64,000 nucleotides of DNA from Vulcanimicrobiota bacterium (lineage in GTDB: Bacteria > Vulcanimicrobiota > Vulcanimicrobiia > Vulcanimicrobiales > Vulcanimicrobiaceae). Below the pieces are notes generated by a model that worked only from the letters and a program-made list of their open reading frames with translations, was not told where the DNA came from and searched no databases. The translations under genes and the position numbers were made by a program. Positions within the stretch are counted from its first letter, which is position 1. Each line of letters begins with the position of its first letter. The DNA is taken from contig CAVZQC010000003.1 in assembly GCA_963777315.1 (NCBI GenBank), positions 32,001-96,000 of the forward strand. Reading direction: 5' to 3'. Positions 1-64,000 of the stretch are shown here, piece after piece.

Positions 1-1
1 G

Positions 2-1222
2 CGCGGCTGCGATCCCAAGAAGGTTCTCGTGGACGTTGCGCGGTTGGTCGCTTGGAGCGAACGGATGCACGAGCGCGGCGTTGTGACGCAGCCGCTCCAT
101 ATTGATTGGACCGAACTCATGCGCTTCAAGCGCACGTTTACCGATTCTGTTCCCGAGGAGCGTGAACGTGCGTACGCGGAAAGCGGTATCGTGCCGTTTC
201 ATGCGCAGGCACGGTTCGTCGACCGCGATCGCGTTGCGGTCGGCGAACACGTGCTGATTGCAAAACACGTCGTTATCGCCAGTGGAGCAAAACCGGCACC
301 CTTGCATATCGACGGAGAAGAGCATCTCGCGACGAGCACGGATTTTCTCGAGCTCGAAAATCTGCCGAAGCGCCTGATCTTCCTGGGCGGCGGATTCATT
401 TCGTTTGAGTTTGCGCATGTCGCGGCCCGCGCGGGCGCGCAAACGCGCATCCTCGAACGCGAGCCACGCGTGCTCGCCCAGTTCGATGGCGACCTCGTTG
501 AGCGTCTCGTTCTGGCGACACGCGAGCGCAGCATCGAAGTTGATCTCGAAACGACGGTTACGGCGATAGAGAAAACTGATGGAGACTTCATCGTACGTGC
601 TACCCGAGGCGGGAAACCGCTTGAACTGCACGCCGATCTCGTCGTACACGGCGGCGGCCGCGTACCGGACGTCGATGATCTGCAACTTGCGGCCGGGAGT
701 GTCGCTCGTATCGGTGCAGGTATCGAGGTGAATGAATACTTGCAAAGCACGAGCAACCCGGCTGTGTATGCGGCCGGCGATTGCGCCGCCGGCGGAGGAG
801 CCCCGCTTACACCGGTCTCGGCGTTGGAAGGCGAGCTGGTGGCAGAGAACCTGCTGGGCGGAAACACACGAACGGCCGATTTCGCCGGACTGGCAAGCAT
901 GGTATATGCAATCCCGCCGCTCGCGATGGTCGGGTTGACGGAGGAGACCGCTCGCACCCAAGGACGAAAAGTGCGCGTTCAGTGCGGCGACACTTCGCAA
1001 TGGTACTCCTCCCGCCGTGTTGGCGCAAAGCACACTGCGTACAAGATTGTCTTCGACGACGACCGCAATGAGATCGCCGGTGCGCATATCTTGGGCTTCG
1101 ATGCGGAAGAACTTGGCAACATTTGTTCACTCGCAATCCGGGCTAAGGTCAAGGCATCCTCCATACCCGGCGTGCTTTTCGCCTATCCGACCGGCGCCTC
1201 GGAGCTCCAATACATGCTATAG
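2..1222 (+). CDS. Pyridine nucleotide-disulfide oxidoreductase, glutathione reductase/lipoamide dehydrogenase-like (5' truncated by window)
   Basis: Frame is open from base 2 and reads RGCDPKK (second Cys of the redox CxxxxC). Also has IASGAKP, GGGFISFE (NAD(P) site), VYAAGD and a C-terminal YPT. Confidence 0.9.
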   Translation, partial: RGCDPKKVLVDVARLVAWSERMHERGVVTQPLHIDWTELMRFKRTFTDSVPEERERAYAESGIVPFHAQARFVDRDRVAVGEHVLIAKHVVIASGAKPAPLHIDGEEHLATSTDFLELENLPKRLIFLGGGFISFEFAHVAARAGAQTRILEREPRVLAQFDGDLVERLVLATRERSIEVDLETTVTAIEKTDGDFIVRATRGGKPLELHADLVVHGGGRVPDVDDLQLAAGSVARIGAGIEVNEYLQSTSNPAVYAAGDCAAGGGAPLTPVSALEGELVAENLLGGNTRTADFAGLASMVYAIPPLAMVGLTEETARTQGRKVRVQCGDTSQWYSSRRVGAKHTAYKIVFDDDRNEIAGAHILGFDAEELGNICSLAIRAKVKASSIPGVLFAYPTGASELQYML

Positions 1223-1237
1223 AATGAGTATTGCCGT

Positions 1238-1657
1238 TTACAGCACCGGATAGCCCAGGCCGCCGCCCCAATAGGGTGCGTAACCGTAGTAGCCGTAGTA
1301 CGGGCCCCAGAACTCGGGGTTTCGGATCTCATCGAGCTTCGGATCGTATGCAGGCGAGTTCACAACGTGCTCGCGCGTGTGCTTAATGCTCACCGCGTCC
1401 GGGGTAATGCTCGAAACCGCTTCGACGGGAATCAAGAAGTGGCGCTCGCCTAGTCCAAGAAAACCACCTGCGGCAACTTGGAGCATCCGGACTTTTCTCT
1501 TGTCTTGATCGATGAACAGATCACTGACGTGCCCGATGTCTTCGCCGTGCTGATCCAGCACTTTTCGTTCTCGAATGTCTTGGTCCGGCGCTGAAACGGT
1601 GAGGTTCGCGTCGCTTAATTTGACGAGGACATCTTTTTCTTGCGAGTCTTGTGGCAT
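1238..1657 (-). CDS. PRC-barrel domain protein
   Basis: DIRERKVLDQHGEDIGHVSDLFID...GGFLGLGERHFLIPVEAV is a PRC-barrel pattern. AAGGA RBS lies before the ATG at 1657. Confidence 0.85.
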   Translation of the reverse strand: MPQDSQEKDVLVKLSDANLTVSAPDQDIRERKVLDQHGEDIGHVSDLFIDQDKRKVRMLQVAAGGFLGLGERHFLIPVEAVSSITPDAVSIKHTREHVVNSPAYDPKLDEIRNPEFWGPYYGYYGYAPYWGGGLGYPVL

Positions 1658-1854
1658 CAAACTGTCCTTTAGGTAGCGGCACGAAGCGCCGCTACCTACA
1701 TAATAGGTCATCGGCGTACCCCTTTCCGCGCGGTTTCGAACGGCCGCGGTTGTGCCGAACCGCTTTTTTCCGCTGTCTAAAACCGCACAGATTCCCCGCT
1801 TCCTGTGGCTTAAAATGGGGTTTTCAGGCCACCGGTACCCTGCGCGGAGCGCCC

Positions 1855-2220
1855 ATGCTTTTGAGCAATCGGCCTCGGACAATATCGCTGCTCGCCCTCC
1901 TGATACCGCTGGTGAGCGCATGTTCGCACGGCACAAGTTCTCAAAGTCCAACATCCCGCTTGTCGCCTTCGGCAACGCAGCTTTCGGGCAGTGTTTCACG
2001 AGGCGCCGTCGTGTTTGCCACCAACTGCGCGGTTTGCCATGGAGCTTCCGGAAAGCAGGGGGGCGTCGGCCCGTCCCTTGCTTACGAACGCGGCCGAAAG
2101 AATGACGCCGCGACCATTTCCTGGATCAAAAACCCGGCGCCGCCGATGCCCAAACTCTACCCCTCGCCTTTGAGCGCGCAAGACGTTGTGGACGTCGCCG
2201 CCTACGTGCAGTCGTTATAG
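1855..2220 (+). CDS. Monoheme cytochrome c, probable lipoprotein
   Basis: CAVCH heme motif, distal PPMP Met ligand, lipobox-like LVSAC, GGAG RBS. Confidence 0.85.
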   Translation: MLLSNRPRTISLLALLIPLVSACSHGTSSQSPTSRLSPSATQLSGSVSRGAVVFATNCAVCHGASGKQGGVGPSLAYERGRKNDAATISWIKNPAPPMPKLYPSPLSAQDVVDVAAYVQSL

Positions 2221-2235
2221 CAGTGGAGCGTTTTT

Positions 2236-2961
2236 ATGGCTGATGGTAAGACCGCACCGATCGATCGCCGCGGCTTTTTGAAGACGAGCGCCGCGGGGCT
2301 GTTGCTTGGAACGAGCGCGGTCGGCGGATGCGCGCCGAAGATGGCCGATACTTCAACCAACGCGGCGCAGGAAGCCCGACGAACCGCTCTGCTTTTTTTC
2401 ACGCAGACGGAAGCGAACACGGTCATCGCCATGGCCGAACGCGTCTTCCCGGCTGACGCAAACGGTCCCGGCGCAACCGATACGCACGTGATGCAGTTTT
2501 TGGACCGTCGATTGGACGGCGCGTATGGACTCGGCGCGACGATGTACCTGCAGGGGCCGTTTGTCAAACCGCAGACGAGCGGGCACGGGTGGCAGATTCC
2601 CGCCACACCGCGGGACGTCTATCGCGATGCCATCGCGGCTATAAACGTGTTCGCTTCCGCTAAACACGGAAGCCAATTTTACAATATCCCCATCGAGCAG
2701 CAAGATGCGGTTCTTGCTGCTGCCGAGAAGGGCCACATCGACTCCTTCCATATCTTTAAGTCGGACGACTTTATGACGCTGTTCATCACGCATGTTACCC
2801 AAGGGTTGTTTGCCGATCCCCTCTACGCCGGAAACTACGGCGTAGTCGGATGGAAATTCATAGGATTTCCCGGCGACCCCATGGCGTACGGCGATCAATA
2901 TGAAAAATTGATCGATCAGTACAAGACGTCTTACAACGTAACGCCGGAGCCGTTACAGTGA
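2236..2961 (+). CDS. Gluconate 2-dehydrogenase subunit 3 (gamma) family protein, Tat-exported
   Basis: RRGFLK twin-arginine signal; GLFADPLYAGN..VVGWKFIGFPG motif. Confidence 0.88.
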   Translation: MADGKTAPIDRRGFLKTSAAGLLLGTSAVGGCAPKMADTSTNAAQEARRTALLFFTQTEANTVIAMAERVFPADANGPGATDTHVMQFLDRRLDGAYGLGATMYLQGPFVKPQTSGHGWQIPATPRDVYRDAIAAINVFASAKHGSQFYNIPIEQQDAVLAAAEKGHIDSFHIFKSDDFMTLFITHVTQGLFADPLYAGNYGVVGWKFIGFPGDPMAYGDQYEKLIDQYKTSYNVTPEPLQ

Positions 2962-4703
2962 TTACGCATAAAGAGGTGGACGCCGTGACGATCGGCGTGG
3001 GCTGGACCGGTGGAATCTTAGCCGCCGAGTTGACGAAAGCGGGGCACACGGTCGTCGGCCTCGAACGCGGCGGTCCGCGCACCACCCAAGATTGGCAAAA
3101 CGATCACGATGAGCTGCGCTTCGCCGTCGATAATGCCCTGATGCAGAAGATGGCCGTCGAGAGTTGGACGCTGCGCCATGACCTACGCGAAACGGCACTC
3201 CCGTTTCGGCAACTCGGTTCCTTTCTGCCCGGGATTGGCGTTGGCGGTGCCGGAGTCCATTGGAACGGCCAGACGTACCGATTCCATCCCAGCGACTTCA
3301 TCATGCGAAGCCATCTGATCCAGCGGTACGGCAAGCAAATGCTCCCTGCCGATTGCACGATTGCCGACTGGGGCATCACGTGGACTGAGATCGAGCCGTA
3401 CTACGACAAATTCGAATATATGGCCGGCGTTGCGGGCAAGGCCGGCAACGTCAAAGGCAAGATCATCGCGGGCGGCAATCCCTTCGAAGGTCCCCGTGCA
3501 CGCGATTACGCGTTACCGCCCGCCAAGCTCGCGGAAACGACGGTACTCTGGGGCCAAGGCTGCACTAAAATGGGATACCACCCCTTCCCGCAACCGTCGT
3601 CAAATTTGCCGGAAGCCTATACGAATCCCGACGGCATCGCTCGTGCGGCCTGCACCTACTGCGGCTTTTGCGAGCGCTTTGGCTGTGAAGTCGGAGCCAA
3701 AGCGGATCCGACCGTCACCGTATTGCCGGTTGCGCAACGCAGCGGGAAATATGAATTGCGCACGGGCGTTAACGTCATCCGCATTAACCACGACGGGAAG
3801 CGCGCGCGCAGCGTCACGTATATCGACCGCCTGGGTGAGGAACACGAACAGCCCGCGCACATCATCCTGCTCACGGCGTTCGTTTTCAATAACTGCAAAC
3901 TGCTGCTCGTTTCGAAGATGGGTCGGCCGTACGACCCGCACAGCGGCCAAGGCGTCGTGGGCCGCAACTACGCCTATCAAACGACGCAAGGCCACACGGG
4001 CTTTTTCGATGATAAGTCGTTTAAGCGCTACATGGGCTCAGGCGCGAATGCGGTGACGATCGACGACTTCAACGCCGATAACTACGACCATCACGGCCTC
4101 GGCTTTTTCGGCGGCGGTTCGATCTACTGTCAAAACACTGGGGCGCGGCCAATAACGCAAGTGAGCGTCCCTGAGGGTACGCCGAAGTGGGGCGCACGGT
4201 GGAAGGCAGCGCTCAAAAAGTATTACGACGCGCAAATGGAGATCGTCTATCAGGGGGAGAGCCCATCATATCGAGCGCACAGTTTGGATCTCGATCCGAC
4301 CTACCGCGACGCCTACGGGCTCCCGCTCACGCGCATCACGTTCGACTACACCGAGAACGAGCGCAAGATGGTACGGTTCGGCGCAGACAAAGTGCGAGGC
4401 ATTCTGCATGCGGCGGGCGCTTCGCACATGAACGTGCATCCCGAACTCGAGCCGCACTACAGCACCGTCCGCTATCAAACCACGCATAATGTCGGCGGCT
4501 GCATCATGGGAAACGATCCCGGCAATTCAGTCGTCAATAACTATCTGCAGATGTGGGATTTTGACAACGTCTTTGTCATCGGCGCCTCCGCTTTTCCGCA
4601 GAATGCGGGATTCAATCCAACCGATACCGTTGGCGCCCTTTCATATCGGGCTGCGGACGGAATCATCAATCATTACATGAAGAAACCCGGACCGTTGGTC
4701 TAA
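2958..4703 (+). CDS. GMC-family flavoprotein, gluconate 2-dehydrogenase alpha-like
   Basis: GVGWTG FAD site, GGAGVHWNG, CTYCGFCERFGC Fe-S cluster, THNVGG and NPT motifs. GTGA overlap with subunit 3. Confidence 0.92.
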   Translation: MITHKEVDAVTIGVGWTGGILAAELTKAGHTVVGLERGGPRTTQDWQNDHDELRFAVDNALMQKMAVESWTLRHDLRETALPFRQLGSFLPGIGVGGAGVHWNGQTYRFHPSDFIMRSHLIQRYGKQMLPADCTIADWGITWTEIEPYYDKFEYMAGVAGKAGNVKGKIIAGGNPFEGPRARDYALPPAKLAETTVLWGQGCTKMGYHPFPQPSSNLPEAYTNPDGIARAACTYCGFCERFGCEVGAKADPTVTVLPVAQRSGKYELRTGVNVIRINHDGKRARSVTYIDRLGEEHEQPAHIILLTAFVFNNCKLLLVSKMGRPYDPHSGQGVVGRNYAYQTTQGHTGFFDDKSFKRYMGSGANAVTIDDFNADNYDHHGLGFFGGGSIYCQNTGARPITQVSVPEGTPKWGARWKAALKKYYDAQMEIVYQGESPSYRAHSLDLDPTYRDAYGLPLTRITFDYTENERKMVRFGADKVRGILHAAGASHMNVHPELEPHYSTVRYQTTHNVGGCIMGNDPGNSVVNNYLQMWDFDNVFVIGASAFPQNAGFNPTDTVGALSYRAADGIINHYMKKPGPLV

Positions 4704-4737
4704 TGGGGCACGATGGCGCACCTCGCTCGGATCTCGC

Positions 4738-5643
4738 GTGAGCGTGCGCGTCACCATCACGCCCGTTGCGCCGTATCGCCTGGACTTGACGGCTCAGGCC
4801 TTGCGCCGCGTGAACAGCAACCTCGTCGACGTCCTCACGCCCGATGGAACGTATTTACGGGCGTTGCGCGGCGACGGCTGCGTCAACATCGTTGAAGCGC
4901 AACAAGAACCGGACGGACCCCTCGCGGTGCGGATTAGCGGACGCGGCGCCGGCGCGCATGTGGAAACCGTCAGCACGATCTTGGGGACGGATGTTGACCT
5001 GCGCCGTTGGTACCGCCGCGTTGCGCGGTTCCCTTGGTTAGCCGCCCTTGCTCGAGATCTTCGCGGCGTGAAGCCCCCACGCTATCCGGGGTTGTGGGAG
5101 GCCCTGTGCAACGGGATCGTGTTCCAGCAGCTGAGCATAGCGGCCGCCTCCACGGCCATGCGGCGGCTTGTGGAGCGCTTCTCGGAGCCCCTGGAACACC
5201 GCGGCGTTGCGCTTCGCGCCTTTCCGTCCCCGGATGTGATCGTGCAGGCTGACGATCACGACCTGTTGAGCTTGGGATTGAGCCGCCAAAAAGTGACGTA
5301 TCTGAAGGGTGCCGCCGCAACGGTGATGTCGGGCGCGATTACCTCTGCACGCATTGAATCACTCCCGACGCCGCAGGCGCTCATAGAGTTGCAAACGCTC
5401 GACGGGATCGGGCGCTGGAGCGCCGCGAACATCTTACTGCGCGGCTTCGGGCGTCTGGACGTGTTCCCAATGGGCGACACTGGCGTAGCACGGAACATCA
5501 ATCTCCTATCCGGCGATCCGCGCATTAGCCTGGACGAGGTCCTCCTTGCGCTCGGCGATATGCAAGGGATGCTGTACTTTCACCTCCTGCTCGGCAAACT
5601 GCGCAGTCGCCCGGCATTTTCACCGGCAGCGGCTGTGAATTGA
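4738..5643 (+). CDS. alkA: DNA-3-methyladenine glycosylase II (HhH-GPD)
   Basis: IVFQQLS, GLSRQK, LDGIGRWSA helix-hairpin-helix and FPMGD catalytic Asp. Confidence 0.88.
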   Translation: MSVRVTITPVAPYRLDLTAQALRRVNSNLVDVLTPDGTYLRALRGDGCVNIVEAQQEPDGPLAVRISGRGAGAHVETVSTILGTDVDLRRWYRRVARFPWLAALARDLRGVKPPRYPGLWEALCNGIVFQQLSIAAASTAMRRLVERFSEPLEHRGVALRAFPSPDVIVQADDHDLLSLGLSRQKVTYLKGAAATVMSGAITSARIESLPTPQALIELQTLDGIGRWSAANILLRGFGRLDVFPMGDTGVARNINLLSGDPRISLDEVLLALGDMQGMLYFHLLLGKLRSRPAFSPAAAVN

Positions 5644-6162
5644 ATGACAAAAGGCCAAGACATTCTGCTCGCATTCGCTATCGCCGCAGCCATGGCTGTT
5701 GCGTTGATGCTTGCTATAGCCTTCAGCACATTGGGCCGCACCGCCGATTCATCAACGCGAGAACACGGCGCACGCACACTGCGCCGCTGGTGGTTTGTCG
5801 CGCTGCTCGGCGCGGTTATCGCATCATTTGTTATCTCGATCCGCTGGTTTCCGTATCCCACCGTGGCCGAAAGTGCATCGTCTCGGCATTTTTCCGTTGT
5901 CGCATTTCAATATCACTTTCAAGTCCCGGCGGAGGTCCCCGTGAATACGCATATCATCTTTGATGTGACTTCCGCAGACGTCAACCACGGCTTCGGCATC
6001 TACGATCCGCAAGGTACGCTGCTGGGGCAAGTGCAGGCGATGCCCAACTACACCAATCATCTGCCGTTCTATTTCAGTCGAATAGGTCGCTACACGATTC
6101 GCTGCCTGGAATATTGCGGCATCGGACACCCCGCGATGCTTGCCGTGTTCCGGGTGCAATGA
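5644..6162 (+). CDS. Heme-copper oxidase subunit II (CuA)
   Basis: DVNHGF and CLEYCGIGHPAM CuA ligands; N-terminal TM helices. Confidence 0.9.
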   Translation: MTKGQDILLAFAIAAAMAVALMLAIAFSTLGRTADSSTREHGARTLRRWWFVALLGAVIASFVISIRWFPYPTVAESASSRHFSVVAFQYHFQVPAEVPVNTHIIFDVTSADVNHGFGIYDPQGTLLGQVQAMPNYTNHLPFYFSRIGRYTIRCLEYCGIGHPAMLAVFRVQ

Positions 6163-7667
6163 TGGCGTCTGTGGTCGCAATCGATGCAAGCCCGGCTCGT
6201 CGCATCATGTGGATGTACATCAATGCCGGTCTGGCGATTTTTGCCGGCATGGCGGTGGTCGGCTTTCTGATGCGAGCAGAGCAGGCGCGTCTCATCGCGC
6301 TCAGTCCCGCCATGTTTTACGAGCTGATGACCGTGCACGGCACATTAATGGTGCTGGCCGTCGTGATGGCTTCGATGGGAATGTTGTGGTATCTGCTTCG
6401 AGCCGAAGGATATATGGACGAAAACGTTGCGACGTGCGCGTACGGCGTTATGAGCGCAGGCGTCGCGACCATATTCGCGAGCGTGTTCGCAGGAGGCTTC
6501 GGCGGCAGTTGGACGTATCTCTATCCGCTGCCGTTCGTCAATCCATCGTGGGCGCAGTGGTCGATAGGCCTGTTCCTGATCGGTCTCGCGCTCGTCACTC
6601 TCGGCTGGAGCGTGTGGTGTATCCAACTGCTCGGTCTGGTTCTTGCGAAATACGGCGGATTCCGCGGAGCCTTCGGTTGGGATGTCGTTTTCCATCCGAA
6701 GTCCGCCTCCCTAAAAGAAACGCCGTCGCTGCCGGCGCTCGCAGCATTGGTGGTTTCACTTTCGGGGCTCATCACGGCCGCGGACGGCACGACCATCGGC
6801 GTTGCGCTCATGGTTCACTGGATCGATCGCAGCGTAGCGCTCGACCCGCTTTGGGCGAAGAACCTGACGTATTTCTTTGGACACGAGCTGGCGAACCTCG
6901 CGATGTATATGGCGGTAGCCGCCGTGATTATCGGCTTGCCGCGTTACACGGGCAGAGAGCTGCGCGTCTCGCCGATGTGGATCATCGCCTGGTGGGCGAC
7001 GCTCGTCTATGTCGCACTCGCCACGTTCCACCATCTGTACTATGACTTCGTCCAATTTCGTCCGCTCCAATACATCGGCGAGTTCGCATCGTATTCGGAG
7101 GCCCTGCCGGTCGCGGTTGTGACAATTTTCAGCGGGCTGATGCTCGTCTATCGCTCCGCAATGCGATGGACGATGGGCTCGTTGTTTATTTATGCCGGCT
7201 TGATCGGGTGGGTTGTCGGCGGCATCGGCGCACTCACTGACGCGACGATCCCGTTCAACATGGTGCTTCATAACACGTTGTGGGTGCCGGCGCACTTTCA
7301 CAGCTATTTGCTGGAAGGCGTGCTGCTCTTCATCATTGGCTGGGTGTTCATGATGCTGGAAGAGCGCAGCCGCAAGGCGACCTCGCTGCTGATTCGCTGG
7401 GTCATCGGTCTCGGAGTCTTCGGCGGCGGAGCGCTGTTCTTAGCCGGCTTTTACGTAGCGGGTGCGAACGGCGTGCCGCGCCGCGAAGCCGAGCAACCTG
7501 CGCCGGGACCGCACATCGCTCTGTGGGCAACGTTTGGCGCGATCGTGTTGCTCCTTGGGCTCATCGTAGCGCTCCTCGAGGCCATCCGATTGGCAGCACC
7601 ACCGCGCGTGGAGGCAATCGAAGTCGCCGCAGCACCGCCCCTCGACAGTCGACCGGCAAGAGGCTGA
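6159..7667 (+). CDS. Heme-copper oxidoreductase subunit I, B-family derived, probable sNOR-type nitric oxide reductase
   Basis: Multiple TM helices; His ligands in TVHG, FFGH, HHLY and AHFH. The H+4 position is Asn (GHELAN) rather than Tyr. ATGA overlap with subunit II. Confidence 0.8.
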   Translation: MMASVVAIDASPARRIMWMYINAGLAIFAGMAVVGFLMRAEQARLIALSPAMFYELMTVHGTLMVLAVVMASMGMLWYLLRAEGYMDENVATCAYGVMSAGVATIFASVFAGGFGGSWTYLYPLPFVNPSWAQWSIGLFLIGLALVTLGWSVWCIQLLGLVLAKYGGFRGAFGWDVVFHPKSASLKETPSLPALAALVVSLSGLITAADGTTIGVALMVHWIDRSVALDPLWAKNLTYFFGHELANLAMYMAVAAVIIGLPRYTGRELRVSPMWIIAWWATLVYVALATFHHLYYDFVQFRPLQYIGEFASYSEALPVAVVTIFSGLMLVYRSAMRWTMGSLFIYAGLIGWVVGGIGALTDATIPFNMVLHNTLWVPAHFHSYLLEGVLLFIIGWVFMMLEERSRKATSLLIRWVIGLGVFGGGALFLAGFYVAGANGVPRREAEQPAPGPHIALWATFGAIVLLLGLIVALLEAIRLAAPPRVEAIEVAAAPPLDSRPARG

Positions 7668-7675
7668 AATACAAC

Positions 7676-8131
7676 ATGAAAAGCCCGATGTGGCGCATTG
7701 CTGCATGGACGCTCGGCGCCGTGAGCGTCGCCGTAGCGGTAACACCCTCAGTGATGGCGCCCATCACGGTGCCGGTTTCTCTGCACCACGTTTGGCATGC
7801 TGCTGTGATCGCACTCGGTATCGCCACCGGCCTGCTCGCGAGCGCAGAATCAAAACCGAGCCTTGAACATCCGAGCGCGATGTGGATTGTACCGGTCGTT
7901 ATCGCGCCGATGGCCGCAATGTATCTGATGTGGCCGGCCCTCTTTGGATATCTCGACGTGCATCCGTCACTCCATGGTTTGGATCATCTGATTTTTGTCG
8001 GGCTCGGATTCATCACAGCGTACGCCGGCGAACGGTACGTTCGCGGAGTGGGATGGACTACCGGGATTTTGTTCGAATGCATGGCGCTGGCCGCAGCCGG
8101 CTTTTTCGGGATCTCGCCAGGCGCCGGTTGA
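7676..8131 (+). CDS. His-rich membrane protein, CtaG/caa3-assembly-factor-like
   Basis: Hydrophobic segments with HHVWH and HGLDH motifs, directly after the oxidase genes. Confidence 0.55.
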   Translation: MKSPMWRIAAWTLGAVSVAVAVTPSVMAPITVPVSLHHVWHAAVIALGIATGLLASAESKPSLEHPSAMWIVPVVIAPMAAMYLMWPALFGYLDVHPSLHGLDHLIFVGLGFITAYAGERYVRGVGWTTGILFECMALAAAGFFGISPGAG

Positions 8132-8183
8132 GATTGTCGAGATTGCGACGAGCCGCTGTATCAACGGCTACATTGGAGACACT

Positions 8184-8328
8184 GTGAAATTAGTAACTGC
8201 AATAAATGCGCAAGCCTCGAGCATGCGACGCTGATTACGGAATCCAATGAATTCGCGAACTATGATGTCGGCAACGATACCTGCACGCTCGTCCATCGAC
8301 ATGCAGCCCTTGAATGGCAGGCAATTAC
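8184..8328 (+). pseudogene. Frameshifted, truncated copy of the small gene at 30516-30767
   Basis: Colinear DNA match (ggag..gtgaaa.t.gtaa..gcaataaatgc.caagc...tgaatggca.gc.attac) with an indel near 8215 and no 3' part. Confidence 0.85.
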
Positions 8329-8454
8329 TGGCGCGCCTGCCGATCGACCCTAACGCAGCGATCGTCGCTGCATCGGCCTGGGCGAAAATCGGGGACCGCG
8401 TTCATCGGTCCGGCGGATCGCCGGAAACAGCGGAAAGAATCGCTGAAAGTATCG

Positions 8455-8559
8455 CTAGCGCATAGTGCGGACGATTGTAGCCAGAAGCCAAACAATTGTC
8501 AAACCTCCTGCCGATGCGCCACATAGCATGAACAACCAGTGTGAAACGAACGTCGACAT
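8455..8559 (-). CDS. Possible 34-aa single-TM peptide (MSTFVSHWLFMLCGASAGGLTIVWLLATIVRTMR)
   Basis: GGAG upstream of ATG; hydrophobic core; below the ORF-track cutoff. Confidence 0.3.
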   Translation of the reverse strand: MSTFVSHWLFMLCGASAGGLTIVWLLATIVRTMR

Positions 8560-9103
8560 CCCGTTCCGCTCCACCACCATCGTTTCCGCAGCAGCGGAGC
8601 CGCCGTGCGTGGTCACGCATGCGCTGGGCGGGACGCGGCATGATGCCTAGTTAGCTCAGCGCCGCACAGCCCGCCTTGGAAATTATCGCAGCTACTGGCC
8701 AGCACATTAAAGGACAATTGCTTTCTGCAAAGGACTTCATAGCGCCCACTCCTGCGCCCCCAAATGTTCTAGGTTACTATCTGTATGATAGCCGAGCAAT
8801 TCCGTGGAACGGAAGGCTTCCATCGCATCCCATACGGATCCGGATTCGAGCGTCGATGCCGACCGCCGTCGGAGGCGTGGAACTGAAAAAATGCCGTGTT
8901 TCAATCGGTAATTGCATCGCCTTCGACCGGAACAAAGGCGCGTCTATTCGTCCCAAGTCGCGGCGGGCAATGTTCTGATGGGACGCCTTCGTTGAAAAAA
9001 GGCTGCTTGCATTTGCCGTAAACACGACCGGCGATGCCTGGATCGTCCACTAAGGCTGTTATGCTTGAAATGTTTGTCGAAGTCGAGTAACGTTGTGATC
9101 CTA

Positions 9104-10728
9104 ATGACCAGTCGTACTTTACTTCGAAGCGGCGCCCTTTTTGCGATGGGCGTCGCGGTCGCAGTTGCCGCCGTCATCAACGTTGCCCGCTCGAGCGCGG
9201 CGACCCCCACCGTTCCATCCGATATTCGCGCGATCTTCGATAAGCCGGCTTATAAGAATGCAACGTGGGGATTGCGCGTTCAGGATGGGCCGAACGTCCT
9301 TTTGAATCTAAATGCCGCGCGGCCGTTTCTCATCGGATCGGTGCGAAAGATCTTCACAGTCGGCGAGCTGCTGAATGCAGTCGGCGGTGCCCACACGTAT
9401 GACACGCCGGTGTACCGCTCCGGCACGATCCAGGGGGCGTCCTGCGCGGGAATCTGATTTTGGTCGCGTCGGGCGATCTCACGATGGGCGGCCGCGCCAA
9501 TCCAGAAGGAACGATCGCCGTCAGCAACTGGGACCACAACGAAGCCGATAGTTTGGGCAACGCCATATTGACCAAGCCGGATCCCCTCGCAGGGTATCGC
9601 CGGTTAGCGAGGGCGATCAAATCTGCCGGTATCAATCGGGTTGCGGGTGAAGTGGTCATCGACGACCGGCTGTTCAAGCCGTTCGATTTTCGTGGCCAAT
9701 TCAACGTCAAGCCGATCTTTGTCAACGACGATTTGGTGGACATTTCGGCCGTGCCTGGCGGTAAGATTGGAAACGTAAGTAATGTGACTTGGCGGCCGAA
9801 ATCCAACGCGCTTAGCATCAACAATCGTTTACGCACTGGAGCTCCGAATTCTGCGCCTAGCGTCGCTATCGATCCGTTTTTGCCCGCGTGTATCGGACGG
9901 CTCAATTGTAGCTCCGCCATCAAAGGAAATTTGCCGCGCGGTTACGTTCCGCCGCTTACAGGGCGGCACGTCCTCGTTCAAGCTGTGCGGATCGTACAGC
10001 CGTCCAATTATGCGAGAACCGTCTTGATCGAGGCGCTCAATGCAGCAGGGGTTCGTGTCGACGCGCCGGTTGTAGAGCCGAACCCGACGCGCTTGTTACC
10101 CGCGAAAGGCTCGTATCGCTCGAACGCCAAAGTCGCCGAATTAACTGGCATGCCTTATGGTGAGGACGCCAAGCTGATTCTAAAGATCAGCTACAATATC
10201 GGTGCGGACACGAGTTTAGTGCTCTTCGGACTGACGCGCAACGTGGATTCGATGCCTGCGGCGCTGCAGGTGGAGCGACAGAACCTCAAGTCGCATTACG
10301 GCATCAACCCTGATCAGTACCACTTTGTTGATGGAAGCGGGGGTGGAGATTCCACCGCAACGAATGCAGCGGTGACGGGCATGCTCGACCAGCTCGCGAA
10401 AACGCGGGAGCATAAAGCGCTTTTTGACGCGCTGCCTATCCTGGGAGTCGACGGTTCGCTGGCCTTCGTCAAAGATTTCGAGCGCGATTCCACGCTTGCA
10501 GGAGCGGCCGGCAAAGTACACGCGAAGACCGGGACGTACGTAGGCGGATCGCCTTCGGCGATGATGCTGAAAGGACAAACTTTGGGCGGCTACATTACAA
10601 CCAAAACCGGCCGCCATCTAACGTTTGAACTCGTGGTCAATAACGTGCCCATTACCGGCATCCACGATCTAACAAAAGTGTTCCAAGACGAAGGCACGAT
10701 TTCGGCAATGCTCTGGCGCGACTACTAA
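9104..10728 (+). CDS. dacB: D-Ala-D-Ala carboxypeptidase/endopeptidase (PBP4, peptidase S13), split by one frameshift
   Basis: SVRK (SxxK) in the first frame; SYN and KTGT in the second. Adding one G to the G5 run at 9433-9437 gives TIQGGVLRGNLILVASGD. Confidence 0.85.
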
Positions 10729-10759
10729 GTTTAATTGGTATTCCTAGAATCAACTCACG

Positions 10760-11125
10760 ATGTTACGCGAGCAGTTACGCGACCACTCGACGTTCTTCGG
10801 TTTCGCATCTGCGCTGGTTTGCGCGATTGTCGCCGGCAGTGTATCCCATTGGTCTCCTATCTGGATGGCCGCGACTACTATTGCGGGCATTTTCCTTTTT
10901 CCGCGCTGCTTCTATGGGTTCCAAGAAGCGCGAGCACTTCGTGATGCGGACTTCGAACTAGGTTCTGGAAAGTCCGTCAGCTGGTACGTCGAGCCGCCTC
11001 CGAATCAGCTTAAAGCGAAAGCCCATGCTGAGATGCGTCGCCAGGAAGCGGGTGACGCACCAGACGACACCGAGTGGCGGCGTCTTGCCGGCGAAAACGA
11101 CACCCGTCGGGGCGATACACGTTAA
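10760..11125 (+). CDS. Hypothetical membrane protein
   Basis: 121-aa ORF with two N-terminal hydrophobic segments. Confidence 0.5.
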   Translation: MLREQLRDHSTFFGFASALVCAIVAGSVSHWSPIWMAATTIAGIFLFPRCFYGFQEARALRDADFELGSGKSVSWYVEPPPNQLKAKAHAEMRRQEAGDAPDDTEWRRLAGENDTRRGDTR

Positions 11126-11415
11126 GTTCGTTGCATAGCAATCTACGTGTTCCAGAGGGCGTTTCCGCCGAAACGATTGCCGAATATGGTCTAAGATCGG
11201 GTCATAGCGACCATGCGCTTTTGAAAAGCATTACGCTTGACACGATAGCGCTGCTTTGGGACGCGAATGCAAAACCTCATAGCAATGATTGAGTGAAACC
11301 CGCGTGCTGCGGCGTAATGAAACCCGGTATCTGCAAGCAGCAGCATGACCTAAAGGAACGGCGGACGATTCGGCAAAGGCTGACCAGCCCCCAGTGGCAG
11401 AACGGAGCAGAATTT

Positions 11416-11589
11416 ATGTCAACCGACGCGAAGCAGGCACTAGACGAACACGCGCGTTCTATCGATTCGCTGCATCAACAGTTGGCCGCCATGCCGGGCG
11501 CGGACAAAGAACGTTTGAAAGAAGTCGTCGGCAAATACAAGGCGGCCCACAAGCAGTTTGAAGACGACGCGCTCGGGTGTATGAACTAA
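11416..11589 (+). CDS. Small helical hypothetical protein (57 aa)
   Basis: GGAG RBS; amphipathic helical sequence MSTDAKQALDEH...DALGCMN. Confidence 0.65.
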   Translation: MSTDAKQALDEHARSIDSLHQQLAAMPGADKERLKEVVGKYKAAHKQFEDDALGCMN

Positions 11590-13085
11590 CCGCGCAGCAG
11601 TTCCTCGAGCGCGATCCCATCGGGACAGCCTAGTCCCGTGCACGGGTTCCATCCCGCTTGCGCGTTGTAGACTCCATTACTCCCGCCAACCACCTCCCGC
11701 ATGGGTTGTGGATTCGAACCATAGAGCAGCGGCGCGAAAAAGCCGATAGGTTTCGAAAGCCGTTCGTTCAGCCGTGCAGCAAGCGCCGCCCACATCGGTG
11801 CGACTGCGCTCGTTCCCCCTGCGGCTAATTCCGTGCCGTTGAGATATACCAAATATCCCGGCGATTCTTGTGCTGCAACGTCGGGCACACCCCGTCCCGG
11901 CGTCACCCGCAGCGCAGCCGCAACTTCTCGTGCACGATCTTGCCACGCGGGCAGTGGAAAATGCTCGCTGAATCCGCCGCCCGTGTGCTCCCATGCAACC
12001 TCAGCGCCCCCGGATTGAATTTGCGTCGCTCCGGCGGCGTGCGCGAAGGGTGCCGATGCAGGCGCAACGACGTGCGGCTTTCCATCGAGCTGCAGTTCGG
12101 CGCCATGATCTCCTGAAGAGCAAATAACGGTTATGCCGAGTAATGCCGCCGCCGCGAACAAGTCGTTTAAAATATCGAGTGCGCAAGGGGTCCACAGCGG
12201 CTCTGGCCATCCGTAACTGACGGATATAATCGAGGGGCGCATCTCCTCGTCGAAAACCGCGGCGCGCAGCGCGTCTAGGAGGCCGCGCTCGTCGTCGGGC
12301 GCCTGATACAGCACGATGCGCGCATCGGGTGCGAGCGCTGCGGCAATTTGCACGTCCAGCGCCGCCTCCAAGTCTTTGACCGTTTCTATCTCGTGGACCA
12401 GGCTCGCGTTGTCGAGGCGTTTCACCTGCGGCTGCTGCGTCGTAAGTGACTGTGCCTGCATGCATTGGGCGAAATCATCCTCGCGAAACTCGCCGCGCAA
12501 TTGCAGGATAGCGATGGTTTGGCCACGCCCGGTGGCCTGGGGAAAGCGGTAGCGTTCCGCTATTTCGGCCGCGCGAAGCGGCGATTCGCGGCGTTGCAAA
12601 GCGCCCAACCTCTGCGAACGCGGCCACTGGTGAAACCCGAACACGCCCCGCAGTAACGCCGCGATTTCCGCCGGCGCATGCAACGCGCCGTCGCGATGGC
12701 GGAAACGGTATCCGCTGGAATCCTCGAACGTCGCGACGGAAGCTCCGAACGCTTCGATGGAACGATCCAACGGTGCGCGCAAGACCAAGCAACGCCAGTG
12801 CTGTTCGAGGACTTCAATGCGGTGACGAGTGCAGTATGCCCGAAATTCATCGATGGCGCTATCGTCGGCCGCGCTTGCCTTAACCAGGGCCGCGCGTTCT
12901 GCATACGTTCGCGCGCCGATGGAAGTGTGGCCGATCTCGTACGCTCGGCTCACATCCACCGCGTTCTGCGCGTGGGGCTGCAGCCAGGCCGTCAGTAAGA
13001 CCTCGTTCTCCGCTCGAACGTCTCCTACGCGCGTACTCGCCGGCCACTGTGTGCGTTTCGTTCCTGGAATGGCAACGCTCGTCAT
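11586..13085 (-). CDS. Sedolisin/kumamolisin-like S53 peptidase with prodomain
   Basis: EAALD (ExxxD), SSGD, RGVPDVA, GGTS and GWNPCTGLG motifs. Confidence 0.92.
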   Translation of the reverse strand: MTSVAIPGTKRTQWPASTRVGDVRAENEVLLTAWLQPHAQNAVDVSRAYEIGHTSIGARTYAERAALVKASAADDSAIDEFRAYCTRHRIEVLEQHWRCLVLRAPLDRSIEAFGASVATFEDSSGYRFRHRDGALHAPAEIAALLRGVFGFHQWPRSQRLGALQRRESPLRAAEIAERYRFPQATGRGQTIAILQLRGEFREDDFAQCMQAQSLTTQQPQVKRLDNASLVHEIETVKDLEAALDVQIAAALAPDARIVLYQAPDDERGLLDALRAAVFDEEMRPSIISVSYGWPEPLWTPCALDILNDLFAAAALLGITVICSSGDHGAELQLDGKPHVVAPASAPFAHAAGATQIQSGGAEVAWEHTGGGFSEHFPLPAWQDRAREVAAALRVTPGRGVPDVAAQESPGYLVYLNGTELAAGGTSAVAPMWAALAARLNERLSKPIGFFAPLLYGSNPQPMREVVGGSNGVYNAQAGWNPCTGLGCPDGIALEELLRG

Positions 13086-13171
13086 GCGTGGCAGATTGGA
13101 CAAGGGTGAAACGGAACCCGCCGGCCGGCGCGTTCGGCGGAGGGAAGCAACCCCAGCACGAAGCAGGTCGT

Positions 13172-15970
13172 ATGGGGATGCAGGCTGAGGCCGAAAACAC
13201 GGTCTCCGTTCTCCCTACCGGTACGGTGACGTTTTTGTTTTCGGATATCGAAGGCAGCACCGTGCGGTGGGAAAGCGCGCCCGATGCAATGGCGCTTGCG
13301 TTAGCGCGCCATGACGCGATGATGCGCGAGCTCATCGAAGCGCACGGCGGATACGTGTTTAAAACGATCGGAGATGCTTTCTGCGCGGCCTTCGCAAGTA
13401 CGCCTGAAGCGACCGCCGCCGCCCTTGACGCCCAGCGCGCCCTTATCGCCGAAGATTTTTCGCACGTCGACGGACTGCGCGTGCGCATGGCACTGCATTC
13501 GGGAACTTGCGGCGAGCGCGGCGGCGACTACTTCGGTCCCACCGTCAATCGGGTTGCGAGGTTGCTCGCAATCGGTCATGGCGGTCAGGTGCTGCTCTCG
13601 CGTGCCTGCGCGGAGCTCCTACGCGGTGACACGCCGCAATACGCTCTGCGCGATCTCGGCAGCCACCGGCTCAAGGACCTCTCCCAACCGGAATACGTCT
13701 ATCAGCTGATGGCGCCGGAATTGCCCGACGCGTTTCCGGAGTTGCTCTCGCTCGATCATCTGTCAAACAATTTGCCGGCTCAATTAACGTCGTTCGTCGG
13801 ACGCGAGGAGGTGATGGGTGAGATTAAGGCGCTGCTCGCGCATAACCGGCTCGTGACGCTCGTCGGAACGGGCGGTGCGGGCAAGACGCGTTGTGCGATT
13901 CAGGTCGGCGCAGAATTGCTCGACGGTTCGGGCGACGGCGTATGGTTAGCCGAACTGGCGCCGATCTCCGACGCCTCGCTCGTCACGAGTGCCATTGCGC
14001 GCGCATTGAACGTACAAGCATCGCCGAACCGCCCGATACTGGATACGCTGATCGGTTATCTCAAGCGTAAACGGCTGCTGCTGATTCTTGACAACTGCGA
14101 ACACGTCATCGACGAAGCGCGAACCGTCGCGAGCGCAATACTGCGGGCTTCTCCCGAGGTGCGTATTCTCGTAACGAGCCGTGAGGCGTTGAATATTGCG
14201 GGCGAACGGCTCTATCGCATGCCTTCGCTTGCCGTGCCGCCTACAACGCAGGCGCTATCGCCGCAGGACATCCTCGGATTCGGTGCCTCATTGCTTTTTA
14301 GCGACCGAGCCTTGTCCGTGACCGATCGATTTACGTTGACGGATGAGAACGTCTCGCATGTCGCGGAGATCTGCCGGAGACTCGATGGGATTCCACTGGC
14401 CATTGAACTGGCGGCCGCACGGGTGAAAGTGCTCTCGCCCAAGCACATCGCGCAGATGCTCGACGAGCGCTTCCGTTTGCTGACCGGCGGCGATCGCAAT
14501 GCGCTGCCGCGCCAGCAGACCATGCGCGCCCTGATCGATTGGAGCTACGATCTGCTCACGGACGACGAACGAGCGCTTTTCCGCAAACTCTCGATCTTCG
14601 CCGGCGGCTTCACGCTGGAGGCCGCCGCGATCGTATGCACCGGGAGCGAGATGGATGAAATCGCCATGCTGGATCCGCTTTCGTCGCTCGTAGACAAGTC
14701 GCTCCTGCAAGCCGAGCAAGTTGAAAGTGGGACGCGGTACCGATTCTTGGAATCCACGCGGCAATATGCCCGCGAGCGTCTCGCCGAGCATGGAGAGCAT
14801 GCAGCGGTTGCACAGGCGCATGCAACCGCATTTCTGACCCTTGCTGAAAAGCTGGGGCGAAGTTGGGAGACGACGTCCGATCGGGAGTGGTTCGCCCAGT
14901 TGGAGCCGGAGCTGGAAAACTTCCGCGCAGCGTTGAGCTGGTCGCTCGGCGCGCGAGGCGATGTTTTGCTTGGGCAGCGGCTGGCGGGGGCGTTGCATCA
15001 AGCGTGGTGGTCGCTGGCGACGGCAGAGGGGCGCAGGTGGGTGCAGATGGCGCGCGATCTTACCAACGACCAGACGCCCCGGCCGGTGATGGCCGTACTC
15101 GATCTCACGGAAGCCGAGCTCGCCGCGTCGCTCGTACAATATACGGCAAGCCGTACGGCGTGTGAACGTGCTCTGGGGCACTACAGTGCGATTGGCGATG
15201 CCATGGGAATTGCGTACGCGCAGCGATGTCTGGCCCTCGCGCTGATCTTTCTGGGAAAGATCGAAGAGGGTGAGGCGCTGCTGGGGCCGGCCCTATCGCA
15301 AGCTCGAGCGCTGGGAGCGCGAAGACTGACGGGAGTCGTGCTGCAGACGCTAGCGGACGCGCGTCATTCGGTCGGTGACGTCAGCGAAGCTCGACGCCTG
15401 CACGCCGAAGCATTGGCCAACCTTCGAGCCGTCGGCGCGGAACGCACGGCCGCAAACGTCTGTGTAAATCTCGGCGAAGCGGAGTTTCACGGCGGAAACG
15501 CAGACGAAGCGCTTCGATGGGCAAGTGAGGCGCTCGCTACCCACCGGTCGTTCAACGCCACGCGCGGTATCGCGTTTGCGCAGATCAACATGACGGCATA
15601 TTTGACGGCGCTCGAACGGTACGATGAAGCGCGCCTTTGCGCGCGCGCGGCGATCGGCGCGGCACGCGACGCGCAACTCCAAGTAGGTACGGCATGGGCG
15701 CTGCAGCATCTTGCGGCAACGGTTGTGCTGCGCCCGGCAGATCCCAAGCAGGCGCGTGACGAACGGCGTTGCGGGACGCGTCTTTTGGGCTACGCCGATG
15801 CGCGCCTGACTGAACTGGAATCGTTGCGTGAATTCACCGAGCAGCAGGAGTACGAAAAAATGCTTGCCGCATTAGGCGCGGCGTTAGATGCGGATGAAGT
15901 TGCAAAGCTCATGCGGGAAGGCAGCCTCTGGAGCGAAGATCAAGCCGTCGCCGAGGCGATGCTCATTTAA
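13172..15970 (+). CDS. Class III adenylate cyclase + STAND/NB-ARC-like ATPase + TPR protein
   Basis: FSDIEGST, KTIGDAF, DYFGPTVNRVAR; Walker A GTGGAGKT; LDNCEH; LDGIPLAIELAA; helical C-terminal repeats. Confidence 0.9.
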   Translation: MGMQAEAENTVSVLPTGTVTFLFSDIEGSTVRWESAPDAMALALARHDAMMRELIEAHGGYVFKTIGDAFCAAFASTPEATAAALDAQRALIAEDFSHVDGLRVRMALHSGTCGERGGDYFGPTVNRVARLLAIGHGGQVLLSRACAELLRGDTPQYALRDLGSHRLKDLSQPEYVYQLMAPELPDAFPELLSLDHLSNNLPAQLTSFVGREEVMGEIKALLAHNRLVTLVGTGGAGKTRCAIQVGAELLDGSGDGVWLAELAPISDASLVTSAIARALNVQASPNRPILDTLIGYLKRKRLLLILDNCEHVIDEARTVASAILRASPEVRILVTSREALNIAGERLYRMPSLAVPPTTQALSPQDILGFGASLLFSDRALSVTDRFTLTDENVSHVAEICRRLDGIPLAIELAAARVKVLSPKHIAQMLDERFRLLTGGDRNALPRQQTMRALIDWSYDLLTDDERALFRKLSIFAGGFTLEAAAIVCTGSEMDEIAMLDPLSSLVDKSLLQAEQVESGTRYRFLESTRQYARERLAEHGEHAAVAQAHATAFLTLAEKLGRSWETTSDREWFAQLEPELENFRAALSWSLGARGDVLLGQRLAGALHQAWWSLATAEGRRWVQMARDLTNDQTPRPVMAVLDLTEAELAASLVQYTASRTACERALGHYSAIGDAMGIAYAQRCLALALIFLGKIEEGEALLGPALSQARALGARRLTGVVLQTLADARHSVGDVSEARRLHAEALANLRAVGAERTAANVCVNLGEAEFHGGNADEALRWASEALATHRSFNATRGIAFAQINMTAYLTALERYDEARLCARAAIGAARDAQLQVGTAWALQHLAATVVLRPADPKQARDERRCGTRLLGYADARLTELESLREFTEQQEYEKMLAALGAALDADEVAKLMREGSLWSEDQAVAEAMLI

Positions 15971-16026
15971 GCGTACCAGTGCCGCGTTGCGCTCAGATGC
16001 ACAGCGGCGCCACCGAGGAAAACGCT

Positions 16027-17229
16027 TCAAGGCTTTCCGCGCTTCTTCGTGTGCCACCAAGTCCAGGATGGCCTTCGGCGCGTTTTGCGCAAAGCGGGCT
16101 GGGCCGCCGAAGGGGCGACCGGAGCAGGGCGAAAGTTCATGATGACGACGCGAAGTATACCGGCCACCGGCACCGCGAGCAGAAGGCCCGGAATACCGGC
16201 CAGCTCACCGCCTGCGAGCAAGGCGAGCACGACCGCAAGCGGCGTCAACTCGACGCTCTTGCTGACGACGTTGGGAGCGATAATGTGGCCTTCGAGCTGA
16301 TTTATCACAACGATTCCCAACGTGACGAACAGCGCATTTTCTACGCCGTTTGTGAATAGAGCGATGAAGAAGGCCGGGAGCCAACCGGCAATCGCGCCGA
16401 TGTAGGGAATGACGTCAAGAACGCCGGCAACGGCGCCGATAAGTGCCGCATATTGCACGTGCAATCCCAGCAGCAGGAGCGTCACGAGCGTACCAACGAT
16501 CGCGGCGACGATGAGCTGCCCGCGGATAAAACCGCCGACGACGTGATCGAGATCGGCAATGATTTTCAGCGCCTTCGGCTGCGCGTTCTTGGGGACGAAC
16601 CCCAGGAGGGTTCGCTTGAGCCCTTCAGATTCGATCATCAGATATGCCGCCACCACCGGAATGATGACAAACAGCGCCCCTACGGTCACGATGGAGACGA
16701 GGACGGGCAATACGGTACTGGCCACGCCGGCGCCGTATTTCGAAATGTTCAGCTCGAGCTGCGCGGGGAAATCCTTGAGGTAATCACGCAGCCCCGACGG
16801 TAGATGCTTGGTAAATGGATTGTTTGGATCGACTAGCGCGGATTGCGCATGGTTCACCAGCCTGGGAGCATCGTGAACGAGCTGCTGCGCGTCGGCACCA
16901 AGGATCGGCGCGGCGATATAAATCCCGAACGCAATGAGCAGCGCGATCCCCAGATACACGATGGCGATGGAGACACCGAGCGGGAGCCTGCGATTCAGCC
17001 GGGTTATGAGCGGAAAGACGAGATATGCAAAAAGTACCGCGCCGATGACGACGATTGTAAAGGTGCGAACCCGCACCAAAAACTCCAGCGCCTTATAGAG
17101 AATGAAACCTGCGAGTATGGCGAGCCAGCAGATGCGCACCGCGTACAGCACGCGATCGCTGCGCTGGACGAGCCGTAGCCGCGCGGTTTCTTCCTGTTCT
17201 TGACGGCCGGGAACCGTTCCGTCCTCCAT
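16027..17229 (-). CDS. AI-2E family (PerM-like) transporter
   Basis: GFIRGQ, IPYIGA, QLEGHIIAP and GLLLAVP motifs; multiple TM segments. Confidence 0.9.
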   Translation of the reverse strand: MEDGTVPGRQEQEETARLRLVQRSDRVLYAVRICWLAILAGFILYKALEFLVRVRTFTIVVIGAVLFAYLVFPLITRLNRRLPLGVSIAIVYLGIALLIAFGIYIAAPILGADAQQLVHDAPRLVNHAQSALVDPNNPFTKHLPSGLRDYLKDFPAQLELNISKYGAGVASTVLPVLVSIVTVGALFVIIPVVAAYLMIESEGLKRTLLGFVPKNAQPKALKIIADLDHVVGGFIRGQLIVAAIVGTLVTLLLLGLHVQYAALIGAVAGVLDVIPYIGAIAGWLPAFFIALFTNGVENALFVTLGIVVINQLEGHIIAPNVVSKSVELTPLAVVLALLAGGELAGIPGLLLAVPVAGILRVVIMNFRPAPVAPSAAQPALRKTRRRPSWTWWHTKKRGKP

Positions 17230-17309
17230 TGCGCAGCCGCTCCACTCATGACGATCGCTGCTCCCACCGTTGGTGGCGCTCCTCGCAGTATTTCACTGCG
17301 TTCGCCGGC

Positions 17310-18818
17310 TCAAACGATTTTGACGCGAAATTTTGCAACCACTTTGCCGTTGACCGGCAGCGAGCCGCCGCTATAGGTAAAGGTAACCGTTCCGCCGGAC
17401 TGAGCGGGCGCGCACGAGAGCGGCCCGGGCGTGGTCACGCAGGTTGCGCTCGCCGCCACGTATGCCGTGTATTGCGGGATGGGGTCGCTGATGGAAAACG
17501 ACTGCAGCGCGAACGCGCGGTGATTGGTAAACGTCAGCGTGTATTCCAGTACGTCGCCGGGCAGTCCATTCACCGTATTTCCCGGCCCGAGGGACTCGGT
17601 GATGTTCGCGACCTGTTTGACGAGATTCGCCGCGGTAAACGTCGTCGTGACCGCGTTCGAAGAAAGTGTTTGCCCACCGTACTCCGAGGGGTCGAACGGA
17701 ACGCTTCCCTGCGCGGTATTGACGGCGCTGCCGCTCGAGGAGCTCGTCGAGCCGACCACGTGCAGCGTCGCCGTAGCGCCCGCGCTCAAGTTTGAAGCGG
17801 TTGCAACGACGGTTTGAGCGCTGGCAGCCGACGTTACGGCGCAAGTGCCGGCGCCGCCGGTCACCGCGCATGATGGCGGTGTGATAGACGAGATTGTGAT
17901 GCTCGCAGGGATCGGGTCGGTCAGCGAGGCGCTCGCGGCGGCGAAATATCCCGTGTTCTTGAGCGCGACGTCGTAGAAGAGTGAATCGCCCGGACCGGCA
18001 GCGCCGGTGCCCGCCTTCGCGATCGTGAATGTGGCCGGTACGGATGCGAGATCGTTGACCACGTCGCTTCCGGTCGCAATCGCGGTGTGGCTGCCGACAA
18101 GCGCGCCTGCGGTGGTGTATTCCCACAGCGTCCAAGGAGAACCGCTGCCGATTTGCTCGCAGGCGGCCAGGTCGCCGTTGGGCAAAAGCGCCGCGCCCGT
18201 AAGGCTTCCGCTGGGCCCACTGAGCGTTACGGGACCGGTGACTGCGCCGGTCGTTGCGTTGATCGTGTACAGACTGTGCGTCGCAACGACGTAAAGCGTT
18301 TCGTTGTTGGCTGCAGTCGGAGCGGCGACGATGTCGCCGTTGGTACCGATCGACGTGCTCAGCGTAAGCGTCTTTTGAACCGCGGCCGTGGATGGGTTTA
18401 CCCAGGCGACGGTGTTTGCGCTGGTCATCGTCACGAGGCATCCCGCAGCGCAATACTTCGTCGTAGGATCGAACGACATGCGCGCCTCCGTACCGGACAA
18501 ACCGGAGATCGATCCCACGATCGTTGCGGCACCATAGGCCGTTGCCGACGTCGGCGCGTTCGGATTGAAAGCCGCCTTGACCAGCTGCCCGGAAGCATTC
18601 GAAACGTACAGATTGCCGCTCAAGTCCTGCGCCAGATCCTGGGCGCTGGTTCCCGAAAAAATACTCCCGTACGATTGAACGACGGAGCCCGACGTGGTGT
18701 CGATGAGATAGACGCCGGCGCTGTCGCTGAGCACCATGATGGTTGCCGCGCGTCCGGCAGCCATCGCACCGATCCATCCCAGCACGGCCAGCGCCGCCGC
18801 AAGAAGATAGCGGCGCAT
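17310..18818 (-). CDS. Secreted protein: beta-propeller-like N-terminus + DUF11 domain + C-terminal incomplete DUF11 (putative tip adhesin)
   Basis: Signal peptide; LYxI/VD-type blade repeats; IAK..GPGDSLFYDVALKNTG and LVK..LPGDVLEYTLTFTN..ISDPIP; ends VAKFRVKIV. Confidence 0.75.
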   Translation of the reverse strand: MRRYLLAAALAVLGWIGAMAAGRAATIMVLSDSAGVYLIDTTSGSVVQSYGSIFSGTSAQDLAQDLSGNLYVSNASGQLVKAAFNPNAPTSATAYGAATIVGSISGLSGTEARMSFDPTTKYCAAGCLVTMTSANTVAWVNPSTAAVQKTLTLSTSIGTNGDIVAAPTAANNETLYVVATHSLYTINATTGAVTGPVTLSGPSGSLTGAALLPNGDLAACEQIGSGSPWTLWEYTTAGALVGSHTAIATGSDVVNDLASVPATFTIAKAGTGAAGPGDSLFYDVALKNTGYFAAASASLTDPIPASITISSITPPSCAVTGGAGTCAVTSAASAQTVVATASNLSAGATATLHVVGSTSSSSGSAVNTAQGSVPFDPSEYGGQTLSSNAVTTTFTAANLVKQVANITESLGPGNTVNGLPGDVLEYTLTFTNHRAFALQSFSISDPIPQYTAYVAASATCVTTPGPLSCAPAQSGGTVTFTYSGGSLPVNGKVVAKFRVKIV

Positions 18819-21800
18819 CTACCGGCTTGCCCCCCAGCCGAAGATGCGATCGATGAGGGTTGTGAACGTGAAATAGAATCCCTTGCGTTGCGGCTTTCCG
18901 CTCAACGTCGGATCGATGCTCCCGGAAAAATTGTATCCGGCTGCCAGACGCGCGTCGTTGCCGATTGTGTAACCCGCCTCGGCGGCCACGTCGGTCGTTT
19001 GCGCACCGGGAACGTTGGCCGCATTCAACATCCGCAGCTCAGCGCCCACGTCGAACCGCGTTCCGACGTTTTGACGGGCCCGTAGTCCGAAAAGTGAGGT
19101 GTGGGCGGCGTAATAGCCGTCTCCGTCGAGTTTCTCGGCCACTCTTCCAGCCAGTTCGAACGTATTCCATGGCCGGTACACTTCTTCGAAGGAAAGCACG
19201 TCGGTGCGCTCGGGCAGCAAGGACGAAGTTCCGGTGAGGCGCTCATAGCCGAGCAACGATACCAAGGTGTCGTTGTTCTGCGGACGATAGGCGAGCGAGA
19301 TGCGGTCGTCGGCGGCGTTCGTGCCGCTTCCGGAAACCTGATTGAGCGTTCCGAGCACCGCAATATTCGGTCCGACGTGGCCGGTAAGACCTCCGCTGAA
19401 CGTGGTTCCTCCCAGCGACCCGGTACGCGACTGATATGCCAGGGCCGCGCGAAAATCTTTGGAATCGGAATAGGCAACCGAGCCGCCGTAGACGGTAAAT
19501 CCTGCGGCGCCCGCGCCGGACGCGTTCGCCTGCTGCATCGTGAGGTTTCCACTGAGCCGTTTACCGATGCTGAATTTTTGCGTGACGCCGAGCGCGGAGT
19601 AGATGTCAGTAGCGTTTCCGGTATCCGTAATCAGATAATCGCTCTCAACGTTCATGGCCGGGCTCATCGCGCGTTCGAAGCCGATTTGCGTCGAACGCGT
19701 TCCAAGGTTCGTCAATCCGAGCGCGCCTGCAGATTGCGCGAACGCCGTTGCAGCAGAATCGCTGAGCAGTTGCCGCACGAACACTTTGCTGCGGTCGTCG
19801 AACGCATAACTCAATTCAGCGGAGGTTTGTGCCGGCTGCGTGGTCTGCGCGGTTGCTCCGGTCAGATCCTGATCGCGCTGAACGTTCAAGCCGACGCGCT
19901 TGCTCGGTTTCCAGTCGAAGCCGAGCTGAGCTTGCATTTGCGTGGAGCGTTGCAGCACATTCGGCTCAGGGGAGCTGCCCGTGAGCGGCGGCGATATGGT
20001 CAGTGGAACGTTTTGCTGCGCGTGCGCCTGGACGCCGAACAGCAGCGAAATCGTTTTGTTCACCGCTGTATTCCACAGCAGGCTCGCGTTGTTTTGCGCG
20101 TCTTCAACGCCCGCTCCATGATTGCGCTGGCCATCGGCTTCGAGCGTCAACGTCTGGCCGGGCGCTGCATGACGAGACCACGCAACGCGATAATTGGTAA
20201 AGCCCGGCGAGGATATCCCGCCGAACGGGTCGGCGAAACCGGCTGCGGTGTCTTGATACAGCGCGTCGATTTGATTGGGGCCAATGCGGTCGTTCAAGGT
20301 GAGATCGATCGCGTTGCCGCCGCCCCCGCTCGAAAGTTGACCCCCCGTAACGCCGGGCGCCGACCCCGAACTCGACGCGTGTGAAAGTATCCACTGGCCG
20401 CCCGGAAGCTTTCCGGTTAATGATTGCGAGACCAAGGAGAAGTTCGATGCTCCGGTGGCATCGTTGACGTAGGAAACGCGCAGTTTGGCTGCCGCTGAGC
20501 CGCCGATATCGACCCATGCGTTGCCTCCGGTTACTGCCGAATGCGTGGCGATTCCTTGATACTGATACTGCAGCTGCAGCACCTGAGGATTGAAATAGGG
20601 GTCGAACGGCAGCGGAACGTTGATGAAACGCAGCGTTCCGGTTGCATAATCTATCGTGTAATCGACGTTTCGAATCAACGGCGTTTGCGAGATGACGGCG
20701 CCGGTTCGCCGGTCTATCGACGCAAGGGTGATGTAATCGGATCCGACGACGATGTCGGGCTGCAGCGGCTGCGCAAGCGTCAAAAGGCCGCTCACGGGAA
20801 TGGTCGTCGAGACGTACGCCACTTGATTGCGCGCCGTGAACGCGTTCACATGAATGTGAGAATCCTTGTTCGCCAACTCGACTTTTGCACCCGAGAGCAA
20901 CTGTCGATACGCGCCAACCGCGTTGTCATCGCCGGCGGTTGCTTGAAATTGTCCCCACATGATACTGTCGCGTCCGCTGTCGAGGCGTGCGTACAACCGA
21001 TCGTTGGACTCAAAATCGGAAGATCGCGTCGAGGAATCTCCATAGGTTTGATACGGGCGTTCGTTCGGATCGTCCACGAAGGGACCATACGAAGAGAGCG
21101 GGGCAAGCGTGTTCTGCGACTCGTACGCAACGGTCAGCAGAGACTGTTTGCCGACGCGGCCGCTGGCAAACAGTGCAGCGCGTGCCCGGCGCGCGCTGCC
21201 GCCGTCGTCTACGCCATCGCCGTCGACCGCAATCGGCACGGCTCCGGCGCCTACGCTGACCAGTCCGTTGACCAGCGGTTTACGCAGATAGGGCGCGACG
21301 TACAGCGTTTGTGCAGACGTGAGTTCGCCCGCCGCGATTTGCAGCGTGATGTCGCCGGCCGTCAGCCCGGGAACGATGGGAATGCCGACATGCCCTCCGA
21401 GGCCGAGCTGCGCGGTGAAAACCGCGTTTTCGCTGCCGGGCGAGGCTGTGGGCGCCGGCGACGCGCCGGTGGTCGCCGACGGTAAGCCGGCGGATGCAAA
21501 GCGCGCATCGCCGCGCATGAGCGTGACCTTCACTGGGACTCCCGCCATCGCGGGATCCCCCCAGCGGTCCGTCGCGGAAACATCGAGCAATACGGCGCTT
21601 CGGCCGTCGGCCACGAGCGTGCCTTGCAACTGGGTGCGCAGCGTTGCGGGAGGCCCGCAACCGTAGATTAACGCCGTTGCCGAAGCTCCGCGCAACCCTG
21701 CTGCGCCTATCGGGGTGGCGACGAGCTCATTTGGGCCGGGCTTGAGGACGACGCCGAAATATTCGAACTGCGCCGTTCCCCCTTTGGCCGAAGCGGTACG

Positions 21801-22148
21801 GCGTCCGATGCGGGTAAGCGGCACGAGTTCGCCGTTCACGCGCAGCTCCACGCCGGCGCCGTACACCGTGTCGACGACGACTCGCGTTGCAACTGAAGGC
21901 GATACCGTTTTGTCGGACGGAAAAGCGAACGATGCCGTCAGCGGGCCGGTCGCGGTGTACGATTCATGCGCAAGATCCGCGTACTTGATCGAATTCGGCG
22001 ACTCGGACGGTGCCGGGCTCGGGCTGGAGATCGGCGCGGCAACGTCGTCGCCGGTGGCCCCCGATCGCGTCGCCGCCGCGCAGATCAACGAAATGGCAAT
22101 CATCATGGCGCCGATTCGGCGAAGCGCATGTGCGATGGCGATTGTCAT
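18819..22148 (-). CDS. Large outer-membrane beta-barrel protein with N-terminal Ig-like domains
   Basis: Signal peptide, Ig-like region (LKPGPNELVA), YQTYGDSS, DYTIDYATGTL and a long C-terminal run of amphipathic strands. ATGA overlap with the upstream gene. Confidence 0.75.
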   Translation of the reverse strand: MTIAIAHALRRIGAMMIAISLICAAATRSGATGDDVAAPISSPSPAPSESPNSIKYADLAHESYTATGPLTASFAFPSDKTVSPSVATRVVVDTVYGAGVELRVNGELVPLTRIGRRTASAKGGTAQFEYFGVVLKPGPNELVATPIGAAGLRGASATALIYGCGPPATLRTQLQGTLVADGRSAVLLDVSATDRWGDPAMAGVPVKVTLMRGDARFASAGLPSATTGASPAPTASPGSENAVFTAQLGLGGHVGIPIVPGLTAGDITLQIAAGELTSAQTLYVAPYLRKPLVNGLVSVGAGAVPIAVDGDGVDDGGSARRARAALFASGRVGKQSLLTVAYESQNTLAPLSSYGPFVDDPNERPYQTYGDSSTRSSDFESNDRLYARLDSGRDSIMWGQFQATAGDDNAVGAYRQLLSGAKVELANKDSHIHVNAFTARNQVAYVSTTIPVSGLLTLAQPLQPDIVVGSDYITLASIDRRTGAVISQTPLIRNVDYTIDYATGTLRFINVPLPFDPYFNPQVLQLQYQYQGIATHSAVTGGNAWVDIGGSAAAKLRVSYVNDATGASNFSLVSQSLTGKLPGGQWILSHASSSGSAPGVTGGQLSSGGGGNAIDLTLNDRIGPNQIDALYQDTAAGFADPFGGISSPGFTNYRVAWSRHAAPGQTLTLEADGQRNHGAGVEDAQNNASLLWNTAVNKTISLLFGVQAHAQQNVPLTISPPLTGSSPEPNVLQRSTQMQAQLGFDWKPSKRVGLNVQRDQDLTGATAQTTQPAQTSAELSYAFDDRSKVFVRQLLSDSAATAFAQSAGALGLTNLGTRSTQIGFERAMSPAMNVESDYLITDTGNATDIYSALGVTQKFSIGKRLSGNLTMQQANASGAGAAGFTVYGGSVAYSDSKDFRAALAYQSRTGSLGGTTFSGGLTGHVGPNIAVLGTLNQVSGSGTNAADDRISLAYRPQNNDTLVSLLGYERLTGTSSLLPERTDVLSFEEVYRPWNTFELAGRVAEKLDGDGYYAAHTSLFGLRARQNVGTRFDVGAELRMLNAANVPGAQTTDVAAEAGYTIGNDARLAAGYNFSGSIDPTLSGKPQRKGFYFTFTTLIDRIFGWGASR

Positions 22149-24316
22149 CGTGTATCCTGCAGAGCGAAGTTGACGTCTTCCATGAGGCCGTCGTCGAAGA
22201 GTCCGTGCACCAAACGCTGCATCGACCACGTGCTGTTCATGCGCGCGTTCGAGAAGGGACGAACGGTCTGCGGAATCGTCGCCGGATCCACGCGTAGCAC
22301 GTGCATCCCGGGCCTCACGGCCGCGAACGAGTAGCGTCCGTTCTGATCCGTAAGGACGGAGCTCCCGTCCTCCAGAAAGATACGCACGCCCGCAATGCCC
22401 TCATCGCCTGTGCTGAACCGTCCGGTGCGATGCACGTCCAGAAACACGCGGCCCGTGATCACGCCGCGCTGCGAGAACGCTCCGGCGACCACGCGTACGT
22501 CGGCAGTTGCGCCGGCCGTCGCCGAAACGGCGGTTCCCGGAATCTTCGCTGAAGCGGTCACCGTGTTGACGAGCGTCGTTCCGGCCACCGCTGATGGAAA
22601 AACGAGGGCGGCGTAGACGATGTCGTGCGTCGTCGAGGGAGGTAACGCCGGAACGTTCCAGGTCAGAACGCGCCCGTTTACCGAAGGTTCCAGCGGCGTT
22701 GAGTCCATGCGCGCCGTGCCGGGTGCGTACGATTCGCCCGGCGGAAGCACGTCCGCTACTTGCGTTTCACCGAGTCCGGATTGCGATGGATTCCCGAATT
22801 GGATCGTGTAGATCAGCCGATCTCCGGGCTGCGCGACCGGCTTATCCACCGCTTTGCTCACCGAGATCGATCGCGCGGTGAACAGCGGGACGTTTCCGAA
22901 CAATCCGAACACGTTGGCAAGCGTTACGTTGGCGGAAGTCAGCACAAAACCACCTGCTTGCGCCAGCGGCTGACCGTCCAGCGACGAAGCCGTGACGTCG
23001 TACAGCATCTTGCCGGCATCGAGTTTTATAATCAGACCGATCTTGCGGTTCATGAATCCCGGAGCGGTAATCGTCAGGAAAAACTGCGATCCCCCGGGCG
23101 CAATCATGCTCGGCGCGACCGCGAAGGAATACGCGCCGTTCGCGCCGGTGGTGAACGGATTCTGCGTGTTCGCCGTATCGACGGGCGGCACGCCGCTCAT
23201 ATTCACCGGTTTACCGTTTGCATCCAATAGCGTGACGACTGCTGCGCCCACCGGGCGATCGGCATTTGAAGGATCGAAAACGAGGTTTGCAGTCCCGATC
23301 AGCACGCTCGCAGGCGTCGTATTGGTGGCGGATACGCCGTCGGCCGCCACTTGCGCAACGTTGGTGAAGGTCGCACCGGTCGTCGAATTGGCCAGAACCG
23401 AGGCAGTAAAGGAGACGTCGAACGTCGCCCCGGCCGCAACCGAAGGAATGCGGACCGACAGCGTCCGACCGGAAAGCGTCGCAGCCGAACCCGCCGGCGA
23501 CCCGTCGAGCAGCACCGACGAAAGATTCGCTTGCAATCCGGCCGGAACAACATCGGTGACCACCACGTTCGTCGCTGCCGCTTCGCCCGAGTTCTTCGCG
23601 CGAATGTCGAACGTGACGTCGGCGCCGGGGTTGGACTGTACGATCAGCTGCTGATCGACCGTTTTCGATATCTGCGTCGCAGGGCCGCCGATCCCGGTGA
23701 ATTGCGGACCTTGCGCTGCCAAGGCCCATTGCATGCCGGTGTCGCTTTGCAATCCGTTGGAGGTACCTGCGACCGTGGTTTGCGCCGTAATGGAAAGCGG
23801 AAACGCCGTTCTAAGCGCGATGCCGCCCGTTGAAACGACGATCTGCAACTCAATGGAGTCACCCGGCGGGACGCTGGGCGAAACCGTCGATCCAATCGTC
23901 GCGGGATACGATGCGCCGCCTGCGACGAACGCCGCGGAGAGCAGCTTACCGGGACCGGTGCTTGCGGTCTGGATCGTGTACGCGTCGGTGACGTTGCTGA
24001 CGTTCGTGATTGTGAACGCGCGCGTCACGTTCGATCCGGCGGCGTAGGCGTCGGTCGCCGGATCGACTTTCGATTCCTTCGGCGTGACGGTGAGCGCTCC
24101 GACCGGCGCGTACGTTGTAATCACCGGGTTCGAATCGGCAACATAACTCTGCCCCGAACCGTCTTCATATGTGGCGGTCGCGGTGTTCTGCACTTTGGAG
24201 CCTGCCGGAGTCGCGGTAATCATCGGCCTGAAAGGCGCCGCCTGCAGCAGTCCCGGTGCGAGCGCAGCCAGCGCGAACACGGGGAGAATCTGCCGAACAA
24301 CGCGTGCGATGTTCAC
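22145..24316 (-). CDS. Secreted multi-DUF11 protein with C-terminal SdrD-B/CnaB-like domain (putative base subunit)
   Basis: Signal peptide; [83 protein letters not shown]. Confidence 0.8.
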
Positions 24317-24340
24317 GCCGGATGCGCTAAACGCTTCCCG

Positions 24341-26674
24341 TTATTTCGCGATCACCGCGAAGTACAGGATGCCGCCGACCTGTGGCGTCAGCACGAACGT
24401 ACCGCCGCCGACTTGATCCATGAACGCGTTGGATGCGACCGCGTTGCCGTTGTCGTTGGGCGTGCTGGATCCGCCGACGACCGCGTACGTCGAGCCCGTG
24501 GTGTTGTCGCCGCAGGTTCCCGCAACGTTGCCGCACTGATTGGTTACCGCAGCACCCGAGGTGAGCGCTTCCTTCAATCCACCCGAATACGTGGCCCAGG
24601 TATTCGTGCCGGCGCCGCCGTCTTCGGTGATTTTTAGCGTTCCCGCGACCATCGCGAGGGCAACGTTTCCTGCTCCACTGACCGTGCTTACCGGAAGCGT
24701 ATTGAGATAGGCGACTTTGTATTGGATTACGCCGGCCGGACAAACGCCGTTCGCCGGAACGGAAGCACCCGCGGGACACCCGGTTGAGAGCACGGTTGCG
24801 GTTTTTTGCAGCGAGATGAAGCCGCCCGGCATGAGCACGTGATAGGTCGAGTTACTGTACGATCCGGATGCTTGTGAGGTCGCGAGCACCTGAACGTATA
24901 TTGGATTGAAGTCCGTCGGCGCGTTTGCTCCGCTTGCGCTGCTGTATTTCACGCAGTACGGCGCGGTCGCGCTCGCCGAAACGGAGATCTGATAGTTGCC
25001 TGAGCCGTCTTTGGTAGCCAGATTCGTGCAGTTATAGTCCGTGTACACGCCGGTCACCGTGACGGCCGCCGGCAGGCTCGGAAACGTAAAGGAGTACGTG
25101 TCGTTGCCGCTCGACGTATTCTGAAGATCGCCTGGAACGTTGAGCACCGTGCCGCCGGGGAGCTGGGCGCCGAACGTGCCGTTGGATCCCAGACTCGCTT
25201 GCGTGAAATCGGTGTTGGTAGTGTTGCTGCCGCAGGTCGCGGTGTTGTAGCAGCCGGAAGCGCCGGCGGCGCCTTTCGGGCCGTTGAGCACACCGGGAAC
25301 GTTGCTGGTCGTAGTATTCGACAGGCCGTTGGCCGCAGGATTTCCGCTCGCGGCATTATACGCGGTCGATGGATCGGCGGTACCGTTATTGGGAACCGTT
25401 CCCGGCGCGATGCCCGGACCTTCTACAAAGCCCGCGTTGTCCGCGTATGCCGTGACCGCGACGTTCTTGATCGCATTTCCGGGCGGCAAGTTGGTGAGCG
25501 TGAGCGTAAACTCCAGTTCCGCTTGCGCGTTGCTGACGTTGCCTGCACTCGACCCCGACGACCCGACCGGAATCGCCCCGGTACCGGTGATGTAAACACC
25601 CACAAAGTACGCGGTGCCGGCGGATGGAGCGGTGGTCGTCCAGCCGGATTTTCCCGTGTTGTCCGTGGTGTAGACGATCGTTGCGGTGTCGCCCGCGATG
25701 CTGATGTTCTTGGTGATGCTGGCGCTCGAAACGGTAAGCGGCACGCCGCCGTTTTGCGGAATCTTGTCGGTGACCAGGATGCCGTTGTTGGTTGCGCTGA
25801 GCGCCGAGCCGGTAATCGTCGTACCGCTTTGGCGAATCGACTGCAGCAACTGCGCGGGCGCAGCGCCGCCGTTGTTCACGTCGATCGTGTAGGTGAGGGT
25901 ATTGCCCGAAACGACGCCGGCGGTTTTCTGCAAATCCAAGCGTGCGTCGGCGACGACCGTATCGCCGTACGTGTTCGATACCGCATTGGACGTCGAAGCG
26001 CCGTAATTCGAACCGGTCCCCGGATAAGTGATCGTCGCACCGGCAACCGTAGTGCCCACGGTGCCGGATCCCGCCGTTGTGACTTTATATTGAATCGCCA
26101 CGTTGATGAACGCGCCTGCTGGCAGGCCGTAGACGTTCGTGTTTGCGGCCGTCGAAAGATACGTATTGGCTGCGGCGACCGTCGCGAACGTATGCGGCAC
26201 GCCGTCCGTACCGGTGACGATGACGTTTTGGAACGTACCGGGTCCGCTGACCGTCGACGTGCCGGCGCCGAGCTGAAAGTAGCCGCTGGAATTTCCGGTG
26301 TTCGTCAGCGTGTAAATGTCGTTGATGACGTTGCCGTACACAATGGGACCGGCCGGCACGTTTTGATTTTGCGTGGTCGAACCCGGCGCAGTTCCGTTGT
26401 TCGTCGTGATCACCAGCGAAGGCGCGTTCTGGACGAACGTCTGGACTTGATTGGACGTCGAGCTGTAGGTGTTCGTGCCGTCGCTGTATGATGCGCTGGC
26501 GGTGTTGTTGATCGCGGTACCCGGCGCGGTGGAGGATGTCGGCGTTGGCATCGGCGTGTAGATTGGCGGCGGCGTGGCGGCAATGGCGGGTGAAACGCCG
26601 ATTCTCACCGCCGCAAGAGCCAGCCCACAGGCCAGAACGAAAAGCAGGGCCAGCAGGCCGCGCGAAGTCTTCAC
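24341..26674 (-). CDS. Secreted T/S/G/N-rich DUF11 protein (putative major fibre subunit)
   Basis: GAGG RBS + GTG; signal peptide; TAPGTAINNTASASY; LDLQK..LTYTIDVNNGG..VTDKIP; ISLQK..PAGVIQYKVAYLN; paired Cys; ends LYFAVIAK. Confidence 0.8.
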   Translation of the reverse strand: MKTSRGLLALLFVLACGLALAAVRIGVSPAIAATPPPIYTPMPTPTSSTAPGTAINNTASASYSDGTNTYSSTSNQVQTFVQNAPSLVITTNNGTAPGSTTQNQNVPAGPIVYGNVINDIYTLTNTGNSSGYFQLGAGTSTVSGPGTFQNVIVTGTDGVPHTFATVAAANTYLSTAANTNVYGLPAGAFINVAIQYKVTTAGSGTVGTTVAGATITYPGTGSNYGASTSNAVSNTYGDTVVADARLDLQKTAGVVSGNTLTYTIDVNNGGAAPAQLLQSIRQSGTTITGSALSATNNGILVTDKIPQNGGVPLTVSSASITKNISIAGDTATIVYTTDNTGKSGWTTTAPSAGTAYFVGVYITGTGAIPVGSSGSSAGNVSNAQAELEFTLTLTNLPPGNAIKNVAVTAYADNAGFVEGPGIAPGTVPNNGTADPSTAYNAASGNPAANGLSNTTTSNVPGVLNGPKGAAGASGCYNTATCGSNTTNTDFTQASLGSNGTFGAQLPGGTVLNVPGDLQNTSSGNDTYSFTFPSLPAAVTVTGVYTDYNCTNLATKDGSGNYQISVSASATAPYCVKYSSASGANAPTDFNPIYVQVLATSQASGSYSNSTYHVLMPGGFISLQKTATVLSTGCPAGASVPANGVCPAGVIQYKVAYLNTLPVSTVSGAGNVALAMVAGTLKITEDGGAGTNTWATYSGGLKEALTSGAAVTNQCGNVAGTCGDNTTGSTYAVVGGSSTPNDNGNAVASNAFMDQVGGGTFVLTPQVGGILYFAVIAK

Positions 26675-26687
26675 TGATGTTCCTCGA

Positions 26688-27191
26688 TTACGGCTTTTTG
26701 GCGGCGGGATGTCCGTTGACGCGCACTTCATAGCTGAACGTCTGCGTCTTATGCGGTGCAAGTGCCCGTGGCGCGATCCAGCGCACGGCCTTGTACAACG
26801 CCGGGTCGGCGGCTTTCACGAGCGTTCTTCGCGGCGTCTTCACCGAAAAGGCCGGCCGGGCGGACCAGCTCTTCCCATCCAGCGTGTATTGGACGGCGGC
26901 ATCGTCGCCGCGCGCAGACTGCAGAACGTATGAAGTTGCTTGGGGGATGGGGCCGACCGGAACGAGTTTGAACGCGGGAGAGGTTCCTACGTTCGTCGCG
27001 ACGATCGTGTAGCGAACGAGATCGCCGGCCTTGAGCGTCAGCCCTTGCACGGGCGTTTGTTTGATTTGACCGTTGCTATGCTGCACAAGCACGCCGCTCA
27101 AATGCAGTTTCACCGCGGGTGCCGCCGCGGCTGCCGCCGAGCAGCACGCAAAAATCGCGCCCAACAGTAAAGGCGCGCGCAGAACTCTCAT
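26688..27191 (-). CDS. Small secreted protein with a single incomplete DUF11-like domain
   Basis: GGAGG RBS; signal peptide; KAGDLVRYTIVATNVG..GPIPQATSYV..YTLDGKSWS..AVRW..FSYEVRVN. Confidence 0.8.
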   Translation of the reverse strand: MRVLRAPLLLGAIFACCSAAAAAAPAVKLHLSGVLVQHSNGQIKQTPVQGLTLKAGDLVRYTIVATNVGTSPAFKLVPVGPIPQATSYVLQSARGDDAAVQYTLDGKSWSARPAFSVKTPRRTLVKAADPALYKAVRWIAPRALAPHKTQTFSYEVRVNGHPAAKKP

Positions 27192-27336
27192 GTATCCTCC
27201 CAACAGCGTGCGGTGCACCGGACCGCAACGCTTATTAGCACCACTATCGGAAGGGAAGGCTCGCGCTATAGGTGTCCGGCACTGTACATACGAAAATTTA
27301 ACGCTGCACCGCTCGAGCTCAGCACGCCCACCGATT

Positions 27337-27860
27337 TCACTTCAGCGCGTCGCCGTACTTACCCGAGAGGTTCTCATTTACTTGACCGGTTTCGCCGGCC
27401 CAGGGCTGCTTGGAGTCCTTCATGTCCGTCATCGTCGCAACCAAGGTATAGCGCGGGTTGATCCTCCTGGCGGCGGTTGGAATAAAACAGCACGATACGA
27501 TGCTGCAGCTTGAGATGAGCCGCTTGGACGACGATGCTCCGAAACGTCGTGATACGTGTAATGTCAGGTCTCCGAATGGACCCTCGATGTTCGTGGCGCT
27601 CTCCAATGCTTCGGATTTCAAGACGCGTTTAAACGCCGTGCCTCGCGTACGCGTAGCGATCATAATATGTTCTTCGTACGGAGCGCTTGCAACGGAAAAG
27701 CCGCGTATTGCCTTCGCTGTCGTTCTCAGGCGGAATTGGAAAGCGTGATGTCGATAAACTGCCCGGCCGTAAACGTCCAATCGGCCGGCTTTGAAATTCG
27801 AAAGCCATCGTGCCCTTAGCGGCTTGCTCGCCTTAAGCGGCGATATAAACGTCGGCCACC
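27337..27860 (-). pseudogene. Decayed ferredoxin-NADP+ reductase-like FAD/NAD oxidoreductase
   Basis: Fragments in alternating frames: GTMAFEF, FTAGQFIDITL, RGFSVASAP, TAFKRVL, IEGPFGDLTLH, ITTFRSIV, IVLFYSNRR, YTLVATMT. Internal deletions remove the AGGIG segment. Start is approximate. Confidence 0.8.
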
Positions 27861-27951
27861 AAACCGCACAGATAACGTGGACATTTGCCCCCTACGGTGC
27901 AACGATGAATCGCGACATTTTTGCTGGGCCGCGGCCCAACGCTACGATAGT

Positions 27952-28507
27952 ATGAGGCGCATGCTGCTCACGCTCGGACATGGAACTGCGGCTGAGGATG
28001 AACTTGCGGCAATCATTCGTGGAGCGGGGTTCGAGTCGCTCGTCGACGTCCGCACTGTCCCTAAGAGCCGTCGTCATCCGCAGTTTTGGCGCAAAGAGAT
28101 GGAACGCTGGGTCCCGGAACGCAGTAGAAGCGCGTATCGGTGGGAGCCGGCTTTGGGCGGCTTTCGAAAAGCCAATCGCAATAGCCATAACGTCGCCTTG
28201 CGTCATCCTTCATTTCGCTGGTATGCCGATTACATGGAGACCGATGCCTTCGCAGTCGCGCTCGACGACCTTCTCGCGCAAACGAGGACGGCGCAGGTGG
28301 CGATCATGTGTTCCGAAACCGTTTGGTGGCGCTCTCACCGCCGGCTGATATCGGATGCCGCGCTCCTGCTTCATGGCGTTTCCTGTGCAGCACGTAATGC
28401 ACGATGGCAAACTTCGGCCGCACATTCCCACGGCCGGTGTTCGCACGACGGCGGAGGGAACGCTCCGTTATGACGTACTGTTCGAGACCGCTGACGCTAT
28501 GGATTAG
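27952..28507 (+). CDS. DUF488 family protein with one frameshift near the C-terminus
   Basis: TLGHG, LVDVR..P.SRRHPQF, LGGFR, IMCSE..WWRSHRRLISD. Removing one T at 28379-28381 restores HGVPVQHVMHDGKLRPH...MD*. Confidence 0.85.
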
Positions 28508-28597
28508 ACGAGATTTATATGGCAACGCCATCCGGTCGGATTGATGCCGACTTGATGAGGCGGTACGTGTTGCTGGCCGGTAAAACGACCTTATGTT

Positions 28598-30279
28598 TCA
28601 GCGGCTCCGCTCGGGACGATTTGCGTAGCTGAATATTGGCCGCATTGTCAGCCATGCGTAACCCGCCCCCGCTCGATGTGCTAGCGCCTGCAGTGTATCG
28701 ATTTCTTCGGGAATATAGTGCGTGTGGTCGGTCTTCGGCCCACAAACGATAAACCCAACCAAGTGAGTGCGTGCCGTCATCGGAAGCATGAGCGCCGCCC
28801 GCAAGGGGTGCTGCGGTGCATCGCATTCGAAGGGCTCGCTCCAGCGGCGTAGTCGCAGCACGGCCAGATCGTTTGCCGACAGTATCTCCGGCGTGCCCTG
28901 CACAATCGGGTGCGACTGTACGAACGTCGCGCCGTCTGCGGTGAAGATTGCGACGTATTGCGACTCGAGGCGCATGCGAAGCGTTTGAAGGGTTTGCGCG
29001 AGCAGCTGGCCTGGGTCGCTTATGAGATCCACCTCATGAGTGAAACGGCGGATAGCGGCCAGTGCAAGCGCCTGCGCGTGAAAGATGATGCGGTTCAAGG
29101 CCCGTTCGATATATTTGTGCATGCTCGTAATCGAAAAGCCCAGCGCAAGCGCTAAGGCGACTTCCGCGACGATGTGGAAGCGCGAATGCTCGAGCCACTT
29201 CCCGAAAGCCCAATCTGCTAACGCAAGGATGCCGATCGTTAACGTCGTCATGAAACCGAAGACAAGAGCACGGCTCACGACGAAGCGAATATCGAACAAC
29301 CGGTGCTTAAGGATCGTGTATGCCAGGGCAACAGGAGCAACAATGAGCCACGCCTGAGTGAGATTTGCGACCGATAACGAAAGTAAACGTCCCGCCGCGT
29401 TTTCAACAGCGGTAAAGAAAACGTAGGGCAAAAAGGCGATTGCGAAAGCGGAGATGGCCCACCGTAGGCGCGTCCGTTCGTCTTGTTCCGAACGCGTATA
29501 CCTGAAAATCAATACGGCAATGCCCGGCACGTAAAGCGCGGCGATGGCTATTTGAATGTCGCTGGTGAGCGCTTGCGGATAACGTATGCCGATTAAGCTC
29601 GCGCCGCTGCAGATATTTGCTAGAGCAAGGACCGGCGCGACAGCGAACCAGAGTATTCGCTCGACGCGTTGAGGCAGGCCGGTGGGCTGCGCATTTGGAA
29701 AGCGCAGACCGAACGAAAATAGTGCGAACGGGGCGATCGCCTGCAGTACCGGGATCGTAAAGAAGCTGAAGAGTACAATGAGCCACGGCGGAAAATACTG
29801 GAGTGCCTGATCGCCGTTGTACAAGAAGGAAGAAGAAAATATAAAGAACGACCACGTCGTGGGCATGGGACGCAGCAGTACCAAAGCGGCAGCGATCAGT
29901 GTATACGCCACTAAGGACAAGACAGACTGCAATATCCGTCGCATTCTCGGCAAGAGTTCGTGCCCTCGGATGTGCCACCAGCGTCGCGCTTTTTCCGGAA
30001 AGTAGCGGTAGCACGATGACTTGTCCGGCGTAGCCGACTCCCACGGCGCCTAAGCTTGGTGCGTTCCGCCAGGGTCATCCGAGAGAGGTCGACAGCGTCT
30101 CCCACATGCAAGCCTTGGGCGCGCGCATAGTCGTCGACCGCCGTAACAACCCCGGCGCTATTCGTTCCAAATCCAAAGCTGCTCCAGGGCTGCCATGGAT
30201 CAACGATGTCGGGGGCAGTAAATGCCAATGCGCCGAGCGCCAGAAAGAGGATAACGGAGACTCGCAAAAATGTGCGCAT
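28598..30279 (-). pseudogene. Multi-TM sensor-like membrane protein (PDZ-like N-terminus, TM bundle, C-terminal GAF-like domain) with two frameshifts
   Basis: AGGAG RBS at the 30279 start; coding continues across three frames with shifts near 30050 and 29935. YTILKHRLFDIRFVVSRALVF and LMLPM..LVGFIVCGPK..Y..EE..TL motifs. Confidence 0.7.
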
Positions 30280-30372
30280 AGTCGTCTCTCCTGCGGCTTT
30301 TGCTACGGTTTGGGAGGACACCCCTAGGGCGTGGTCGTCGCGTGCACTGCTCGCAATCGAGTGAGGGTCCGC

Positions 30373-30477
30373 GTACCCGAGGCCGCCGCTCCAATAGGGA
30401 GCGTAACCGTAATACCCGTAATACGGCTTCCAGGACTCGCCGCTCGGGATTTGCGCTAACTTTGGGTCGTATGCAGG
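30373..30477 (-). pseudogene. 3' remnant of a PRC-barrel gene, paralogous to 1250-1354
   Basis: PAYDPKLAQIPSGESWKPYYGYYGYAPYWSGGLGY vs PAYDPKLDEIRNPEFWGPYYGYYGYAPYWGGGLGY, colinear over 105 bp. Confidence 0.85.
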
Positions 30478-30515
30478 ACACTGGACGCAGCCTCGTGGGC
30501 TGCATTGGAGAGATT

Positions 30516-30767
30516 GTGAAACTCGTAAACGCAATAAATGCCCAAGCTCTCAAGCATGCCACGCTGATCGCGGAATCGAACGAGTTTGCGATCTACGATG
30601 TCGGCAATGATACCTACGCGCTCGTGCATCGGCATGCAGCCGTTGAATGGCAAGCCATTACGATCTCGGGCGACGGCCTCTTCCGCGTGCTCGAAATATT
30701 GGCTCAGGCTACCCGCACCTTGTACCGAGATGTCGCGGGTGAGCTTTCAAAGCAACGGCGCTCCTAG
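30516..30767 (+). CDS. Hypothetical 83-aa protein
   Basis: GGAG RBS + GTG. The diverged paralogous remnant at 8184 differs largely at third codon positions, supporting coding status. Confidence 0.75.
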   Translation: MKLVNAINAQALKHATLIAESNEFAIYDVGNDTYALVHRHAAVEWQAITISGDGLFRVLEILAQATRTLYRDVAGELSKQRRS

Positions 30768-30799
30768 CCGAAGCTCGAAGCCGTACTCGGCGACGCGAA

Positions 30800-31981
30800 A
30801 TGTTCTGCACGTTTCTTCTGAGCGCAATACTTACCATCGCGCCCTCCGACGGCTTGCGGGATCGCGCCGTGACGATTGCCGCGCATACGGCGCCGGATCG
30901 TGCGCTGGAGTTCGTTCTGCACCTGCGTGATGCCAACGGCGTCGCTTGGACTTCCCGCGTAGTTGCAGCGACCGACGCGCGCGGCGAGGCCAAGCTCGCC
31001 GAACCCAGGCGCCTTTTCAGCAGCGCGCTGCCATCGGTGGGTACGGCGCCGTTCGCATGGCCGCGGGATCTGCAGCCCGCCACGGGGAGACTCGAGTTAG
31101 TGGAAAACGGTCGCGTCGTCGCGCAACAGCCGCTCGTACGCCGGCAAATCGGCGCCAATGTGATGCGGCAGCGCATCGCCACGTCGCGCGTGTACGGCGA
31201 ATCATTCATTCCGCGCAACGGCACATCGCTGCCCGCCGTCGTCGTTTTGGGAGGATCGGAGGGCGGTTACCCGATCGACATTCCTGCGATGCTGGCCTCC
31301 CATCGGATCGCCGCGCTTTCCAGTGCATATTTCGGGGAACCGGGCTTACCGCAAGACCTCGTGGAAGTTCCAATCGAACGGGTGCGCGACGCGGTGCATT
31401 ACCTCGCCGCCCTGTCTCGAGTCAACCCGCGCAGAATCGCGGTGCTCGGCGTTTCGCGCGGCGGTGAGCTTGCGTTCGTCGCCGCTGCGCATTTTCCCGA
31501 AATTCGCGCCGCCGCCGGCATCGTGCCAAGCCCGATCGTGGAAGCCGGATTGCGCTTCGGAAAAAGTCCGGTGAACGAATCAGCCTGGACGCTCCAAGGG
31601 AAACCGCTGCCGTTCGCATCTTACGCGCAGATCATGGAGTTCATTCGCAGTGGCAACGCCGCGTCGGTCCCAAACGCCGTGATCGATTTTCAGCGCATCA
31701 ACGGCCCCGTCGCAATCATCGCCGGTGCGGACGATCGCCTCGGCCTTTCCGGCCTGCTCTTCAGGCGCACGCTCAACCTGCTTCACCTCCGCGCCGGCGA
31801 TCTGTTCGAGGACTATCGCGGCGCCGGGCACCTCATCGAGATCCCTTACACGCCGACCGCAAATCGCGAAACCCTTAAAACTCCGTACGGAATGCTCCAA
31901 TTCGGCGGCAACCCAGACGCGTACGCAGCGGCCGATGCTCAAAGCTGGCCACTGCTCGTACACTTCTTGTACGCCCACTAA
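30800..31981 (+). CDS. Acyl-CoA thioesterase/BAAT-family alpha/beta hydrolase
   Basis: LGGSEGG, GVSRGGE nucleophile elbow, GADD and Y.GAGH. Confidence 0.85.
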   Translation: MFCTFLLSAILTIAPSDGLRDRAVTIAAHTAPDRALEFVLHLRDANGVAWTSRVVAATDARGEAKLAEPRRLFSSALPSVGTAPFAWPRDLQPATGRLELVENGRVVAQQPLVRRQIGANVMRQRIATSRVYGESFIPRNGTSLPAVVVLGGSEGGYPIDIPAMLASHRIAALSSAYFGEPGLPQDLVEVPIERVRDAVHYLAALSRVNPRRIAVLGVSRGGELAFVAAAHFPEIRAAAGIVPSPIVEAGLRFGKSPVNESAWTLQGKPLPFASYAQIMEFIRSGNAASVPNAVIDFQRINGPVAIIAGADDRLGLSGLLFRRTLNLLHLRAGDLFEDYRGAGHLIEIPYTPTANRETLKTPYGMLQFGGNPDAYAAADAQSWPLLVHFLYAH

Positions 31982-32118
31982 TTGGTTCTTCGGGGGTTGC
32001 GGCCGCATTGAGTGAAGTCGATGCACTATAGAGCGGTCCCTCGATGGGGTTAAGGTGTTCGTGGAACGGGAATGGGCTCGAAAACGCTGCAGCGTCACGC
32101 ACCCGGAAAGGAGTTTGT

Positions 32119-32571
32119 ATGCCCACGAGAACGGCAAAAGCGCAATGGTCCGGAGAAGTTAAGACCGGCAGAGGAACGATCGAACTTGGAAGTGGCGCGT
32201 TCTCCGGCACGTATTCGTTCGGAACGCGCTTCGAAAACGAACCAGGGACAAATCCGGAAGAACTTATTGCTGCATCACACGCCGGCTGCTTTAGCATGGC
32301 GCTCTCGCTGATGCTCGGAAAAGGCGGGTATGTACCGAAAACGATTGACACAGCCGCAAAGGTGACGATCGAAGCTCAAGGAGAGGGCTTCGCAATCACG
32401 CGCAGCGAGCTTTCTACCGTCGCTGACGTGCCCGGTATCGGCGAGGAGGAGTTTCAGCGTTTCGCAAATGCGGCGAAGGACGGGTGCCCTGTTTCAAAAG
32501 CGTTGGCCGGAATTGCGATCTCGCTCGATGCGAAACTTGCAACCTCGCGGAATGCGGATCTGCGCCGCTAA
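32119..32571 (+). CDS. osmC: OsmC peroxiredoxin
   Basis: GTNPEELIAASHAGCFSMAL and CPVSKAL; AAGGAG RBS. Confidence 0.95.
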   Translation: MPTRTAKAQWSGEVKTGRGTIELGSGAFSGTYSFGTRFENEPGTNPEELIAASHAGCFSMALSLMLGKGGYVPKTIDTAAKVTIEAQGEGFAITRSELSTVADVPGIGEEEFQRFANAAKDGCPVSKALAGIAISLDAKLATSRNADLRR

Positions 32572-32589
32572 CAGCGCGAGCGCATCGCT

Positions 32590-34050
32590 TTACGCGCTTA
32601 CCGTGGAGGCCGACTCAGCTTCATTGGAAGCCGCACTGCGCGCAATATACGCCTTGAGCTGCGCGCCGAATTCCCCGAAAATCGTGACTTGGGAGAGATC
32701 GATGGGCGTGAGCGGCAACTGTAGGCGTAGCGCATCGCGGCCGCCCATAGCCCACGGAATGACGCTGCAGAAGAAGAACCCCAACGCCTCGACGGCATCG
32801 CAAACCTGCGGCGTGCCCGGATCTTCGAGCGGCAGGTTCACGTAGACCGCTCCCACATGCCCCAGCACACGGATATCCGCGAGCGCTTGCGTTATTTGCT
32901 GCACGGTCGCGCTGCAGGCTCTAACCACGTCGATGGCGGCAAAACCTTCGCTGCGGGAAACCTCGATGTGCAGATCGCCGGTAGCCGTCGCAGCGCTGCC
33001 TTCGCGCACGTCGACCGGGAAACCGAGATTACCGTAAATCGTAGCGATCATTTCGCGGTGGCGCGGCGGCGCATAAATCGTACGCGATTCGCGCGCCTTT
33101 AGCGGTTTGATGTAGATCGTAAAACTTTGCCGCTGACCGGCGCCCGTATACTGCATTTGCTTGGGGGTGAAGTCCGCCGGATCGCCGCCAAGCACGATGC
33201 CGCAGAGGCGCGCGCCGATTTTAGCGCTGTCTTCTTGCGTGCGCGGATGCGTGGTCACCGGCTCGGTGTAGAATGCGCCGAAACCCAGCCGCACGGCCTC
33301 GTCTTCGGCAAACTGACGCAACCGTTCGAGCAGGCCGCGCCCCCGATGCGCGGGCGAAACGATAGCAGCGCACCCGTCGACCAGCGGCGTTCCGGGCAGC
33401 GGATCGAGCGCGAAGTGTCCGACGATTTCGCCGTCTTCGGCTACCGCTACGATCGATATGTACGCATTTGCGCTATTCAGCTCGACGAGCCGCTTGGGTA
33501 CGTAGACCGAGGGAAAGATGTAGCGATACCCCCACGTTTGGTAGAACGCGCGCGCAACGCCGGGCGCATCTTCGGGTTGAAAGCGCCGTATCACGTATTG
33601 CTGCTGCGGTGCGAGCGGTACGGTCGCTTCGCGGGGCGGCTCTGCGCCGACGTCGGCGATACCGTGCGGGCGTTGCAGCGTGAGCCGAAGTTCGCTTCCC
33701 GCTCGGCCGTGCAGCTTCCACTGCGCGCTGTCGACGCGTTCGAGGATGTTCTCCCAACTCGGGTCGCGGCGCGCGTTGCCGTCGTCGAGCGGCAAGCCTC
33801 GCTCCAGCAGGCAGATCTGCAATTCTTGCGGCGTCCAAACCGCGCGCACGTGAATCGGCTCGCGTTCACCGGCCATGGCATCGCGCACGATGAGTTCGAA
33901 CCCCAACCGCGCCGCATCGGCGATCTTGGTGCAGTGCGCTTGGTCGAACTCTGCGCGCGAAGCGGCATCGCCGGCTATATAGGCGGCGAGCGTGGCGTAG
34001 CCGGCTTCCGGCGGAAGCCGCACATCGATAACGTGCTCGATATCGGCCAT
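32590..34050 (-). CDS. Fusion of a degenerate anti-sigma/HATPase-like domain and a GNAT acetyltransferase
   Basis: N-terminal ELIVRDA...ERGLPLD...VDSAQW..HGRAGSELRL; GNAT IRRFQPEDA and VSPAHRGRGLL. Confidence 0.7.
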   Translation of the reverse strand: MADIEHVIDVRLPPEAGYATLAAYIAGDAASRAEFDQAHCTKIADAARLGFELIVRDAMAGEREPIHVRAVWTPQELQICLLERGLPLDDGNARRDPSWENILERVDSAQWKLHGRAGSELRLTLQRPHGIADVGAEPPREATVPLAPQQQYVIRRFQPEDAPGVARAFYQTWGYRYIFPSVYVPKRLVELNSANAYISIVAVAEDGEIVGHFALDPLPGTPLVDGCAAIVSPAHRGRGLLERLRQFAEDEAVRLGFGAFYTEPVTTHPRTQEDSAKIGARLCGIVLGGDPADFTPKQMQYTGAGQRQSFTIYIKPLKARESRTIYAPPRHREMIATIYGNLGFPVDVREGSAATATGDLHIEVSRSEGFAAIDVVRACSATVQQITQALADIRVLGHVGAVYVNLPLEDPGTPQVCDAVEALGFFFCSVIPWAMGGRDALRLQLPLTPIDLSQVTIFGEFGAQLKAYIARSAASNEAESASTVSA

Positions 34051-34094
34051 ACGGCACAGTTCGACCGGCGCGTACGCAGCTCCGGCGGGGACGA

Positions 34095-34525
34095 CTATGG
34101 CGATCCCAGCCAGGGATTGGTAACGCTAACCCCTATGTTCTTGAAGTTCTTTTCATTGCGCGTCACGACGCTTAAGTTCCGCTCGAGCGCCGTTGCGGCG
34201 ACCAATGAGTCCATCGCGCTGGGCGTAATTCTTCTTTGCTGCAGTGTTGCTACTAATCGGCCCCACCGGTCGGCCACGCCGGCGTCGAATGCCAGGATGC
34301 GACCGGCAAACTGGTCGCGATATCGTTAGTCAGCCACGATTCCAAGGTTGCCTTTTTCGCCGCGTCGTTGCAGCACTCGATTCCCTTGCGGAGTTCGCCG
34401 AGTGTCACAACGCTGATGTAGACCTGCAGCGGGTCCACAGTGCGCATCCAACCCGCCAATCCGCCGTCTGGGCGCTTTTTCACGACTTCAGAAACAGCGC
34501 AGGTGTCCATGAGGAACCCGCTCAG
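34095..34525 (-). pseudogene. vapC: VapC/PIN toxin with a one-base frameshift
   Basis: SGFLMDTCAVSE, SVVTLGELRKG, DSLVAATA and VTRNEKNF. A missing base near 34320 interrupts ND(I)RDQFAGRILAFD. Confidence 0.85.
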
Positions 34526-34755
34526 AGGTCGACCTCACGTAGCGCGCCCGGCAGACGCTCGAGATCCAGATCGACGCCGACGAGCGGCGACGAACGGAAA
34601 AACTCGAAAAGATTTTGTTTTGGGCGGACGGCATTGAAAAGGGTATCGTACGAGATGACGACGACGGCGTCTTTGCCATGCTTGGTTACGCATTGCGGAT
34701 TGCCCTCGAGCGCGCGTTGCACTACCTCGCTGAATTGCGACTTGGCATCCTGCAA
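34522..34755 (-). CDS. Phd/YefM-family antitoxin (true start uncertain, possibly upstream near 34897)
   Basis: WQLQDAKSQFSEVVQRALEGNPQCVTKHGKDAVVV; stop overlaps the toxin start. Confidence 0.85.
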   Translation of the reverse strand: MQDAKSQFSEVVQRALEGNPQCVTKHGKDAVVVISYDTLFNAVRPKQNLFEFFRSSPLVGVDLDLERLPGALREVDL

Positions 34756-34910
34756 TTGCCAGCGCGCGCACCTTCCGGGAGCGACAGCGCTCCAAAGCGC
34801 CGAGAGCAGCGCATTCGTATGGAACTCGCTGCCACGAATAGACTCGCTGCCACGCTGCCGGCGTGCGGCGCGACGCAGCCCGCGCTTGCTTTTCCACTGT
34901 GGTGATTCTC

Positions 34911-34954
34911 CTAGACTGTCTAGTCAGTATACCCAGTTGACCGCGCCTCAGCAA
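34911..34954 (-). promoter_or_regulatory. Sigma70-type promoter and operator of the TA operon
   Basis: TTGCTG-17-TATACT on the minus strand; palindrome CTAGAC-T-GTCTAG at 34911-34923 just downstream. Confidence 0.65.
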
Positions 34955-34989
34955 GGCCCAACCGGTCGGTGCATTTTTACGGCCGCCCC

Positions 34990-35025
34990 TTGACATTCGC
35001 CAAAAATATAACTATATAGTTATAT
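34990..35025 (+). promoter_or_regulatory. Sigma70 promoter with overlapping 20-bp palindromic operator (likely ArsR-family site)
   Basis: TTGACA 34990-34995, 17 bp, TATATA; perfect palindrome ATATAACTATATAGTTATAT at 35006-35025. Confidence 0.8.
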
Positions 35026-35053
35026 AACCAAACGGTAAAACGAAGGAGCCTCT

Positions 35054-35425
35054 ATGAACGCCACCGCCATCCGCATCAAAGGCATGGACCTCAGCGGCTA
35101 CATGGTTAAAGACGCACCCCGCGCCATCGCGTTCTACCGCGACGTCGTCGGCCTCGAGCCCACTCGCATATACACCCAAGATCGCGGCGCGGAATACGAT
35201 CTCCCCGACGGTACCACGTTCGGTCTATGGGGCGGCGGCGGCCCCATTCCGTTTCAGCCCAGCAACGGCGTGCTGTTCGCGGTGGACGACCTCGACCACA
35301 CCGCGGCCGTGCTGCAGGCCAAAGGCATCCCGGCCGTCTTCCAAACCGAAACGCCCTCTTGCCGCATGCTCGCCGTGCACGATACCGAGGGCAACAGCGT
35401 CTTTTTTCACCAGCGCAAATCGTGA
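35054..35425 (+). CDS. VOC/glyoxalase family protein
   Basis: AIAFYRDVVGL, FAVDDLD and DTEGN motifs; AAGGAG RBS. Confidence 0.88.
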   Translation: MNATAIRIKGMDLSGYMVKDAPRAIAFYRDVVGLEPTRIYTQDRGAEYDLPDGTTFGLWGGGGPIPFQPSNGVLFAVDDLDHTAAVLQAKGIPAVFQTETPSCRMLAVHDTEGNSVFFHQRKS

Positions 35426-35757
35426 GCGCGAATCTCGATGCGGTTTTCGGTGCACTCGCCGATCCCACGCGCCGGCGCATCGTCGAACGGCTCGCGCGCC
35501 GGCCGCTCACCGTCGGCCAGATTGCGGGGGAGTTCCCGCTCTCTCAGCCGGCAATTTCCAAACACGTGCGCGTGCTCGAAGAATCCGGGTTGCTGCGGCG
35601 CAGCATCGAAGGCCGCGTGCATTACTGCAGTTTGGCTCCTGAAACAATGCAACACGTATTAAAATGGCTCGAGCGGCAGCGCCGCTACTGGAACGGCGCG
35701 CTCGATCGGCTCGAAATCATTCTCAAAGAATCATCCGACGAAAAGAGCAAACGATGA
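35422..35757 (+). CDS. ArsR/SmtB family transcriptional regulator
   Basis: FGALADPTRRRIVERL..SQPAISKHVRVLEESGL. Confidence 0.93.
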   Translation: MSANLDAVFGALADPTRRRIVERLARRPLTVGQIAGEFPLSQPAISKHVRVLEESGLLRRSIEGRVHYCSLAPETMQHVLKWLERQRRYWNGALDRLEIILKESSDEKSKR

Positions 35758-36203
35758 CGCAAACAACAGTCCCGGCGCTGGTGATCCGCCGCACCTACGA
35801 CGCCGCGCCCGAACGCGTCTACGCCGCTTGGACCGATCCCTCGATCGCCAAACACTTTCTTGGTCCAGGCGAAGTCTGCGCACAAGAAGTCGAGATGGAT
35901 GTGCGCGCGGGCGGCACGTACCGCATCGCGATGCGGCGCCCGCAAGGCGATGTGTGGACGGTCGTCGGCGAGTACCGCGAAGTCGTCCCTAACCGCCGCT
36001 TGAGCATGACGTGGCGCTGGCTGGAAGACGACCCGGCCGACGAACGAGAAACGCTGCTCACGCTCGAATTCAATCCCGACGGCGCGGGAACCGAACTTGT
36101 TCTGACGCACGAGTGTTTGGCAACGCAAGAGTCGCGCGACGGACACGGCGACGGCTGGAACGCCATCCTTTCACAGTTTTCAGAATTGATGAGGAACGCA
36201 TGA
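35754..36203 (+). CDS. SRPBCC/AHSA1 domain protein
   Basis: IRRTYDAAPERVYAAWTDP, MDVRAGG, GEYREV and H.DGW. Confidence 0.9.
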   Translation: MTQTTVPALVIRRTYDAAPERVYAAWTDPSIAKHFLGPGEVCAQEVEMDVRAGGTYRIAMRRPQGDVWTVVGEYREVVPNRRLSMTWRWLEDDPADERETLLTLEFNPDGAGTELVLTHECLATQESRDGHGDGWNAILSQFSELMRNA

Positions 36204-36652
36204 ACCAAGCAACACTCCCCGCGGTGGTCATCCGCCGCACCTTCGACGCATCGCCGCAGCGCGTATTCGCGGCCTGGACGGGCAAGGAATTCGCAGAAAT
36301 GATTTGCCCTCAAGACGTTACGCTGCAAGACCTGCAGATGGACGTGCGCCAGGGCGGTTCGTACAAGATGGACTTGCTCATGTCCGACGGCGACGTTTGG
36401 ACGCTGCACGGCGATTACCGCGAGGTCACTCCGCCGCACCGGTTAGTCATGACATGGAGCTGGATCGAAGACGATCCCAAAGACGCACAAGAAACGCTGC
36501 TCACCGTCAAGCTCACCCCGCAAGGCGGCGGCACCGCGCTCGAACTGCGTCACGAACTGTTCGTGCGCGAAGACTCGCGGGCATCGCACGAAGCGGGCTG
36601 GACGGAATGTCTGGACAAACTCGCCGCTAAACTGGTTGCCGGCAGCCCGTAG
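36200..36652 (+). CDS. SRPBCC/AHSA1 domain protein (tandem paralog)
   Basis: IRRTFDASPQRVFAAWT, MDVRQGG and HEAGWTECLDKL. Confidence 0.9.
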   Translation: MNQATLPAVVIRRTFDASPQRVFAAWTGKEFAEMICPQDVTLQDLQMDVRQGGSYKMDLLMSDGDVWTLHGDYREVTPPHRLVMTWSWIEDDPKDAQETLLTVKLTPQGGGTALELRHELFVREDSRASHEAGWTECLDKLAAKLVAGSP

Positions 36653-36655
36653 TCG

Positions 36656-36805
36656 ATGAAGCGATCGTATGTCGGCATCGGTGTCGCGCTGGGCGTCGGA
36701 ATCGGTCTAGCGATCGGCACTGCGGTCGGGAACCCGTCCGCCGGCCTTGCTCTCGGCGCCGGCATCGGCGTCGCAATCGGGACGGCCCTGAGCGGCCGCA
36801 GATGA
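36656..36805 (+). CDS. 49-aa glycine-zipper membrane peptide
   Basis: MKRSYVGIGVALGVGIGLAIGTAVGNPSAGLALGAGIGVAIGTALSGRR; starts 3 bp after the SRPBCC stop. Confidence 0.7.
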   Translation: MKRSYVGIGVALGVGIGLAIGTAVGNPSAGLALGAGIGVAIGTALSGRR

Positions 36806-38032
36806 AGCATCGTCATCCGCACCCGCGCCCGCGCGGAAACGGCCGAGCGCAAACGCGGATCCCACCGCCAAGGCCGGCAAAACGCCGATGAGACGCGCGC
36901 TCGCGCCCACGATCGCGGTACCGATCGCGGGCGCGAGAATGAGTGCGATGCTGTTGACCGAGTCGCTCACGCCCATGATCGCTCCACGCTCGTCCTTGGG
37001 AGCCCGTTCGGAAAGTATGGTCATGAGCGTGGGCTCTACCATCGCAGCGCCGGCCGCCCATAGGACCAAGACCGGAAAAAACCACGCCAAGTTCTGCACG
37101 AAATAGATCAGAGCGTACGAAGCGAACAGCAGCAGAAACCCGATCTGGCCCACGCGTACGTTGCCGATGCGCTTGGTCAGCGGCGTAACGACCAGCAGCA
37201 TCGTTATTCCGCCCACTATTCCCGCCCCCGCGAGCAGCCAACTCGAATGTTGAATGCTTTGGTGCAGCGCGTGATCCAAGTAGAGCGCGAAGTCGGCCAG
37301 TAAGTAAACGACGGCGAAGATGAACAGAAATTGCCGGAAGAGCACGCGGCGCACCCCGGGCTTCCAGGCGGCCCGCAGCGATTTTTGGATGCTGGTGCTT
37401 TCGCGCTTGGCGCGCGTACGCGAGGGAAGCAGCCAAAACGTCAGGCCGATGTTGAGCACTTCCAAGCCGGCTGCCACGAAGAATGGAAACTGCAGCCCGT
37501 ACCGCTGCAAGAACCCCGCCGCGACGGGCCCGACAATGAAGGCCGAACCGAACACGGCCCCGTAAATCGTGTACGCGCGATTGCGCTGGCGTTCGTTCGT
37601 AACGTCCGCGATGTACGACTCGGCCGCGCCGATGCTGCCGGCTCCGACTCCCGAAATCAGTCGCGAGATGTACACCCAGAACAGCGAACCGGCAAGGGCC
37701 AGAATCGTGTATCCGACCAGCGTAAAGCATTGGGCGATCAGGATGATGAATTTGCGGCCGGCCCGATCGCTGGCTTTGCCCCATATCGGCGCGGCGATCG
37801 TCGCGCAGAACGCCGGAATGCTCAGCAGCATTCCGACCATCCAGTCGTGCGCGCCGTACTTGTGCGCCAGTGCCGGCAGCAGCGGTATGAGCAGCGTGTA
37901 CCCCAGCATGTCCACGAACGTGGTCAGGTAGATCGGCAGCAGGTCTTTTGGAAGATTGACTATCGGGATCTCGCCCGCTGTGGAGCCCGCCTCGGATACC
38001 GATGTTGCTGCTTGTGCCACGCTGTGGGGCAT
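36707..38032 (-). CDS. MFS transporter, TetA/DHA1-like
   Basis: FVDMLG, WGKASDRAGRK (motif A), SYIADVT and FIVGP. Start uncertain. Confidence 0.9.
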   Translation of the reverse strand: MPHSVAQAATSVSEAGSTAGEIPIVNLPKDLLPIYLTTFVDMLGYTLLIPLLPALAHKYGAHDWMVGMLLSIPAFCATIAAPIWGKASDRAGRKFIILIAQCFTLVGYTILALAGSLFWVYISRLISGVGAGSIGAAESYIADVTNERQRNRAYTIYGAVFGSAFIVGPVAAGFLQRYGLQFPFFVAAGLEVLNIGLTFWLLPSRTRAKRESTSIQKSLRAAWKPGVRRVLFRQFLFIFAVVYLLADFALYLDHALHQSIQHSSWLLAGAGIVGGITMLLVVTPLTKRIGNVRVGQIGFLLLFASYALIYFVQNLAWFFPVLVLWAAGAAMVEPTLMTILSERAPKDERGAIMGVSDSVNSIALILAPAIGTAIVGASARLIGVLPALAVGSAFALGRFRAGAGADDDASSAAAQGRPDCDADAGAESKAGGRVPDRSADR

Positions 38033-38096
38033 GTACCCGAAAACCCAACCGGCGATCCATGGTATCAATTGCGCTCGGTCGGGGAAGAAAAGCGGC

Positions 38097-38579
38097 ATGT
38101 GGGACCACGGCGTACTGATCGAGTCGGCTCGCATCGACTTCGCGCAGGGAATCGTCGCCGGACTCTGCGGCGGGTTCGCCATGGCAATCGCCATGGCCGT
38201 ACTGAGCGTCGCCGTCGGACAAGGACCGTGGCAGATGCCCAAACGTTTGGCGGGCGTGCTGATCGGCCCGGGTGCAAAAGACGGCGGACCGGGCGTCATC
38301 GCTTTGGGATTTGCGATTCACTTGGTGCTGTCGGCCGGTTTCGGCGCGCTGTTCACGCTGCTGGTCAACCGCCTCACCCACGAATTTTGGCTCACGGGCG
38401 TTGCATACGCTCTGACGCTGTGGGTGCTCAATTATTGGGGCTCGCAGTTCACTCCGGGCGGGCGGGAACTCACCGAACTCAAAACGTCTTGGCTCAGTCC
38501 GCTGGCGCATATCGTGTACGGCGGGGTGATGGCGGGTGTGGCGATCGTATTCGCCGCCTCGGCGATGCACTCGGGATAA
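38097..38579 (+). CDS. Four-TM hypothetical membrane protein with two intramembrane His
   Basis: GFAIHLVLS and LAHIVYG within hydrophobic helices. Confidence 0.7.
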   Translation: MWDHGVLIESARIDFAQGIVAGLCGGFAMAIAMAVLSVAVGQGPWQMPKRLAGVLIGPGAKDGGPGVIALGFAIHLVLSAGFGALFTLLVNRLTHEFWLTGVAYALTLWVLNYWGSQFTPGGRELTELKTSWLSPLAHIVYGGVMAGVAIVFAASAMHSG

Positions 38580-38584
38580 GGCGA

Positions 38585-38782
38585 ATGCATTATCCAAAGC
38601 ACGAACTCGTCGAAAAGCTCGGTGAGCCGGCCGAAGAGAACGTTCGTCCGCATCTGAGCGAGCCGGGCAAACCGATGAACGTTTTGCGCTGGGATTGCGG
38701 ATGCGGAGCAACCAAGTTGCGCGATGAACCGCTATGGGAATGGGACGTCTGCGAACGGCATGCAAAAGAGCGGCCTGGTTAA
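38585..38782 (+). CDS. Small 65-aa protein with possible Zn site (H..WDCGC..CxxH)
   Basis: ATG 5 bp after the previous stop; Cys/His cluster. Confidence 0.6.
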   Translation: MHYPKHELVEKLGEPAEENVRPHLSEPGKPMNVLRWDCGCGATKLRDEPLWEWDVCERHAKERPG

Positions 38783-38807
38783 CGGGCCGCTCTTGTACTC
38801 GGTAGCG

Positions 38808-39302
38808 CTAGGCTTTCTTTTTGCGGCCGCCCTTGCGGCGTCCGCCGGCGCTCTTGCGCCCGCCTTTACGGCCGGCTGCAGCTTTGCGCGTCGATTTGCG
38901 TCCGCCTTTGCGTGCGCTGGATTTCTTGCGTCCGCCCTTCTTGCGTCCGCCGGTCGACTTCTTGCGTCCGGAAGATTTCTTGCGTCCGCCGGTCGATTTT
39001 TTGCGTCCGGAAGATTTCTTGCGTCCGCCGGTCGATTTCTTGCGTCCCGAAGATTTCTTGCGTCCGTTGCTTTTCTTGCGTCCGCCGGTCGATTTCTTGC
39101 GTCCACCCGTCGACTTCTTGCGTCCGCCGCCCGACGATTTACGTCCGCCTTTGCGTCCGGCCGCTTTACGCGCGGTGCTCTTGCGGCCGCCGGCCGATTT
39201 TCGGCCGTTCGATTTCTTACGGCCGCCCTTGCGGCGACCGCCTCGGCGTGACGAGCCTTCGTCGCCCATCGTTCCGCCGTTTTCCATCATGTCGGAATCC
39301 AT
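38808..39302 (-). CDS. Highly basic K/R/G/S repeat protein, histone-H1/protamine-like
   Basis: GGGAGG RBS before ATG; acidic 15-aa head, then RKKSTGG x5, RKKSSG x3 and variants, with no acidic residues. Confidence 0.85.
   Translation of the reverse strand: MDSDMMENGGTMGDEGSSRRGGRRKGGRKKSNGRKSAGGRKSTARKAAGRKGGRKSSGGGRKKSTGGRKKSTGGRKKSNGRKKSSGRKKSTGGRKKSSGRKKSTGGRKKSSGRKKSTGGRKKGGRKKSSARKGGRKSTRKAAAGRKGGRKSAGGRRKGGRKKKA
38921..39130. repeat. Intragenic tandem repeat of 21-bp and 18-bp units
   Basis: tttcttgcgtccgccggtcga and tttcttgcgtccggaaga units; all lengths are multiples of 3. Confidence 0.9.
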
Positions 39303-39383
39303 TCATTCCTCCCTTCGTCCCCGGGGACGAACTTGAGATGTTGGACAGCGCAATATAGCGCTTTGTGCGCATCATAAGGAATT

Positions 39384-39400
39384 TTTGCAATAATTGCAAA
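39384..39400. promoter_or_regulatory. 7-3-7 inverted repeat in the divergent intergenic region
   Basis: TTTGCAA-TAA-TTGCAAA in an AT-rich patch. Confidence 0.5.
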
Positions 39401-39469
39401 TCGGCTCGGTTTCGCGTTGCGCGCGCGGGCGAATTGCCTCATTTATATAGCGCGCGAACGGGGCGCGAT

Positions 39470-39499
39470 TTGCCGGGGGGTTGACCCCGGCGGTATACT
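39470..39499 (+). promoter_or_regulatory. Probable topA promoter (leaderless)
   Basis: TTGCCG-18-TATACT, ending 7 nt before the GTG start. Confidence 0.6.
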
Positions 39500-39506
39500 A
39501 GGGCGC

Positions 39507-41642
39507 GTGAAAAAGCCCCTGATCATCGTGGAGTCTCCCACCAAGGCGCGAACGATTAAAAAGTTCTTGCCCGCGCGCTTTGCGGTCAAGGCGTCCGTGG
39601 GGCACGTGCGCGATTTGCCCAAGAGCACGCTCGGAGTCGACGTGGAGCACGGTTTCGCGCCGAAATATCTGACGATTAAGGGCAAGGGCGACATCATCAA
39701 GGATCTCAAATCCGCGGTGAAGGGCGCGAGCGACGTGTATCTGGCGACCGACCCGGATCGTGAAGGCGAGGCCATCGCGTGGCATCTGGCGCAGTTGCTC
39801 AAACTCGAAGAGCCCAAGCGAATCGAGCTGCACGAGATCACCAAAGAGGCCGCCTTGGCCGCCATCAGGGAGCCGCACCGGATCGACATCGACCGCGTGA
39901 ACGCACAGCAGGCGCGCCGAATTTTGGATCGCCTGGTCGGCTATAAAATCTCGCCGCTGCTCTGGGCCAAGGTTCGCGGCGGCCTTTCCGCCGGCCGGGT
40001 GCAATCCGTCGCCGTTCGCCTGATCGTCGATCGCGAACGCGAAATCCAAGCCTTCGTCACGCGGGAATACTGGTCGATCGCCGCGCTGCTCTCGTCCGCC
40101 GGCGAGCCCGGCTTGACGTTTTCCGCCGAGTTGCTCCTGCGCGACGGCGAGAAAATCGCCGTGGAAAATCAGGCTCAGGCCGATGCCGTCTTGAGCGATT
40201 TGCGCGGCGCCGCCTACGAGGTCGCGTCGATCAAGCAGCGCGAGGTGCGCCGCCATCCGACCGCGCCGTTCACCACGTCGACGCTTCAGCAGGAGGCTTC
40301 GCGCAAACTCAAGCTGCGGGTGCGGCGCACGATGCAAATCGCTCAGGCGTTGTACGAGGGCGTCGATTTGGGCGCTGAGGGCACGGTCGGCCTCATCACC
40401 TACATGCGCACCGACTCAACGCGCATTTCGGATCAGGCGCGGGAAGCAGCCCGCGAGTACATCACCCAAACGTACGGTCAAGCTTATCACGGCGGCCGGG
40501 CGCACAAAATTCGCGAGGGCGCGCAGGACGCCCATGAAGCGATTCGGCCCACCTCCGTCGCGCACACGCCCGAAAGCATGGCGGGAATACTCAAACGCGA
40601 CGAACTGCGGCTCTACACGCTGATCTGGAATCGCTTCGTCGCATCCCAAATGTCCGCTGCGGTTTTCGACCAAACCACCGTCGACGTTCGGGCAGGCGCC
40701 TACACGTTCCGCGCCACCGGCAGCGTGGTAAAATTCCCCGGCTTTACCAAGATCTATGAAGAAGGCCGGGACGATTCGGAGGCCGCGCTTGCGACCAAGA
40801 GCGAGGAAGAAAAAAAGCGGCTGCCCAAACTCGAACAGCACGAAGTGCTCGATTTGCGCAAGCTCGAACCCAAACAGCATTTCACCGAGCCGCCGCCCAG
40901 GTACAGCGAAGCCACGCTGGTCAAAGCGCTCGAAGACAATCGCATCGGACGCCCTTCCACGTACAGCACGATCGTCGAAACGATTCAGGCGCGCGGCTAC
41001 GTCGTGCAAGTCGAACGGCGTTTCCAGCCCACCGACATCGGCGCGGCGGTGAACGATCTGCTCGCCGAGCACTTTCCCGACGTAGTCGATTTGAGCTTTA
41101 CCGCGCAAATGGAAGGCGATCTCGATAAAGTAGCCGTCGGCGGGGAGAATTGGGTCAAACTGCTCGATCGTTTCTACGGACCGTTCGTCGTGGAACTCGA
41201 ACAGGCCGAGAAAAAACTGCCTCGCTTGGAGATTCGCGACGAGCCCACCGACGAGATCTGCCCCAATTGCGAGCGGCCGATGGTCATCAAGACCGGGCGC
41301 TTCGGGAGGTTCATCTCCTGCACCGGCTATCCGGAATGTAAGACGACGCGGCCGATTCTCAAAGACACCGGCGCAAAATGTCCCAAAGACGAGGGCATGA
41401 TCGTCGAACGCAAGTCGAAGAAGGGCCGCACGTTTTACGGCTGCGCCAATTATCCCAAGTGCGACTTCGTTTCGTGGGATCGCGTCGTGCCGCAGCGCTG
41501 CCCGGTTTGCGGTTCGCACGTCGTGGCCAAGACGCGCCGCGGCGGCGCGACGGCGCTCGAGTGCAGCGCGCATAGAGACCACGACGTGAGCAGCATCTCG
41601 GCCGGCGTCACGGAAGAACCGATGGAAGCCGTGTCTCCCTAA
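39507..41642 (+). CDS. topA: DNA topoisomerase I
   Basis: IVESPTKA, ATDPDREGE, SAGRVQS, ITYMRTDS and C-terminal Zn ribbons. Confidence 0.98.
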   Translation: MKKPLIIVESPTKARTIKKFLPARFAVKASVGHVRDLPKSTLGVDVEHGFAPKYLTIKGKGDIIKDLKSAVKGASDVYLATDPDREGEAIAWHLAQLLKLEEPKRIELHEITKEAALAAIREPHRIDIDRVNAQQARRILDRLVGYKISPLLWAKVRGGLSAGRVQSVAVRLIVDREREIQAFVTREYWSIAALLSSAGEPGLTFSAELLLRDGEKIAVENQAQADAVLSDLRGAAYEVASIKQREVRRHPTAPFTTSTLQQEASRKLKLRVRRTMQIAQALYEGVDLGAEGTVGLITYMRTDSTRISDQAREAAREYITQTYGQAYHGGRAHKIREGAQDAHEAIRPTSVAHTPESMAGILKRDELRLYTLIWNRFVASQMSAAVFDQTTVDVRAGAYTFRATGSVVKFPGFTKIYEEGRDDSEAALATKSEEEKKRLPKLEQHEVLDLRKLEPKQHFTEPPPRYSEATLVKALEDNRIGRPSTYSTIVETIQARGYVVQVERRFQPTDIGAAVNDLLAEHFPDVVDLSFTAQMEGDLDKVAVGGENWVKLLDRFYGPFVVELEQAEKKLPRLEIRDEPTDEICPNCERPMVIKTGRFGRFISCTGYPECKTTRPILKDTGAKCPKDEGMIVERKSKKGRTFYGCANYPKCDFVSWDRVVPQRCPVCGSHVVAKTRRGGATALECSAHRDHDVSSISAGVTEEPMEAVSP

Positions 41643-41649
41643 GCGCGCC

Positions 41650-43017
41650 TTGCCGTCCGACACCGGTACCCTAACGGTCATCGGCGCGGGCCTTGCCGGC
41701 TGCGAGGCAGCGTGGCAAGCCGCACAGCTCGGCGTCTACGTCGATCTCTACGAAATGCGTCCGCTTCGCAGCGGGCCGGCACATAAAACGGCACATTTGG
41801 CCGAATTGGTTTGCAGCAATTCGCTGCGCGGCGCGGCGCTTGAAAATGCCGTCGGTTTGCTCAAAGAAGAGCTCGCGCTGCTGGACTCGGTTATCATTGC
41901 CTGCGCGCGCGCGAGCGCCGTTCCGGCGGGCGGAGCGCTCGCCGTGGATCGCGACCTTTTCGCGCAAGCGGTGGAACGGCGCATCGGCGAGCACCCGCGC
42001 ATTGCGCTGCACCGGCAAGAAGTCCGAGGGGTTCCGCTCGATCGCACCGTCATCGTCGCGTGCGGTCCGCTGCCTTCGCAAGAACTGCTGGGGTCGATCG
42101 ATGCATTGCTGGAGCGATCGCATGGTGCTCGTCTGCACTACTATGATGCAGCCTCGCCGATCGTTGCGGCCGACTCCATCGACGAAACGCCGATGTATCG
42201 CAAATCCCGGTACGAAAAGGGCGACGGCGACGACTACCTCAACATCCCGCTGAGCCAATCGCAGTATCTGGAACTGATCGCCGATTTGCGCACGCTCGCT
42301 CGTCACCAGCCCAAAGGCTTCGAAGATGCGGGGACGAGCCCGACGCCCTACTTTGAAGGATGCCTGCCGATTGAAGAGATGGCGGATCGCGGCGACGACG
42401 TTCTGCGTTTCGGCCCGCTCAAGCCCGTGGGGCTGCGCGATCCTCGCACCGGTAAGACGCCGTATGCGGTCGTGCAATTGCGCAAGGAAAACTCGCTCGG
42501 GACGGCCTTCAACCTCGTGGGGTTTCAAACGCGGCTGACGTGGCCTGCGCAAAAACAAGCTTTTGGCAAGTTTCCGGGATTGCAGCACGCCGAGTGGCTG
42601 CGTCTGGGCGTCATGCACCGCAACACGTTTCTGGACTCACCGCGTTTGCTCGATTCGCATCTGCAGTTGCGCGCGGCCGGCGGTTTGTATTTTGCAGGAC
42701 AAATCACGGGCGCGGAAGGCTACGTTGAAGCCGCAGCGTGCGGAGCGATGACCGGAATTCATGCAGCGCGCCGGATGCTGGGGTTACCGCCGCTCGATTT
42801 TCCGCGAGAATCCGCGCTGGGCGCCGTCGTCGCGCATCTGCAGAACACGCAAACCGCCGATTTCCAACCCGCGAACGTAACGTGGGCGCCGTTCCCGCCC
42901 TTAGACAACGCGGTGCGTGACAAGAAAGAGCGGCGCAGGCTTCTGGCAGCCCGTGCACTGGCGAGCATTCGCGCGTTCCGCGCGGCCATGCCGGCTCCAG
43001 CAGCTGCGCTTGGGTAG
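41650..43017 (+). CDS. trmFO: tRNA m5U54 methyltransferase, FAD/folate dependent
   Basis: GAGLAGCEAA, ELVCSNS, FGPLKPVGL, GVMHRNTF and AGQITG.EGY. Confidence 0.97.
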   Translation: MPSDTGTLTVIGAGLAGCEAAWQAAQLGVYVDLYEMRPLRSGPAHKTAHLAELVCSNSLRGAALENAVGLLKEELALLDSVIIACARASAVPAGGALAVDRDLFAQAVERRIGEHPRIALHRQEVRGVPLDRTVIVACGPLPSQELLGSIDALLERSHGARLHYYDAASPIVAADSIDETPMYRKSRYEKGDGDDYLNIPLSQSQYLELIADLRTLARHQPKGFEDAGTSPTPYFEGCLPIEEMADRGDDVLRFGPLKPVGLRDPRTGKTPYAVVQLRKENSLGTAFNLVGFQTRLTWPAQKQAFGKFPGLQHAEWLRLGVMHRNTFLDSPRLLDSHLQLRAAGGLYFAGQITGAEGYVEAAACGAMTGIHAARRMLGLPPLDFPRESALGAVVAHLQNTQTADFQPANVTWAPFPPLDNAVRDKKERRRLLAARALASIRAFRAAMPAPAAALG

Positions 43018-43198
43018 CCACCGCTACGATTCGTCCGCATCGCACGATATAGAAGCGGAAAGGTCGCCCGCGATAAAGCGGGTAACACTACTCTAGCACC
43101 GTTGGTGGATGCGTGGAGGCGTCCGAAACACGGTCAGAACGCGGCCGCCGCCATCGACGTTGCTTTTTTCCCGGCCTGTTCTGTGGAGGGACGATCTT

Positions 43199-46100
43199 AT
43201 GGGTAGTCTGCGACGGCACGCCGCTGCGATGCGCGCCGTTTTTACGCTTCTCCTTTTATCGAGTTTCATTGCATCGTCGGCGGGCATGGCGCTGGCGAGC
43301 ACCGTCGGCGTAATTAGCGGAACGGTCACCGATACGGCGACGCACCAACCGTTATCCAACGTAAGGGTGACGGCGGCATCTCCGTCGGGATCATACAGAG
43401 CCACGACCGACGCGCACGGCTTTTATTCACTAACCGGCGTCTACGCCGACACGTATACCGTTTCGTTTCAACTTCCGGGATATCAACCAACGTCAACTCC
43501 GGGAGTCACGGCCTTCGCCGATCAGGCGATCACCTTGAACCAACAGCTGAACAAGTCACTGAAGGTGATTGCCACAGTTCGTTCGACCGGTGCGGGCAGC
43601 GCTTTCCATCCCTCGCAGACCGTCGACACGGTCAGCATCGGGTCCCAACAGATCCAACAGTTCCAGGGTACTTCGTTCAACTTTGATGAGGTCAACATCA
43701 TCTCGTCGTTGCCGGGCGCCGAACTGGACTCGTCAGGTTATCCGGTGATACACGGTGGCCGTGAATATGAGGAAGGCTTCGAATTCGAAGGCATTCCGTA
43801 CACGGATGCGTACTCGAACCAGTTCACCAACAGTTTAGCCGTCACCACGCAAGGCATAAGCTCGGTGCAGCTGACGCCCGGCGGCGGCGACATCACGCAG
43901 ACGTCCGGCGGGTTCGGTGCACTCAACGTGGTTGCCAAACGCGGCTCCTACCCCGCGTACGCGCAGTTCGGCCTGTCCGTAGGCGGGCCTGGGTTCGATC
44001 ACCGCGCCACGATCGATTATAGCTTCGCAACGCCGGATGGCCGGTTTTCGAACTATGCGTCGTTCGCCGGCGACAATCGCACCTACAATTACGGCAACAA
44101 CGGCTATCCCTACGCGCAGATCAGTCGTTTCTACAGCCGGCGTATGGACGCAGATCGCGAGTTTCAGGACAACTTCGTCTTCCGCTTCGGCAAAAACAAC
44201 CACGAGTCGATTCAGGCGTTCACCGACATCGCAATGCACAGCTTCTATGAGGGTGCGGGCGGTATGGGCGGGTTGTGTTATGCCAGCTGCGACTACGCGT
44301 ACCTGCACACATGGAACGGTCTGTTGAACCTAATCCCGCAGATTACACCAGGGCAGATTGCGGCAATCTCTCAATTGTATCCGGGGCAGAGCTCGACGTA
44401 CGAGTATCTTTCTTGTCCGGTGCCTTCCGGTTTGCCGCCGCCGGGGATCGCGCCCGGCACCGCATTCACGTGCGATGGCAGCAATCGCGCTCCATTTACC
44501 TACTGGCAACCGAATCAGGCGTTTAAACTGGAATACACCAACAATCTCAATGAATCGACGTTCTTGTCGGTCTTAGGATACCGCGTGAATTCGGTTACCA
44601 CGTTTGATGGCCCATCCGCCGAAGGCAGCATCAACAACGATATTTACATTGCCTCACAAGGCGGCATGACGAACGGCGTCACGGTTTCCTTGCAGAAGCA
44701 GCTCAGCAGCAAGAATCTGATGCAGGCCGGATTCGATATCAGCCATCTGCACCCAATCGATGCGTATCTGTCCGATTCGTTTTCCCTTTACGGGTCGTTG
44801 CTTGGTCTTCTGAACGGCTTCACGGAACAGTACTTCTTACCGTCGCAGTTCGTAAACCCGAACGATCCGAACTGTCAAAATCCTTTCTCGGCCGCAAATG
44901 GGTTCAACGCGACGGCCAGTGGTTGCGGATGGGCGTACCAAGGACCTTACGCAAATGCGACGCAGCTCAAGTTTCCACAATTCGATCAGGTTTCCACTGT
45001 CGACCGGCAAGACTACTCGGCATACGTAAGTGACAAGTGGACGCCCAACGACCGGCTCAACGTGCAGGCCGGCCTGCGGCTCGACATGGCGACGTACCGG
45101 CTTCCCGCGCCGAGTATCGATCCCACCTACTGCACGACCACGTACTTGCCCATAACTTGGGTCGCGCCGACCACGTTCAATGCAGCCGATGGTTGGAAGT
45201 GCAACGCGCAAGCCACGTTCTCGTTCGACAATAACGCGGTCAAACCGAAGGTGTTCGAGCCTCAACTCGGCATCAGCTACCGTCTGGGGGAAGACTCGTC
45301 GTTACGGTTGACGTACCGCAAGGCGGTGCAGTTCGTCCCAATCTCCGACGTTGACTTCGGTGAAATCGACGCCCCTGCATATCTGAAGCCCTGGGGCATG
45401 ATTCCGGCGTACGAACCGTTTGGGCCGGGTACGAGTAGCTGCGGAATACCGGGTACTGCGCAGCAACCCGCGTCGGGCCAAACGTCGCCGGCGAACCTCG
45501 CAGTTACCTGCCGGAACTTCGGTGAGCAACTGTTCTGGATCAATCAGAACTTCGACGGCATTGCTTATCAGACGGCACGGCCGACGACCTCCGACAACTA
45601 CGAGCTCACTTTCTCGCACCAATTTACTAAAGGCGCGCTCGACGGTGTGTCGTTCAGTCTCTCGCCGTGGTATCGTAAGCAGCACGACACGGTCGCTTCG
45701 GAGGCATCACCGCTCATCGGGTCCAACGGGCAACCGATCGTCGCAAACGGCACGATCCTCTTTGGACCTCCGGTTTTGACGAACGAAGGCCGCGAATTCG
45801 CAGACGGCATCGACTTCAACCTTACGCGTGAAGTTCCGTACGGCCTGAGCGCTCAACTTACGGCAACGTACATCAACGAGTTCTCCAGCGTGATACCGCT
45901 GAGCAGTTCGGAGGATTTTTATCCCACAATTCAGCCTGCCTCGATCGCGCTCGGGAACACCTATCGCGTCGGCTTCCTCTCGCCGTTCCAGAGCACGCTT
46001 GCGCTTTCGTACCGCACGCACAGCGGCTGGAGAATCAACCCGCGGTACACGTACAATATCGGCTACCCCACGGGGCTAGGATTGCTGACCGCCGCGTACG

Positions 46101-46591
46101 TGAACGGCGTTGCTTACAACGTTCCGAACACGAACGCGGTAGCCGGAAGTTCGCCCGCGGGCCCGTCGTGTTATGTTGACCCGATGAACCCCGGGACATT
46201 CTTCAGTCCCAACACGGTAGGATGCAGCGGAGCGTCGGAAACGTCGTCTCCAGGCGGCAAATTAACTCCGCCCACTTCAAATACGGACATAACGATCGAG
46301 TACAGTCCTCCGTCGTCGAAGTTGACGTTTGGCGTGAACGTTGACAACGTCTTCAACCAAATCTACTACGGTCCGCAGTACAGCGCCCGGTATCAACCGC
46401 TTGCGACCGGTATCGCAGGTCCCCTGACGGGCCAGTCGACAAGCAGCATTAATTACGAGCAGGGAGGCTATTACACGTATCCGTCGGCATGGCCGCAGTA
46501 CGGCTCGTTCATCAAATCAAGTGGTCCGTTCGTGAACTTACCGTCGGAAATCGGCCGCTCTTTCTACTTCTACATCCAAGCGAGGCTCTAG
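43199..46591 (+). CDS. TonB-dependent receptor-like outer-membrane protein with N-terminal carboxypeptidase-regulatory-like domain
   Basis: GGAGG RBS; signal peptide; ISGTVTD..TDAHGFYSL; plug IHGGR..EGIP; AYVSDKW..AGLRLD; VDNVFN; ends FYFYIQARL. Confidence 0.88.
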   Translation: MGSLRRHAAAMRAVFTLLLLSSFIASSAGMALASTVGVISGTVTDTATHQPLSNVRVTAASPSGSYRATTDAHGFYSLTGVYADTYTVSFQLPGYQPTSTPGVTAFADQAITLNQQLNKSLKVIATVRSTGAGSAFHPSQTVDTVSIGSQQIQQFQGTSFNFDEVNIISSLPGAELDSSGYPVIHGGREYEEGFEFEGIPYTDAYSNQFTNSLAVTTQGISSVQLTPGGGDITQTSGGFGALNVVAKRGSYPAYAQFGLSVGGPGFDHRATIDYSFATPDGRFSNYASFAGDNRTYNYGNNGYPYAQISRFYSRRMDADREFQDNFVFRFGKNNHESIQAFTDIAMHSFYEGAGGMGGLCYASCDYAYLHTWNGLLNLIPQITPGQIAAISQLYPGQSSTYEYLSCPVPSGLPPPGIAPGTAFTCDGSNRAPFTYWQPNQAFKLEYTNNLNESTFLSVLGYRVNSVTTFDGPSAEGSINNDIYIASQGGMTNGVTVSLQKQLSSKNLMQAGFDISHLHPIDAYLSDSFSLYGSLLGLLNGFTEQYFLPSQFVNPNDPNCQNPFSAANGFNATASGCGWAYQGPYANATQLKFPQFDQVSTVDRQDYSAYVSDKWTPNDRLNVQAGLRLDMATYRLPAPSIDPTYCTTTYLPITWVAPTTFNAADGWKCNAQATFSFDNNAVKPKVFEPQLGISYRLGEDSSLRLTYRKAVQFVPISDVDFGEIDAPAYLKPWGMIPAYEPFGPGTSSCGIPGTAQQPASGQTSPANLAVTCRNFGEQLFWINQNFDGIAYQTARPTTSDNYELTFSHQFTKGALDGVSFSLSPWYRKQHDTVASEASPLIGSNGQPIVANGTILFGPPVLTNEGREFADGIDFNLTREVPYGLSAQLTATYINEFSSVIPLSSSEDFYPTIQPASIALGNTYRVGFLSPFQSTLALSYRTHSGWRINPRYTYNIGYPTGLGLLTAAYVNGVAYNVPNTNAVAGSSPAGPSCYVDPMNPGTFFSPNTVGCSGASETSSPGGKLTPPTSNTDITIEYSPPSSKLTFGVNVDNVFNQIYYGPQYSARYQPLATGIAGPLTGQSTSSINYEQGGYYTYPSAWPQYGSFIKSSGPFVNLPSEIGRSFYFYIQARL

Positions 46592-46592
46592 C

Positions 46593-47807
46593 GTGAAACT
46601 GGAACGTACATTTATTTGCAGGGCCTCTATCCCGGTGGCGGCGGCGCTCCTTGCCGGTTGCGCCGCCAACGGCGCTTCTCAACTGCCATCGGTGACGAAG
46701 GCAAATCTCAGCGCGAACGTTCTCCAGTTCGCCGTTGGAACGGCGAATATCGGGCAAGACGGGGTCGTTGGACTGAACGTCGTCACAACACTGCGCCAAC
46801 CCAGCGGCGCCTCCGCGGTGCTTGCAAATCAACCGACCCTGACGTTTCCCGCCGGCATGCTGGTGCCGGCCGGGACCGTGGGGGCATACGGAGGTGCGAA
46901 TGTTGACGCGGGCACGAACCACGTCAGCGGTTCGCCGCAGGTTCCGCTGAGCAACACGGGATTGATCGATTCGACGCTCGGAACGTTTACCGGTGTGTTC
47001 TCGTACGGGTTCGGGCCGTTCAACTGCGACCAAACGTGTTCATCCACCGGCGGATACTACATCGGCAATCCAAACGGCACGACGGGCAACGGGTTCGATT
47101 ACTCGATCTATGATGGGTCGTCTATCGTTGCAGCGCCGACGAAAGGAGCCGTCGGCGATCCGACGCAGCCGTTGCCGTTTTTTTCAGCGGATCCGATGGA
47201 CTACGTCGTCGGACCGCCGGCAGTGACGAATATCAACAACGGTAAATATCCCGTCGGCTTTGCCGGCTTTCCCGCGGGCTTCACGGCGTTCGAAGTGCCG
47301 CCCGCTACGGGCTCCTACGGTCTCTCGGTGCTCGTCCCGGCAACGAACGTTTCACCCGTGACGTATACCGCCAACGCTACGCTTGCGTCCAAGGTGGTGC
47401 TCGGACCGATTTCCGTGACATTCATTAGTGACGCCAATCACGACGGCGGCGGAACCGGCACTGTTACCGTTCCGGCCGGCGTAACGGAGACCGAAGTGTT
47501 CATCGTGGACCAGCACACGGATCCGGCATCGGGCGCGATCAGCGATTACTTCTATTCGGTTGGACCTCTGACCGGATCCGGTCCGGTAAACTACACGCTT
47601 CCTGCAAATGTTGGGCCTTGTACGACCAATTGTCCGCAGCCGACAATCATCGCGGCGGGCGATCAACTGTACGTGGCGGCAGTGGGCTACGATTACCCGG
47701 CGTTCGAAGCCGGACCGCCGGGAAATACCTCGCAGAAACCGACGATCGCCGGCGCGAATGGACAGGCCGATATCACGTTGTCGAAGATCATTACGCCCAC
47801 GTACTGA
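46593..47807 (+). CDS. Lipoprotein partner of the TonB-dependent receptor
   Basis: Lipobox LLAGC; 1 bp after the receptor stop; G/T/P-rich beta-type sequence. Confidence 0.8.
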   Translation: MKLERTFICRASIPVAAALLAGCAANGASQLPSVTKANLSANVLQFAVGTANIGQDGVVGLNVVTTLRQPSGASAVLANQPTLTFPAGMLVPAGTVGAYGGANVDAGTNHVSGSPQVPLSNTGLIDSTLGTFTGVFSYGFGPFNCDQTCSSTGGYYIGNPNGTTGNGFDYSIYDGSSIVAAPTKGAVGDPTQPLPFFSADPMDYVVGPPAVTNINNGKYPVGFAGFPAGFTAFEVPPATGSYGLSVLVPATNVSPVTYTANATLASKVVLGPISVTFISDANHDGGGTGTVTVPAGVTETEVFIVDQHTDPASGAISDYFYSVGPLTGSGPVNYTLPANVGPCTTNCPQPTIIAAGDQLYVAAVGYDYPAFEAGPPGNTSQKPTIAGANGQADITLSKIITPTY

Positions 47808-47828
47808 TCCAGCCAGCGGAGCGAACGC

Positions 47829-47862
47829 AAAAAAGGGGAGCGGCGAATCCGCTCCCCTCTTT
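47829..47862. terminator. Intrinsic terminator, likely bidirectional
   Basis: Stem AGGGGAGCGG/CCGCTCCCCT with a 5-nt loop, A-run on the left and CTTT on the right, between convergent genes. Confidence 0.85.
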
Positions 47863-47878
47863 ACAGAAGTCCGAGCGG

Positions 47879-48286
47879 TTAGCTCGTCAGCTGCGCGTTG
47901 AACTTGTACTGCCGCATGCTGCGCTGATCGAACGCCGTTCCGACGATGGCGCCGTTCTGAAACGTGCCGCTGACGTGCAGACGGCCTCTATCGCCGATGT
48001 CGATCCACACGTTTTGGCCGTCGCGTCCACCGGTCACGGGTATGAATGCGGCGTTGTCCGCGGGCCGGTAATAGCCGTTGATGATGCCGTCCGGATGAAT
48101 GGCGAGCTGGAGCGTGCCGGTCCACGGATAGCCAAAGCCGAATGAAGGCGAGATGCTGGCGCTATAGTTCGCGTGTACCGTTTCGCTGCTTTGGTAAGCG
48201 GTCGCCGCGGGTGCGATTGCAGGCAGTCCGGCAAGTGCCATTGCCGCTACGAAGGCCGCTCCGCGCAAGATGGTAATCATAGTCAT
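47879..48286 (-). CDS. Small secreted beta-rich hypothetical protein
   Basis: Signal peptide ending PA-A; GTLQL..DGIINGYY. Confidence 0.75.
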   Translation of the reverse strand: MTMITILRGAAFVAAMALAGLPAIAPAATAYQSSETVHANYSASISPSFGFGYPWTGTLQLAIHPDGIINGYYRPADNAAFIPVTGGRDGQNVWIDIGDRGRLHVSGTFQNGAIVGTAFDQRSMRQYKFNAQLTS

Positions 48287-48385
48287 ACACTGCTATCAAC
48301 GCGTCAAGACATCGGAAAGTTACCCGCCGCCCATGTGCTTGATTAAGGCCGGATGAAAACCGCCGCAACTCCAAATTCGTCGTTG

Positions 48386-49141
48386 CTACCGGATCGCAAA
48401 GCGCATGGTGACGCTCGCGTAGACGCGCACCCGCAGGTAATCCTGCGGTGAAGTGAACTGCATATTTTGATACGGCCCTATCGAGTAGCCGGAAGAACAT
48501 TGCCCCTCGGGATTGTAGGGTGCGTTTTGCGTGTCCACGGCGAGCACGGCGCCGATTCTCTTGCCGATTTGGCGCGCGATGCTTTGCGCGTTGGCGCGAG
48601 CCTGGCGCAAAGCCGCTGCCTGCGCCTGCTGCGTGGCCTCGCTGCAGTCATCCGCGGTCAAGCGCACTTGCGCGTTGTTCACCCAGAGATCCGGCGCTAG
48701 CGGCGATGTGCTCGCAAGCGACGCGATTCCATTCTGGATCATCGCCACGGTGGGGTGCTGTACTGTCGCCGTAATGGTCGCGCCGGTCGCGTGCGTCGCG
48801 GGGCTCATGTAGATCGGCAGCGTGATGTTATTGCGCGGCACGCCTGCGCGGACGAGTGCATCCACGATCGGTGCGAGCGACGACGCGTTGACGTTCGCGT
48901 TGTTGTTGTGCGAGCCGACGAACAGCGACAGCGTAGCGGTCGTCGCCTGCACGTCGGCGGTACCGGAGCCTCGAACGGTGATTCCGTCGGGCGGCTGCGG
49001 ATCGCTGCGCGGTGAGGACGGCATCGGCACGGCGGGCGGCACCGGCATGGCCGGCATCGTCTGCGCCGCCGCGCCCGAGGCCAACCACAGTAACGCGAAC
49101 GGCAGCAGCACCGCACTCGCAAGCGGTCGGCGATTCATCAT
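48386..49141 (-). CDS. SIMPL/DUF541 family periplasmic protein
   Basis: [28 protein letters not shown] and C-terminal VTMRFAI. Confidence 0.8.
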
Positions 49142-49197
49142 GCCGGCGACCTTTGTCTGTAACCGTACGATGCCCTGCGGGGTACAAGGAGACCGAT

Positions 49198-49721
49198 ATG
49201 CGCATCCGTTCTACGACCATTCTGGCGGTTCGGCGCGACGGCAGGCTCGCCGTCGCCGGAGACGGACAGGTGACGTTCGACAAGACGATCATGAAGCACG
49301 GCGCGCGAAAAGTGCGCCGCGTTGCCGGCGGGAAGGTGCTGGCGGGTTTCGCCGGATCCGCCGCCGACGGCATAACGCTGCTCGAGAAATTCGAGGGTAA
49401 ATTCAACGAATACAAAGACATCACGCGCGCGGCGGTCGAGCTCGCCAAGGAATGGCGTCAGGACCGCGCGCTGCGCCGGTTGGAAGCGCTGCTCGTGGTC
49501 GGCAACACCGATCATTTGCTCGTGCTCAGCGGAAACGGCGACGTGATCGAACCGGACGAAGGCATCGCGGCGATCGGCAGCGGCGGCCCGTTCGCGCAAG
49601 CCGCGGCGGCGGCGCTGTTGCGCAACACGTCGATGAGCGCCGACGACATCGCGCGTAAAGGTCTGGAGATTGCGGGGGAAATCTGCATCTACACCAACGA
49701 CAGCATCGTCGTGGAGTCGTT

Positions 49722-49725
<4 letters not shown>
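49198..49725 (+). CDS. hslV: ATP-dependent protease peptidase subunit
   Basis: TTILAV, GDGQVT, AGFAGS.AD, IGSGG and CIYTN. Confidence 0.97.
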
Positions 49726-51175
<1,450 letters not shown>

Positions 51176-51179
<4 letters not shown>

Positions 51180-52180
51180 ATCTGCTCGTCCTGGGCGGCT
51201 CGCGGTTCGTCGGGCGCCATATTACCGATGCCTGCATCGCGGGCGGCCATCGCGTGACGCATTTCAACCGCGGGGTCACGAGCACTGCGCCTCGAGCCGA
51301 CATCGAAACGATTCACGGCGATCGCAATACCGATTTGCAGCGGCTGGCTTCTCGGAGCTGGGACGCCGTCATCGACACGAGCGGCTACACGCCCGACGCG
51401 CTCGAAAAGTCGACGCGGTACCTTGCGAGCCGCACCGCTCGCTACGTTTTCATATCGACGATCTCGGTCTACGATTTTGCGGCGAAAGCGGCGCTGCCGG
51501 TCGACGAAGATTTTCCGCTGCTGGCCTTCCCGGCGGATGCCGACCGCACGCGCAAGGACGACGAGCTGTACGGGGCACTCAAAGTGCTATGCGAAGCCGT
51601 CGTGCGCAGCAGTTTGCGTCATCGCGCAACGATCGTCCGCCCAGGATTGGTGGCGGGGCCCTACGATCCGACGGATCGCTTTACGTACTGGCCGGTCCGC
51701 GTCGACGCGGGCGGTTCCGTGCTCGCACCCGACGCTCCATCGCAGCCCATCCAGTACATCGACGCGCGGGATCTCGCGCAGTTCGTGGTGCATCTGATCG
51801 AGATCGGCGACGGCGGCACGTATAACGCGGTGACGTCGCCCGGCACGCTGACCTTCGGCAATCTTCTTGACGCATGTCTTGAGTCGAGCCGCTCGGACGC
51901 CTCGATTATTTGGGCCCCTCAGCAAGCCCTGAAAGAATGCGGCGTAGCGCCGTGGGGCGAGCTGCCGCTGTGGATTCCGCGCGACGATCCGTATTTCGCG
52001 CTTGCCGACGCATCGAATTCGCGCGCGCGCGTGCGCGGCTTACGGAATCGCCCGATTTTCTACACGGTGCGGGACACACTAGCATGGGCGCGTAGCGCGG
52101 GAAAACGGCTCGGCTCGCTCAAGGCCGGCCTCACGCCCGCGCGGGAAGCCGAAGTGCTGCGTGACGCTATAACTGCCTGA
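51176..52180 (+). CDS. NAD-dependent epimerase/dehydratase (isoflavone-reductase-like SDR)
   Basis: [17 protein letters not shown] and RFTYW. Confidence 0.9.
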
Positions 52181-52619
52181 GCGTTTCGAGATCGATCAAG
52201 TCTTTTGGACGCCCGCTGGCGCGTTTGTTGCGCATGAGCGCGTCACGTCCGATCACGAAAACGGGAACACCACCATAGACGGCCGAAATTTTTTGCGGCC
52301 AAGCTTCGTCCCAGGTGACGCCGCTTATGGACGTAATGATGTCTATGCGTATGGGCGCGACGCCGATCTGAAAGATGAGGTCGTCATCGATGAAGTCGCT
52401 TACTGAAATATTTTGCATGGGAGCGCCGAACTGCGAGAGCGCTTTGTAAACGCGGCCGGCGTTGTCTTGCGTCGCCCGGACCCACACGTCGAAGTCCTCG
52501 GAGTATCGCGGATGGCCATGCGCCGCGAGTGCGTGTGCACCCACAACGAGAAACTCAACCTCGGCGGCGTTGAACGCGGCCAACAGATCTTTGTAATCGC
52601 TGTTTATCGTAATCGACAC
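52167..52619 (-). CDS. Nucleotidyltransferase-fold protein (DUF6036-like)
   Basis: VVGAHALAAHGHPRYSEDFDVWV and NKRASGRPKDLIDL. Confidence 0.8.
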   Translation of the reverse strand: MSITINSDYKDLLAAFNAAEVEFLVVGAHALAAHGHPRYSEDFDVWVRATQDNAGRVYKALSQFGAPMQNISVSDFIDDDLIFQIGVAPIRIDIITSISGVTWDEAWPQKISAVYGGVPVFVIGRDALMRNKRASGRPKDLIDLETLRQL

Positions 52620-52776
52620 CGCACATCTCTCCATACCGCACGACCAGGGCCCATACGCGGGCCATTCGCTCCTCGGGCGTCATCTCCGAGGCGATGAGAC
52701 GGTCCATCTCGCCGTCGTCCTCGTCCAGGCGGATTTTTCTGACGTGCCAAGTGCGACCGTCGCGCGGAGTATCCAC
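52555..52776 (-). CDS. Small protein overlapping the nucleotidyltransferase (putative partner/antitoxin)
   Basis: 73 aa; MTPEERMARVWAL...RLQRSVGRVQR. Confidence 0.65.
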   Translation of the reverse strand: MDTPRDGRTWHVRKIRLDEDDGEMDRLIASEMTPEERMARVWALVVRYGEMCGVDYDKQRLQRSVGRVQRRRG

Positions 52777-52862
52777 ACATCTTATATTCGCCCCAGCCGC
52801 GCGCGGTCCCCAGTCACGGCGTACGTGGGATTTTTTCGCGGCCTGCTAAAAAGAGAGCGGCC

Positions 52863-53399
52863 ATGCCCTACATTCGGAAAATCGTTACCGAAGGACATCC
52901 GGCGCTGCGCAAAGTCGCAAAAAGGGTGCACGCCAAAGAGATTGGCGATCCGCTGTTTCAGCAGCTCGTCGACGATATGTTCGAAACGATGTACGCTGCG
53001 CCCGGCGTTGGGCTCGCTGCGCCGCAAGTCAATGTCTCGAAGCGATTGTTCGTCATGGACGCCGGTGAGGACGAGGACCATCCGCAGGGCGGCCGCCACG
53101 TCGTCATCAATCCGAAGATCGAACTGGAAGAAGAAGAGGTCGAGATGACCGAAGGCTGCCTTTCCGTGCCCGGATTCGTGGGTGAAATTACGCGCTTCAA
53201 CCGCATTGCAGTCAGCGGTTTGGATCGGTACGGCGAAAAGGTCCGCCTGGAGGGGAAAGGATTGTTCGCTCAGGCACTGCAGCACGAAATCGACCACCTC
53301 AACGGCGTGCTCTACACGGATAAAGCCAAGAACGTCCGAGTACCGCAGACCAAAGAAGAGGAAGAGGCCGCCGAGAATACCGCGGCGCAAGCGCATTAG
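52863..53399 (+). CDS. def: Peptide deformylase
   Basis: GVGLAAPQV, EGCLS and QHEIDH. Confidence 0.98.
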   Translation: MPYIRKIVTEGHPALRKVAKRVHAKEIGDPLFQQLVDDMFETMYAAPGVGLAAPQVNVSKRLFVMDAGEDEDHPQGGRHVVINPKIELEEEEVEMTEGCLSVPGFVGEITRFNRIAVSGLDRYGEKVRLEGKGLFAQALQHEIDHLNGVLYTDKAKNVRVPQTKEEEEAAENTAAQAH

Positions 53400-54303
53400 G
53401 ACGCTTTTTTTCGGAACCGGCGAATTCGCCGTTCCCTGTTTGCGCATCACCGCGCAGCGCACCGATTTGGCCGGCGTCGTCACCCAGCCCGATCGCCCTG
53501 CCGGTCGAGGACACAAACTGCGCGCCACACCGGTGAAAACCGCAGCGCTCGAGATGGGACTCGCGGTCTACGAGCCTGCCTCGCTGCGAGGGTTCGCGCG
53601 GGCCGCGGGCAACGACGGATACGATCTTTTCGTGGTGGCGTCGTTCGGCAGAATTTTGCCGCAGGAGCTGCTGGATCTGCCGCGCCTAGGCTCGCTCAAC
53701 GTGCATCCCAGTCTGCTGCCGAAATACCGCGGCGCAACGCCGATTCAGTCTGCGCTGCGCGAGGGCGACGATGAAACGGGCGTGACGATCATGCTCATGG
53801 ACGCAGGCATGGACACGGGCGACGTCGTGCTGCAGGAACGCACGCCGATCGCGCCCGGCGAGCGCTACGGCGAGTTGCACGACCGGCTCGCGCGCTTCGG
53901 CGCACAAGCGCTCTCGCATGCGATCGACTTTGCCCGCAGCGGTTACATTCCGCACGTGCCGCAGCAAGGAACGCCGACGCTCACTCGGCCGCTGCGCAAG
54001 GAGGATCTGGCCATCGACTGGCGGTGGAGCTCGCGAAGGATCGTCAACGCGGTTCGCGCTCTGGCGCCCGTACCGGCGGCGCGTGCCACCATTGCAGGTG
54101 TTCGCGTGAAGGTGCTGCGCGCGGCGGGCGGCCCGCAACCCATCGCGTCCGTGCCCGTCGGAGAAGTCGCCGGATGCACCGGCGCAGCGGTCAGCGTGCG
54201 CTGCGCCGACGGCACCGTGGATGTGCTCGAACTCATCGCGCCCAATCGCCCGGCGCAAAGCGGCGCTTCTTTCACGCAGACGTTGACGGCACGCCGGCAA
54301 TGA
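53395..54303 (+). CDS. fmt: Methionyl-tRNA formyltransferase (apparent ATT start)
   Basis: FFGT..FA, VTQPDRP.GRG, NVHPSLLPKYRGA.PI and GMDTGD. Confidence 0.93.
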   Translation: MRTLFFGTGEFAVPCLRITAQRTDLAGVVTQPDRPAGRGHKLRATPVKTAALEMGLAVYEPASLRGFARAAGNDGYDLFVVASFGRILPQELLDLPRLGSLNVHPSLLPKYRGATPIQSALREGDDETGVTIMLMDAGMDTGDVVLQERTPIAPGERYGELHDRLARFGAQALSHAIDFARSGYIPHVPQQGTPTLTRPLRKEDLAIDWRWSSRRIVNAVRALAPVPAARATIAGVRVKVLRAAGGPQPIASVPVGEVAGCTGAAVSVRCADGTVDVLELIAPNRPAQSGASFTQTLTARRQ

Positions 54304-55634
54304 CGGCGCGCGAAGTCGCGCTGCACGTCGTTCGCGACGTGTTTCCGCCGGCCGGTGCGCGCGTTGCGGAACGCGGCGCGCAGGAGTCGTTGGACTACCG
54401 GCTCGAGAAGTCGGCATTGGAACCGCGCGATCGCGCGTTCGCGACGCGACTGAGTTTCGGTGCGATAAAGATGCGCCGCACGCTGGACTGGTATCTGCAT
54501 CCGTACGTCGGCTCTCGCTCCACGGCGCTTCCGCCGGTCATTGCCGAAATTCTGCGCCTGTCCGTTTACGAACTGCGCTTTACTTCGGGGCAGGCGCATG
54601 CTGCGGTGAGCCAGTGGGTCGGGCTTGCCAAACGCTACGGACACCGCGGAACCGCCGGCCTCGTCAATGCCGTCCTGCGCGGATTCCTTCGCGACGATCC
54701 GCCGGCGCCCCAGCGCGATCGGTTCGAGAACGAAGACGATTATCTGGGCACGGCGTTCTCGTACCCGACGTGGCTGGTCCGTCAATGGCGCGGAACTTTC
54801 GGAGCGGCGCAAATCGAACCGATTCTGCACGCCTGCAACGAACCGGCTCAACCGGCAGTGGTGATCAACCGAACGCAATCCACGCGCGAGGAAACGGCGT
54901 CGTGGTTTTCGCAGCACGGAGCTACTGCGCGCCTGTCCGAACTGAGCGACGACTGCGTACTGATCTCCGAGGGCGCTGCGGCACGCCGAACGCAAACGCA
55001 AGCACCCGTGAAATGGTGGACGCAAAGCGAGTCGTCCGCTGCGGTCGTCGACGTTCTCAATCCGCAGCCCGGGGAAGCGATCGCCGACGCGTGCAGCGGT
55101 CGCGGCAGCAAAGCGATGCAAATCGCTGCCCGACTGGGATCGGATGGCAGTTTGGTGTGCATCGAACGCGACGCGCGAAAAGCGGCCGAGTTCGAGCGGC
55201 GCGCCGCGCACGCGGGCTTGGCGGCAGCCGCGATCGTCGGCGATGCAACCGCGCCGATTTTGCAGCACCAGTTCGACCGGATTCTGATCGACGCCCCGTG
55301 TTCGGGAACCGGCGTCGTGGGGCGCCACGCCGAAGCCCGCTGGCGGAAGCAGCCCCAGGACGGCGAACGCCTAGCCCTTACGCAGCGCGCTTTGCTGGAG
55401 GCGCTCGCGCCGCACGTCTACCAAGGGGGAGCGATCGTGTATGCGGTGTGCTCGACCGATCCGCGAGAAAGCACCGAGGTCGCGGAGTGGTTTGTGCGCC
55501 GGCACAACTTCCAGCGCGGGCTCATTCCTGCGCGTTTTGCTCCCTTTGAAACCGAGCACGGCGACGTTGTGATTCCTCCCGGGCTCTGCGGACGTGACGG
55601 CTTCTTCATTGCGCGCCTGGAGCGCCGGCTATGA
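54300..55634 (+). CDS. rsmB: 16S rRNA m5C967 methyltransferase (NusB + RsmB domains)
   Basis: LVNAVLR, SYPTWL, DACSGRGSK, DAPCSGTG and YAVCS; def-fmt-rsmB synteny. Confidence 0.92.
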   Translation: MTAREVALHVVRDVFPPAGARVAERGAQESLDYRLEKSALEPRDRAFATRLSFGAIKMRRTLDWYLHPYVGSRSTALPPVIAEILRLSVYELRFTSGQAHAAVSQWVGLAKRYGHRGTAGLVNAVLRGFLRDDPPAPQRDRFENEDDYLGTAFSYPTWLVRQWRGTFGAAQIEPILHACNEPAQPAVVINRTQSTREETASWFSQHGATARLSELSDDCVLISEGAAARRTQTQAPVKWWTQSESSAAVVDVLNPQPGEAIADACSGRGSKAMQIAARLGSDGSLVCIERDARKAAEFERRAAHAGLAAAAIVGDATAPILQHQFDRILIDAPCSGTGVVGRHAEARWRKQPQDGERLALTQRALLEALAPHVYQGGAIVYAVCSTDPRESTEVAEWFVRRHNFQRGLIPARFAPFETEHGDVVIPPGLCGRDGFFIARLERRL

Positions 55635-56314
55635 GCTGGTTTTCGCGGATCGAAGAAACGTGCGCGGCGTTCATCGAGCGGGCGTTCGCGAACATGTTCC
55701 CCAGCGACGTGGAACCCGCACAAGTCGCCCGCAAACTGGTTGCAACGATGGAAGCGCGCACGCACAACGCCGGCAACGCCATGCGCGCGCCGGCACGGTA
55801 TGCGGTGTACGTCAATCCGATCGATTACGCTCGCCTGCAGCCGCATCGCAAGTACTTGCAGGACGAATGGAGCGCGCTGCTGAGCGACGTCGCCCGGCGC
55901 GTGGGCATCACGTTCCGGGAAAGCGCGCCCACGGTTACCTTGAACCAGGACGACGGCGTGGTTGCCGGAGGAATCGACATCGAAGTCGACTCGGGTACGG
56001 AAAAGCGCGGCGCAGCGAGCGTTGCTTTTGCGTTGCGTTCAATCTCGGGCATGCCGCAAGCACCCGTGTTCGTCGTCGCCGGCGCAACGCGGGTGGGCCG
56101 CAACCCGCAATGCGATTTGGTATTGAGCGATCCGAGCGTTTCGCGCTATCACGCTTTGCTGGACGTGCGGGACGGCAATTTGCTCGTGCTCGACGCGGAG
56201 TCCACCAACGGCACCTACGTCAACGGTGAACGCACGGCCACGCGCGAACTTGCGGTCGGAGACGTCGTCGCTTTCGGCAAGACCCGGATGCGCGTCGAAA
56301 CCGCACCTCCATGA
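55631..56314 (+). CDS. fhaA: FhaA-like protein (DUF3662 + FHA)
   Basis: VEPAQVARKL N-terminal domain; FHA GR..SRYHA..STNGTYVNG. Confidence 0.85.
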   Translation: MSWFSRIEETCAAFIERAFANMFPSDVEPAQVARKLVATMEARTHNAGNAMRAPARYAVYVNPIDYARLQPHRKYLQDEWSALLSDVARRVGITFRESAPTVTLNQDDGVVAGGIDIEVDSGTEKRGAASVAFALRSISGMPQAPVFVVAGATRVGRNPQCDLVLSDPSVSRYHALLDVRDGNLLVLDAESTNGTYVNGERTATRELAVGDVVAFGKTRMRVETAPP

Positions 56315-56751
56315 GCTCGGCGGCTCAGCTTCGCATCGGCTCACTTGAAATATTGGCCGCGCTGCTGGCCTTCGGGCTGATCGCCGTCCGGCTGCGTTCC
56401 GGCAGCGGGGTCGCGGCGCGCACGGTGGCTGCCCGACTGCACATTCAGGAAGGGCCGGGGTCGCCGGTGCAAGAGATGCGGCTGACTTTGGGCGACGGTT
56501 TGCCGGCTGCCGTGTTGGGGCGCTCGAACGCCGCGCAGATTCGCTTGAGCGATCCGGAAGCAAGCCGCCGTCACGCAAGCCTGGACTGCAGCGGGGGCGT
56601 CATCTATCTTACGGACCTGGGAAGCAGCAACGGCACGTTTCTGAACGGAACGCGTTTGGAAGATGAAGGTATCGAGGTCAAACCCGGGGATGATATCGAT
56701 GTGGGAAACACCCGCGTTACCGTAGTGGAGACGGTGCGATCGTGGACGTAG
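56311..56751 (+). CDS. Membrane-anchored FHA protein, FhaB-like
   Basis: N-terminal TM; LGR..ASRRHA..DLGSSNGTFLNG. Confidence 0.85.
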   Translation: MSSAAQLRIGSLEILAALLAFGLIAVRLRSGSGVAARTVAARLHIQEGPGSPVQEMRLTLGDGLPAAVLGRSNAAQIRLSDPEASRRHASLDCSGGVIYLTDLGSSNGTFLNGTRLEDEGIEVKPGDDIDVGNTRVTVVETVRSWT

Positions 56752-57482
56752 CGATAAGCGGCGACCCCAGCTCTTGCGTGTCCAGGCAGCTCGCGGACAA
56801 TACGTATTTTTTTGCGATTGCCAGCGGCTTCGGTTCGATTCAGGGCGAACCCGCGGCACCCGCCGTGCTCAAGCGCCTGCGCACGGAATTCGAACGGCGT
56901 GGACGCGCCGACCGCTTCCGCCGGTGCGAACGCCGGCCCAAGGGCGTCACCTCCGGCATGCAGGCGGCATTTGCGCGAGTCAACGAGGACATGCACGCGC
57001 GCACCGCTTCGCACGACGACTACGTCACCGCGGGCTGTTCGGTCACCGGCGTGCTGCTGCTGGACGATCGCGCGTATCTGGCCCACGTTGGTTCGACGGC
57101 CGCGTACCTGGCGCGCGACGGCTACGTCGTATCGCTGACGAAGAACGACGCGTTCGAAGAACGAAACGTCGCTATTCTCACGCGCGCGCTCGTGTCCGCG
57201 CCGAGCGTCGAAATCGCAGTGTGTTCCTTTGCGCTCAACGAAGGCGACGCGCTCGTTCTTTTGGGGCATCGCGTTGCGCAGGCGGACGCGCGCGCTCGAA
57301 TTGCCGACTGCGTGAGCCGCGTGGAACGCGGCCAGGCGTGCGGCGAGCAGCTTTTGGTCGTGCATTACGCGCCCGCGGCTGCTTCGGTAATGCCTTCACG
57401 ATGTGCGTCGCACGCTTCGAGCAGCATCGCGATCGGCGTAGCGGCGACCATCGCGTTTTACGCCTTGCTTTGCGTCAGATAA
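56742..57482 (+). CDS. PP2C/PstP-fold protein lacking catalytic aspartates
   Basis: FAIASGFG, AFARVN, AGCSVTG, LAHVGSTAAYL.R.G..LT, ILTRAL and GDALVL; C-terminal TM. Confidence 0.75.
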   Translation: MDVAISGDPSSCVSRQLADNTYFFAIASGFGSIQGEPAAPAVLKRLRTEFERRGRADRFRRCERRPKGVTSGMQAAFARVNEDMHARTASHDDYVTAGCSVTGVLLLDDRAYLAHVGSTAAYLARDGYVVSLTKNDAFEERNVAILTRALVSAPSVEIAVCSFALNEGDALVLLGHRVAQADARARIADCVSRVERGQACGEQLLVVHYAPAAASVMPSRCASHASSSIAIGVAATIAFYALLCVR

Positions 57483-58735
57483 CCACCAATCTGGAGCGCA
57501 TTCTTCCGGTTGCCATGGCTTTGGCTATTGCAGCTTTTGCGCTCTCGTTTGCTCCGCCCAAAACGATCGGGCCGCCTTGGCTGATCGCGCTGCTGGTGGC
57601 GCTGAGCGTAGCGTGGGTAATGGTTCAGCCCGCAGCGACCCGTCGCGACGACGTTCTTCCGGCCCTTGCCGTTCTGCTTTCGGCGGTCGGGCTTTTGCTG
57701 GTCGCGCGCATTTCGCCGCAGCTGGCTCACAAACAGCAGTACTGGCTGCTCGTATCGCTGGGACTCTCGATTGCGCTCGGGCCTGCCTTTACGTTCTTCC
57801 GCCGCATGGCGGCGTTCAAGTACGTATGGGTACTGCTGTGCCTGGTGCTGTTCGTCATGCTGATCCTTTTCGGTCAGGAGGTCAACGGCGCCAAACTCTG
57901 GATCCGCCTGGGTTCGGTGCAGTACGAGCCCGTCGAACTGATCAAGCTGTTCATCGTCTTTTTCTTGGCCGCGTATTTGGCCGAAACGGCGGACGTGATC
58001 GCACGCGCCCGTCCGTGGTCGCTCCGAGCCAATTTGAAATACCTCGGTCCGCTGTTCTTGGGATGGGGAGTGTCGATGGCCATACTCGTCCTGCAACGCG
58101 ACATCGGCATGGCCACGCTTCTTCTAGCCACATTCTGCGTGCTGCTTTATGCCGCTACGCGCCGCTGGGATCTGCTGGTCGGCAGTCTGGTGGTGTTCGG
58201 CGGAGTGGCCGCGTGGGCCGCGCACCACTACAATTACGTCTCTACCAGAATAGCGGTGTGGCGCAATCCGTTTGCCGATCCGCTCGGCGCGGGATATCAG
58301 GCCGCTCAAGGGTATTATTCGTTGGCTGCCGGCGGTGTGTTTGGGACGGGGTACCGCTTGGGACATCCCAGCTACATCCCCGCTGCAGGCACCGACTACA
58401 TTTATGCGGTGCTGGGTGAAGAGTTCGGCTTCATCGGCTCTGCGATCGTGCTTGGATTATTTTTGCTGCTGGTGCGGCGCATTTTGGCCGTCTCCGCTGC
58501 GCAGCCGGATTTGTATACGCGTCTGCTGGCCGTGGGACTGAGCGCAACGCTGGGGTTCCAGGTGTTCATCATCGTCGGCGGCGTCATCGGCGTGTTTCCG
58601 CTCACCGGCATTACCCTGCCGTTCATTTCGTACGGCGGCAGCTCGCTTGTTGCAAATTTTCTGCTGGTCGCGCTGGTGTGGGCCATGAGCGCGCGTCCTA
58701 TGGCTGCACCGCAAAGGGAGGCGCTCGAAGCTTGA
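57470..58735 (+). CDS. rodA: SEDS family protein (RodA/FtsW)
   Basis: NGAKLWI, QYEPVELIK, QRDIG, GYQ, TDYIY..LGEEFG and TGITLPFISYGGSS. Start approximate (TTG). Confidence 0.9.
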   Translation: MRQITTNLERILPVAMALAIAAFALSFAPPKTIGPPWLIALLVALSVAWVMVQPAATRRDDVLPALAVLLSAVGLLLVARISPQLAHKQQYWLLVSLGLSIALGPAFTFFRRMAAFKYVWVLLCLVLFVMLILFGQEVNGAKLWIRLGSVQYEPVELIKLFIVFFLAAYLAETADVIARARPWSLRANLKYLGPLFLGWGVSMAILVLQRDIGMATLLLATFCVLLYAATRRWDLLVGSLVVFGGVAAWAAHHYNYVSTRIAVWRNPFADPLGAGYQAAQGYYSLAAGGVFGTGYRLGHPSYIPAAGTDYIYAVLGEEFGFIGSAIVLGLFLLLVRRILAVSAAQPDLYTRLLAVGLSATLGFQVFIIVGGVIGVFPLTGITLPFISYGGSSLVANFLLVALVWAMSARPMAAPQREALEA

Positions 58736-58779
58736 GCGAGTACTATCGCGATAGTCGGTGTCCGCGAAAGGAACAAGGC

Positions 58780-59313
58780 ATGCATAGAACTGTACCCGTC
58801 CTGCTGATCGCCGGCGCGTTGGTGCTGGCCGCGGCGGCATGTTCGGGTGGAAAAAGCGGTAAATCCTCGACCACGACCACCACCACCACCACGGCGTCGT
58901 CGCCGGCCGCAGCGAACTCGCCGGCAGCTTCGCCGATGGCCAGTGCCGTTGCAACTACGAGTTCGAGCAGCATGAAAAGCGCGGCCGGAGGGGCCGTAGG
59001 CAACGGCGCGAGCCTCTACACCACGAATTGCTCGAGCTGCCATCAAGCAAACGGCAAGGGGCAATCGGGCGTCTTTCCGCCGCTGGCCGGCAACGCGGTC
59101 GTCACCGGCACACCGGATAAGGTGATCGGGATAGTAAAAAACGGCCACAGCGGAAAACTGGTCGTCAACGGCATCACCTATAACGGCCAAATGCCCGCTT
59201 GGAAAGGCACGCTCAGCGAGGCCGACATCGCGCACGTCGTTACCTACATTCGCACGTCGTGGGGAAACAGCGCATCGGCCGTGACGGCCGCCCAAGTCAC
59301 CGCAGTCAAATAA
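58780..59313 (+). CDS. Cytochrome c lipoprotein with Thr/Ser/Ala linker
   Basis: LAAAAC lipobox, poly-Thr linker, CSSCH, FPPLAG, MPAW and YIRTSWGN. Confidence 0.9.
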   Translation: MHRTVPVLLIAGALVLAAAACSGGKSGKSSTTTTTTTTASSPAAANSPAASPMASAVATTSSSSMKSAAGGAVGNGASLYTTNCSSCHQANGKGQSGVFPPLAGNAVVTGTPDKVIGIVKNGHSGKLVVNGITYNGQMPAWKGTLSEADIAHVVTYIRTSWGNSASAVTAAQVTAVK

Positions 59314-59339
59314 TTCGTTCCTCCGGGTACGTTGACGGT

Positions 59340-59570
59340 ATGCCGGAAAGCGAACGCGCAATACGTGAACCCGCGCACTATGAGCGCGAACTGCAGCGAG
59401 CGCGCGCGATCTCGAGCGCGCTCGCGCAGCACAACCACGTTGTGGAGCTGCTGCAGAATGCCAAACGCGATCGCGAGCTCACGGATTTGCCGGATTACGA
59501 CCCCGTGATCAAAGCGTTGGAAACGCTGGAGGTGGATTCCGGCGACCGCCTCGCGACCGAGCACTCGTAG
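59340..59570 (+). CDS. Hypothetical 76-aa helical protein
   Basis: Fills the gap before lhr; protein-like composition. Confidence 0.6.
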   Translation: MPESERAIREPAHYERELQRARAISSALAQHNHVVELLQNAKRDRELTDLPDYDPVIKALETLEVDSGDRLATEHS

Positions 59571-59602
59571 GCGAGCGGACGGCCGCGCCGAATACGCGCT
59601 AA

Positions 59603-62600
59603 GTGCTCGACGACTTTCACCCGCTGCTGCGCGATTGGTTTCGCGAGCGCAGCTGGACGCCCACTCAGCCCCAAATCGAAGGCTGGCCGCTCGTTCGGTC
59701 CGGCCGCGATGCGCTGATTTCGGCGCCCACCGGTTCGGGCAAAACGCTGGCCGCATTTTCCATCGCGTTGGACGGGCTTGTTCGCCAAGCGGCTACGGGC
59801 GAGCTGCCCGAGCGCACGCTAGTGGTGTACGTTTCGCCGCTCAAAGCGCTCTCCAACGACGTTCGCAAAAACTTGGAGATTCCGCTGGGCGAAATTTGCG
59901 AGCTCGCGTCGCGCTACAATACGCCGCTTGCGCCGATTCGAACCGCGGTTCGCACCGGCGACACCAGCTCCGCCGAACGCGCGCGCATGCTTCGCAAACC
60001 GCCGCACGTCTTGGTAACCACGCCCGAATCGCTGTTCATTCTGTTGACTGCGGAACGATCGCGCGCGCTCTTTACGGGCGTGCGCACGGTGATCGTGGAT
60101 GAAATTCACGCCATGGCCGGCGACAAGCGCGGCTCGCACCTGGCGCTGACGCTTGCGCGTTTGGACCGGCTCGTGCAAGACAACGGCGCGGGCAAGCCGC
60201 AGCGCATCGGGCTTTCCGCGACGGTGCATCCGCTCGCCGAAGTTGCGCGTTTCCTGAGCGCGAGCGCTGCAGTCGTCGACGTCGGCGCGCGCCGCGAAAT
60301 GCGCGTTTGCGTCGAAGTGCCGCGCGACGAACTGGGGCCGGTCGCCAGCAACGAGATGTGGAGCGAGATTTACGATCGCGCCGCCGAACACATCCGTGCG
60401 CATCGCACCACGCTGGTTTTCGTCGGCACGCGGCGCCTGAGCGAACGCGCGGCCTTCGCGCTCACCGAGCGGCTGGGCGAAGGCGTCGTCATGCCGCACC
60501 ATGGCAGCCTATCCAAAGAGGCGCGATTCACTGCCGAAAACCGACTGAAGAACGGCGAGTTGCGAGCCGTCGTCGCTACCGCCTCGCTCGAGCTGGGCAT
60601 CGATATCGGATCGATCGATTTAGTCGTGCAGCTCGGCACGCCGCGGTCGATTTCCGTCACGCTTCAGCGCATCGGGCGATCGGGGCATTGGGTGGGCGCC
60701 AAACCCGAGGGGCGGATTTTCGCTACGACGCGCGACGAATTACTCGAATGCGCCGCGATTGTACACGCCATGCGCGCGGGAACCATGGACGCGCTGACTA
60801 TCCCACGCGCTCCGCTCGATATTCTGGCCCAGCAAATCGTCGCAGCGTGCGCGTCGCAAGAGTGGAGCGCCGACGAGCTGTTTGCGCTCGTGCAGCAGGC
60901 GTATCCCTATCGCGAGCTGCTGCGCACAGATTTTGACGAAACGCTTGCCCTGCTGGCGGACGGCGTAGCCACCTCGCGCGGACGCAGCGGCACGTTCGTT
61001 CATTACGACCGCGTTAACGGCCGGCTTCGCGCGCGGCGCGGTGCCCGCATCGCCGCGATCACGTCGGGCGGCGCAATTCCCGATACCGCCAACTACAACG
61101 TGGTCGCCGAGCCCGAGGGGCAGATCGTCGGCACGCTGGACGAAGACTTCGCCGTCGAAAGTTTGGCGGGCGACGTGTTTTTGCTGGGAACCAATTCGTG
61201 GCGGATACGCCGCGTCGAGCCGGGCGTCGTTCGCGTCGAAGACGCGCACGGTGCGGCGCCCACGATACCGTTTTGGAACGGCGAGGGGCTAGGGCGCACG
61301 ATCGAGCTGTCGCGCGAAGTGGCTGCGTTGCGTGCGGCAATCGACGAACGCGACGACGTTTCGGCGCAGGCGCTGCTTGAGGGCGAGTGCGGCTTGGACG
61401 CCGGCGGCGCGCAGCAAGCCGTCGCGTACGTGCGCGCCGGCAAGAAGGTGCTCGGAACCGTACCGACTGCGCAAACGATTGTAGCCGAGCGCTTCTTCGA
61501 CGAAGGCGGCGGAATGCAATTGATACTGCACACGCCGTTCGGCGCGCGAATCAATCGCGCGTGGGGCTTGGCGCTGCGCAAGCGCTTCTGCCGCTCGTTC
61601 AACGTGGAGCTGCAGGCGGCCGCGACCGACAACGGCATAGTGTTGTCGCTGACGGATCAGCATGCGTTTCCGCTGGAGATCGTCTTCGAATACGTGAAAT
61701 CCGCCAGCGTTGAGTACGTGCTTACGCAAGCGCTGCTGGCCGCGCCGGTATTTGCCGCGCGCTGGCGCTGGAACGCCACCCGGGCGTTGGCGATTTTGCG
61801 CATGCGCGGTGGACGCAGAGTGCCTCCGCAGCTCATGCGCATGCGAGCCGACGATTTGCTCGCTTCGGTATTTCCCGATCAGGCGGCGTGCGCGGAGAAT
61901 TTGACCGGACCCATTCGCGTTCCGGATCACGTGCTGGTGCGCGAGACGATCGACAACTGCCTGCACGAAGCGATGGATCTCGACGGGCTGTGTGAAATTC
62001 TGCGCGGCGTTGAAGACGGTTTGATCCGGACGGTCGCAATCGACACGCCCGAGCCGTCGCCTTTCAGCCACGAGATTCTCAATGCGAATCCGTACGCGTA
62101 TCTGGACGATGCGCCGCTCGAGGAGCGGCGCGCGCGGGCAGTGCAGCTGCGCCGCACGATTCGCGAAGATCTCGACGGCGCCGGAATTCTGGACGCGGAT
62201 GCGATTGCGGAAGTGGCCGAAGAATCGTGGCCCGTGGTGCGCGATGCAGACGAGCTGCACGACGCATTGCTGACGTTGGTCGTCGTGCCGCCGGCAGCGC
62301 AGTGGGAACAGTGGTTTGCGGAGTTGGTCGTGCAGCGGCGCGCCTGCACGCTGAACGTTGGCGGTAAGCAATTTTGGACCAGCGCCGAGCGGCTGCAGCT
62401 CGCGCGAACCGCGTATCCGCACGCCGTGCCCGAGCCGGAGATCGCCGCGGTGCCGCCGTCCCATCCGGTCGAATCGCAGGACGAGGCGTTTGCAGAGATT
62501 GTGCGCGGCTGGCTGGAGTCCAGCGGCCCGGTCAGTGCCGCGGAGTTGTCTGAGCGCTTGTGCATCGAGCGCTGCGCTTTCGACGCTGCGTTGATTCGCT

Positions 62601-63692
62601 TGGAAACGCAAGGGCAGGTACTGCGCGGGCGATTCTGCGGGCAAGGCGATCAGTGGTGTAACCGTCGGGTGCTCGCCCGCATTCATCGCCGTACGCTGGG
62701 ACAGTTGCGGCGCGAAATCGAGCCCGTCACTTCCTCCCAGTTCGTTCGCTTTTTGCACCGCTGGCAGCACGTCGCGCCGGCAGCGCGGCTGCACGGGCTG
62801 GACGGAACGCTGCAGATCGTCCGGCAACTCGAAGGCTACGAAATTCCCGCAGCGGCGTGGGAAACCCATATTTTGCCCTGCCGCGTAACCGGATACCGCG
62901 GCGAATACTTGGATAAGTTATGCTATTCCGGTGAAATCATGTGGGGCCGGCTGTCGCCGCATCCGGTGCTCGCAAGCCAAGATGAGGAAACGGCGCGCCG
63001 CATTCGCCCCACGAAACTTGCGCCGATTTCGCTGTTCCGGCGCGAAAGTCTCCGATGAACTGATCGTCCGCAACGCAACCGGGACGGCCGGCCTTTCTCG
63101 CGTGTCCAGAGAAGTTCTGCAGGAAATCGAACGCCGCGGTGCTCCGTTCTTCGGCGACGTCGTGCGTGCCGTCAAACGATTGCCCAGCGAAGTCGAGGAA
63201 GCGCTTTGGCAACTTGTTGCGGCGGGTTTGGTTACCGCCGATGGATTCGATGCGCTGCGTTCGCTGATCGATTCCAAGCGGCGGCTGGGCGAAAAAGGTC
63301 TGCGCGCGCGCCCGCGATCCTCGAGCGGCCGCTGGACCATCCTCGCGTCCGCCGCCGAAGGCATCGATGCAGAACGCTTCGCGCGCCGCCTGCTCAGCCG
63401 ATGGGGCGTGGTGTTTCGGGATATTATCGCTCGCGAGAGCCTCGCGCCGCCGTGGCGAGAATTACTGCTCGCGCTGCGCCGCATGGAGGCTCGCGGAGAA
63501 ATTCGCGGCGGCCGTTTCGTTTCGGGATTCGTCGGAGAGCAGTTCGCCCTGCCCGAGGCCATCGAAGCGTTGCGCGCTTCTCGCCGCAGCGGCGACGATA
63601 GCGAGCTCACGCGCGTCAACGCGTACGATCCGCTGCAACTGAGCGGAGTGGTTTTGCCGGGTTCGACGCGCGAGTTGCTTTCCGTCAGCTGA
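59603..63692 (+). CDS. lhr: Lhr-family DEAD/H helicase, split by one frameshift near 63050
   Basis: APTGSGKT, SPLKAL, TTPESL, DEIH, LSAT and QRIGRSGH. Removing one C in agtctccgat joins to the SGRW..RGGRFV.GF.GEQFALP C-terminus. Confidence 0.93.
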
Positions 63693-63755
63693 GCTGCGCA
63701 GGCCTGCGCAGGGACCCATGTGCGGCGGCAGAGCTGAACAAACGCCGGCTACTGG

Positions 63756-64000
63756 CTACGGGTGGCAGGCAAGGTCCAGCATTCGCGTCCACGCCAGCGC
63801 GCGACGCGGATGCGACGGGTCGAACCCACCATTGCCGTAATGATCACTGGAGTATCCCCCGAACGACGACCCGTCGCTGCTCATCACGCCGGTAATCCTG
63901 TCGCCGGCCATGCCCGTACCGGCGATAAACGACCATTCATCCACGTAGCGCACCGCGTGCGAATCATCGTACATTTCTCCGTAGGAGTCGCCGAAGAGCG
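63756..64000 (-). CDS. 3' end of a hypothetical protein (runs off the window)
   Basis: Frame is open to the window edge (LFGDSYGEMYDDSH...). Confidence 0.5.
   Translation of the reverse strand, partial: LFGDSYGEMYDDSHAVRYVDEWSFIAGTGMAGDRITGVMSSDGSSFGGYSSDHYGNGGFDPSHPRRALAWTRMLDLACHP

Follow-up and report, generated by a model that had tools for sequence, protein, structure and literature searches.

Chaperone-usher pili (Fim, Pap) are built from subunits whose incomplete Ig fold is completed by the N-terminal donor of a neighbour; the tip has an acceptor only, the shaft subunit both ends and the terminator a donor only, and a periplasmic helper and an outer-membrane barrel belong to the system (described in parts of PMC13721041). 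CLIPPER/DUF11 (PF01345) adhesins (9IFR, DUF7925) share a CnaA-like fold with a Lys on the first strand, an Asp, and an Asn on the penultimate strand, and in 9IFR this K/D/N triad makes an isopeptide bond (PMC12617251, section 2.4), which lies within one long chain. In BsaA (TasA family) of Clostridium perfringens and in archaeal thread filaments subunits are reported to exchange donor strands and then to form an isopeptide bond with each other autocatalytically, and in the Enterococcus Elr (WxL) pilus and the haloarchaeal tafi, which are not of the chaperone-usher type, donor-strand exchange joins tip, shaft and terminator, as the relevant parts of those reports have it.

The five-gene locus analyzed here resembles each of these systems in part. 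As in chaperone-usher pili, an incomplete fold and a neighbour's N-terminal donor are present (in sequence and in one model), although the fold is a different one. The locus holds no PF00577 usher and no PapD-type two-domain strand donor; the candidate helper (A) is related to DUF11, has a single domain and takes strands up, a CLIPPER hairpin of two strands serves as donor, the shaft subunit has four domains, the joints are predicted to be covalent, and the barrel, often fused to the base subunit, is modelled with about 38-40 strands where the usher, which also has a plug, has 24. A separate chaperone-usher locus lies elsewhere in the genome (PF00577 at C2:386243-387673, and the single PF00345 match at C2:385020). 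The usher-like logic with non-usher parts and without a PapD chaperone that had been proposed in a first-pass annotation is supported.

CLIPPER domains occur intact in B, C and E as in the adhesins, whereas two genes share the terminal domain between them; the words "split" and "complementation" do not occur in the main text of PMC12617251. BsaA and the threads are monoderm or archaeal, with single-domain subunits of other families, a SipW-type peptidase, no barrel and no such cap, and no TasA/camelysin-family subunit or SipW gene was matched by Pfam/NCBIfam in A-E and the flanking genes scanned. Elr and tafi, in the parts of their descriptions covered, have sortase or membrane anchoring, no outer membrane and no CLIPPER split, and the Elr chaperone donates a strand. 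The absence of a sortase and of LPXTG noted earlier also holds and sets the locus apart from sortase-assembled pili: the genome (89.9% complete) has no match to PF04203 (control positive in 3/14), and A-E contain no LPxTG motif. The Type V pilus of Bacteroidota is made of lipoprotein prepilins with a protease-released C-terminal donor strand; here, unlike there, the donor is N-terminal, and a lipobox-like pattern occurs in 0/68 B, 1/72 A and 2/42 E sequences. Three further candidates were rejected: the Litorilinea grappling hook (a single 6596-aa chain with 49 DUF11 domains, without donor or operon match), the Microcystis CT pilus (a different fold) and HesF/Alr0267 of Anabaena, for which none of the papers listed mentions DUF11 and the passages covered give no link. 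A description of the operon system was not found in the main texts of the open-access literature searched.

Organization and distribution of the operon

The window, i.e. the whole stretch of 64,000 nucleotides analyzed, contains five coupled minus-strand open reading frames, A to E, separated by gaps of 13 bp, 24 bp, an ATGA overlap (-4) and 0 bp; the coordinates agree with the tight coupling first reported.

26688..27191, minus strand: gene A, 167 aa, ATG start downstream of GGAGG; signal peptide and one CLIPPER-like domain minus its last two strands
24341..26674, minus strand: gene B, 777 aa, GTG start downstream of GAGG; proposed shaft subunit with signal peptide, donor hairpin and four Ig-like domains (83-243; 244-460, intact CLIPPER, K250/D303/N404; 461-618; 619-777, incomplete CLIPPER)
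26429..26530, minus strand: donor hairpin of B, residues 49-82, with Asn57; enters A in the model
24344..24820, minus strand: acceptor of B, residues 619-777, with Lys624 and acid Glu684/Asp685
22145..24316, minus strand: gene C, 723 aa; proposed base subunit with donor hairpin (Asn44), two intact CLIPPER domains (K218/D255/N319; K488/D522/N584) and a C-terminal SdrD_B-like domain
24092..24211, minus strand: donor hairpin of C, residues 36-75
18819..22148, minus strand: gene D, 1109 aa, Ig-Ig-barrel; signal peptide, two Ig domains (about 65-288), modelled closed beta-barrel (292-1100) with an insert at about 455-530
17310..18818, minus strand: gene E, 502 aa; proposed tip with signal peptide, probable beta-propeller (about 25-262), intact CLIPPER (K268/D301/N367) and terminal incomplete CLIPPER
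17313..17633, minus strand: acceptor of E, residues about 396-502, with K401 and D445

All five proteins begin with a hydrophobic stretch followed by an Ala-rich cleavage-like region and are predicted to carry signal peptides, as had been claimed; later transmembrane-like segments were not seen in any of them. DUF11 (TIGR01451) was matched by Pfam/NCBIfam in A (weak and partial), C (two) and E (two), and C has an additional weak SdrD_B match, in keeping with its assignment as a DUF11 and SdrD-B-like protein. Of the DUF11 content ascribed to the set, the part concerning B did not hold at the level of family matches: B has none in Pfam or NCBIfam, and its DUF11 kinship comes from fold and distant homologs. 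Its domain 241-460 superimposes on CLIPPER 9IFR (Z 8.9, rmsd 2.5, 119 aligned), the distant homologs carry DUF7925, and Foldseek found no close match to B (best 0.30, the PrgB Ig rod). Of the propeller-plus-DUF11 reading of E, the DUF11 part stood; the propeller is a lead only (Atlas 0.92 to DUF4394/DUF6923 clusters). With phmmer, neither C nor E matched any sequence in the PDB (0 hits).

Gene order and co-occurrence recur in other genomes, and the operon is not a chance grouping. The order A-B-barrel is found in 53/80 loci from several other phyla, these being the best 80 of 638 matches to P0204, a relative of D (E 2.6e-42 to D). Among the 251 genomes searched, A is found with D in 50/51 genomes and with E-type genes in 21/21, counts that are taken among kin and include fragmented genomes. 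The co-occurrence of the genes extends across phyla. The operon is patchy, with a strong D match in 61/251 genomes. It occurs in the host phylum, where the closest relatives are named Eremiobacterota, in records labelled Proteobacteria, Verrucomicrobiota, Desulfuromonadia, Acidobacteriota, Abditibacteriota, Gemmatimonas and Balneolaceae, and on a cyanobacterial plasmid; one cultured carrier is Variovorax paradoxus (L125). E-type genes are variable (431-2680 aa, with propeller, SpaA or DUF7933 stalks) and sometimes unlinked to the operon, so the conserved core comprises four genes, A, B, C and D, the last two being fused in most cases. For the downstream AI-2E gene, those of the other loci that were compared gave no homolog, and it was left out of the system for that reason. 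Promoter and terminator scans stayed at chance level, and none of the sequencing runs listed was an RNA sequencing run carrying the operon.

A CLIPPER domain divided between subunits

A, B and E end at the point where the last two CLIPPER strands should begin. These strands are reached in 0/85 terminal domains of B and E versus 231/241 internal domains, and the B chain stops just short of them, at profile positions 92-96 of 129. B and C, in turn, open with the last two CLIPPER strands, isopeptide Asn included, while the Lys and the acid that pair with it are retained in the terminal domains of B and E. At the termini the K/D/N triad is divided across chains; C has no acceptor domain, E has no donor hairpin, and B is the only protein with both ends. 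By sequence comparison, the subunit termini are exactly complementary, with the internal domains as control.

The residues concerned are conserved. In alignment A4 the hairpin positions I55, N57 (the donor Asn), A59, S74 and N75 of B are kept in 42/42 rows, K624 in 41/42 and E/D at 684 in 42/42; the acceptor Lys and Asp of E are each present in 41/43 rows of the E-class alignment. The donor Asn is found in 14/14 C and in 47/51 fused C-D proteins with a donor match (10/61 fused proteins have no donor match). Its presence in 68/68 sequences of the B class is circular, since that class was selected using the donor profile, an objection that applies to a lesser degree to the counts from A4 and from the C-D proteins. 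The division of a DUF11 domain between subunits therefore points to joining by donor-hairpin complementation, probably with an intermolecular isopeptide bond. That donor hairpins make the joints we consider very likely; a covalent lock at these joints is probable, and the proteins would then probably join end to end, each inserted in the next, as a surface fibre with covalent locks.

Gene A fits into this scheme as an acceptor of a special kind. Leu31 and Gly80 occupy the isopeptide Lys and Asp positions, and among its homologs Lys occurs in 0/73 rows (10 gapped) and Asp in 6/73; judged from these residues, A is an acceptor unable to lock. Alignment of A with the end of E by hhalign is strong (probability 97.4), and that of B with A is weak (23 columns, probability 47.6). 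In a complex model of B47-243 with A24-160 the B hairpin inserts into A with a score of 0.85, versus 0.00 for the best of three controls; 96% or more of the contacts are shared between runs, the pLDDT of the partner is 87 or higher, and the interface is formed by B55-66 and B72-84, with B Asn57 facing A Leu31. The mark used for this score is reached by 116/157 solved and 2/215 mismatched pairs and is rough, as own alignments were used here. Also, the pass may mirror likeness to solved CnaA-type domains, because the model rebuilds one. As Leu stands in place of Lys, A would bind the hairpin non-covalently and shield it in the periplasm, and A is probably a reversible cap or chaperone on donor hairpins which prevents premature locking. 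PapD of chaperone-usher systems fills the groove; A, inversely, would cap the donor. The B-B, E-B and B-C joints are predicted from the homology of their acceptors to A.

The predicted giant barrel, proposed assembly and rival readings

The claim that D is an Ig plus beta-barrel protein of about 1110 aa agrees with an AF2 model (pLDDT 77.6, pTM 0.69) in which two Ig domains precede a closed barrel of about 38-40 strands, or about 39-40 long ones, a count taken by DSSP on this one model, which has blocks near pLDDT 55-70 around residues 800-880. At E 0.1 D matches no Pfam family, Foldseek gave it no close match (best TMq 0.16), and it has no close solved relative. Its structural matches are led by porins and TamA (best Z 14.1, rmsd 7.4, 254 aligned). 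A PapC-type usher was rejected: the match to PapC (Z 10.3, rmsd 11.7, 314 aligned) ranks below porins and TamA, and the likeness is therefore generic; usher homology by sequence was not found. SprA of the type IX system is likewise a very large barrel, with 36 strands and about 2300 aa, about twice the length of D. A relation to SprA at the sequence level was also rejected, the sole match being a 23-residue motif (D488-510 versus TIGR04189 (SprA/Sov), E 0.009, 13.2 bits versus a cut-off of 200; 2/28 homologs match), and an SprA chain is absent among the matches listed in the sequence and fold searches of D. At a threshold of E 0.001 the barrel family takes in 1487 clusters, many of which match only in part.

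Taken together, the product of the operon is probably a surface fibre whose subunits exchange donor hairpins and are then locked covalently, with E as tip, B as shaft and C as base on D. The roles initially assigned (A accessory or chaperone, B shaft, C base, D outer-membrane pore or anchor, E tip) are supported by co-occurrence and by the barrel model. A-E would be exported by Sec and D inserted in the outer membrane by BAM (the host has BamA). A would bind the donor hairpin and, at D, pass it on to an E or a further B with an open end, and Lys624 of B or Lys401 of E would bond Asn57 in a one-way step. The resulting order would be E-(B)n-C, with the last domain of C docked on D; the two are fused in most phyla, and the SdrD_B-like domain precedes the barrel module in 61/61 fused C-D proteins. 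Since C would be docked on D, the barrel would form the root of the fibre, and it is large enough that folded Ig domains could pass through it. Growth may proceed at the base (E first, C terminating) or outward from C (E capping last); where C is fused to D, its hairpin would have to end or start growth. The fibre would likely serve adhesion or aggregation with exchangeable tips. The open grooves of B and E have no obvious protector before assembly.

D could instead display a split giant adhesin of fixed short length, an E-B-C rod of about one-to-one composition with the same joints but without a long B polymer. D-family barrels do stand beside, or fused to, single intact-repeat adhesins ending in the same SdrD_B-like domain (L002, L004, L137, P0191), without A or B; because they serve single-chain adhesins too, a barrel does not imply polymerisation. 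B is also large (762-1080 aa across homologs) compared with classical pilins. However, almost all B homologs combine donor and acceptor with a complete triad, a combination that a mere adaptor would require only where use of one end excluded use of the other. A cap dedicated to non-locking binding is also retained, and E is found in only 21/51 genomes with A (by ortholog profile, which may miss divergent tips). The fixed-length rod is unlikely, and B probably forms a polymer with more than one copy.

As to the barrel, a D that merely anchors and displays C, while B and E cross otherwise or diffuse through D capped by A and polymerise outside on the C hairpin, as likened to TasA/BsaA and curli, would accord with the missing usher homology and the generic PapC match. 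Usher-free donor-strand-and-lock polymerisation has been reported for BsaA (in the part of 10.1101/2024.11.04.621531 covered). Yet no other secretion gene accompanies the operon at the loci examined (an OmpA-domain gene does in some), and the barrel seems larger than an anchor requires. We hold the anchor-only D to be improbable and on balance favour a conduit.

The same OmpA-domain genes, together with the position of C N-terminal to the barrel in fusions, where such domains are periplasmic in BamA/TamA-type proteins, could suggest a periplasmic strut joining the barrel to peptidoglycan instead of a surface fibre. The high variability of E-type genes and their stalks, as expected of adhesive tips, and the patchy occurrence of the operon speak against this, as does the role of CLIPPER domains as stalks of surface adhesins (in the part of PMC12617251 covered), and a strut is highly improbable.

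Implications

Beyond the surface fibre favoured here, we lean slightly towards a widespread, undescribed diderm pilus and secretion pathway in which barrels of about 40 strands, larger than SprA with its 36, would export and root either one giant CLIPPER adhesin or a covalently locked polymer that arose when the CLIPPER domain was cut between genes. In such a pathway an inverse chaperone would cap the hairpin, and tips from other places in the genome would plug in via the same natural tag/catcher-like joint. If true, this would be a Gram-negative pilus class with components that fit none of the assembly pathways described so far, and it would give a function to the large unannotated barrel family of D. 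A single-chain adhesin would have been made a polymer through gene splitting, with the isopeptide lock making assembly irreversible without an energy supply and the chaperone working in the inverse sense, and the joint itself would be a natural covalent protein-ligation pair.

Operon layout and genomic setting

The coupled five-gene minus-strand set proposed in the first-pass annotation was recovered unchanged when coordinates and gaps were re-derived from the window, with spacings of 13, 24, -4 and 0 bp in the order A to E.

Genes of the operon (proposed roles) and neighbours without a tie to it
27191-26688, minus: gene A, cap
26674-24341, minus: gene B, shaft
24316-22145, minus: gene C, base
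22148-18819, minus: gene D, outer-membrane barrel
18818-17310, minus: gene E, tip
13049-15970, plus: neighbour, cyclase/NB-ARC/TPR protein
11586-13103, minus: neighbour, subtilase-family protease
43109-46591, plus: neighbour, TonB-dependent receptor

In line with the signal peptides claimed for all five, a hydrophobic signal-like N-terminal stretch was seen in each protein; a sequence scan past it found no later membrane-like segment in any of A-E. LPxTG, said to be missing, was indeed found in none of them. A Pfam/NCBIfam scan matched DUF11 in A, C and E and gave zero Pfam family matches for B and D; close D homologues with names derive from Eremiobacterota. The short ORF upstream of A (window 27337-27780, minus) had no Pfam match, and we take it to resemble a decayed flavin oxidoreductase. 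The host genome (G000, 89.9% complete) carries a single copy of A-E, contains BamA and yielded no sortase match. On its contig C2, a genuine chaperone-usher locus (385020-387673; PapD_N and Usher above cut-off) lies apart from A-E, and a tandem pair of 1081 and 1250 aa with several DUF11-like domains (445316-452644) has no barrel nearby.

A CLIPPER domain divided between subunits

In the CLIPPER reference structure 9IFR, Lys715 is bonded to Asn806, and Asp748 presumably catalyses formation of the bond (PMC12617251, section 2.4). Against a CLIPPER profile of 129 positions, based on 62 domains found intact in C and C-D proteins, the final domains of B and E end at positions 91-96, about one residue from the C-terminus. 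Position 100 was reached by 0/85 terminal domains versus 231/241 internal ones. The missing piece, the donor hairpin, is located directly after the signal peptide in B and C. Its Asn is kept in all 42 rows of A4, an alignment of B homologues (Asn57), in 14/14 C proteins and in 47 of the 51 fused C-D proteins having a donor match (10/61 have none); the B-class count of 68/68 is circular, because the donor profile was used to define that class. On the acceptor side, Lys is present in 41/42 B (A4) and 41/43 E proteins, and the acid in 42/42 (E/D684, A4) and 41/43, respectively. No A protein carries a donor hairpin, and the E class shows one partial match among 47 proteins. E is thus equipped with just an acceptor, C with just a donor and B with both, and we therefore read E as tip, B as shaft and C as base.

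Protein A also terminates at the CLIPPER cut. Its 73 aligned rows hold 59 Leu, no Lys and 10 gaps at the Lys site, and Asp in 6/73 at the Asp site. The complex model of B47-243 with A24-160 scored 0.85 versus 0.00 for the best control; as the two chains together reconstitute a domain of the CnaA type, this score may partly reflect likeness to solved structures. The score mark is attained by 116/157 solved and 2/215 mismatched pairs, roughly so with the alignments used here. At least 96% of contacts recurred between runs, and partner pLDDT was no lower than 87. The modelled interface is the hairpin (B55-66 and 72-84), with Asn57 facing Leu31 and B60 facing Gly80, the same register as predicted from 9IFR. 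The model supports binding of the B hairpin to A; given Leu in place of Lys, A appears to be a cap that holds the hairpin and cannot lock it.

The B model (pLDDT 75.6, pTM 0.59) comprises a hairpin and four Ig domains, the second matching 9IFR (Z 8.9, rmsd 2.5, 119 aligned), and as a whole resembles Ig rods, e.g. antigen I/II and PrgB. The earlier proposal that D is a membrane barrel is upheld by its model (pLDDT 77.6, pTM 0.69), which predicts two Ig domains, 39-40 long strands of mostly alternating polarity and an insert at about residues 455-530; since porins align simultaneously to both ends of D (289-1102), we read the predicted barrel as closed. The top fold match was TamA (Z 14.1), and PapC gave Z 10.3 with rmsd 11.7. 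Profile matches among PDB sequences were confined to the Ig and CLIPPER parts, and the nearest Atlas neighbours are unnamed clusters.

Conservation and variant arrangements

D homologues occur in 22/61 related genomes. The order B-C-D or A-B-C-D was kept in 14 of 17 regions fetched around them; one other is truncated by a contig end, and in the remaining two (L046, L047) the barrel is shorter and A-C are absent. Among 251 genomes of the phylum, including the unpublished G222 and G028 and kin genomes that are not independent, strong matches to A (E < 1e-23) and D (E < 1e-30) were found in 51 and 61, respectively, and 21 carry an E-type gene; weaker matches were left out of the counts as representing other proteins with Ig or DUF11 domains. 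D accompanies A in 50/51 genomes, and all 21 E-bearing genomes have both. In G155, E lies 300 kb from the operon on the same contig, with zero A-D genes within the surrounding 12 kb. Orphan E-type tip genes distant from the A-D operon of the same genomes (L132:5478-6992, L133:6173-7666) suggest that tips are supplied in trans. One relative has a duplicated A-B pair upstream of C-D (L045:182-8052); in another, D is followed by a 721-aa gene whose product ends in a B-like acceptor (L035:2818-4983). These are possibly alternative shaft or tip subunits.

Outside the phylum, a wider scan with a distant D relative gave at least 638 confirmed stretches. Among the best 80 retained, 53 loci have A, B and barrel in that order and 5 have A with B broken or weakly scored; the other 22 are close in number to the 21 loci with less than 5 kb upstream (totals compared, not locus by locus). 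C is fused to D in those distant loci of the best 80. One cyanobacterial plasmid carries B-A-C-D and one further gene; A, B and C-D are also present on plasmids of Acinetobacter and Pacificitalea. Co-occurrence across the 251 genomes and these 53 loci bears out the expected conservation of the gene neighbourhood. The split domain, triad distribution, gene order and co-occurrence are all read directly from sequence. In some loci an OmpA-domain gene sits between barrel and tip gene (L051:13219-14436, L001:14374-15456), possibly a peptidoglycan anchor of the barrel.

In a second arrangement, a D-type barrel, in many cases without its first Ig domain, adjoins or is fused to one giant intact CLIPPER/DUF7933-repeat adhesin, with A and B absent.

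Examples of the second arrangement
L002:2700-14412
L004:5237-14415
L137:5724-12588
L138:7408-19001
L046:1-7844
P0191: 19 DUF11 repeats and SdrD_B-like end, fused to barrel

The Devosia barrel of this kind is annotated 'TonB-dependent receptor'. An 867-aa D-family barrel (L136:8371-10974) lacks both Ig domains, and no CLIPPER neighbour was detected. Thermus thermophilus gave a DUF7925 match below cut-off. C ends in an SdrD_B-like domain, which in 61/61 fusions lies N-terminal to the barrel module and which also closes the single-chain adhesins adjoining barrels without A/B (L002, L004, L137). We infer that it is a docking domain, and the fibre operon may have originated from a single-chain adhesin cut inside a CLIPPER domain.

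Proposed assembly and relation to known systems

Modelling places a hairpin inside A and predicts D as a barrel. A would hand the hairpin over to E or B at their open ends, and a Lys-Asn bond would then lock the joint. B would polymerise, although a short rod of fixed length is conceivable at rather long odds. The polymeric fibre would be rooted on D through C and would pass through D; that D is an anchor only, with assembly outside, seems less probable still, and a periplasmic strut is very improbable. The fibre would presumably serve adhesion.

A-E would operate like a chaperone-usher pilus but failed the membership tests for it. The proposed joint is likened to the BsaA-type lock (10.1101/2024.11.04.621531), and A-E with the flanking genes scanned failed TasA/BsaA membership tests. 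Tests for a sortase-assembled pilus, a type V pilus and, by sequence and length, the SprA system likewise failed. Comparisons drew on PMC12617251, 10.1101/2024.11.04.621531, PMC11821415, PMC12397347, 10.1101/2025.08.19.671072, PMC13721041, 10.64898/2026.06.08.730779, PMC4390845, PMC9705863 and 10.64898/2026.10.17.759780. Candidate proteins in PMC9705863 and in Table 1 of PMC12617251 may be D and B of a model organism. No description of such a system was found in the mainly open-access literature searched. Supported computationally by sequence and models, A-E is a real, widespread, predicted assembly system that is apparently undescribed.

Follow-up and report, generated by a model that had tools for sequence, protein, structure and literature searches.

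Organization of the operon

Five adjacent genes on the minus strand of the window (the whole 64,000-nucleotide stretch of DNA that was analysed) are arranged in the order p176-p777-p723-p1136-p502, and all coordinates given below refer to this strand. The genes are tightly coupled, with overlapping or abutting starts and stops, and all five products of this operon carry a Sec-type signal peptide as judged by eye. The 2.8-Mb host genome is that of an uncultured soil bacterium of the Eremiobacterota, which has two membranes. The first gene, p176 (26688..27218), encodes a secreted small protein with one DUF11-like domain that lacks the last hairpin and the Lys/acid pair. The candidate shaft p777 (24341..26674) consists of a signal peptide, a donor hairpin, about four Ig-like domains and a C-terminal acceptor; its start codon is GTG, and the open frame extends to a TTG at 26761. 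The candidate base p723 (22145..24316) contains a signal peptide, a donor hairpin, an Ig-like domain, two complete DUF11 domains (D1 and D2) and a SdrD_B/CarboxypepD_reg-like domain at the C terminus. It is followed by p1136 (18819..22148; start ATG at 22148, 1109 aa), whose start overlaps the p723 stop (ATGA), an arrangement of translational coupling, and which encodes a signal peptide, two Ig-like domains and a giant outer-membrane beta-barrel. The start codon of the candidate tip gene p502 (17310..18818) abuts the p1136 stop; its product has a signal peptide, an N-terminal region outside any known family, a single complete DUF11 domain and a C-terminal DUF11 acceptor without hairpin (residues 395–502; 17313-17636) that carries LVK and SISDPIP.

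Profile scans showed that p723 matches PF01345 over two stretches (69.4 bits; cut-off 24.6) and TIGR04226 at residues 214–324 (45.7 bits; cut-off 30). PF01345 was also found in p502 (32.1 bits), the C-terminal piece of which corresponds to positions 15–81 of the 114 in that model, and scored 21.7 bits, under the cut-off, in p176. TIGR01451, with its cut-off of 24, scored 58.5, 51.7 (p502) and 29 (p176) bits in the operon. For p777, Pfam and NCBIfam scans gave no match, and no Pfam family was found in either hairpin taken alone or in the p777 C-terminal domain. D1 and D2 of p723 are ordinary CLIPPER/DUF11 members. The profile of D1 (residues 208–342; 23291..23695), which has its own Lys/Asp/Asn triad, matches BcpA (3kpt, E 0.0034) and, weakly, 9ifr (E 0.86), and the p777 model resembles BcpA and GBS80 domains (Z 8.1–8.6).

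The AF2 model of p1136 (pLDDT 74.4) has some 40 long strands in the region of residues 292–1098. Foldseek returned TonB-dependent receptors, LptD and FimD with probability 1.0 but a TM of only 0.15–0.24; FimD is one of many large barrels in this list (E about 6e-6, TM 0.15/0.22). Pfam assigned no family to p1136, that of ushers included. The giant barrel of the T9SS, SprA/Sov (TIGR04189), was rejected as a relative, since the match, confined to residues 515–537, scored 13.2 bits where the cut-off is 200.

A synteny survey showed that the gene order is conserved across 80 loci. A p176 homologue lies immediately upstream of the p777 homologue in 79 of 79 loci, a hairpin-bearing p723 homologue downstream in 57 of 61, and a p1136 homologue was found in 54 of 55. 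The p723 and p1136 homologues are fused in 13 loci of Acidobacteriota, and such fusions, of about 1850–1950 aa, also occur among called proteins. A fifth gene with an acceptor end and no hairpin is present in 21 further loci, and DUF11-type tip equivalents occur in Acidobacteriota. In some genomes, p777-like genes stand in tandem, as pairs or triplets. No conservation was seen among the genes flanking the operon when the loci were compared.

A DUF11 domain apparently divided between chain ends

The donor hairpins of p777 (residues 49–83; 26426-26530; TAPGTAINNTASASYSDGTNTYSSTSNQVQTFVQN) and p723 (residues 36–69; 24110-24211) both sit directly behind the signal peptide. The p723 hairpin was matched by the 40-position HMM of the p777-family hairpin with 30.2 bits. 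Among the 26,051 six-frame open reading frames of at least 60 aa that the genome contains, this HMM matched only two, p777 and p723, both at the N terminus (E 1.1e-18 and 5.8e-7). A profile of 44 hairpin sequences gave 946 matches at E ≤ 0.001 among 1.84 billion protein representatives, and 148 of the best 150 matches begin within the first 100 residues.

The C-terminal acceptor of p777 (residues 612–777; 24344..24841) ends in ...GGILYFAVIAK, while p502 ends in ...KFRVKIV and p176 in ...FSYEVRVNGHPAAKKP. When aligned by hhalign, which alone ties the p777 C-terminal domain and the hairpins to DUF11, to the 135 positions of D1, the p777 C-terminal domain covered positions 8–101 and ended there (E 1.3e-3), the p777 hairpin covered 102–133 (E 0.024) and the p723 hairpin 101–132 (E 0.018). 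Mature p176 covered positions 6–103 (E 3.3e-9). For the short pieces, the C-terminal domain and the hairpins, the E-values are weak, yet these pieces tile D1 exactly in the sequence alignments. The three pairwise alignments of p176, the C-terminal domain and D1 conflict over the strand that bears the acid. Internal domains 1–3 of p777 reach the last-strand region of D1 with residues of their own, although in weak alignments. Given these internal domains and the C-terminal stops, the N-terminal hairpin appears supernumerary and the C-terminal domain short of one hairpin.

An earlier note on this DNA, made from the sequence, had described a common N-terminal motif on the 777-aa and 723-aa proteins, had equated it with the last two DUF11 strands, and had noticed that p777, p502 and the small protein end in a DUF11-like domain stopping where the hairpin would start. 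The motif was confirmed at the coordinates given above, far beyond chance, and the exact tiling of D1, with its weak E-values, bears out the other two points.

Conservation singles out the same parts. In 31 p777 homologues from two phyla, no other part of the protein is as well conserved as the hairpin and the C-terminal domain. Thirteen hairpin residues (T49, I55, N57, A59, A61, Y63, D65, Y70, S74, N75, V77, V81 and N83) are invariant in 31 of 31, and in a set of 84 the asparagines N57 (codon 26504-26506) and N75 (26450-26452) are kept in 84 and 82 sequences, respectively. The corresponding figures for the p723 hairpin, from a family alignment of 65 sequences, are 64 for N44, 65 for S62 and 45 for N63.

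Predicted docking of hairpin and acceptor

The modelling check proposed in the earlier note, pairing the hairpin with the shaft C-terminal domain, was run by ESMFold2 for the p777 pair. The result showed a median ipSAE of 0.69 (runs 0.69, 0.76 and 0.59) against 0.00 for the best of three controls, and the pair thus passes. Of 157 solved complexes, 116 attain the ipSAE mark applied, as do 2 of 215 mismatched pairs; with an own alignment these counts are only rough. At least 89% of contacts were common to the runs, and partner pLDDT was at least 71; in the AF2 monomer of p777, pLDDT is about 70 over residues 50–90. In the predicted complex, hairpin residues 53–66 and 70–82 form the interface, the first hairpin strand lying beside acceptor strand 679–685 and the second beside the first acceptor strand, 620–626. 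The low-error residue pairs include 680–683 with 59–63 and 622–626 with 74–77, and K624 has S74, N75 and V77, but not N57, as partners in the low-error contact list. The pass indicates likeness, not binding, and may stem from the model's memory of intact CnaA-like folds. As the docking test also passes close cousins of a true partner, it does not distinguish p777 self-pairing from p723-to-p777 pairing.

A possible covalent lock

DUF11 is a CnaA-like isopeptide domain, proven crystallographically in 9IFR (Lys715, Asp748 and Asn806); the bond joins the first and penultimate strands, with Asn on the penultimate one, and is absent in some DUF11 domains, and relatives of DUF11 have seven to nine strands (PMC12617251). 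In D1, all three residues lie in one chain: K11, D48, P51, N112 and A114 are invariant in 32 of 32 sequences, and the Asn stands in a v-N-x-A motif, the same as that of N57. The terminal acceptors have Lys and acid, their C-terminal strands bear no conserved Asn/Asp, and the Asn is on the N-terminal hairpin. In p777, K624 (24803-24805) is conserved in 69 of 69 sequences, position 684 (24623-24625) is Glu in 59 and Asp in 9 of 69, and W693 is kept in 68 of 69. In the tips, both Lys and acid are present in 21 of 21, and no column past residue 700 has Asn/Asp at 80% or more; the third residue must therefore come from another chain. Judged by conservation, the putative isopeptide triad is divided over two chain ends, with Lys and acid on the acceptor and Asn on the donor.

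As the penultimate DUF11 strand corresponds to the first strand of the donor hairpin, a Lys–Asn lock fits this arrangement, and a spontaneous isopeptide of this kind probably locks the joint. N57 is the favoured bonding Asn by homology, with N75 as the other candidate. The p176 homologues look different at these positions: Leu occupies the K624-equivalent in 79 of 80 and Leu/Ile the E684-equivalent in 77 of 80. With Leu at both acceptor positions, p176 is probably a non-covalent acceptor, its candidate role being to hold or cap the free hairpin.

Proposed assembly and alternatives

We think it probable that the operon encodes a surface fibre, rooted in the outer membrane, in which a split DUF11/CLIPPER (CnaA-like) domain, complemented in trans, joins one subunit to the next. 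The C-terminal domains of p777 and p502, which lack the last two strands, would receive them from the N-terminal hairpin of p777 or p723. The docked hairpin would set a donor Asn beside the buried Lys624 and Glu684 of the acceptor, and a spontaneous Lys–Asn isopeptide would then lock the joint. The order would be the tip (acceptor only), one or many copies of p777 (donor plus acceptor) and p723 (donor only), which would be tied to the giant barrel p1136 as an anchor and perhaps a conduit. p176 would hold or cap the free hairpin with no bond to it. The p723 protein has a hairpin and only complete domains, while the tips and p176 have an acceptor without hairpin; neither can thus be satisfied within one chain. 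A base fused to the barrel would be a tethered donor that quickly caps a free acceptor, which favours a short fibre over a long polymer.

The roles assigned in the earlier note agree with these data. The shaft indeed unites donor and acceptor, its two best-conserved parts in 31 homologues; the acceptor-only tip has counterparts in 21 further loci, all of which retain Lys and acid; and the donor-only base, coupled or fused to the barrel, has complete DUF11 domains (K/D/N 32/32). The intersubunit Lys–Asn lock is consistent with the conservation of K624 (69/69), the acid (68/69) and N57 (84/84) and with the position of the DUF11 bond (PMC12617251). The small protein stands as a free acceptor, refined to a non-covalent one by its Leu for Lys and Leu/Ile for Glu.

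A bolder form of the proposal, possible though we lean against it, is a widespread undescribed class of covalent pili of two-membrane bacteria that needs neither sortase nor ATP. Here p176 would act as an 'inverse chaperone', keeping each subunit's donor hairpin in an acceptor-like pocket with neither Lys nor Glu and handing it to the true acceptor at the ~40-strand barrel, where the isopeptide would make the exchange irreversible and drive assembly and export.

Trans-complementation could also occur only once per joint and give a defined covalent assembly of tip, p777 and p723/barrel, a modular adhesin stalk with no homopolymeric pilus. The base–barrel fusion in 13 loci would then be a tethered terminator, the size of p777 is great for a major pilin, the genes all lie in one tightly coupled operon, and the docking pass is uninformative on p777 self-pairing versus p723-to-p777 pairing. 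However, compatible donor and acceptor on one p777 chain permit head-to-tail chains, the p777-type hairpin and C-terminal domain are the best-conserved parts of the family, and p777-like genes occur in tandem twos or threes in some genomes; we regard this reading as unlikely.

It is quite improbable, in our view, that the complementation is non-covalent as in chaperone-usher pili and the conserved Lys, Glu and Asn merely structural. Some DUF11 domains do lack the bond (PMC12617251), and BsaA oligomers are SDS-stable without one (bioRxiv 10.1101/2024.11.04.621531), but a buried Lys in 69 of 69 shafts and 21 of 21 tips, with an acid beside it, would be hard to account for, and p176 has Leu at exactly these two residues.

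Lastly, the C-terminal domains might be complete, compact seven-strand variants, within the seven to nine strands of DUF11 relatives (PMC12617251), of separate adhesins that share an operon with a barrel; the N-terminal hairpin would then be part of the next domain or fold back onto its own chain. The hairpin always occurs with the same following domain, domain 1, in p777 and p723, so packing within its own chain is conceivable, and the hhalign E-values are weak; but the last two strands of domain 1 are its own, tips and p176 lack the hairpin and tips still keep Lys and acid, the hairpin docks on the C-terminal domain by both edges with controls at 0.00, and p723 contains no incomplete domain that its hairpin could fill, all of which makes this reading very improbable.

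Comparison with known systems

A literature search found no paper describing an operon of this type. In the 'exchange and lock' fibres of BsaA (TasA family), as proposed here, an N-terminal donor segment enters the next subunit and a spontaneous intersubunit bond forms; the donor Asn (N35) and the acceptor Lys (K74) and Glu (E56) of BsaA are matched in the operon by conservation alone. BsaA has a TasA fold, a single-strand donor and one-domain subunits, whereas the operon has a split CnaA-like DUF11 domain, a two-strand hairpin and multidomain subunits. The BsaA host is Gram-positive, with a SipW peptidase and with secretion linked to type IV pili, whereas the operon belongs to a two-membrane host and brings its own giant barrel, a candidate base and the putative dead acceptor p176. 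The Pfam scan found no TasA-family or signal-peptidase match among the operon proteins.

The hallmarks of chaperone-usher systems are a PapD-like two-domain chaperone and an usher-family barrel; seven proteins scanned with Pfam and NCBIfam gave no match to PapD-like chaperone or usher families. Chaperone-usher pili, such as those of the type 1 Fim and P pili Pap systems, resemble the proposed fibre in their acceptor-only tip, donor-plus-acceptor shaft and terminator at the base, and each system has a barrel in the outer membrane along with a small helper in the periplasm (PMC13721041). In those pili an N-terminal donor completes an incomplete Ig-like fold; the tiling of D1 and the predicted complex would fit this principle, with two strands in place of one. 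Chaperone-usher pili differ in their non-covalent one-strand joints, as against a two-strand hairpin; in a chaperone that gives a strand to the groove, whereas p176 resembles a groove for the donor; and in a 24-strand usher (PMC13721041), as against the about 40 strands of p1136, which has no usher or PapD family match.

CLIPPER/DUF11 proteins (9IFR) share the domain family, the Lys/acid/Asn chemistry and the Asn on the penultimate strand, but have all three residues in one chain, where the bond stiffens adhesin stalks (PMC12617251), while in the operon the last two strands, that of the Asn included, are at the N terminus of another subunit. The terms 'split' and 'strand complementation' are absent from PMC12617251. 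Archaeal threads of Saci_0406 combine donor-strand complementation with a proposed covalent subunit link without a known enzyme, but have another fold and an archaeal host with no outer membrane (PMC9715654).

Sortase pili (BcpA, 3kpt) likewise consist of covalently joined, multi-domain Cna-type pilins. Unlike them, the five operon proteins have no LPXTG-like motif (regex LP.[TSA][GANS]) and no sortase family by Pfam and NCBIfam scans, and the host has an outer membrane. In the engineered SpyTag/SpyCatcher pair, a strand taken out of a Cna-type domain docks back and forms a covalent bond spontaneously. The same holds for a strand or hairpin in DogTag/DogCatcher (PMC8878318). These pairs are man-made from domains with intrachain bonds, whereas the operon would represent a natural split serving assembly.

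Implications and distribution

If the proposal is true, the operon would be a further pilus assembly route in Gram-negative-type bacteria, the first with spontaneous covalent intersubunit joints, and a natural counterpart to the SpyTag/SpyCatcher idea. It would offer several orthogonal donor/acceptor pairs for protein ligation, with p176 as a ready catalytically dead partner, and would provide DUF7925 proteins and a giant outer-membrane barrel family with a function. It would also account for a gene set conserved among Eremiobacterota and Acidobacteriota of soil and peat and in at least one cyanobacterium. The p777 profile matched in just 32 of 201 genomes sampled from the host phylum, suggesting that the system is accessory. 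A DUF7925 protein of the cyanobacterium Lyngbya confervoides (857 residues) has a hairpin at 41–74 and an acceptor at 704–856, and the p777-type architecture thus also occurs in a cyanobacterium.

Operon organization and neighbourhood

The operon consists of five genes for secreted proteins on the minus strand: p176, encoding a small acceptor-like protein (26688-27218); p777, encoding the candidate shaft, with a GTG start (24341-26674); p723, encoding the candidate base (22145-24316); p1136, encoding a putative giant outer-membrane barrel (18819-22148; 1109 aa counted from an ATG); and p502, encoding the candidate tip (17310-18818). Along the operon, p176 and p777 are 13 nt apart, p777 and p723 are 24 nt apart, p723 and p1136 share an ATGA overlap, and p502 follows p1136 directly (0 nt). 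The p777 open frame extends upstream through 26675-26761 to a TTG at 26761 (806 aa), overlapping p176 at its end; read from the GTG (26674), p777 has a normal signal peptide and a start that agrees with those of its homologues.

An AI-2E family transporter gene (PF01594, 203.6 bits; 16027-17229, minus strand) follows p502 after 80 nt; it was rejected as a member of the system, having no homologue in the other 80 loci compared. A promoter and terminator scan of 15800-28600 gave 2 and 17 sites, not above shuffled sequences. About 1.3 kb past p502, beyond the transporter gene and on the opposite strand, lies a 973-aa ORF (13049-15970, plus strand) that, judged by eye, has the appearance of a cyclase-type sensor with ATPase and repeats. 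Within 10 kb upstream of the p176 homologue, the related loci L049 (E 1e-68), L007 (3.5e-53) and L042 (6.7e-25) carry homologues of this ORF, and L081 and L054 have weaker ones; it may be a linked regulator. One soil DNA run contained 0.17 of the sequence words sampled, and no RNA run was among those listed as containing them. By the names of its homologues, the genome is assigned to Eremiobacterota (Vulcanimicrobiaceae). An outer membrane is present in a cultured member of the Eremiobacterota, and type IV pili are the only pili mentioned in that Vulcanimicrobium paper (PMC9758169).

A DUF11 domain apparently divided between chain ends

Family scans gave DUF11 (TIGR01451) matches for p176, for two domains of p723 and for two of p502. 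Residues 214-324 of p723 also scored 45.7 bits (cut-off 30) against TIGR04226, a model of isopeptide-forming domains, and the C-terminal end of p723 is an SdrD_B/CarboxypepD_reg-like domain. The family scans showed no family in p777 or p1136, a Pfam scan of the hairpins alone and of the p777 C-terminal domain alone showed none either, and a PDB sequence search with whole p723 as the query gave no match at E ≤ 1. Foldseek and VIA-align searches with an AF2 model of whole p777 gave generic multi-Ig matches only (PrgB, AgI/II C-terminal domains, integrin legs and BcpA), which leave the C-terminal domain uncovered.

The two-strand N-terminal motifs of p777 (residues 49-83) and p723 (residues 36-69), hereafter donor hairpins, were found exactly where an earlier note had placed them. 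That note had claimed that a DUF11 domain is split across subunit termini, and profile-profile alignment to D1, a complete internal DUF11 domain of p723 (residues 208-342, 135 positions), agreed with it: the p777 C-terminal domain, or acceptor, covers D1 positions 8-101 (E 1.3e-3) and ends where the p777 hairpin begins (102-133, E 0.024). The p723 hairpin aligned with positions 101-132 (E 0.018) and mature p176 with positions 6-103 (E 3.3e-9). D1 is thus tiled exactly by acceptor and hairpin, though the E-values for the short pieces are weak. The three internal domains of p777 have residues of their own that extend into the last-strand region of D1, in alignments that are likewise weak. Because of the exact tiling, and because the internal domains have their own last strands, these comparisons indicate that p777 carries a surplus hairpin at its start and is one hairpin short at its end.

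The hairpin was searched for with two profiles. An HMM made from 31 p777 homologues, run against the six-frame translation of the genome (26,051 ORFs), found p723 alone besides p777 (30.2 bits). The second profile (A4), made from 44 hairpins of the p777 and p723 kinds, matched 946 proteins at E ≤ 0.001 among 1.84 billion representative proteins, and the match started within the first 100 residues in 148 of the best 150. This N-terminal placement argues that the hairpin is a distinct element following the signal peptide, not any DUF11 end. The only two proteins among the best 150 whose best match is non-N-terminal are P0192, a 5081-aa repeat protein with 29 internal stretches that match the profile, and P0193 (937 aa), with hairpins at 42-77, which is N-terminal, and at 714-749.

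Donor-only, acceptor-only and look-alike proteins

Of 61 loci, 57 have a hairpin-bearing p723 homologue downstream of the shaft gene (none was found in L034, L052, L069 and L078), and 54 of 55 have a p1136 homologue. A single open frame encodes hairpin, p723 and p1136 in 13 loci, whose titles all name Acidobacteriota or Pyrinomonadaceae, and public records contain called genes for such fusion-type proteins, about 1850-1950 aa long. In L020, L041 and L052 the homologues of p723 and p1136 are split into two or three ORFs, which could reflect frameshifts, decay or assembly errors. The AF2 model of p1136 (pLDDT 74.4) has two Ig-like domains followed by about 40 long strands, and its Foldseek matches were large barrels of the outer membrane, namely TonB-dependent receptors, LptD and FimD, with probability 1.0 but a TM of only 0.15-0.24.

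The fifth gene varies between loci, with a conserved end. Right behind the barrel gene, 21 loci have an ORF with a p777-type acceptor end and without the hairpin; the acceptor Lys and acid were each present in all 21, and the later strands carry no conserved Asn or Asp. The candidate tip proteins of Acidobacteriota and of the window have canonical DUF11 acceptor ends (...VRIR* and ...KFRVKIV*). The proposal of a donor-only base and an acceptor-only tip was thus borne out by the gene content of these loci. Since donor-only and acceptor-only proteins have no partner in their own chain, this set is the strongest argument that complementation would occur between chains.

A p176 homologue lies upstream of the shaft gene in all 79 loci with enough sequence. 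Among 80 such homologues, the position of the p777 acceptor Lys (K624) is Leu in 79, that of the acceptor acid (E684) is Leu or Ile in 77, and that of the canonical DUF11 Asp is Gly in 65. Judged by these residues, p176 looks like an acceptor incapable of bonding.

Predicted docking of hairpin and acceptor

Modelling of the hairpin on the acceptor, which the earlier note had proposed, was performed with ESMFold2. The predictions docked the p777 hairpin (44-88) on the p777 C-terminal domain (residues 610-777), scoring 0.69, 0.76 and 0.59 in three runs (median 0.69), compared with 0.00 for the best of three controls. Of 157 solved complexes, 116 attain this mark, compared with 2 of 215 mismatched pairs; both rates are only rough given an alignment made by the analyst. 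The runs had at least 89% of contacts in common and a partner pLDDT of at least 71. In the predicted complex, residues 59-63 on the hairpin's first strand pair with residues 680-683 of the acceptor, and residues 74-77 on its second strand pair with 622-626 on the acceptor's first strand. This passing score may come from ESMFold2's memory of intact Cna-type folds; the result indicates that the two pieces form a Cna-type fold in prediction and is not evidence for binding in the cell.

The p777 acceptor (24344-24841) has a Cys pair, residues 633 and 645, in the loop between its first two strands. C645 is kept in all 21 tip domains, and the Acidobacteriota shaft proteins have no Cys at the site. 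Because loop residues 633, 637, 639-640 and 642-646 contact the hairpin in the predicted complex, the pair may form a disulfide clasp over the donor.

A possible covalent lock

DUF11 has been renamed CLIPPER, and crystallography showed a Lys-Asn isopeptide in 9IFR (Lys715, Asp748, Asn806); in CnaA-like folds the isopeptide joins the first and penultimate strands (PMC12617251). In the D1 family, K, D, P, N and A are invariant in 32 of 32 sequences, with the Asn inside a v-N-x-A motif, and the D1 profile matched the pilin BcpA (E 0.0034). The p777 hairpin has the same type of motif, I55-x-N57-x-A59. N57 is kept in 84 of 84 hairpins, with an equivalent in 64 of 65 p723-type hairpins; on the acceptor, K624, on the first strand in an inward-facing register, is kept in 69 of 69, and position 684 is Glu or Asp in 68 of 69. 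Since the Asn is kept on the donor hairpin and the Lys and acid on the acceptor, the triad appears to be divided between two chain ends. The N-E-K triad is likewise split over two chains in the 'exchange and lock' model of BsaA (bioRxiv 10.1101/2024.11.04.621531).

Homology makes N57 the likelier bonding Asn. N75, kept in 82 of 84 hairpins and with an equivalent in 45 of 65 p723-type hairpins, may serve instead and was retained as a candidate because the low-error predicted contacts place K624 near S74, N75 and V77, and N57 near Y652 and W693. A Lys624-Asp753 bond within the chain was rejected, as 14 of 21 tips have Ala in column 753; no Asn or Asp column after residue 700 reached 80% in these tip acceptors.

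Relation to known systems and distribution

A full-text literature search, with most subscription journals outside its coverage, found no split DUF11/CLIPPER domain and no pilus of this kind, and the available part of a 2026 review of bacterial surfaces (PMC13721041) treats donor strands only under chaperone-usher pili. Two papers retrieved were irrelevant: 'DUF11' in PMC11821415 is DUF1102, and PMC11844507 concerns DUF11 domains of a spore-appendage anchor. The underlying principle is already known from BsaA and archaeal threads. New here, as deduced from sequence and prediction, are the fold, a hairpin as donor, the dead acceptor and a base at the outer membrane.

In a sample of 201 genomes from across the phylum, 32 matched the p777 profile; among the 170 of good quality, 30 did. 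Of 10 full-length representatives sampled, 8 combine an N-terminal hairpin with an acceptor that lies at the C-terminal end or close to it. One of the eight is a DUF7925 protein (WP_166282613.1) from Lyngbya confervoides BDU141951, a culturable cyanobacterium. A p1136-family profile search gave 194 matches, with close relatives filling the 120 listed, and was uninformative about spread beyond Eremiobacterota and Acidobacteriota. An atlas gave, as leads only, small DUF11 proteins in clusters from Gemmatimonadota and Pseudomonadota, and clusters resembling the barrel in Fidelibacterota. In some Eremiobacterota genomes there are two or three tandem p777-like genes, or there is another locus (genome G139, contig C5, 135702-151943; genome G130, contig C1, two places), which may represent several shaft variants or several fibres.
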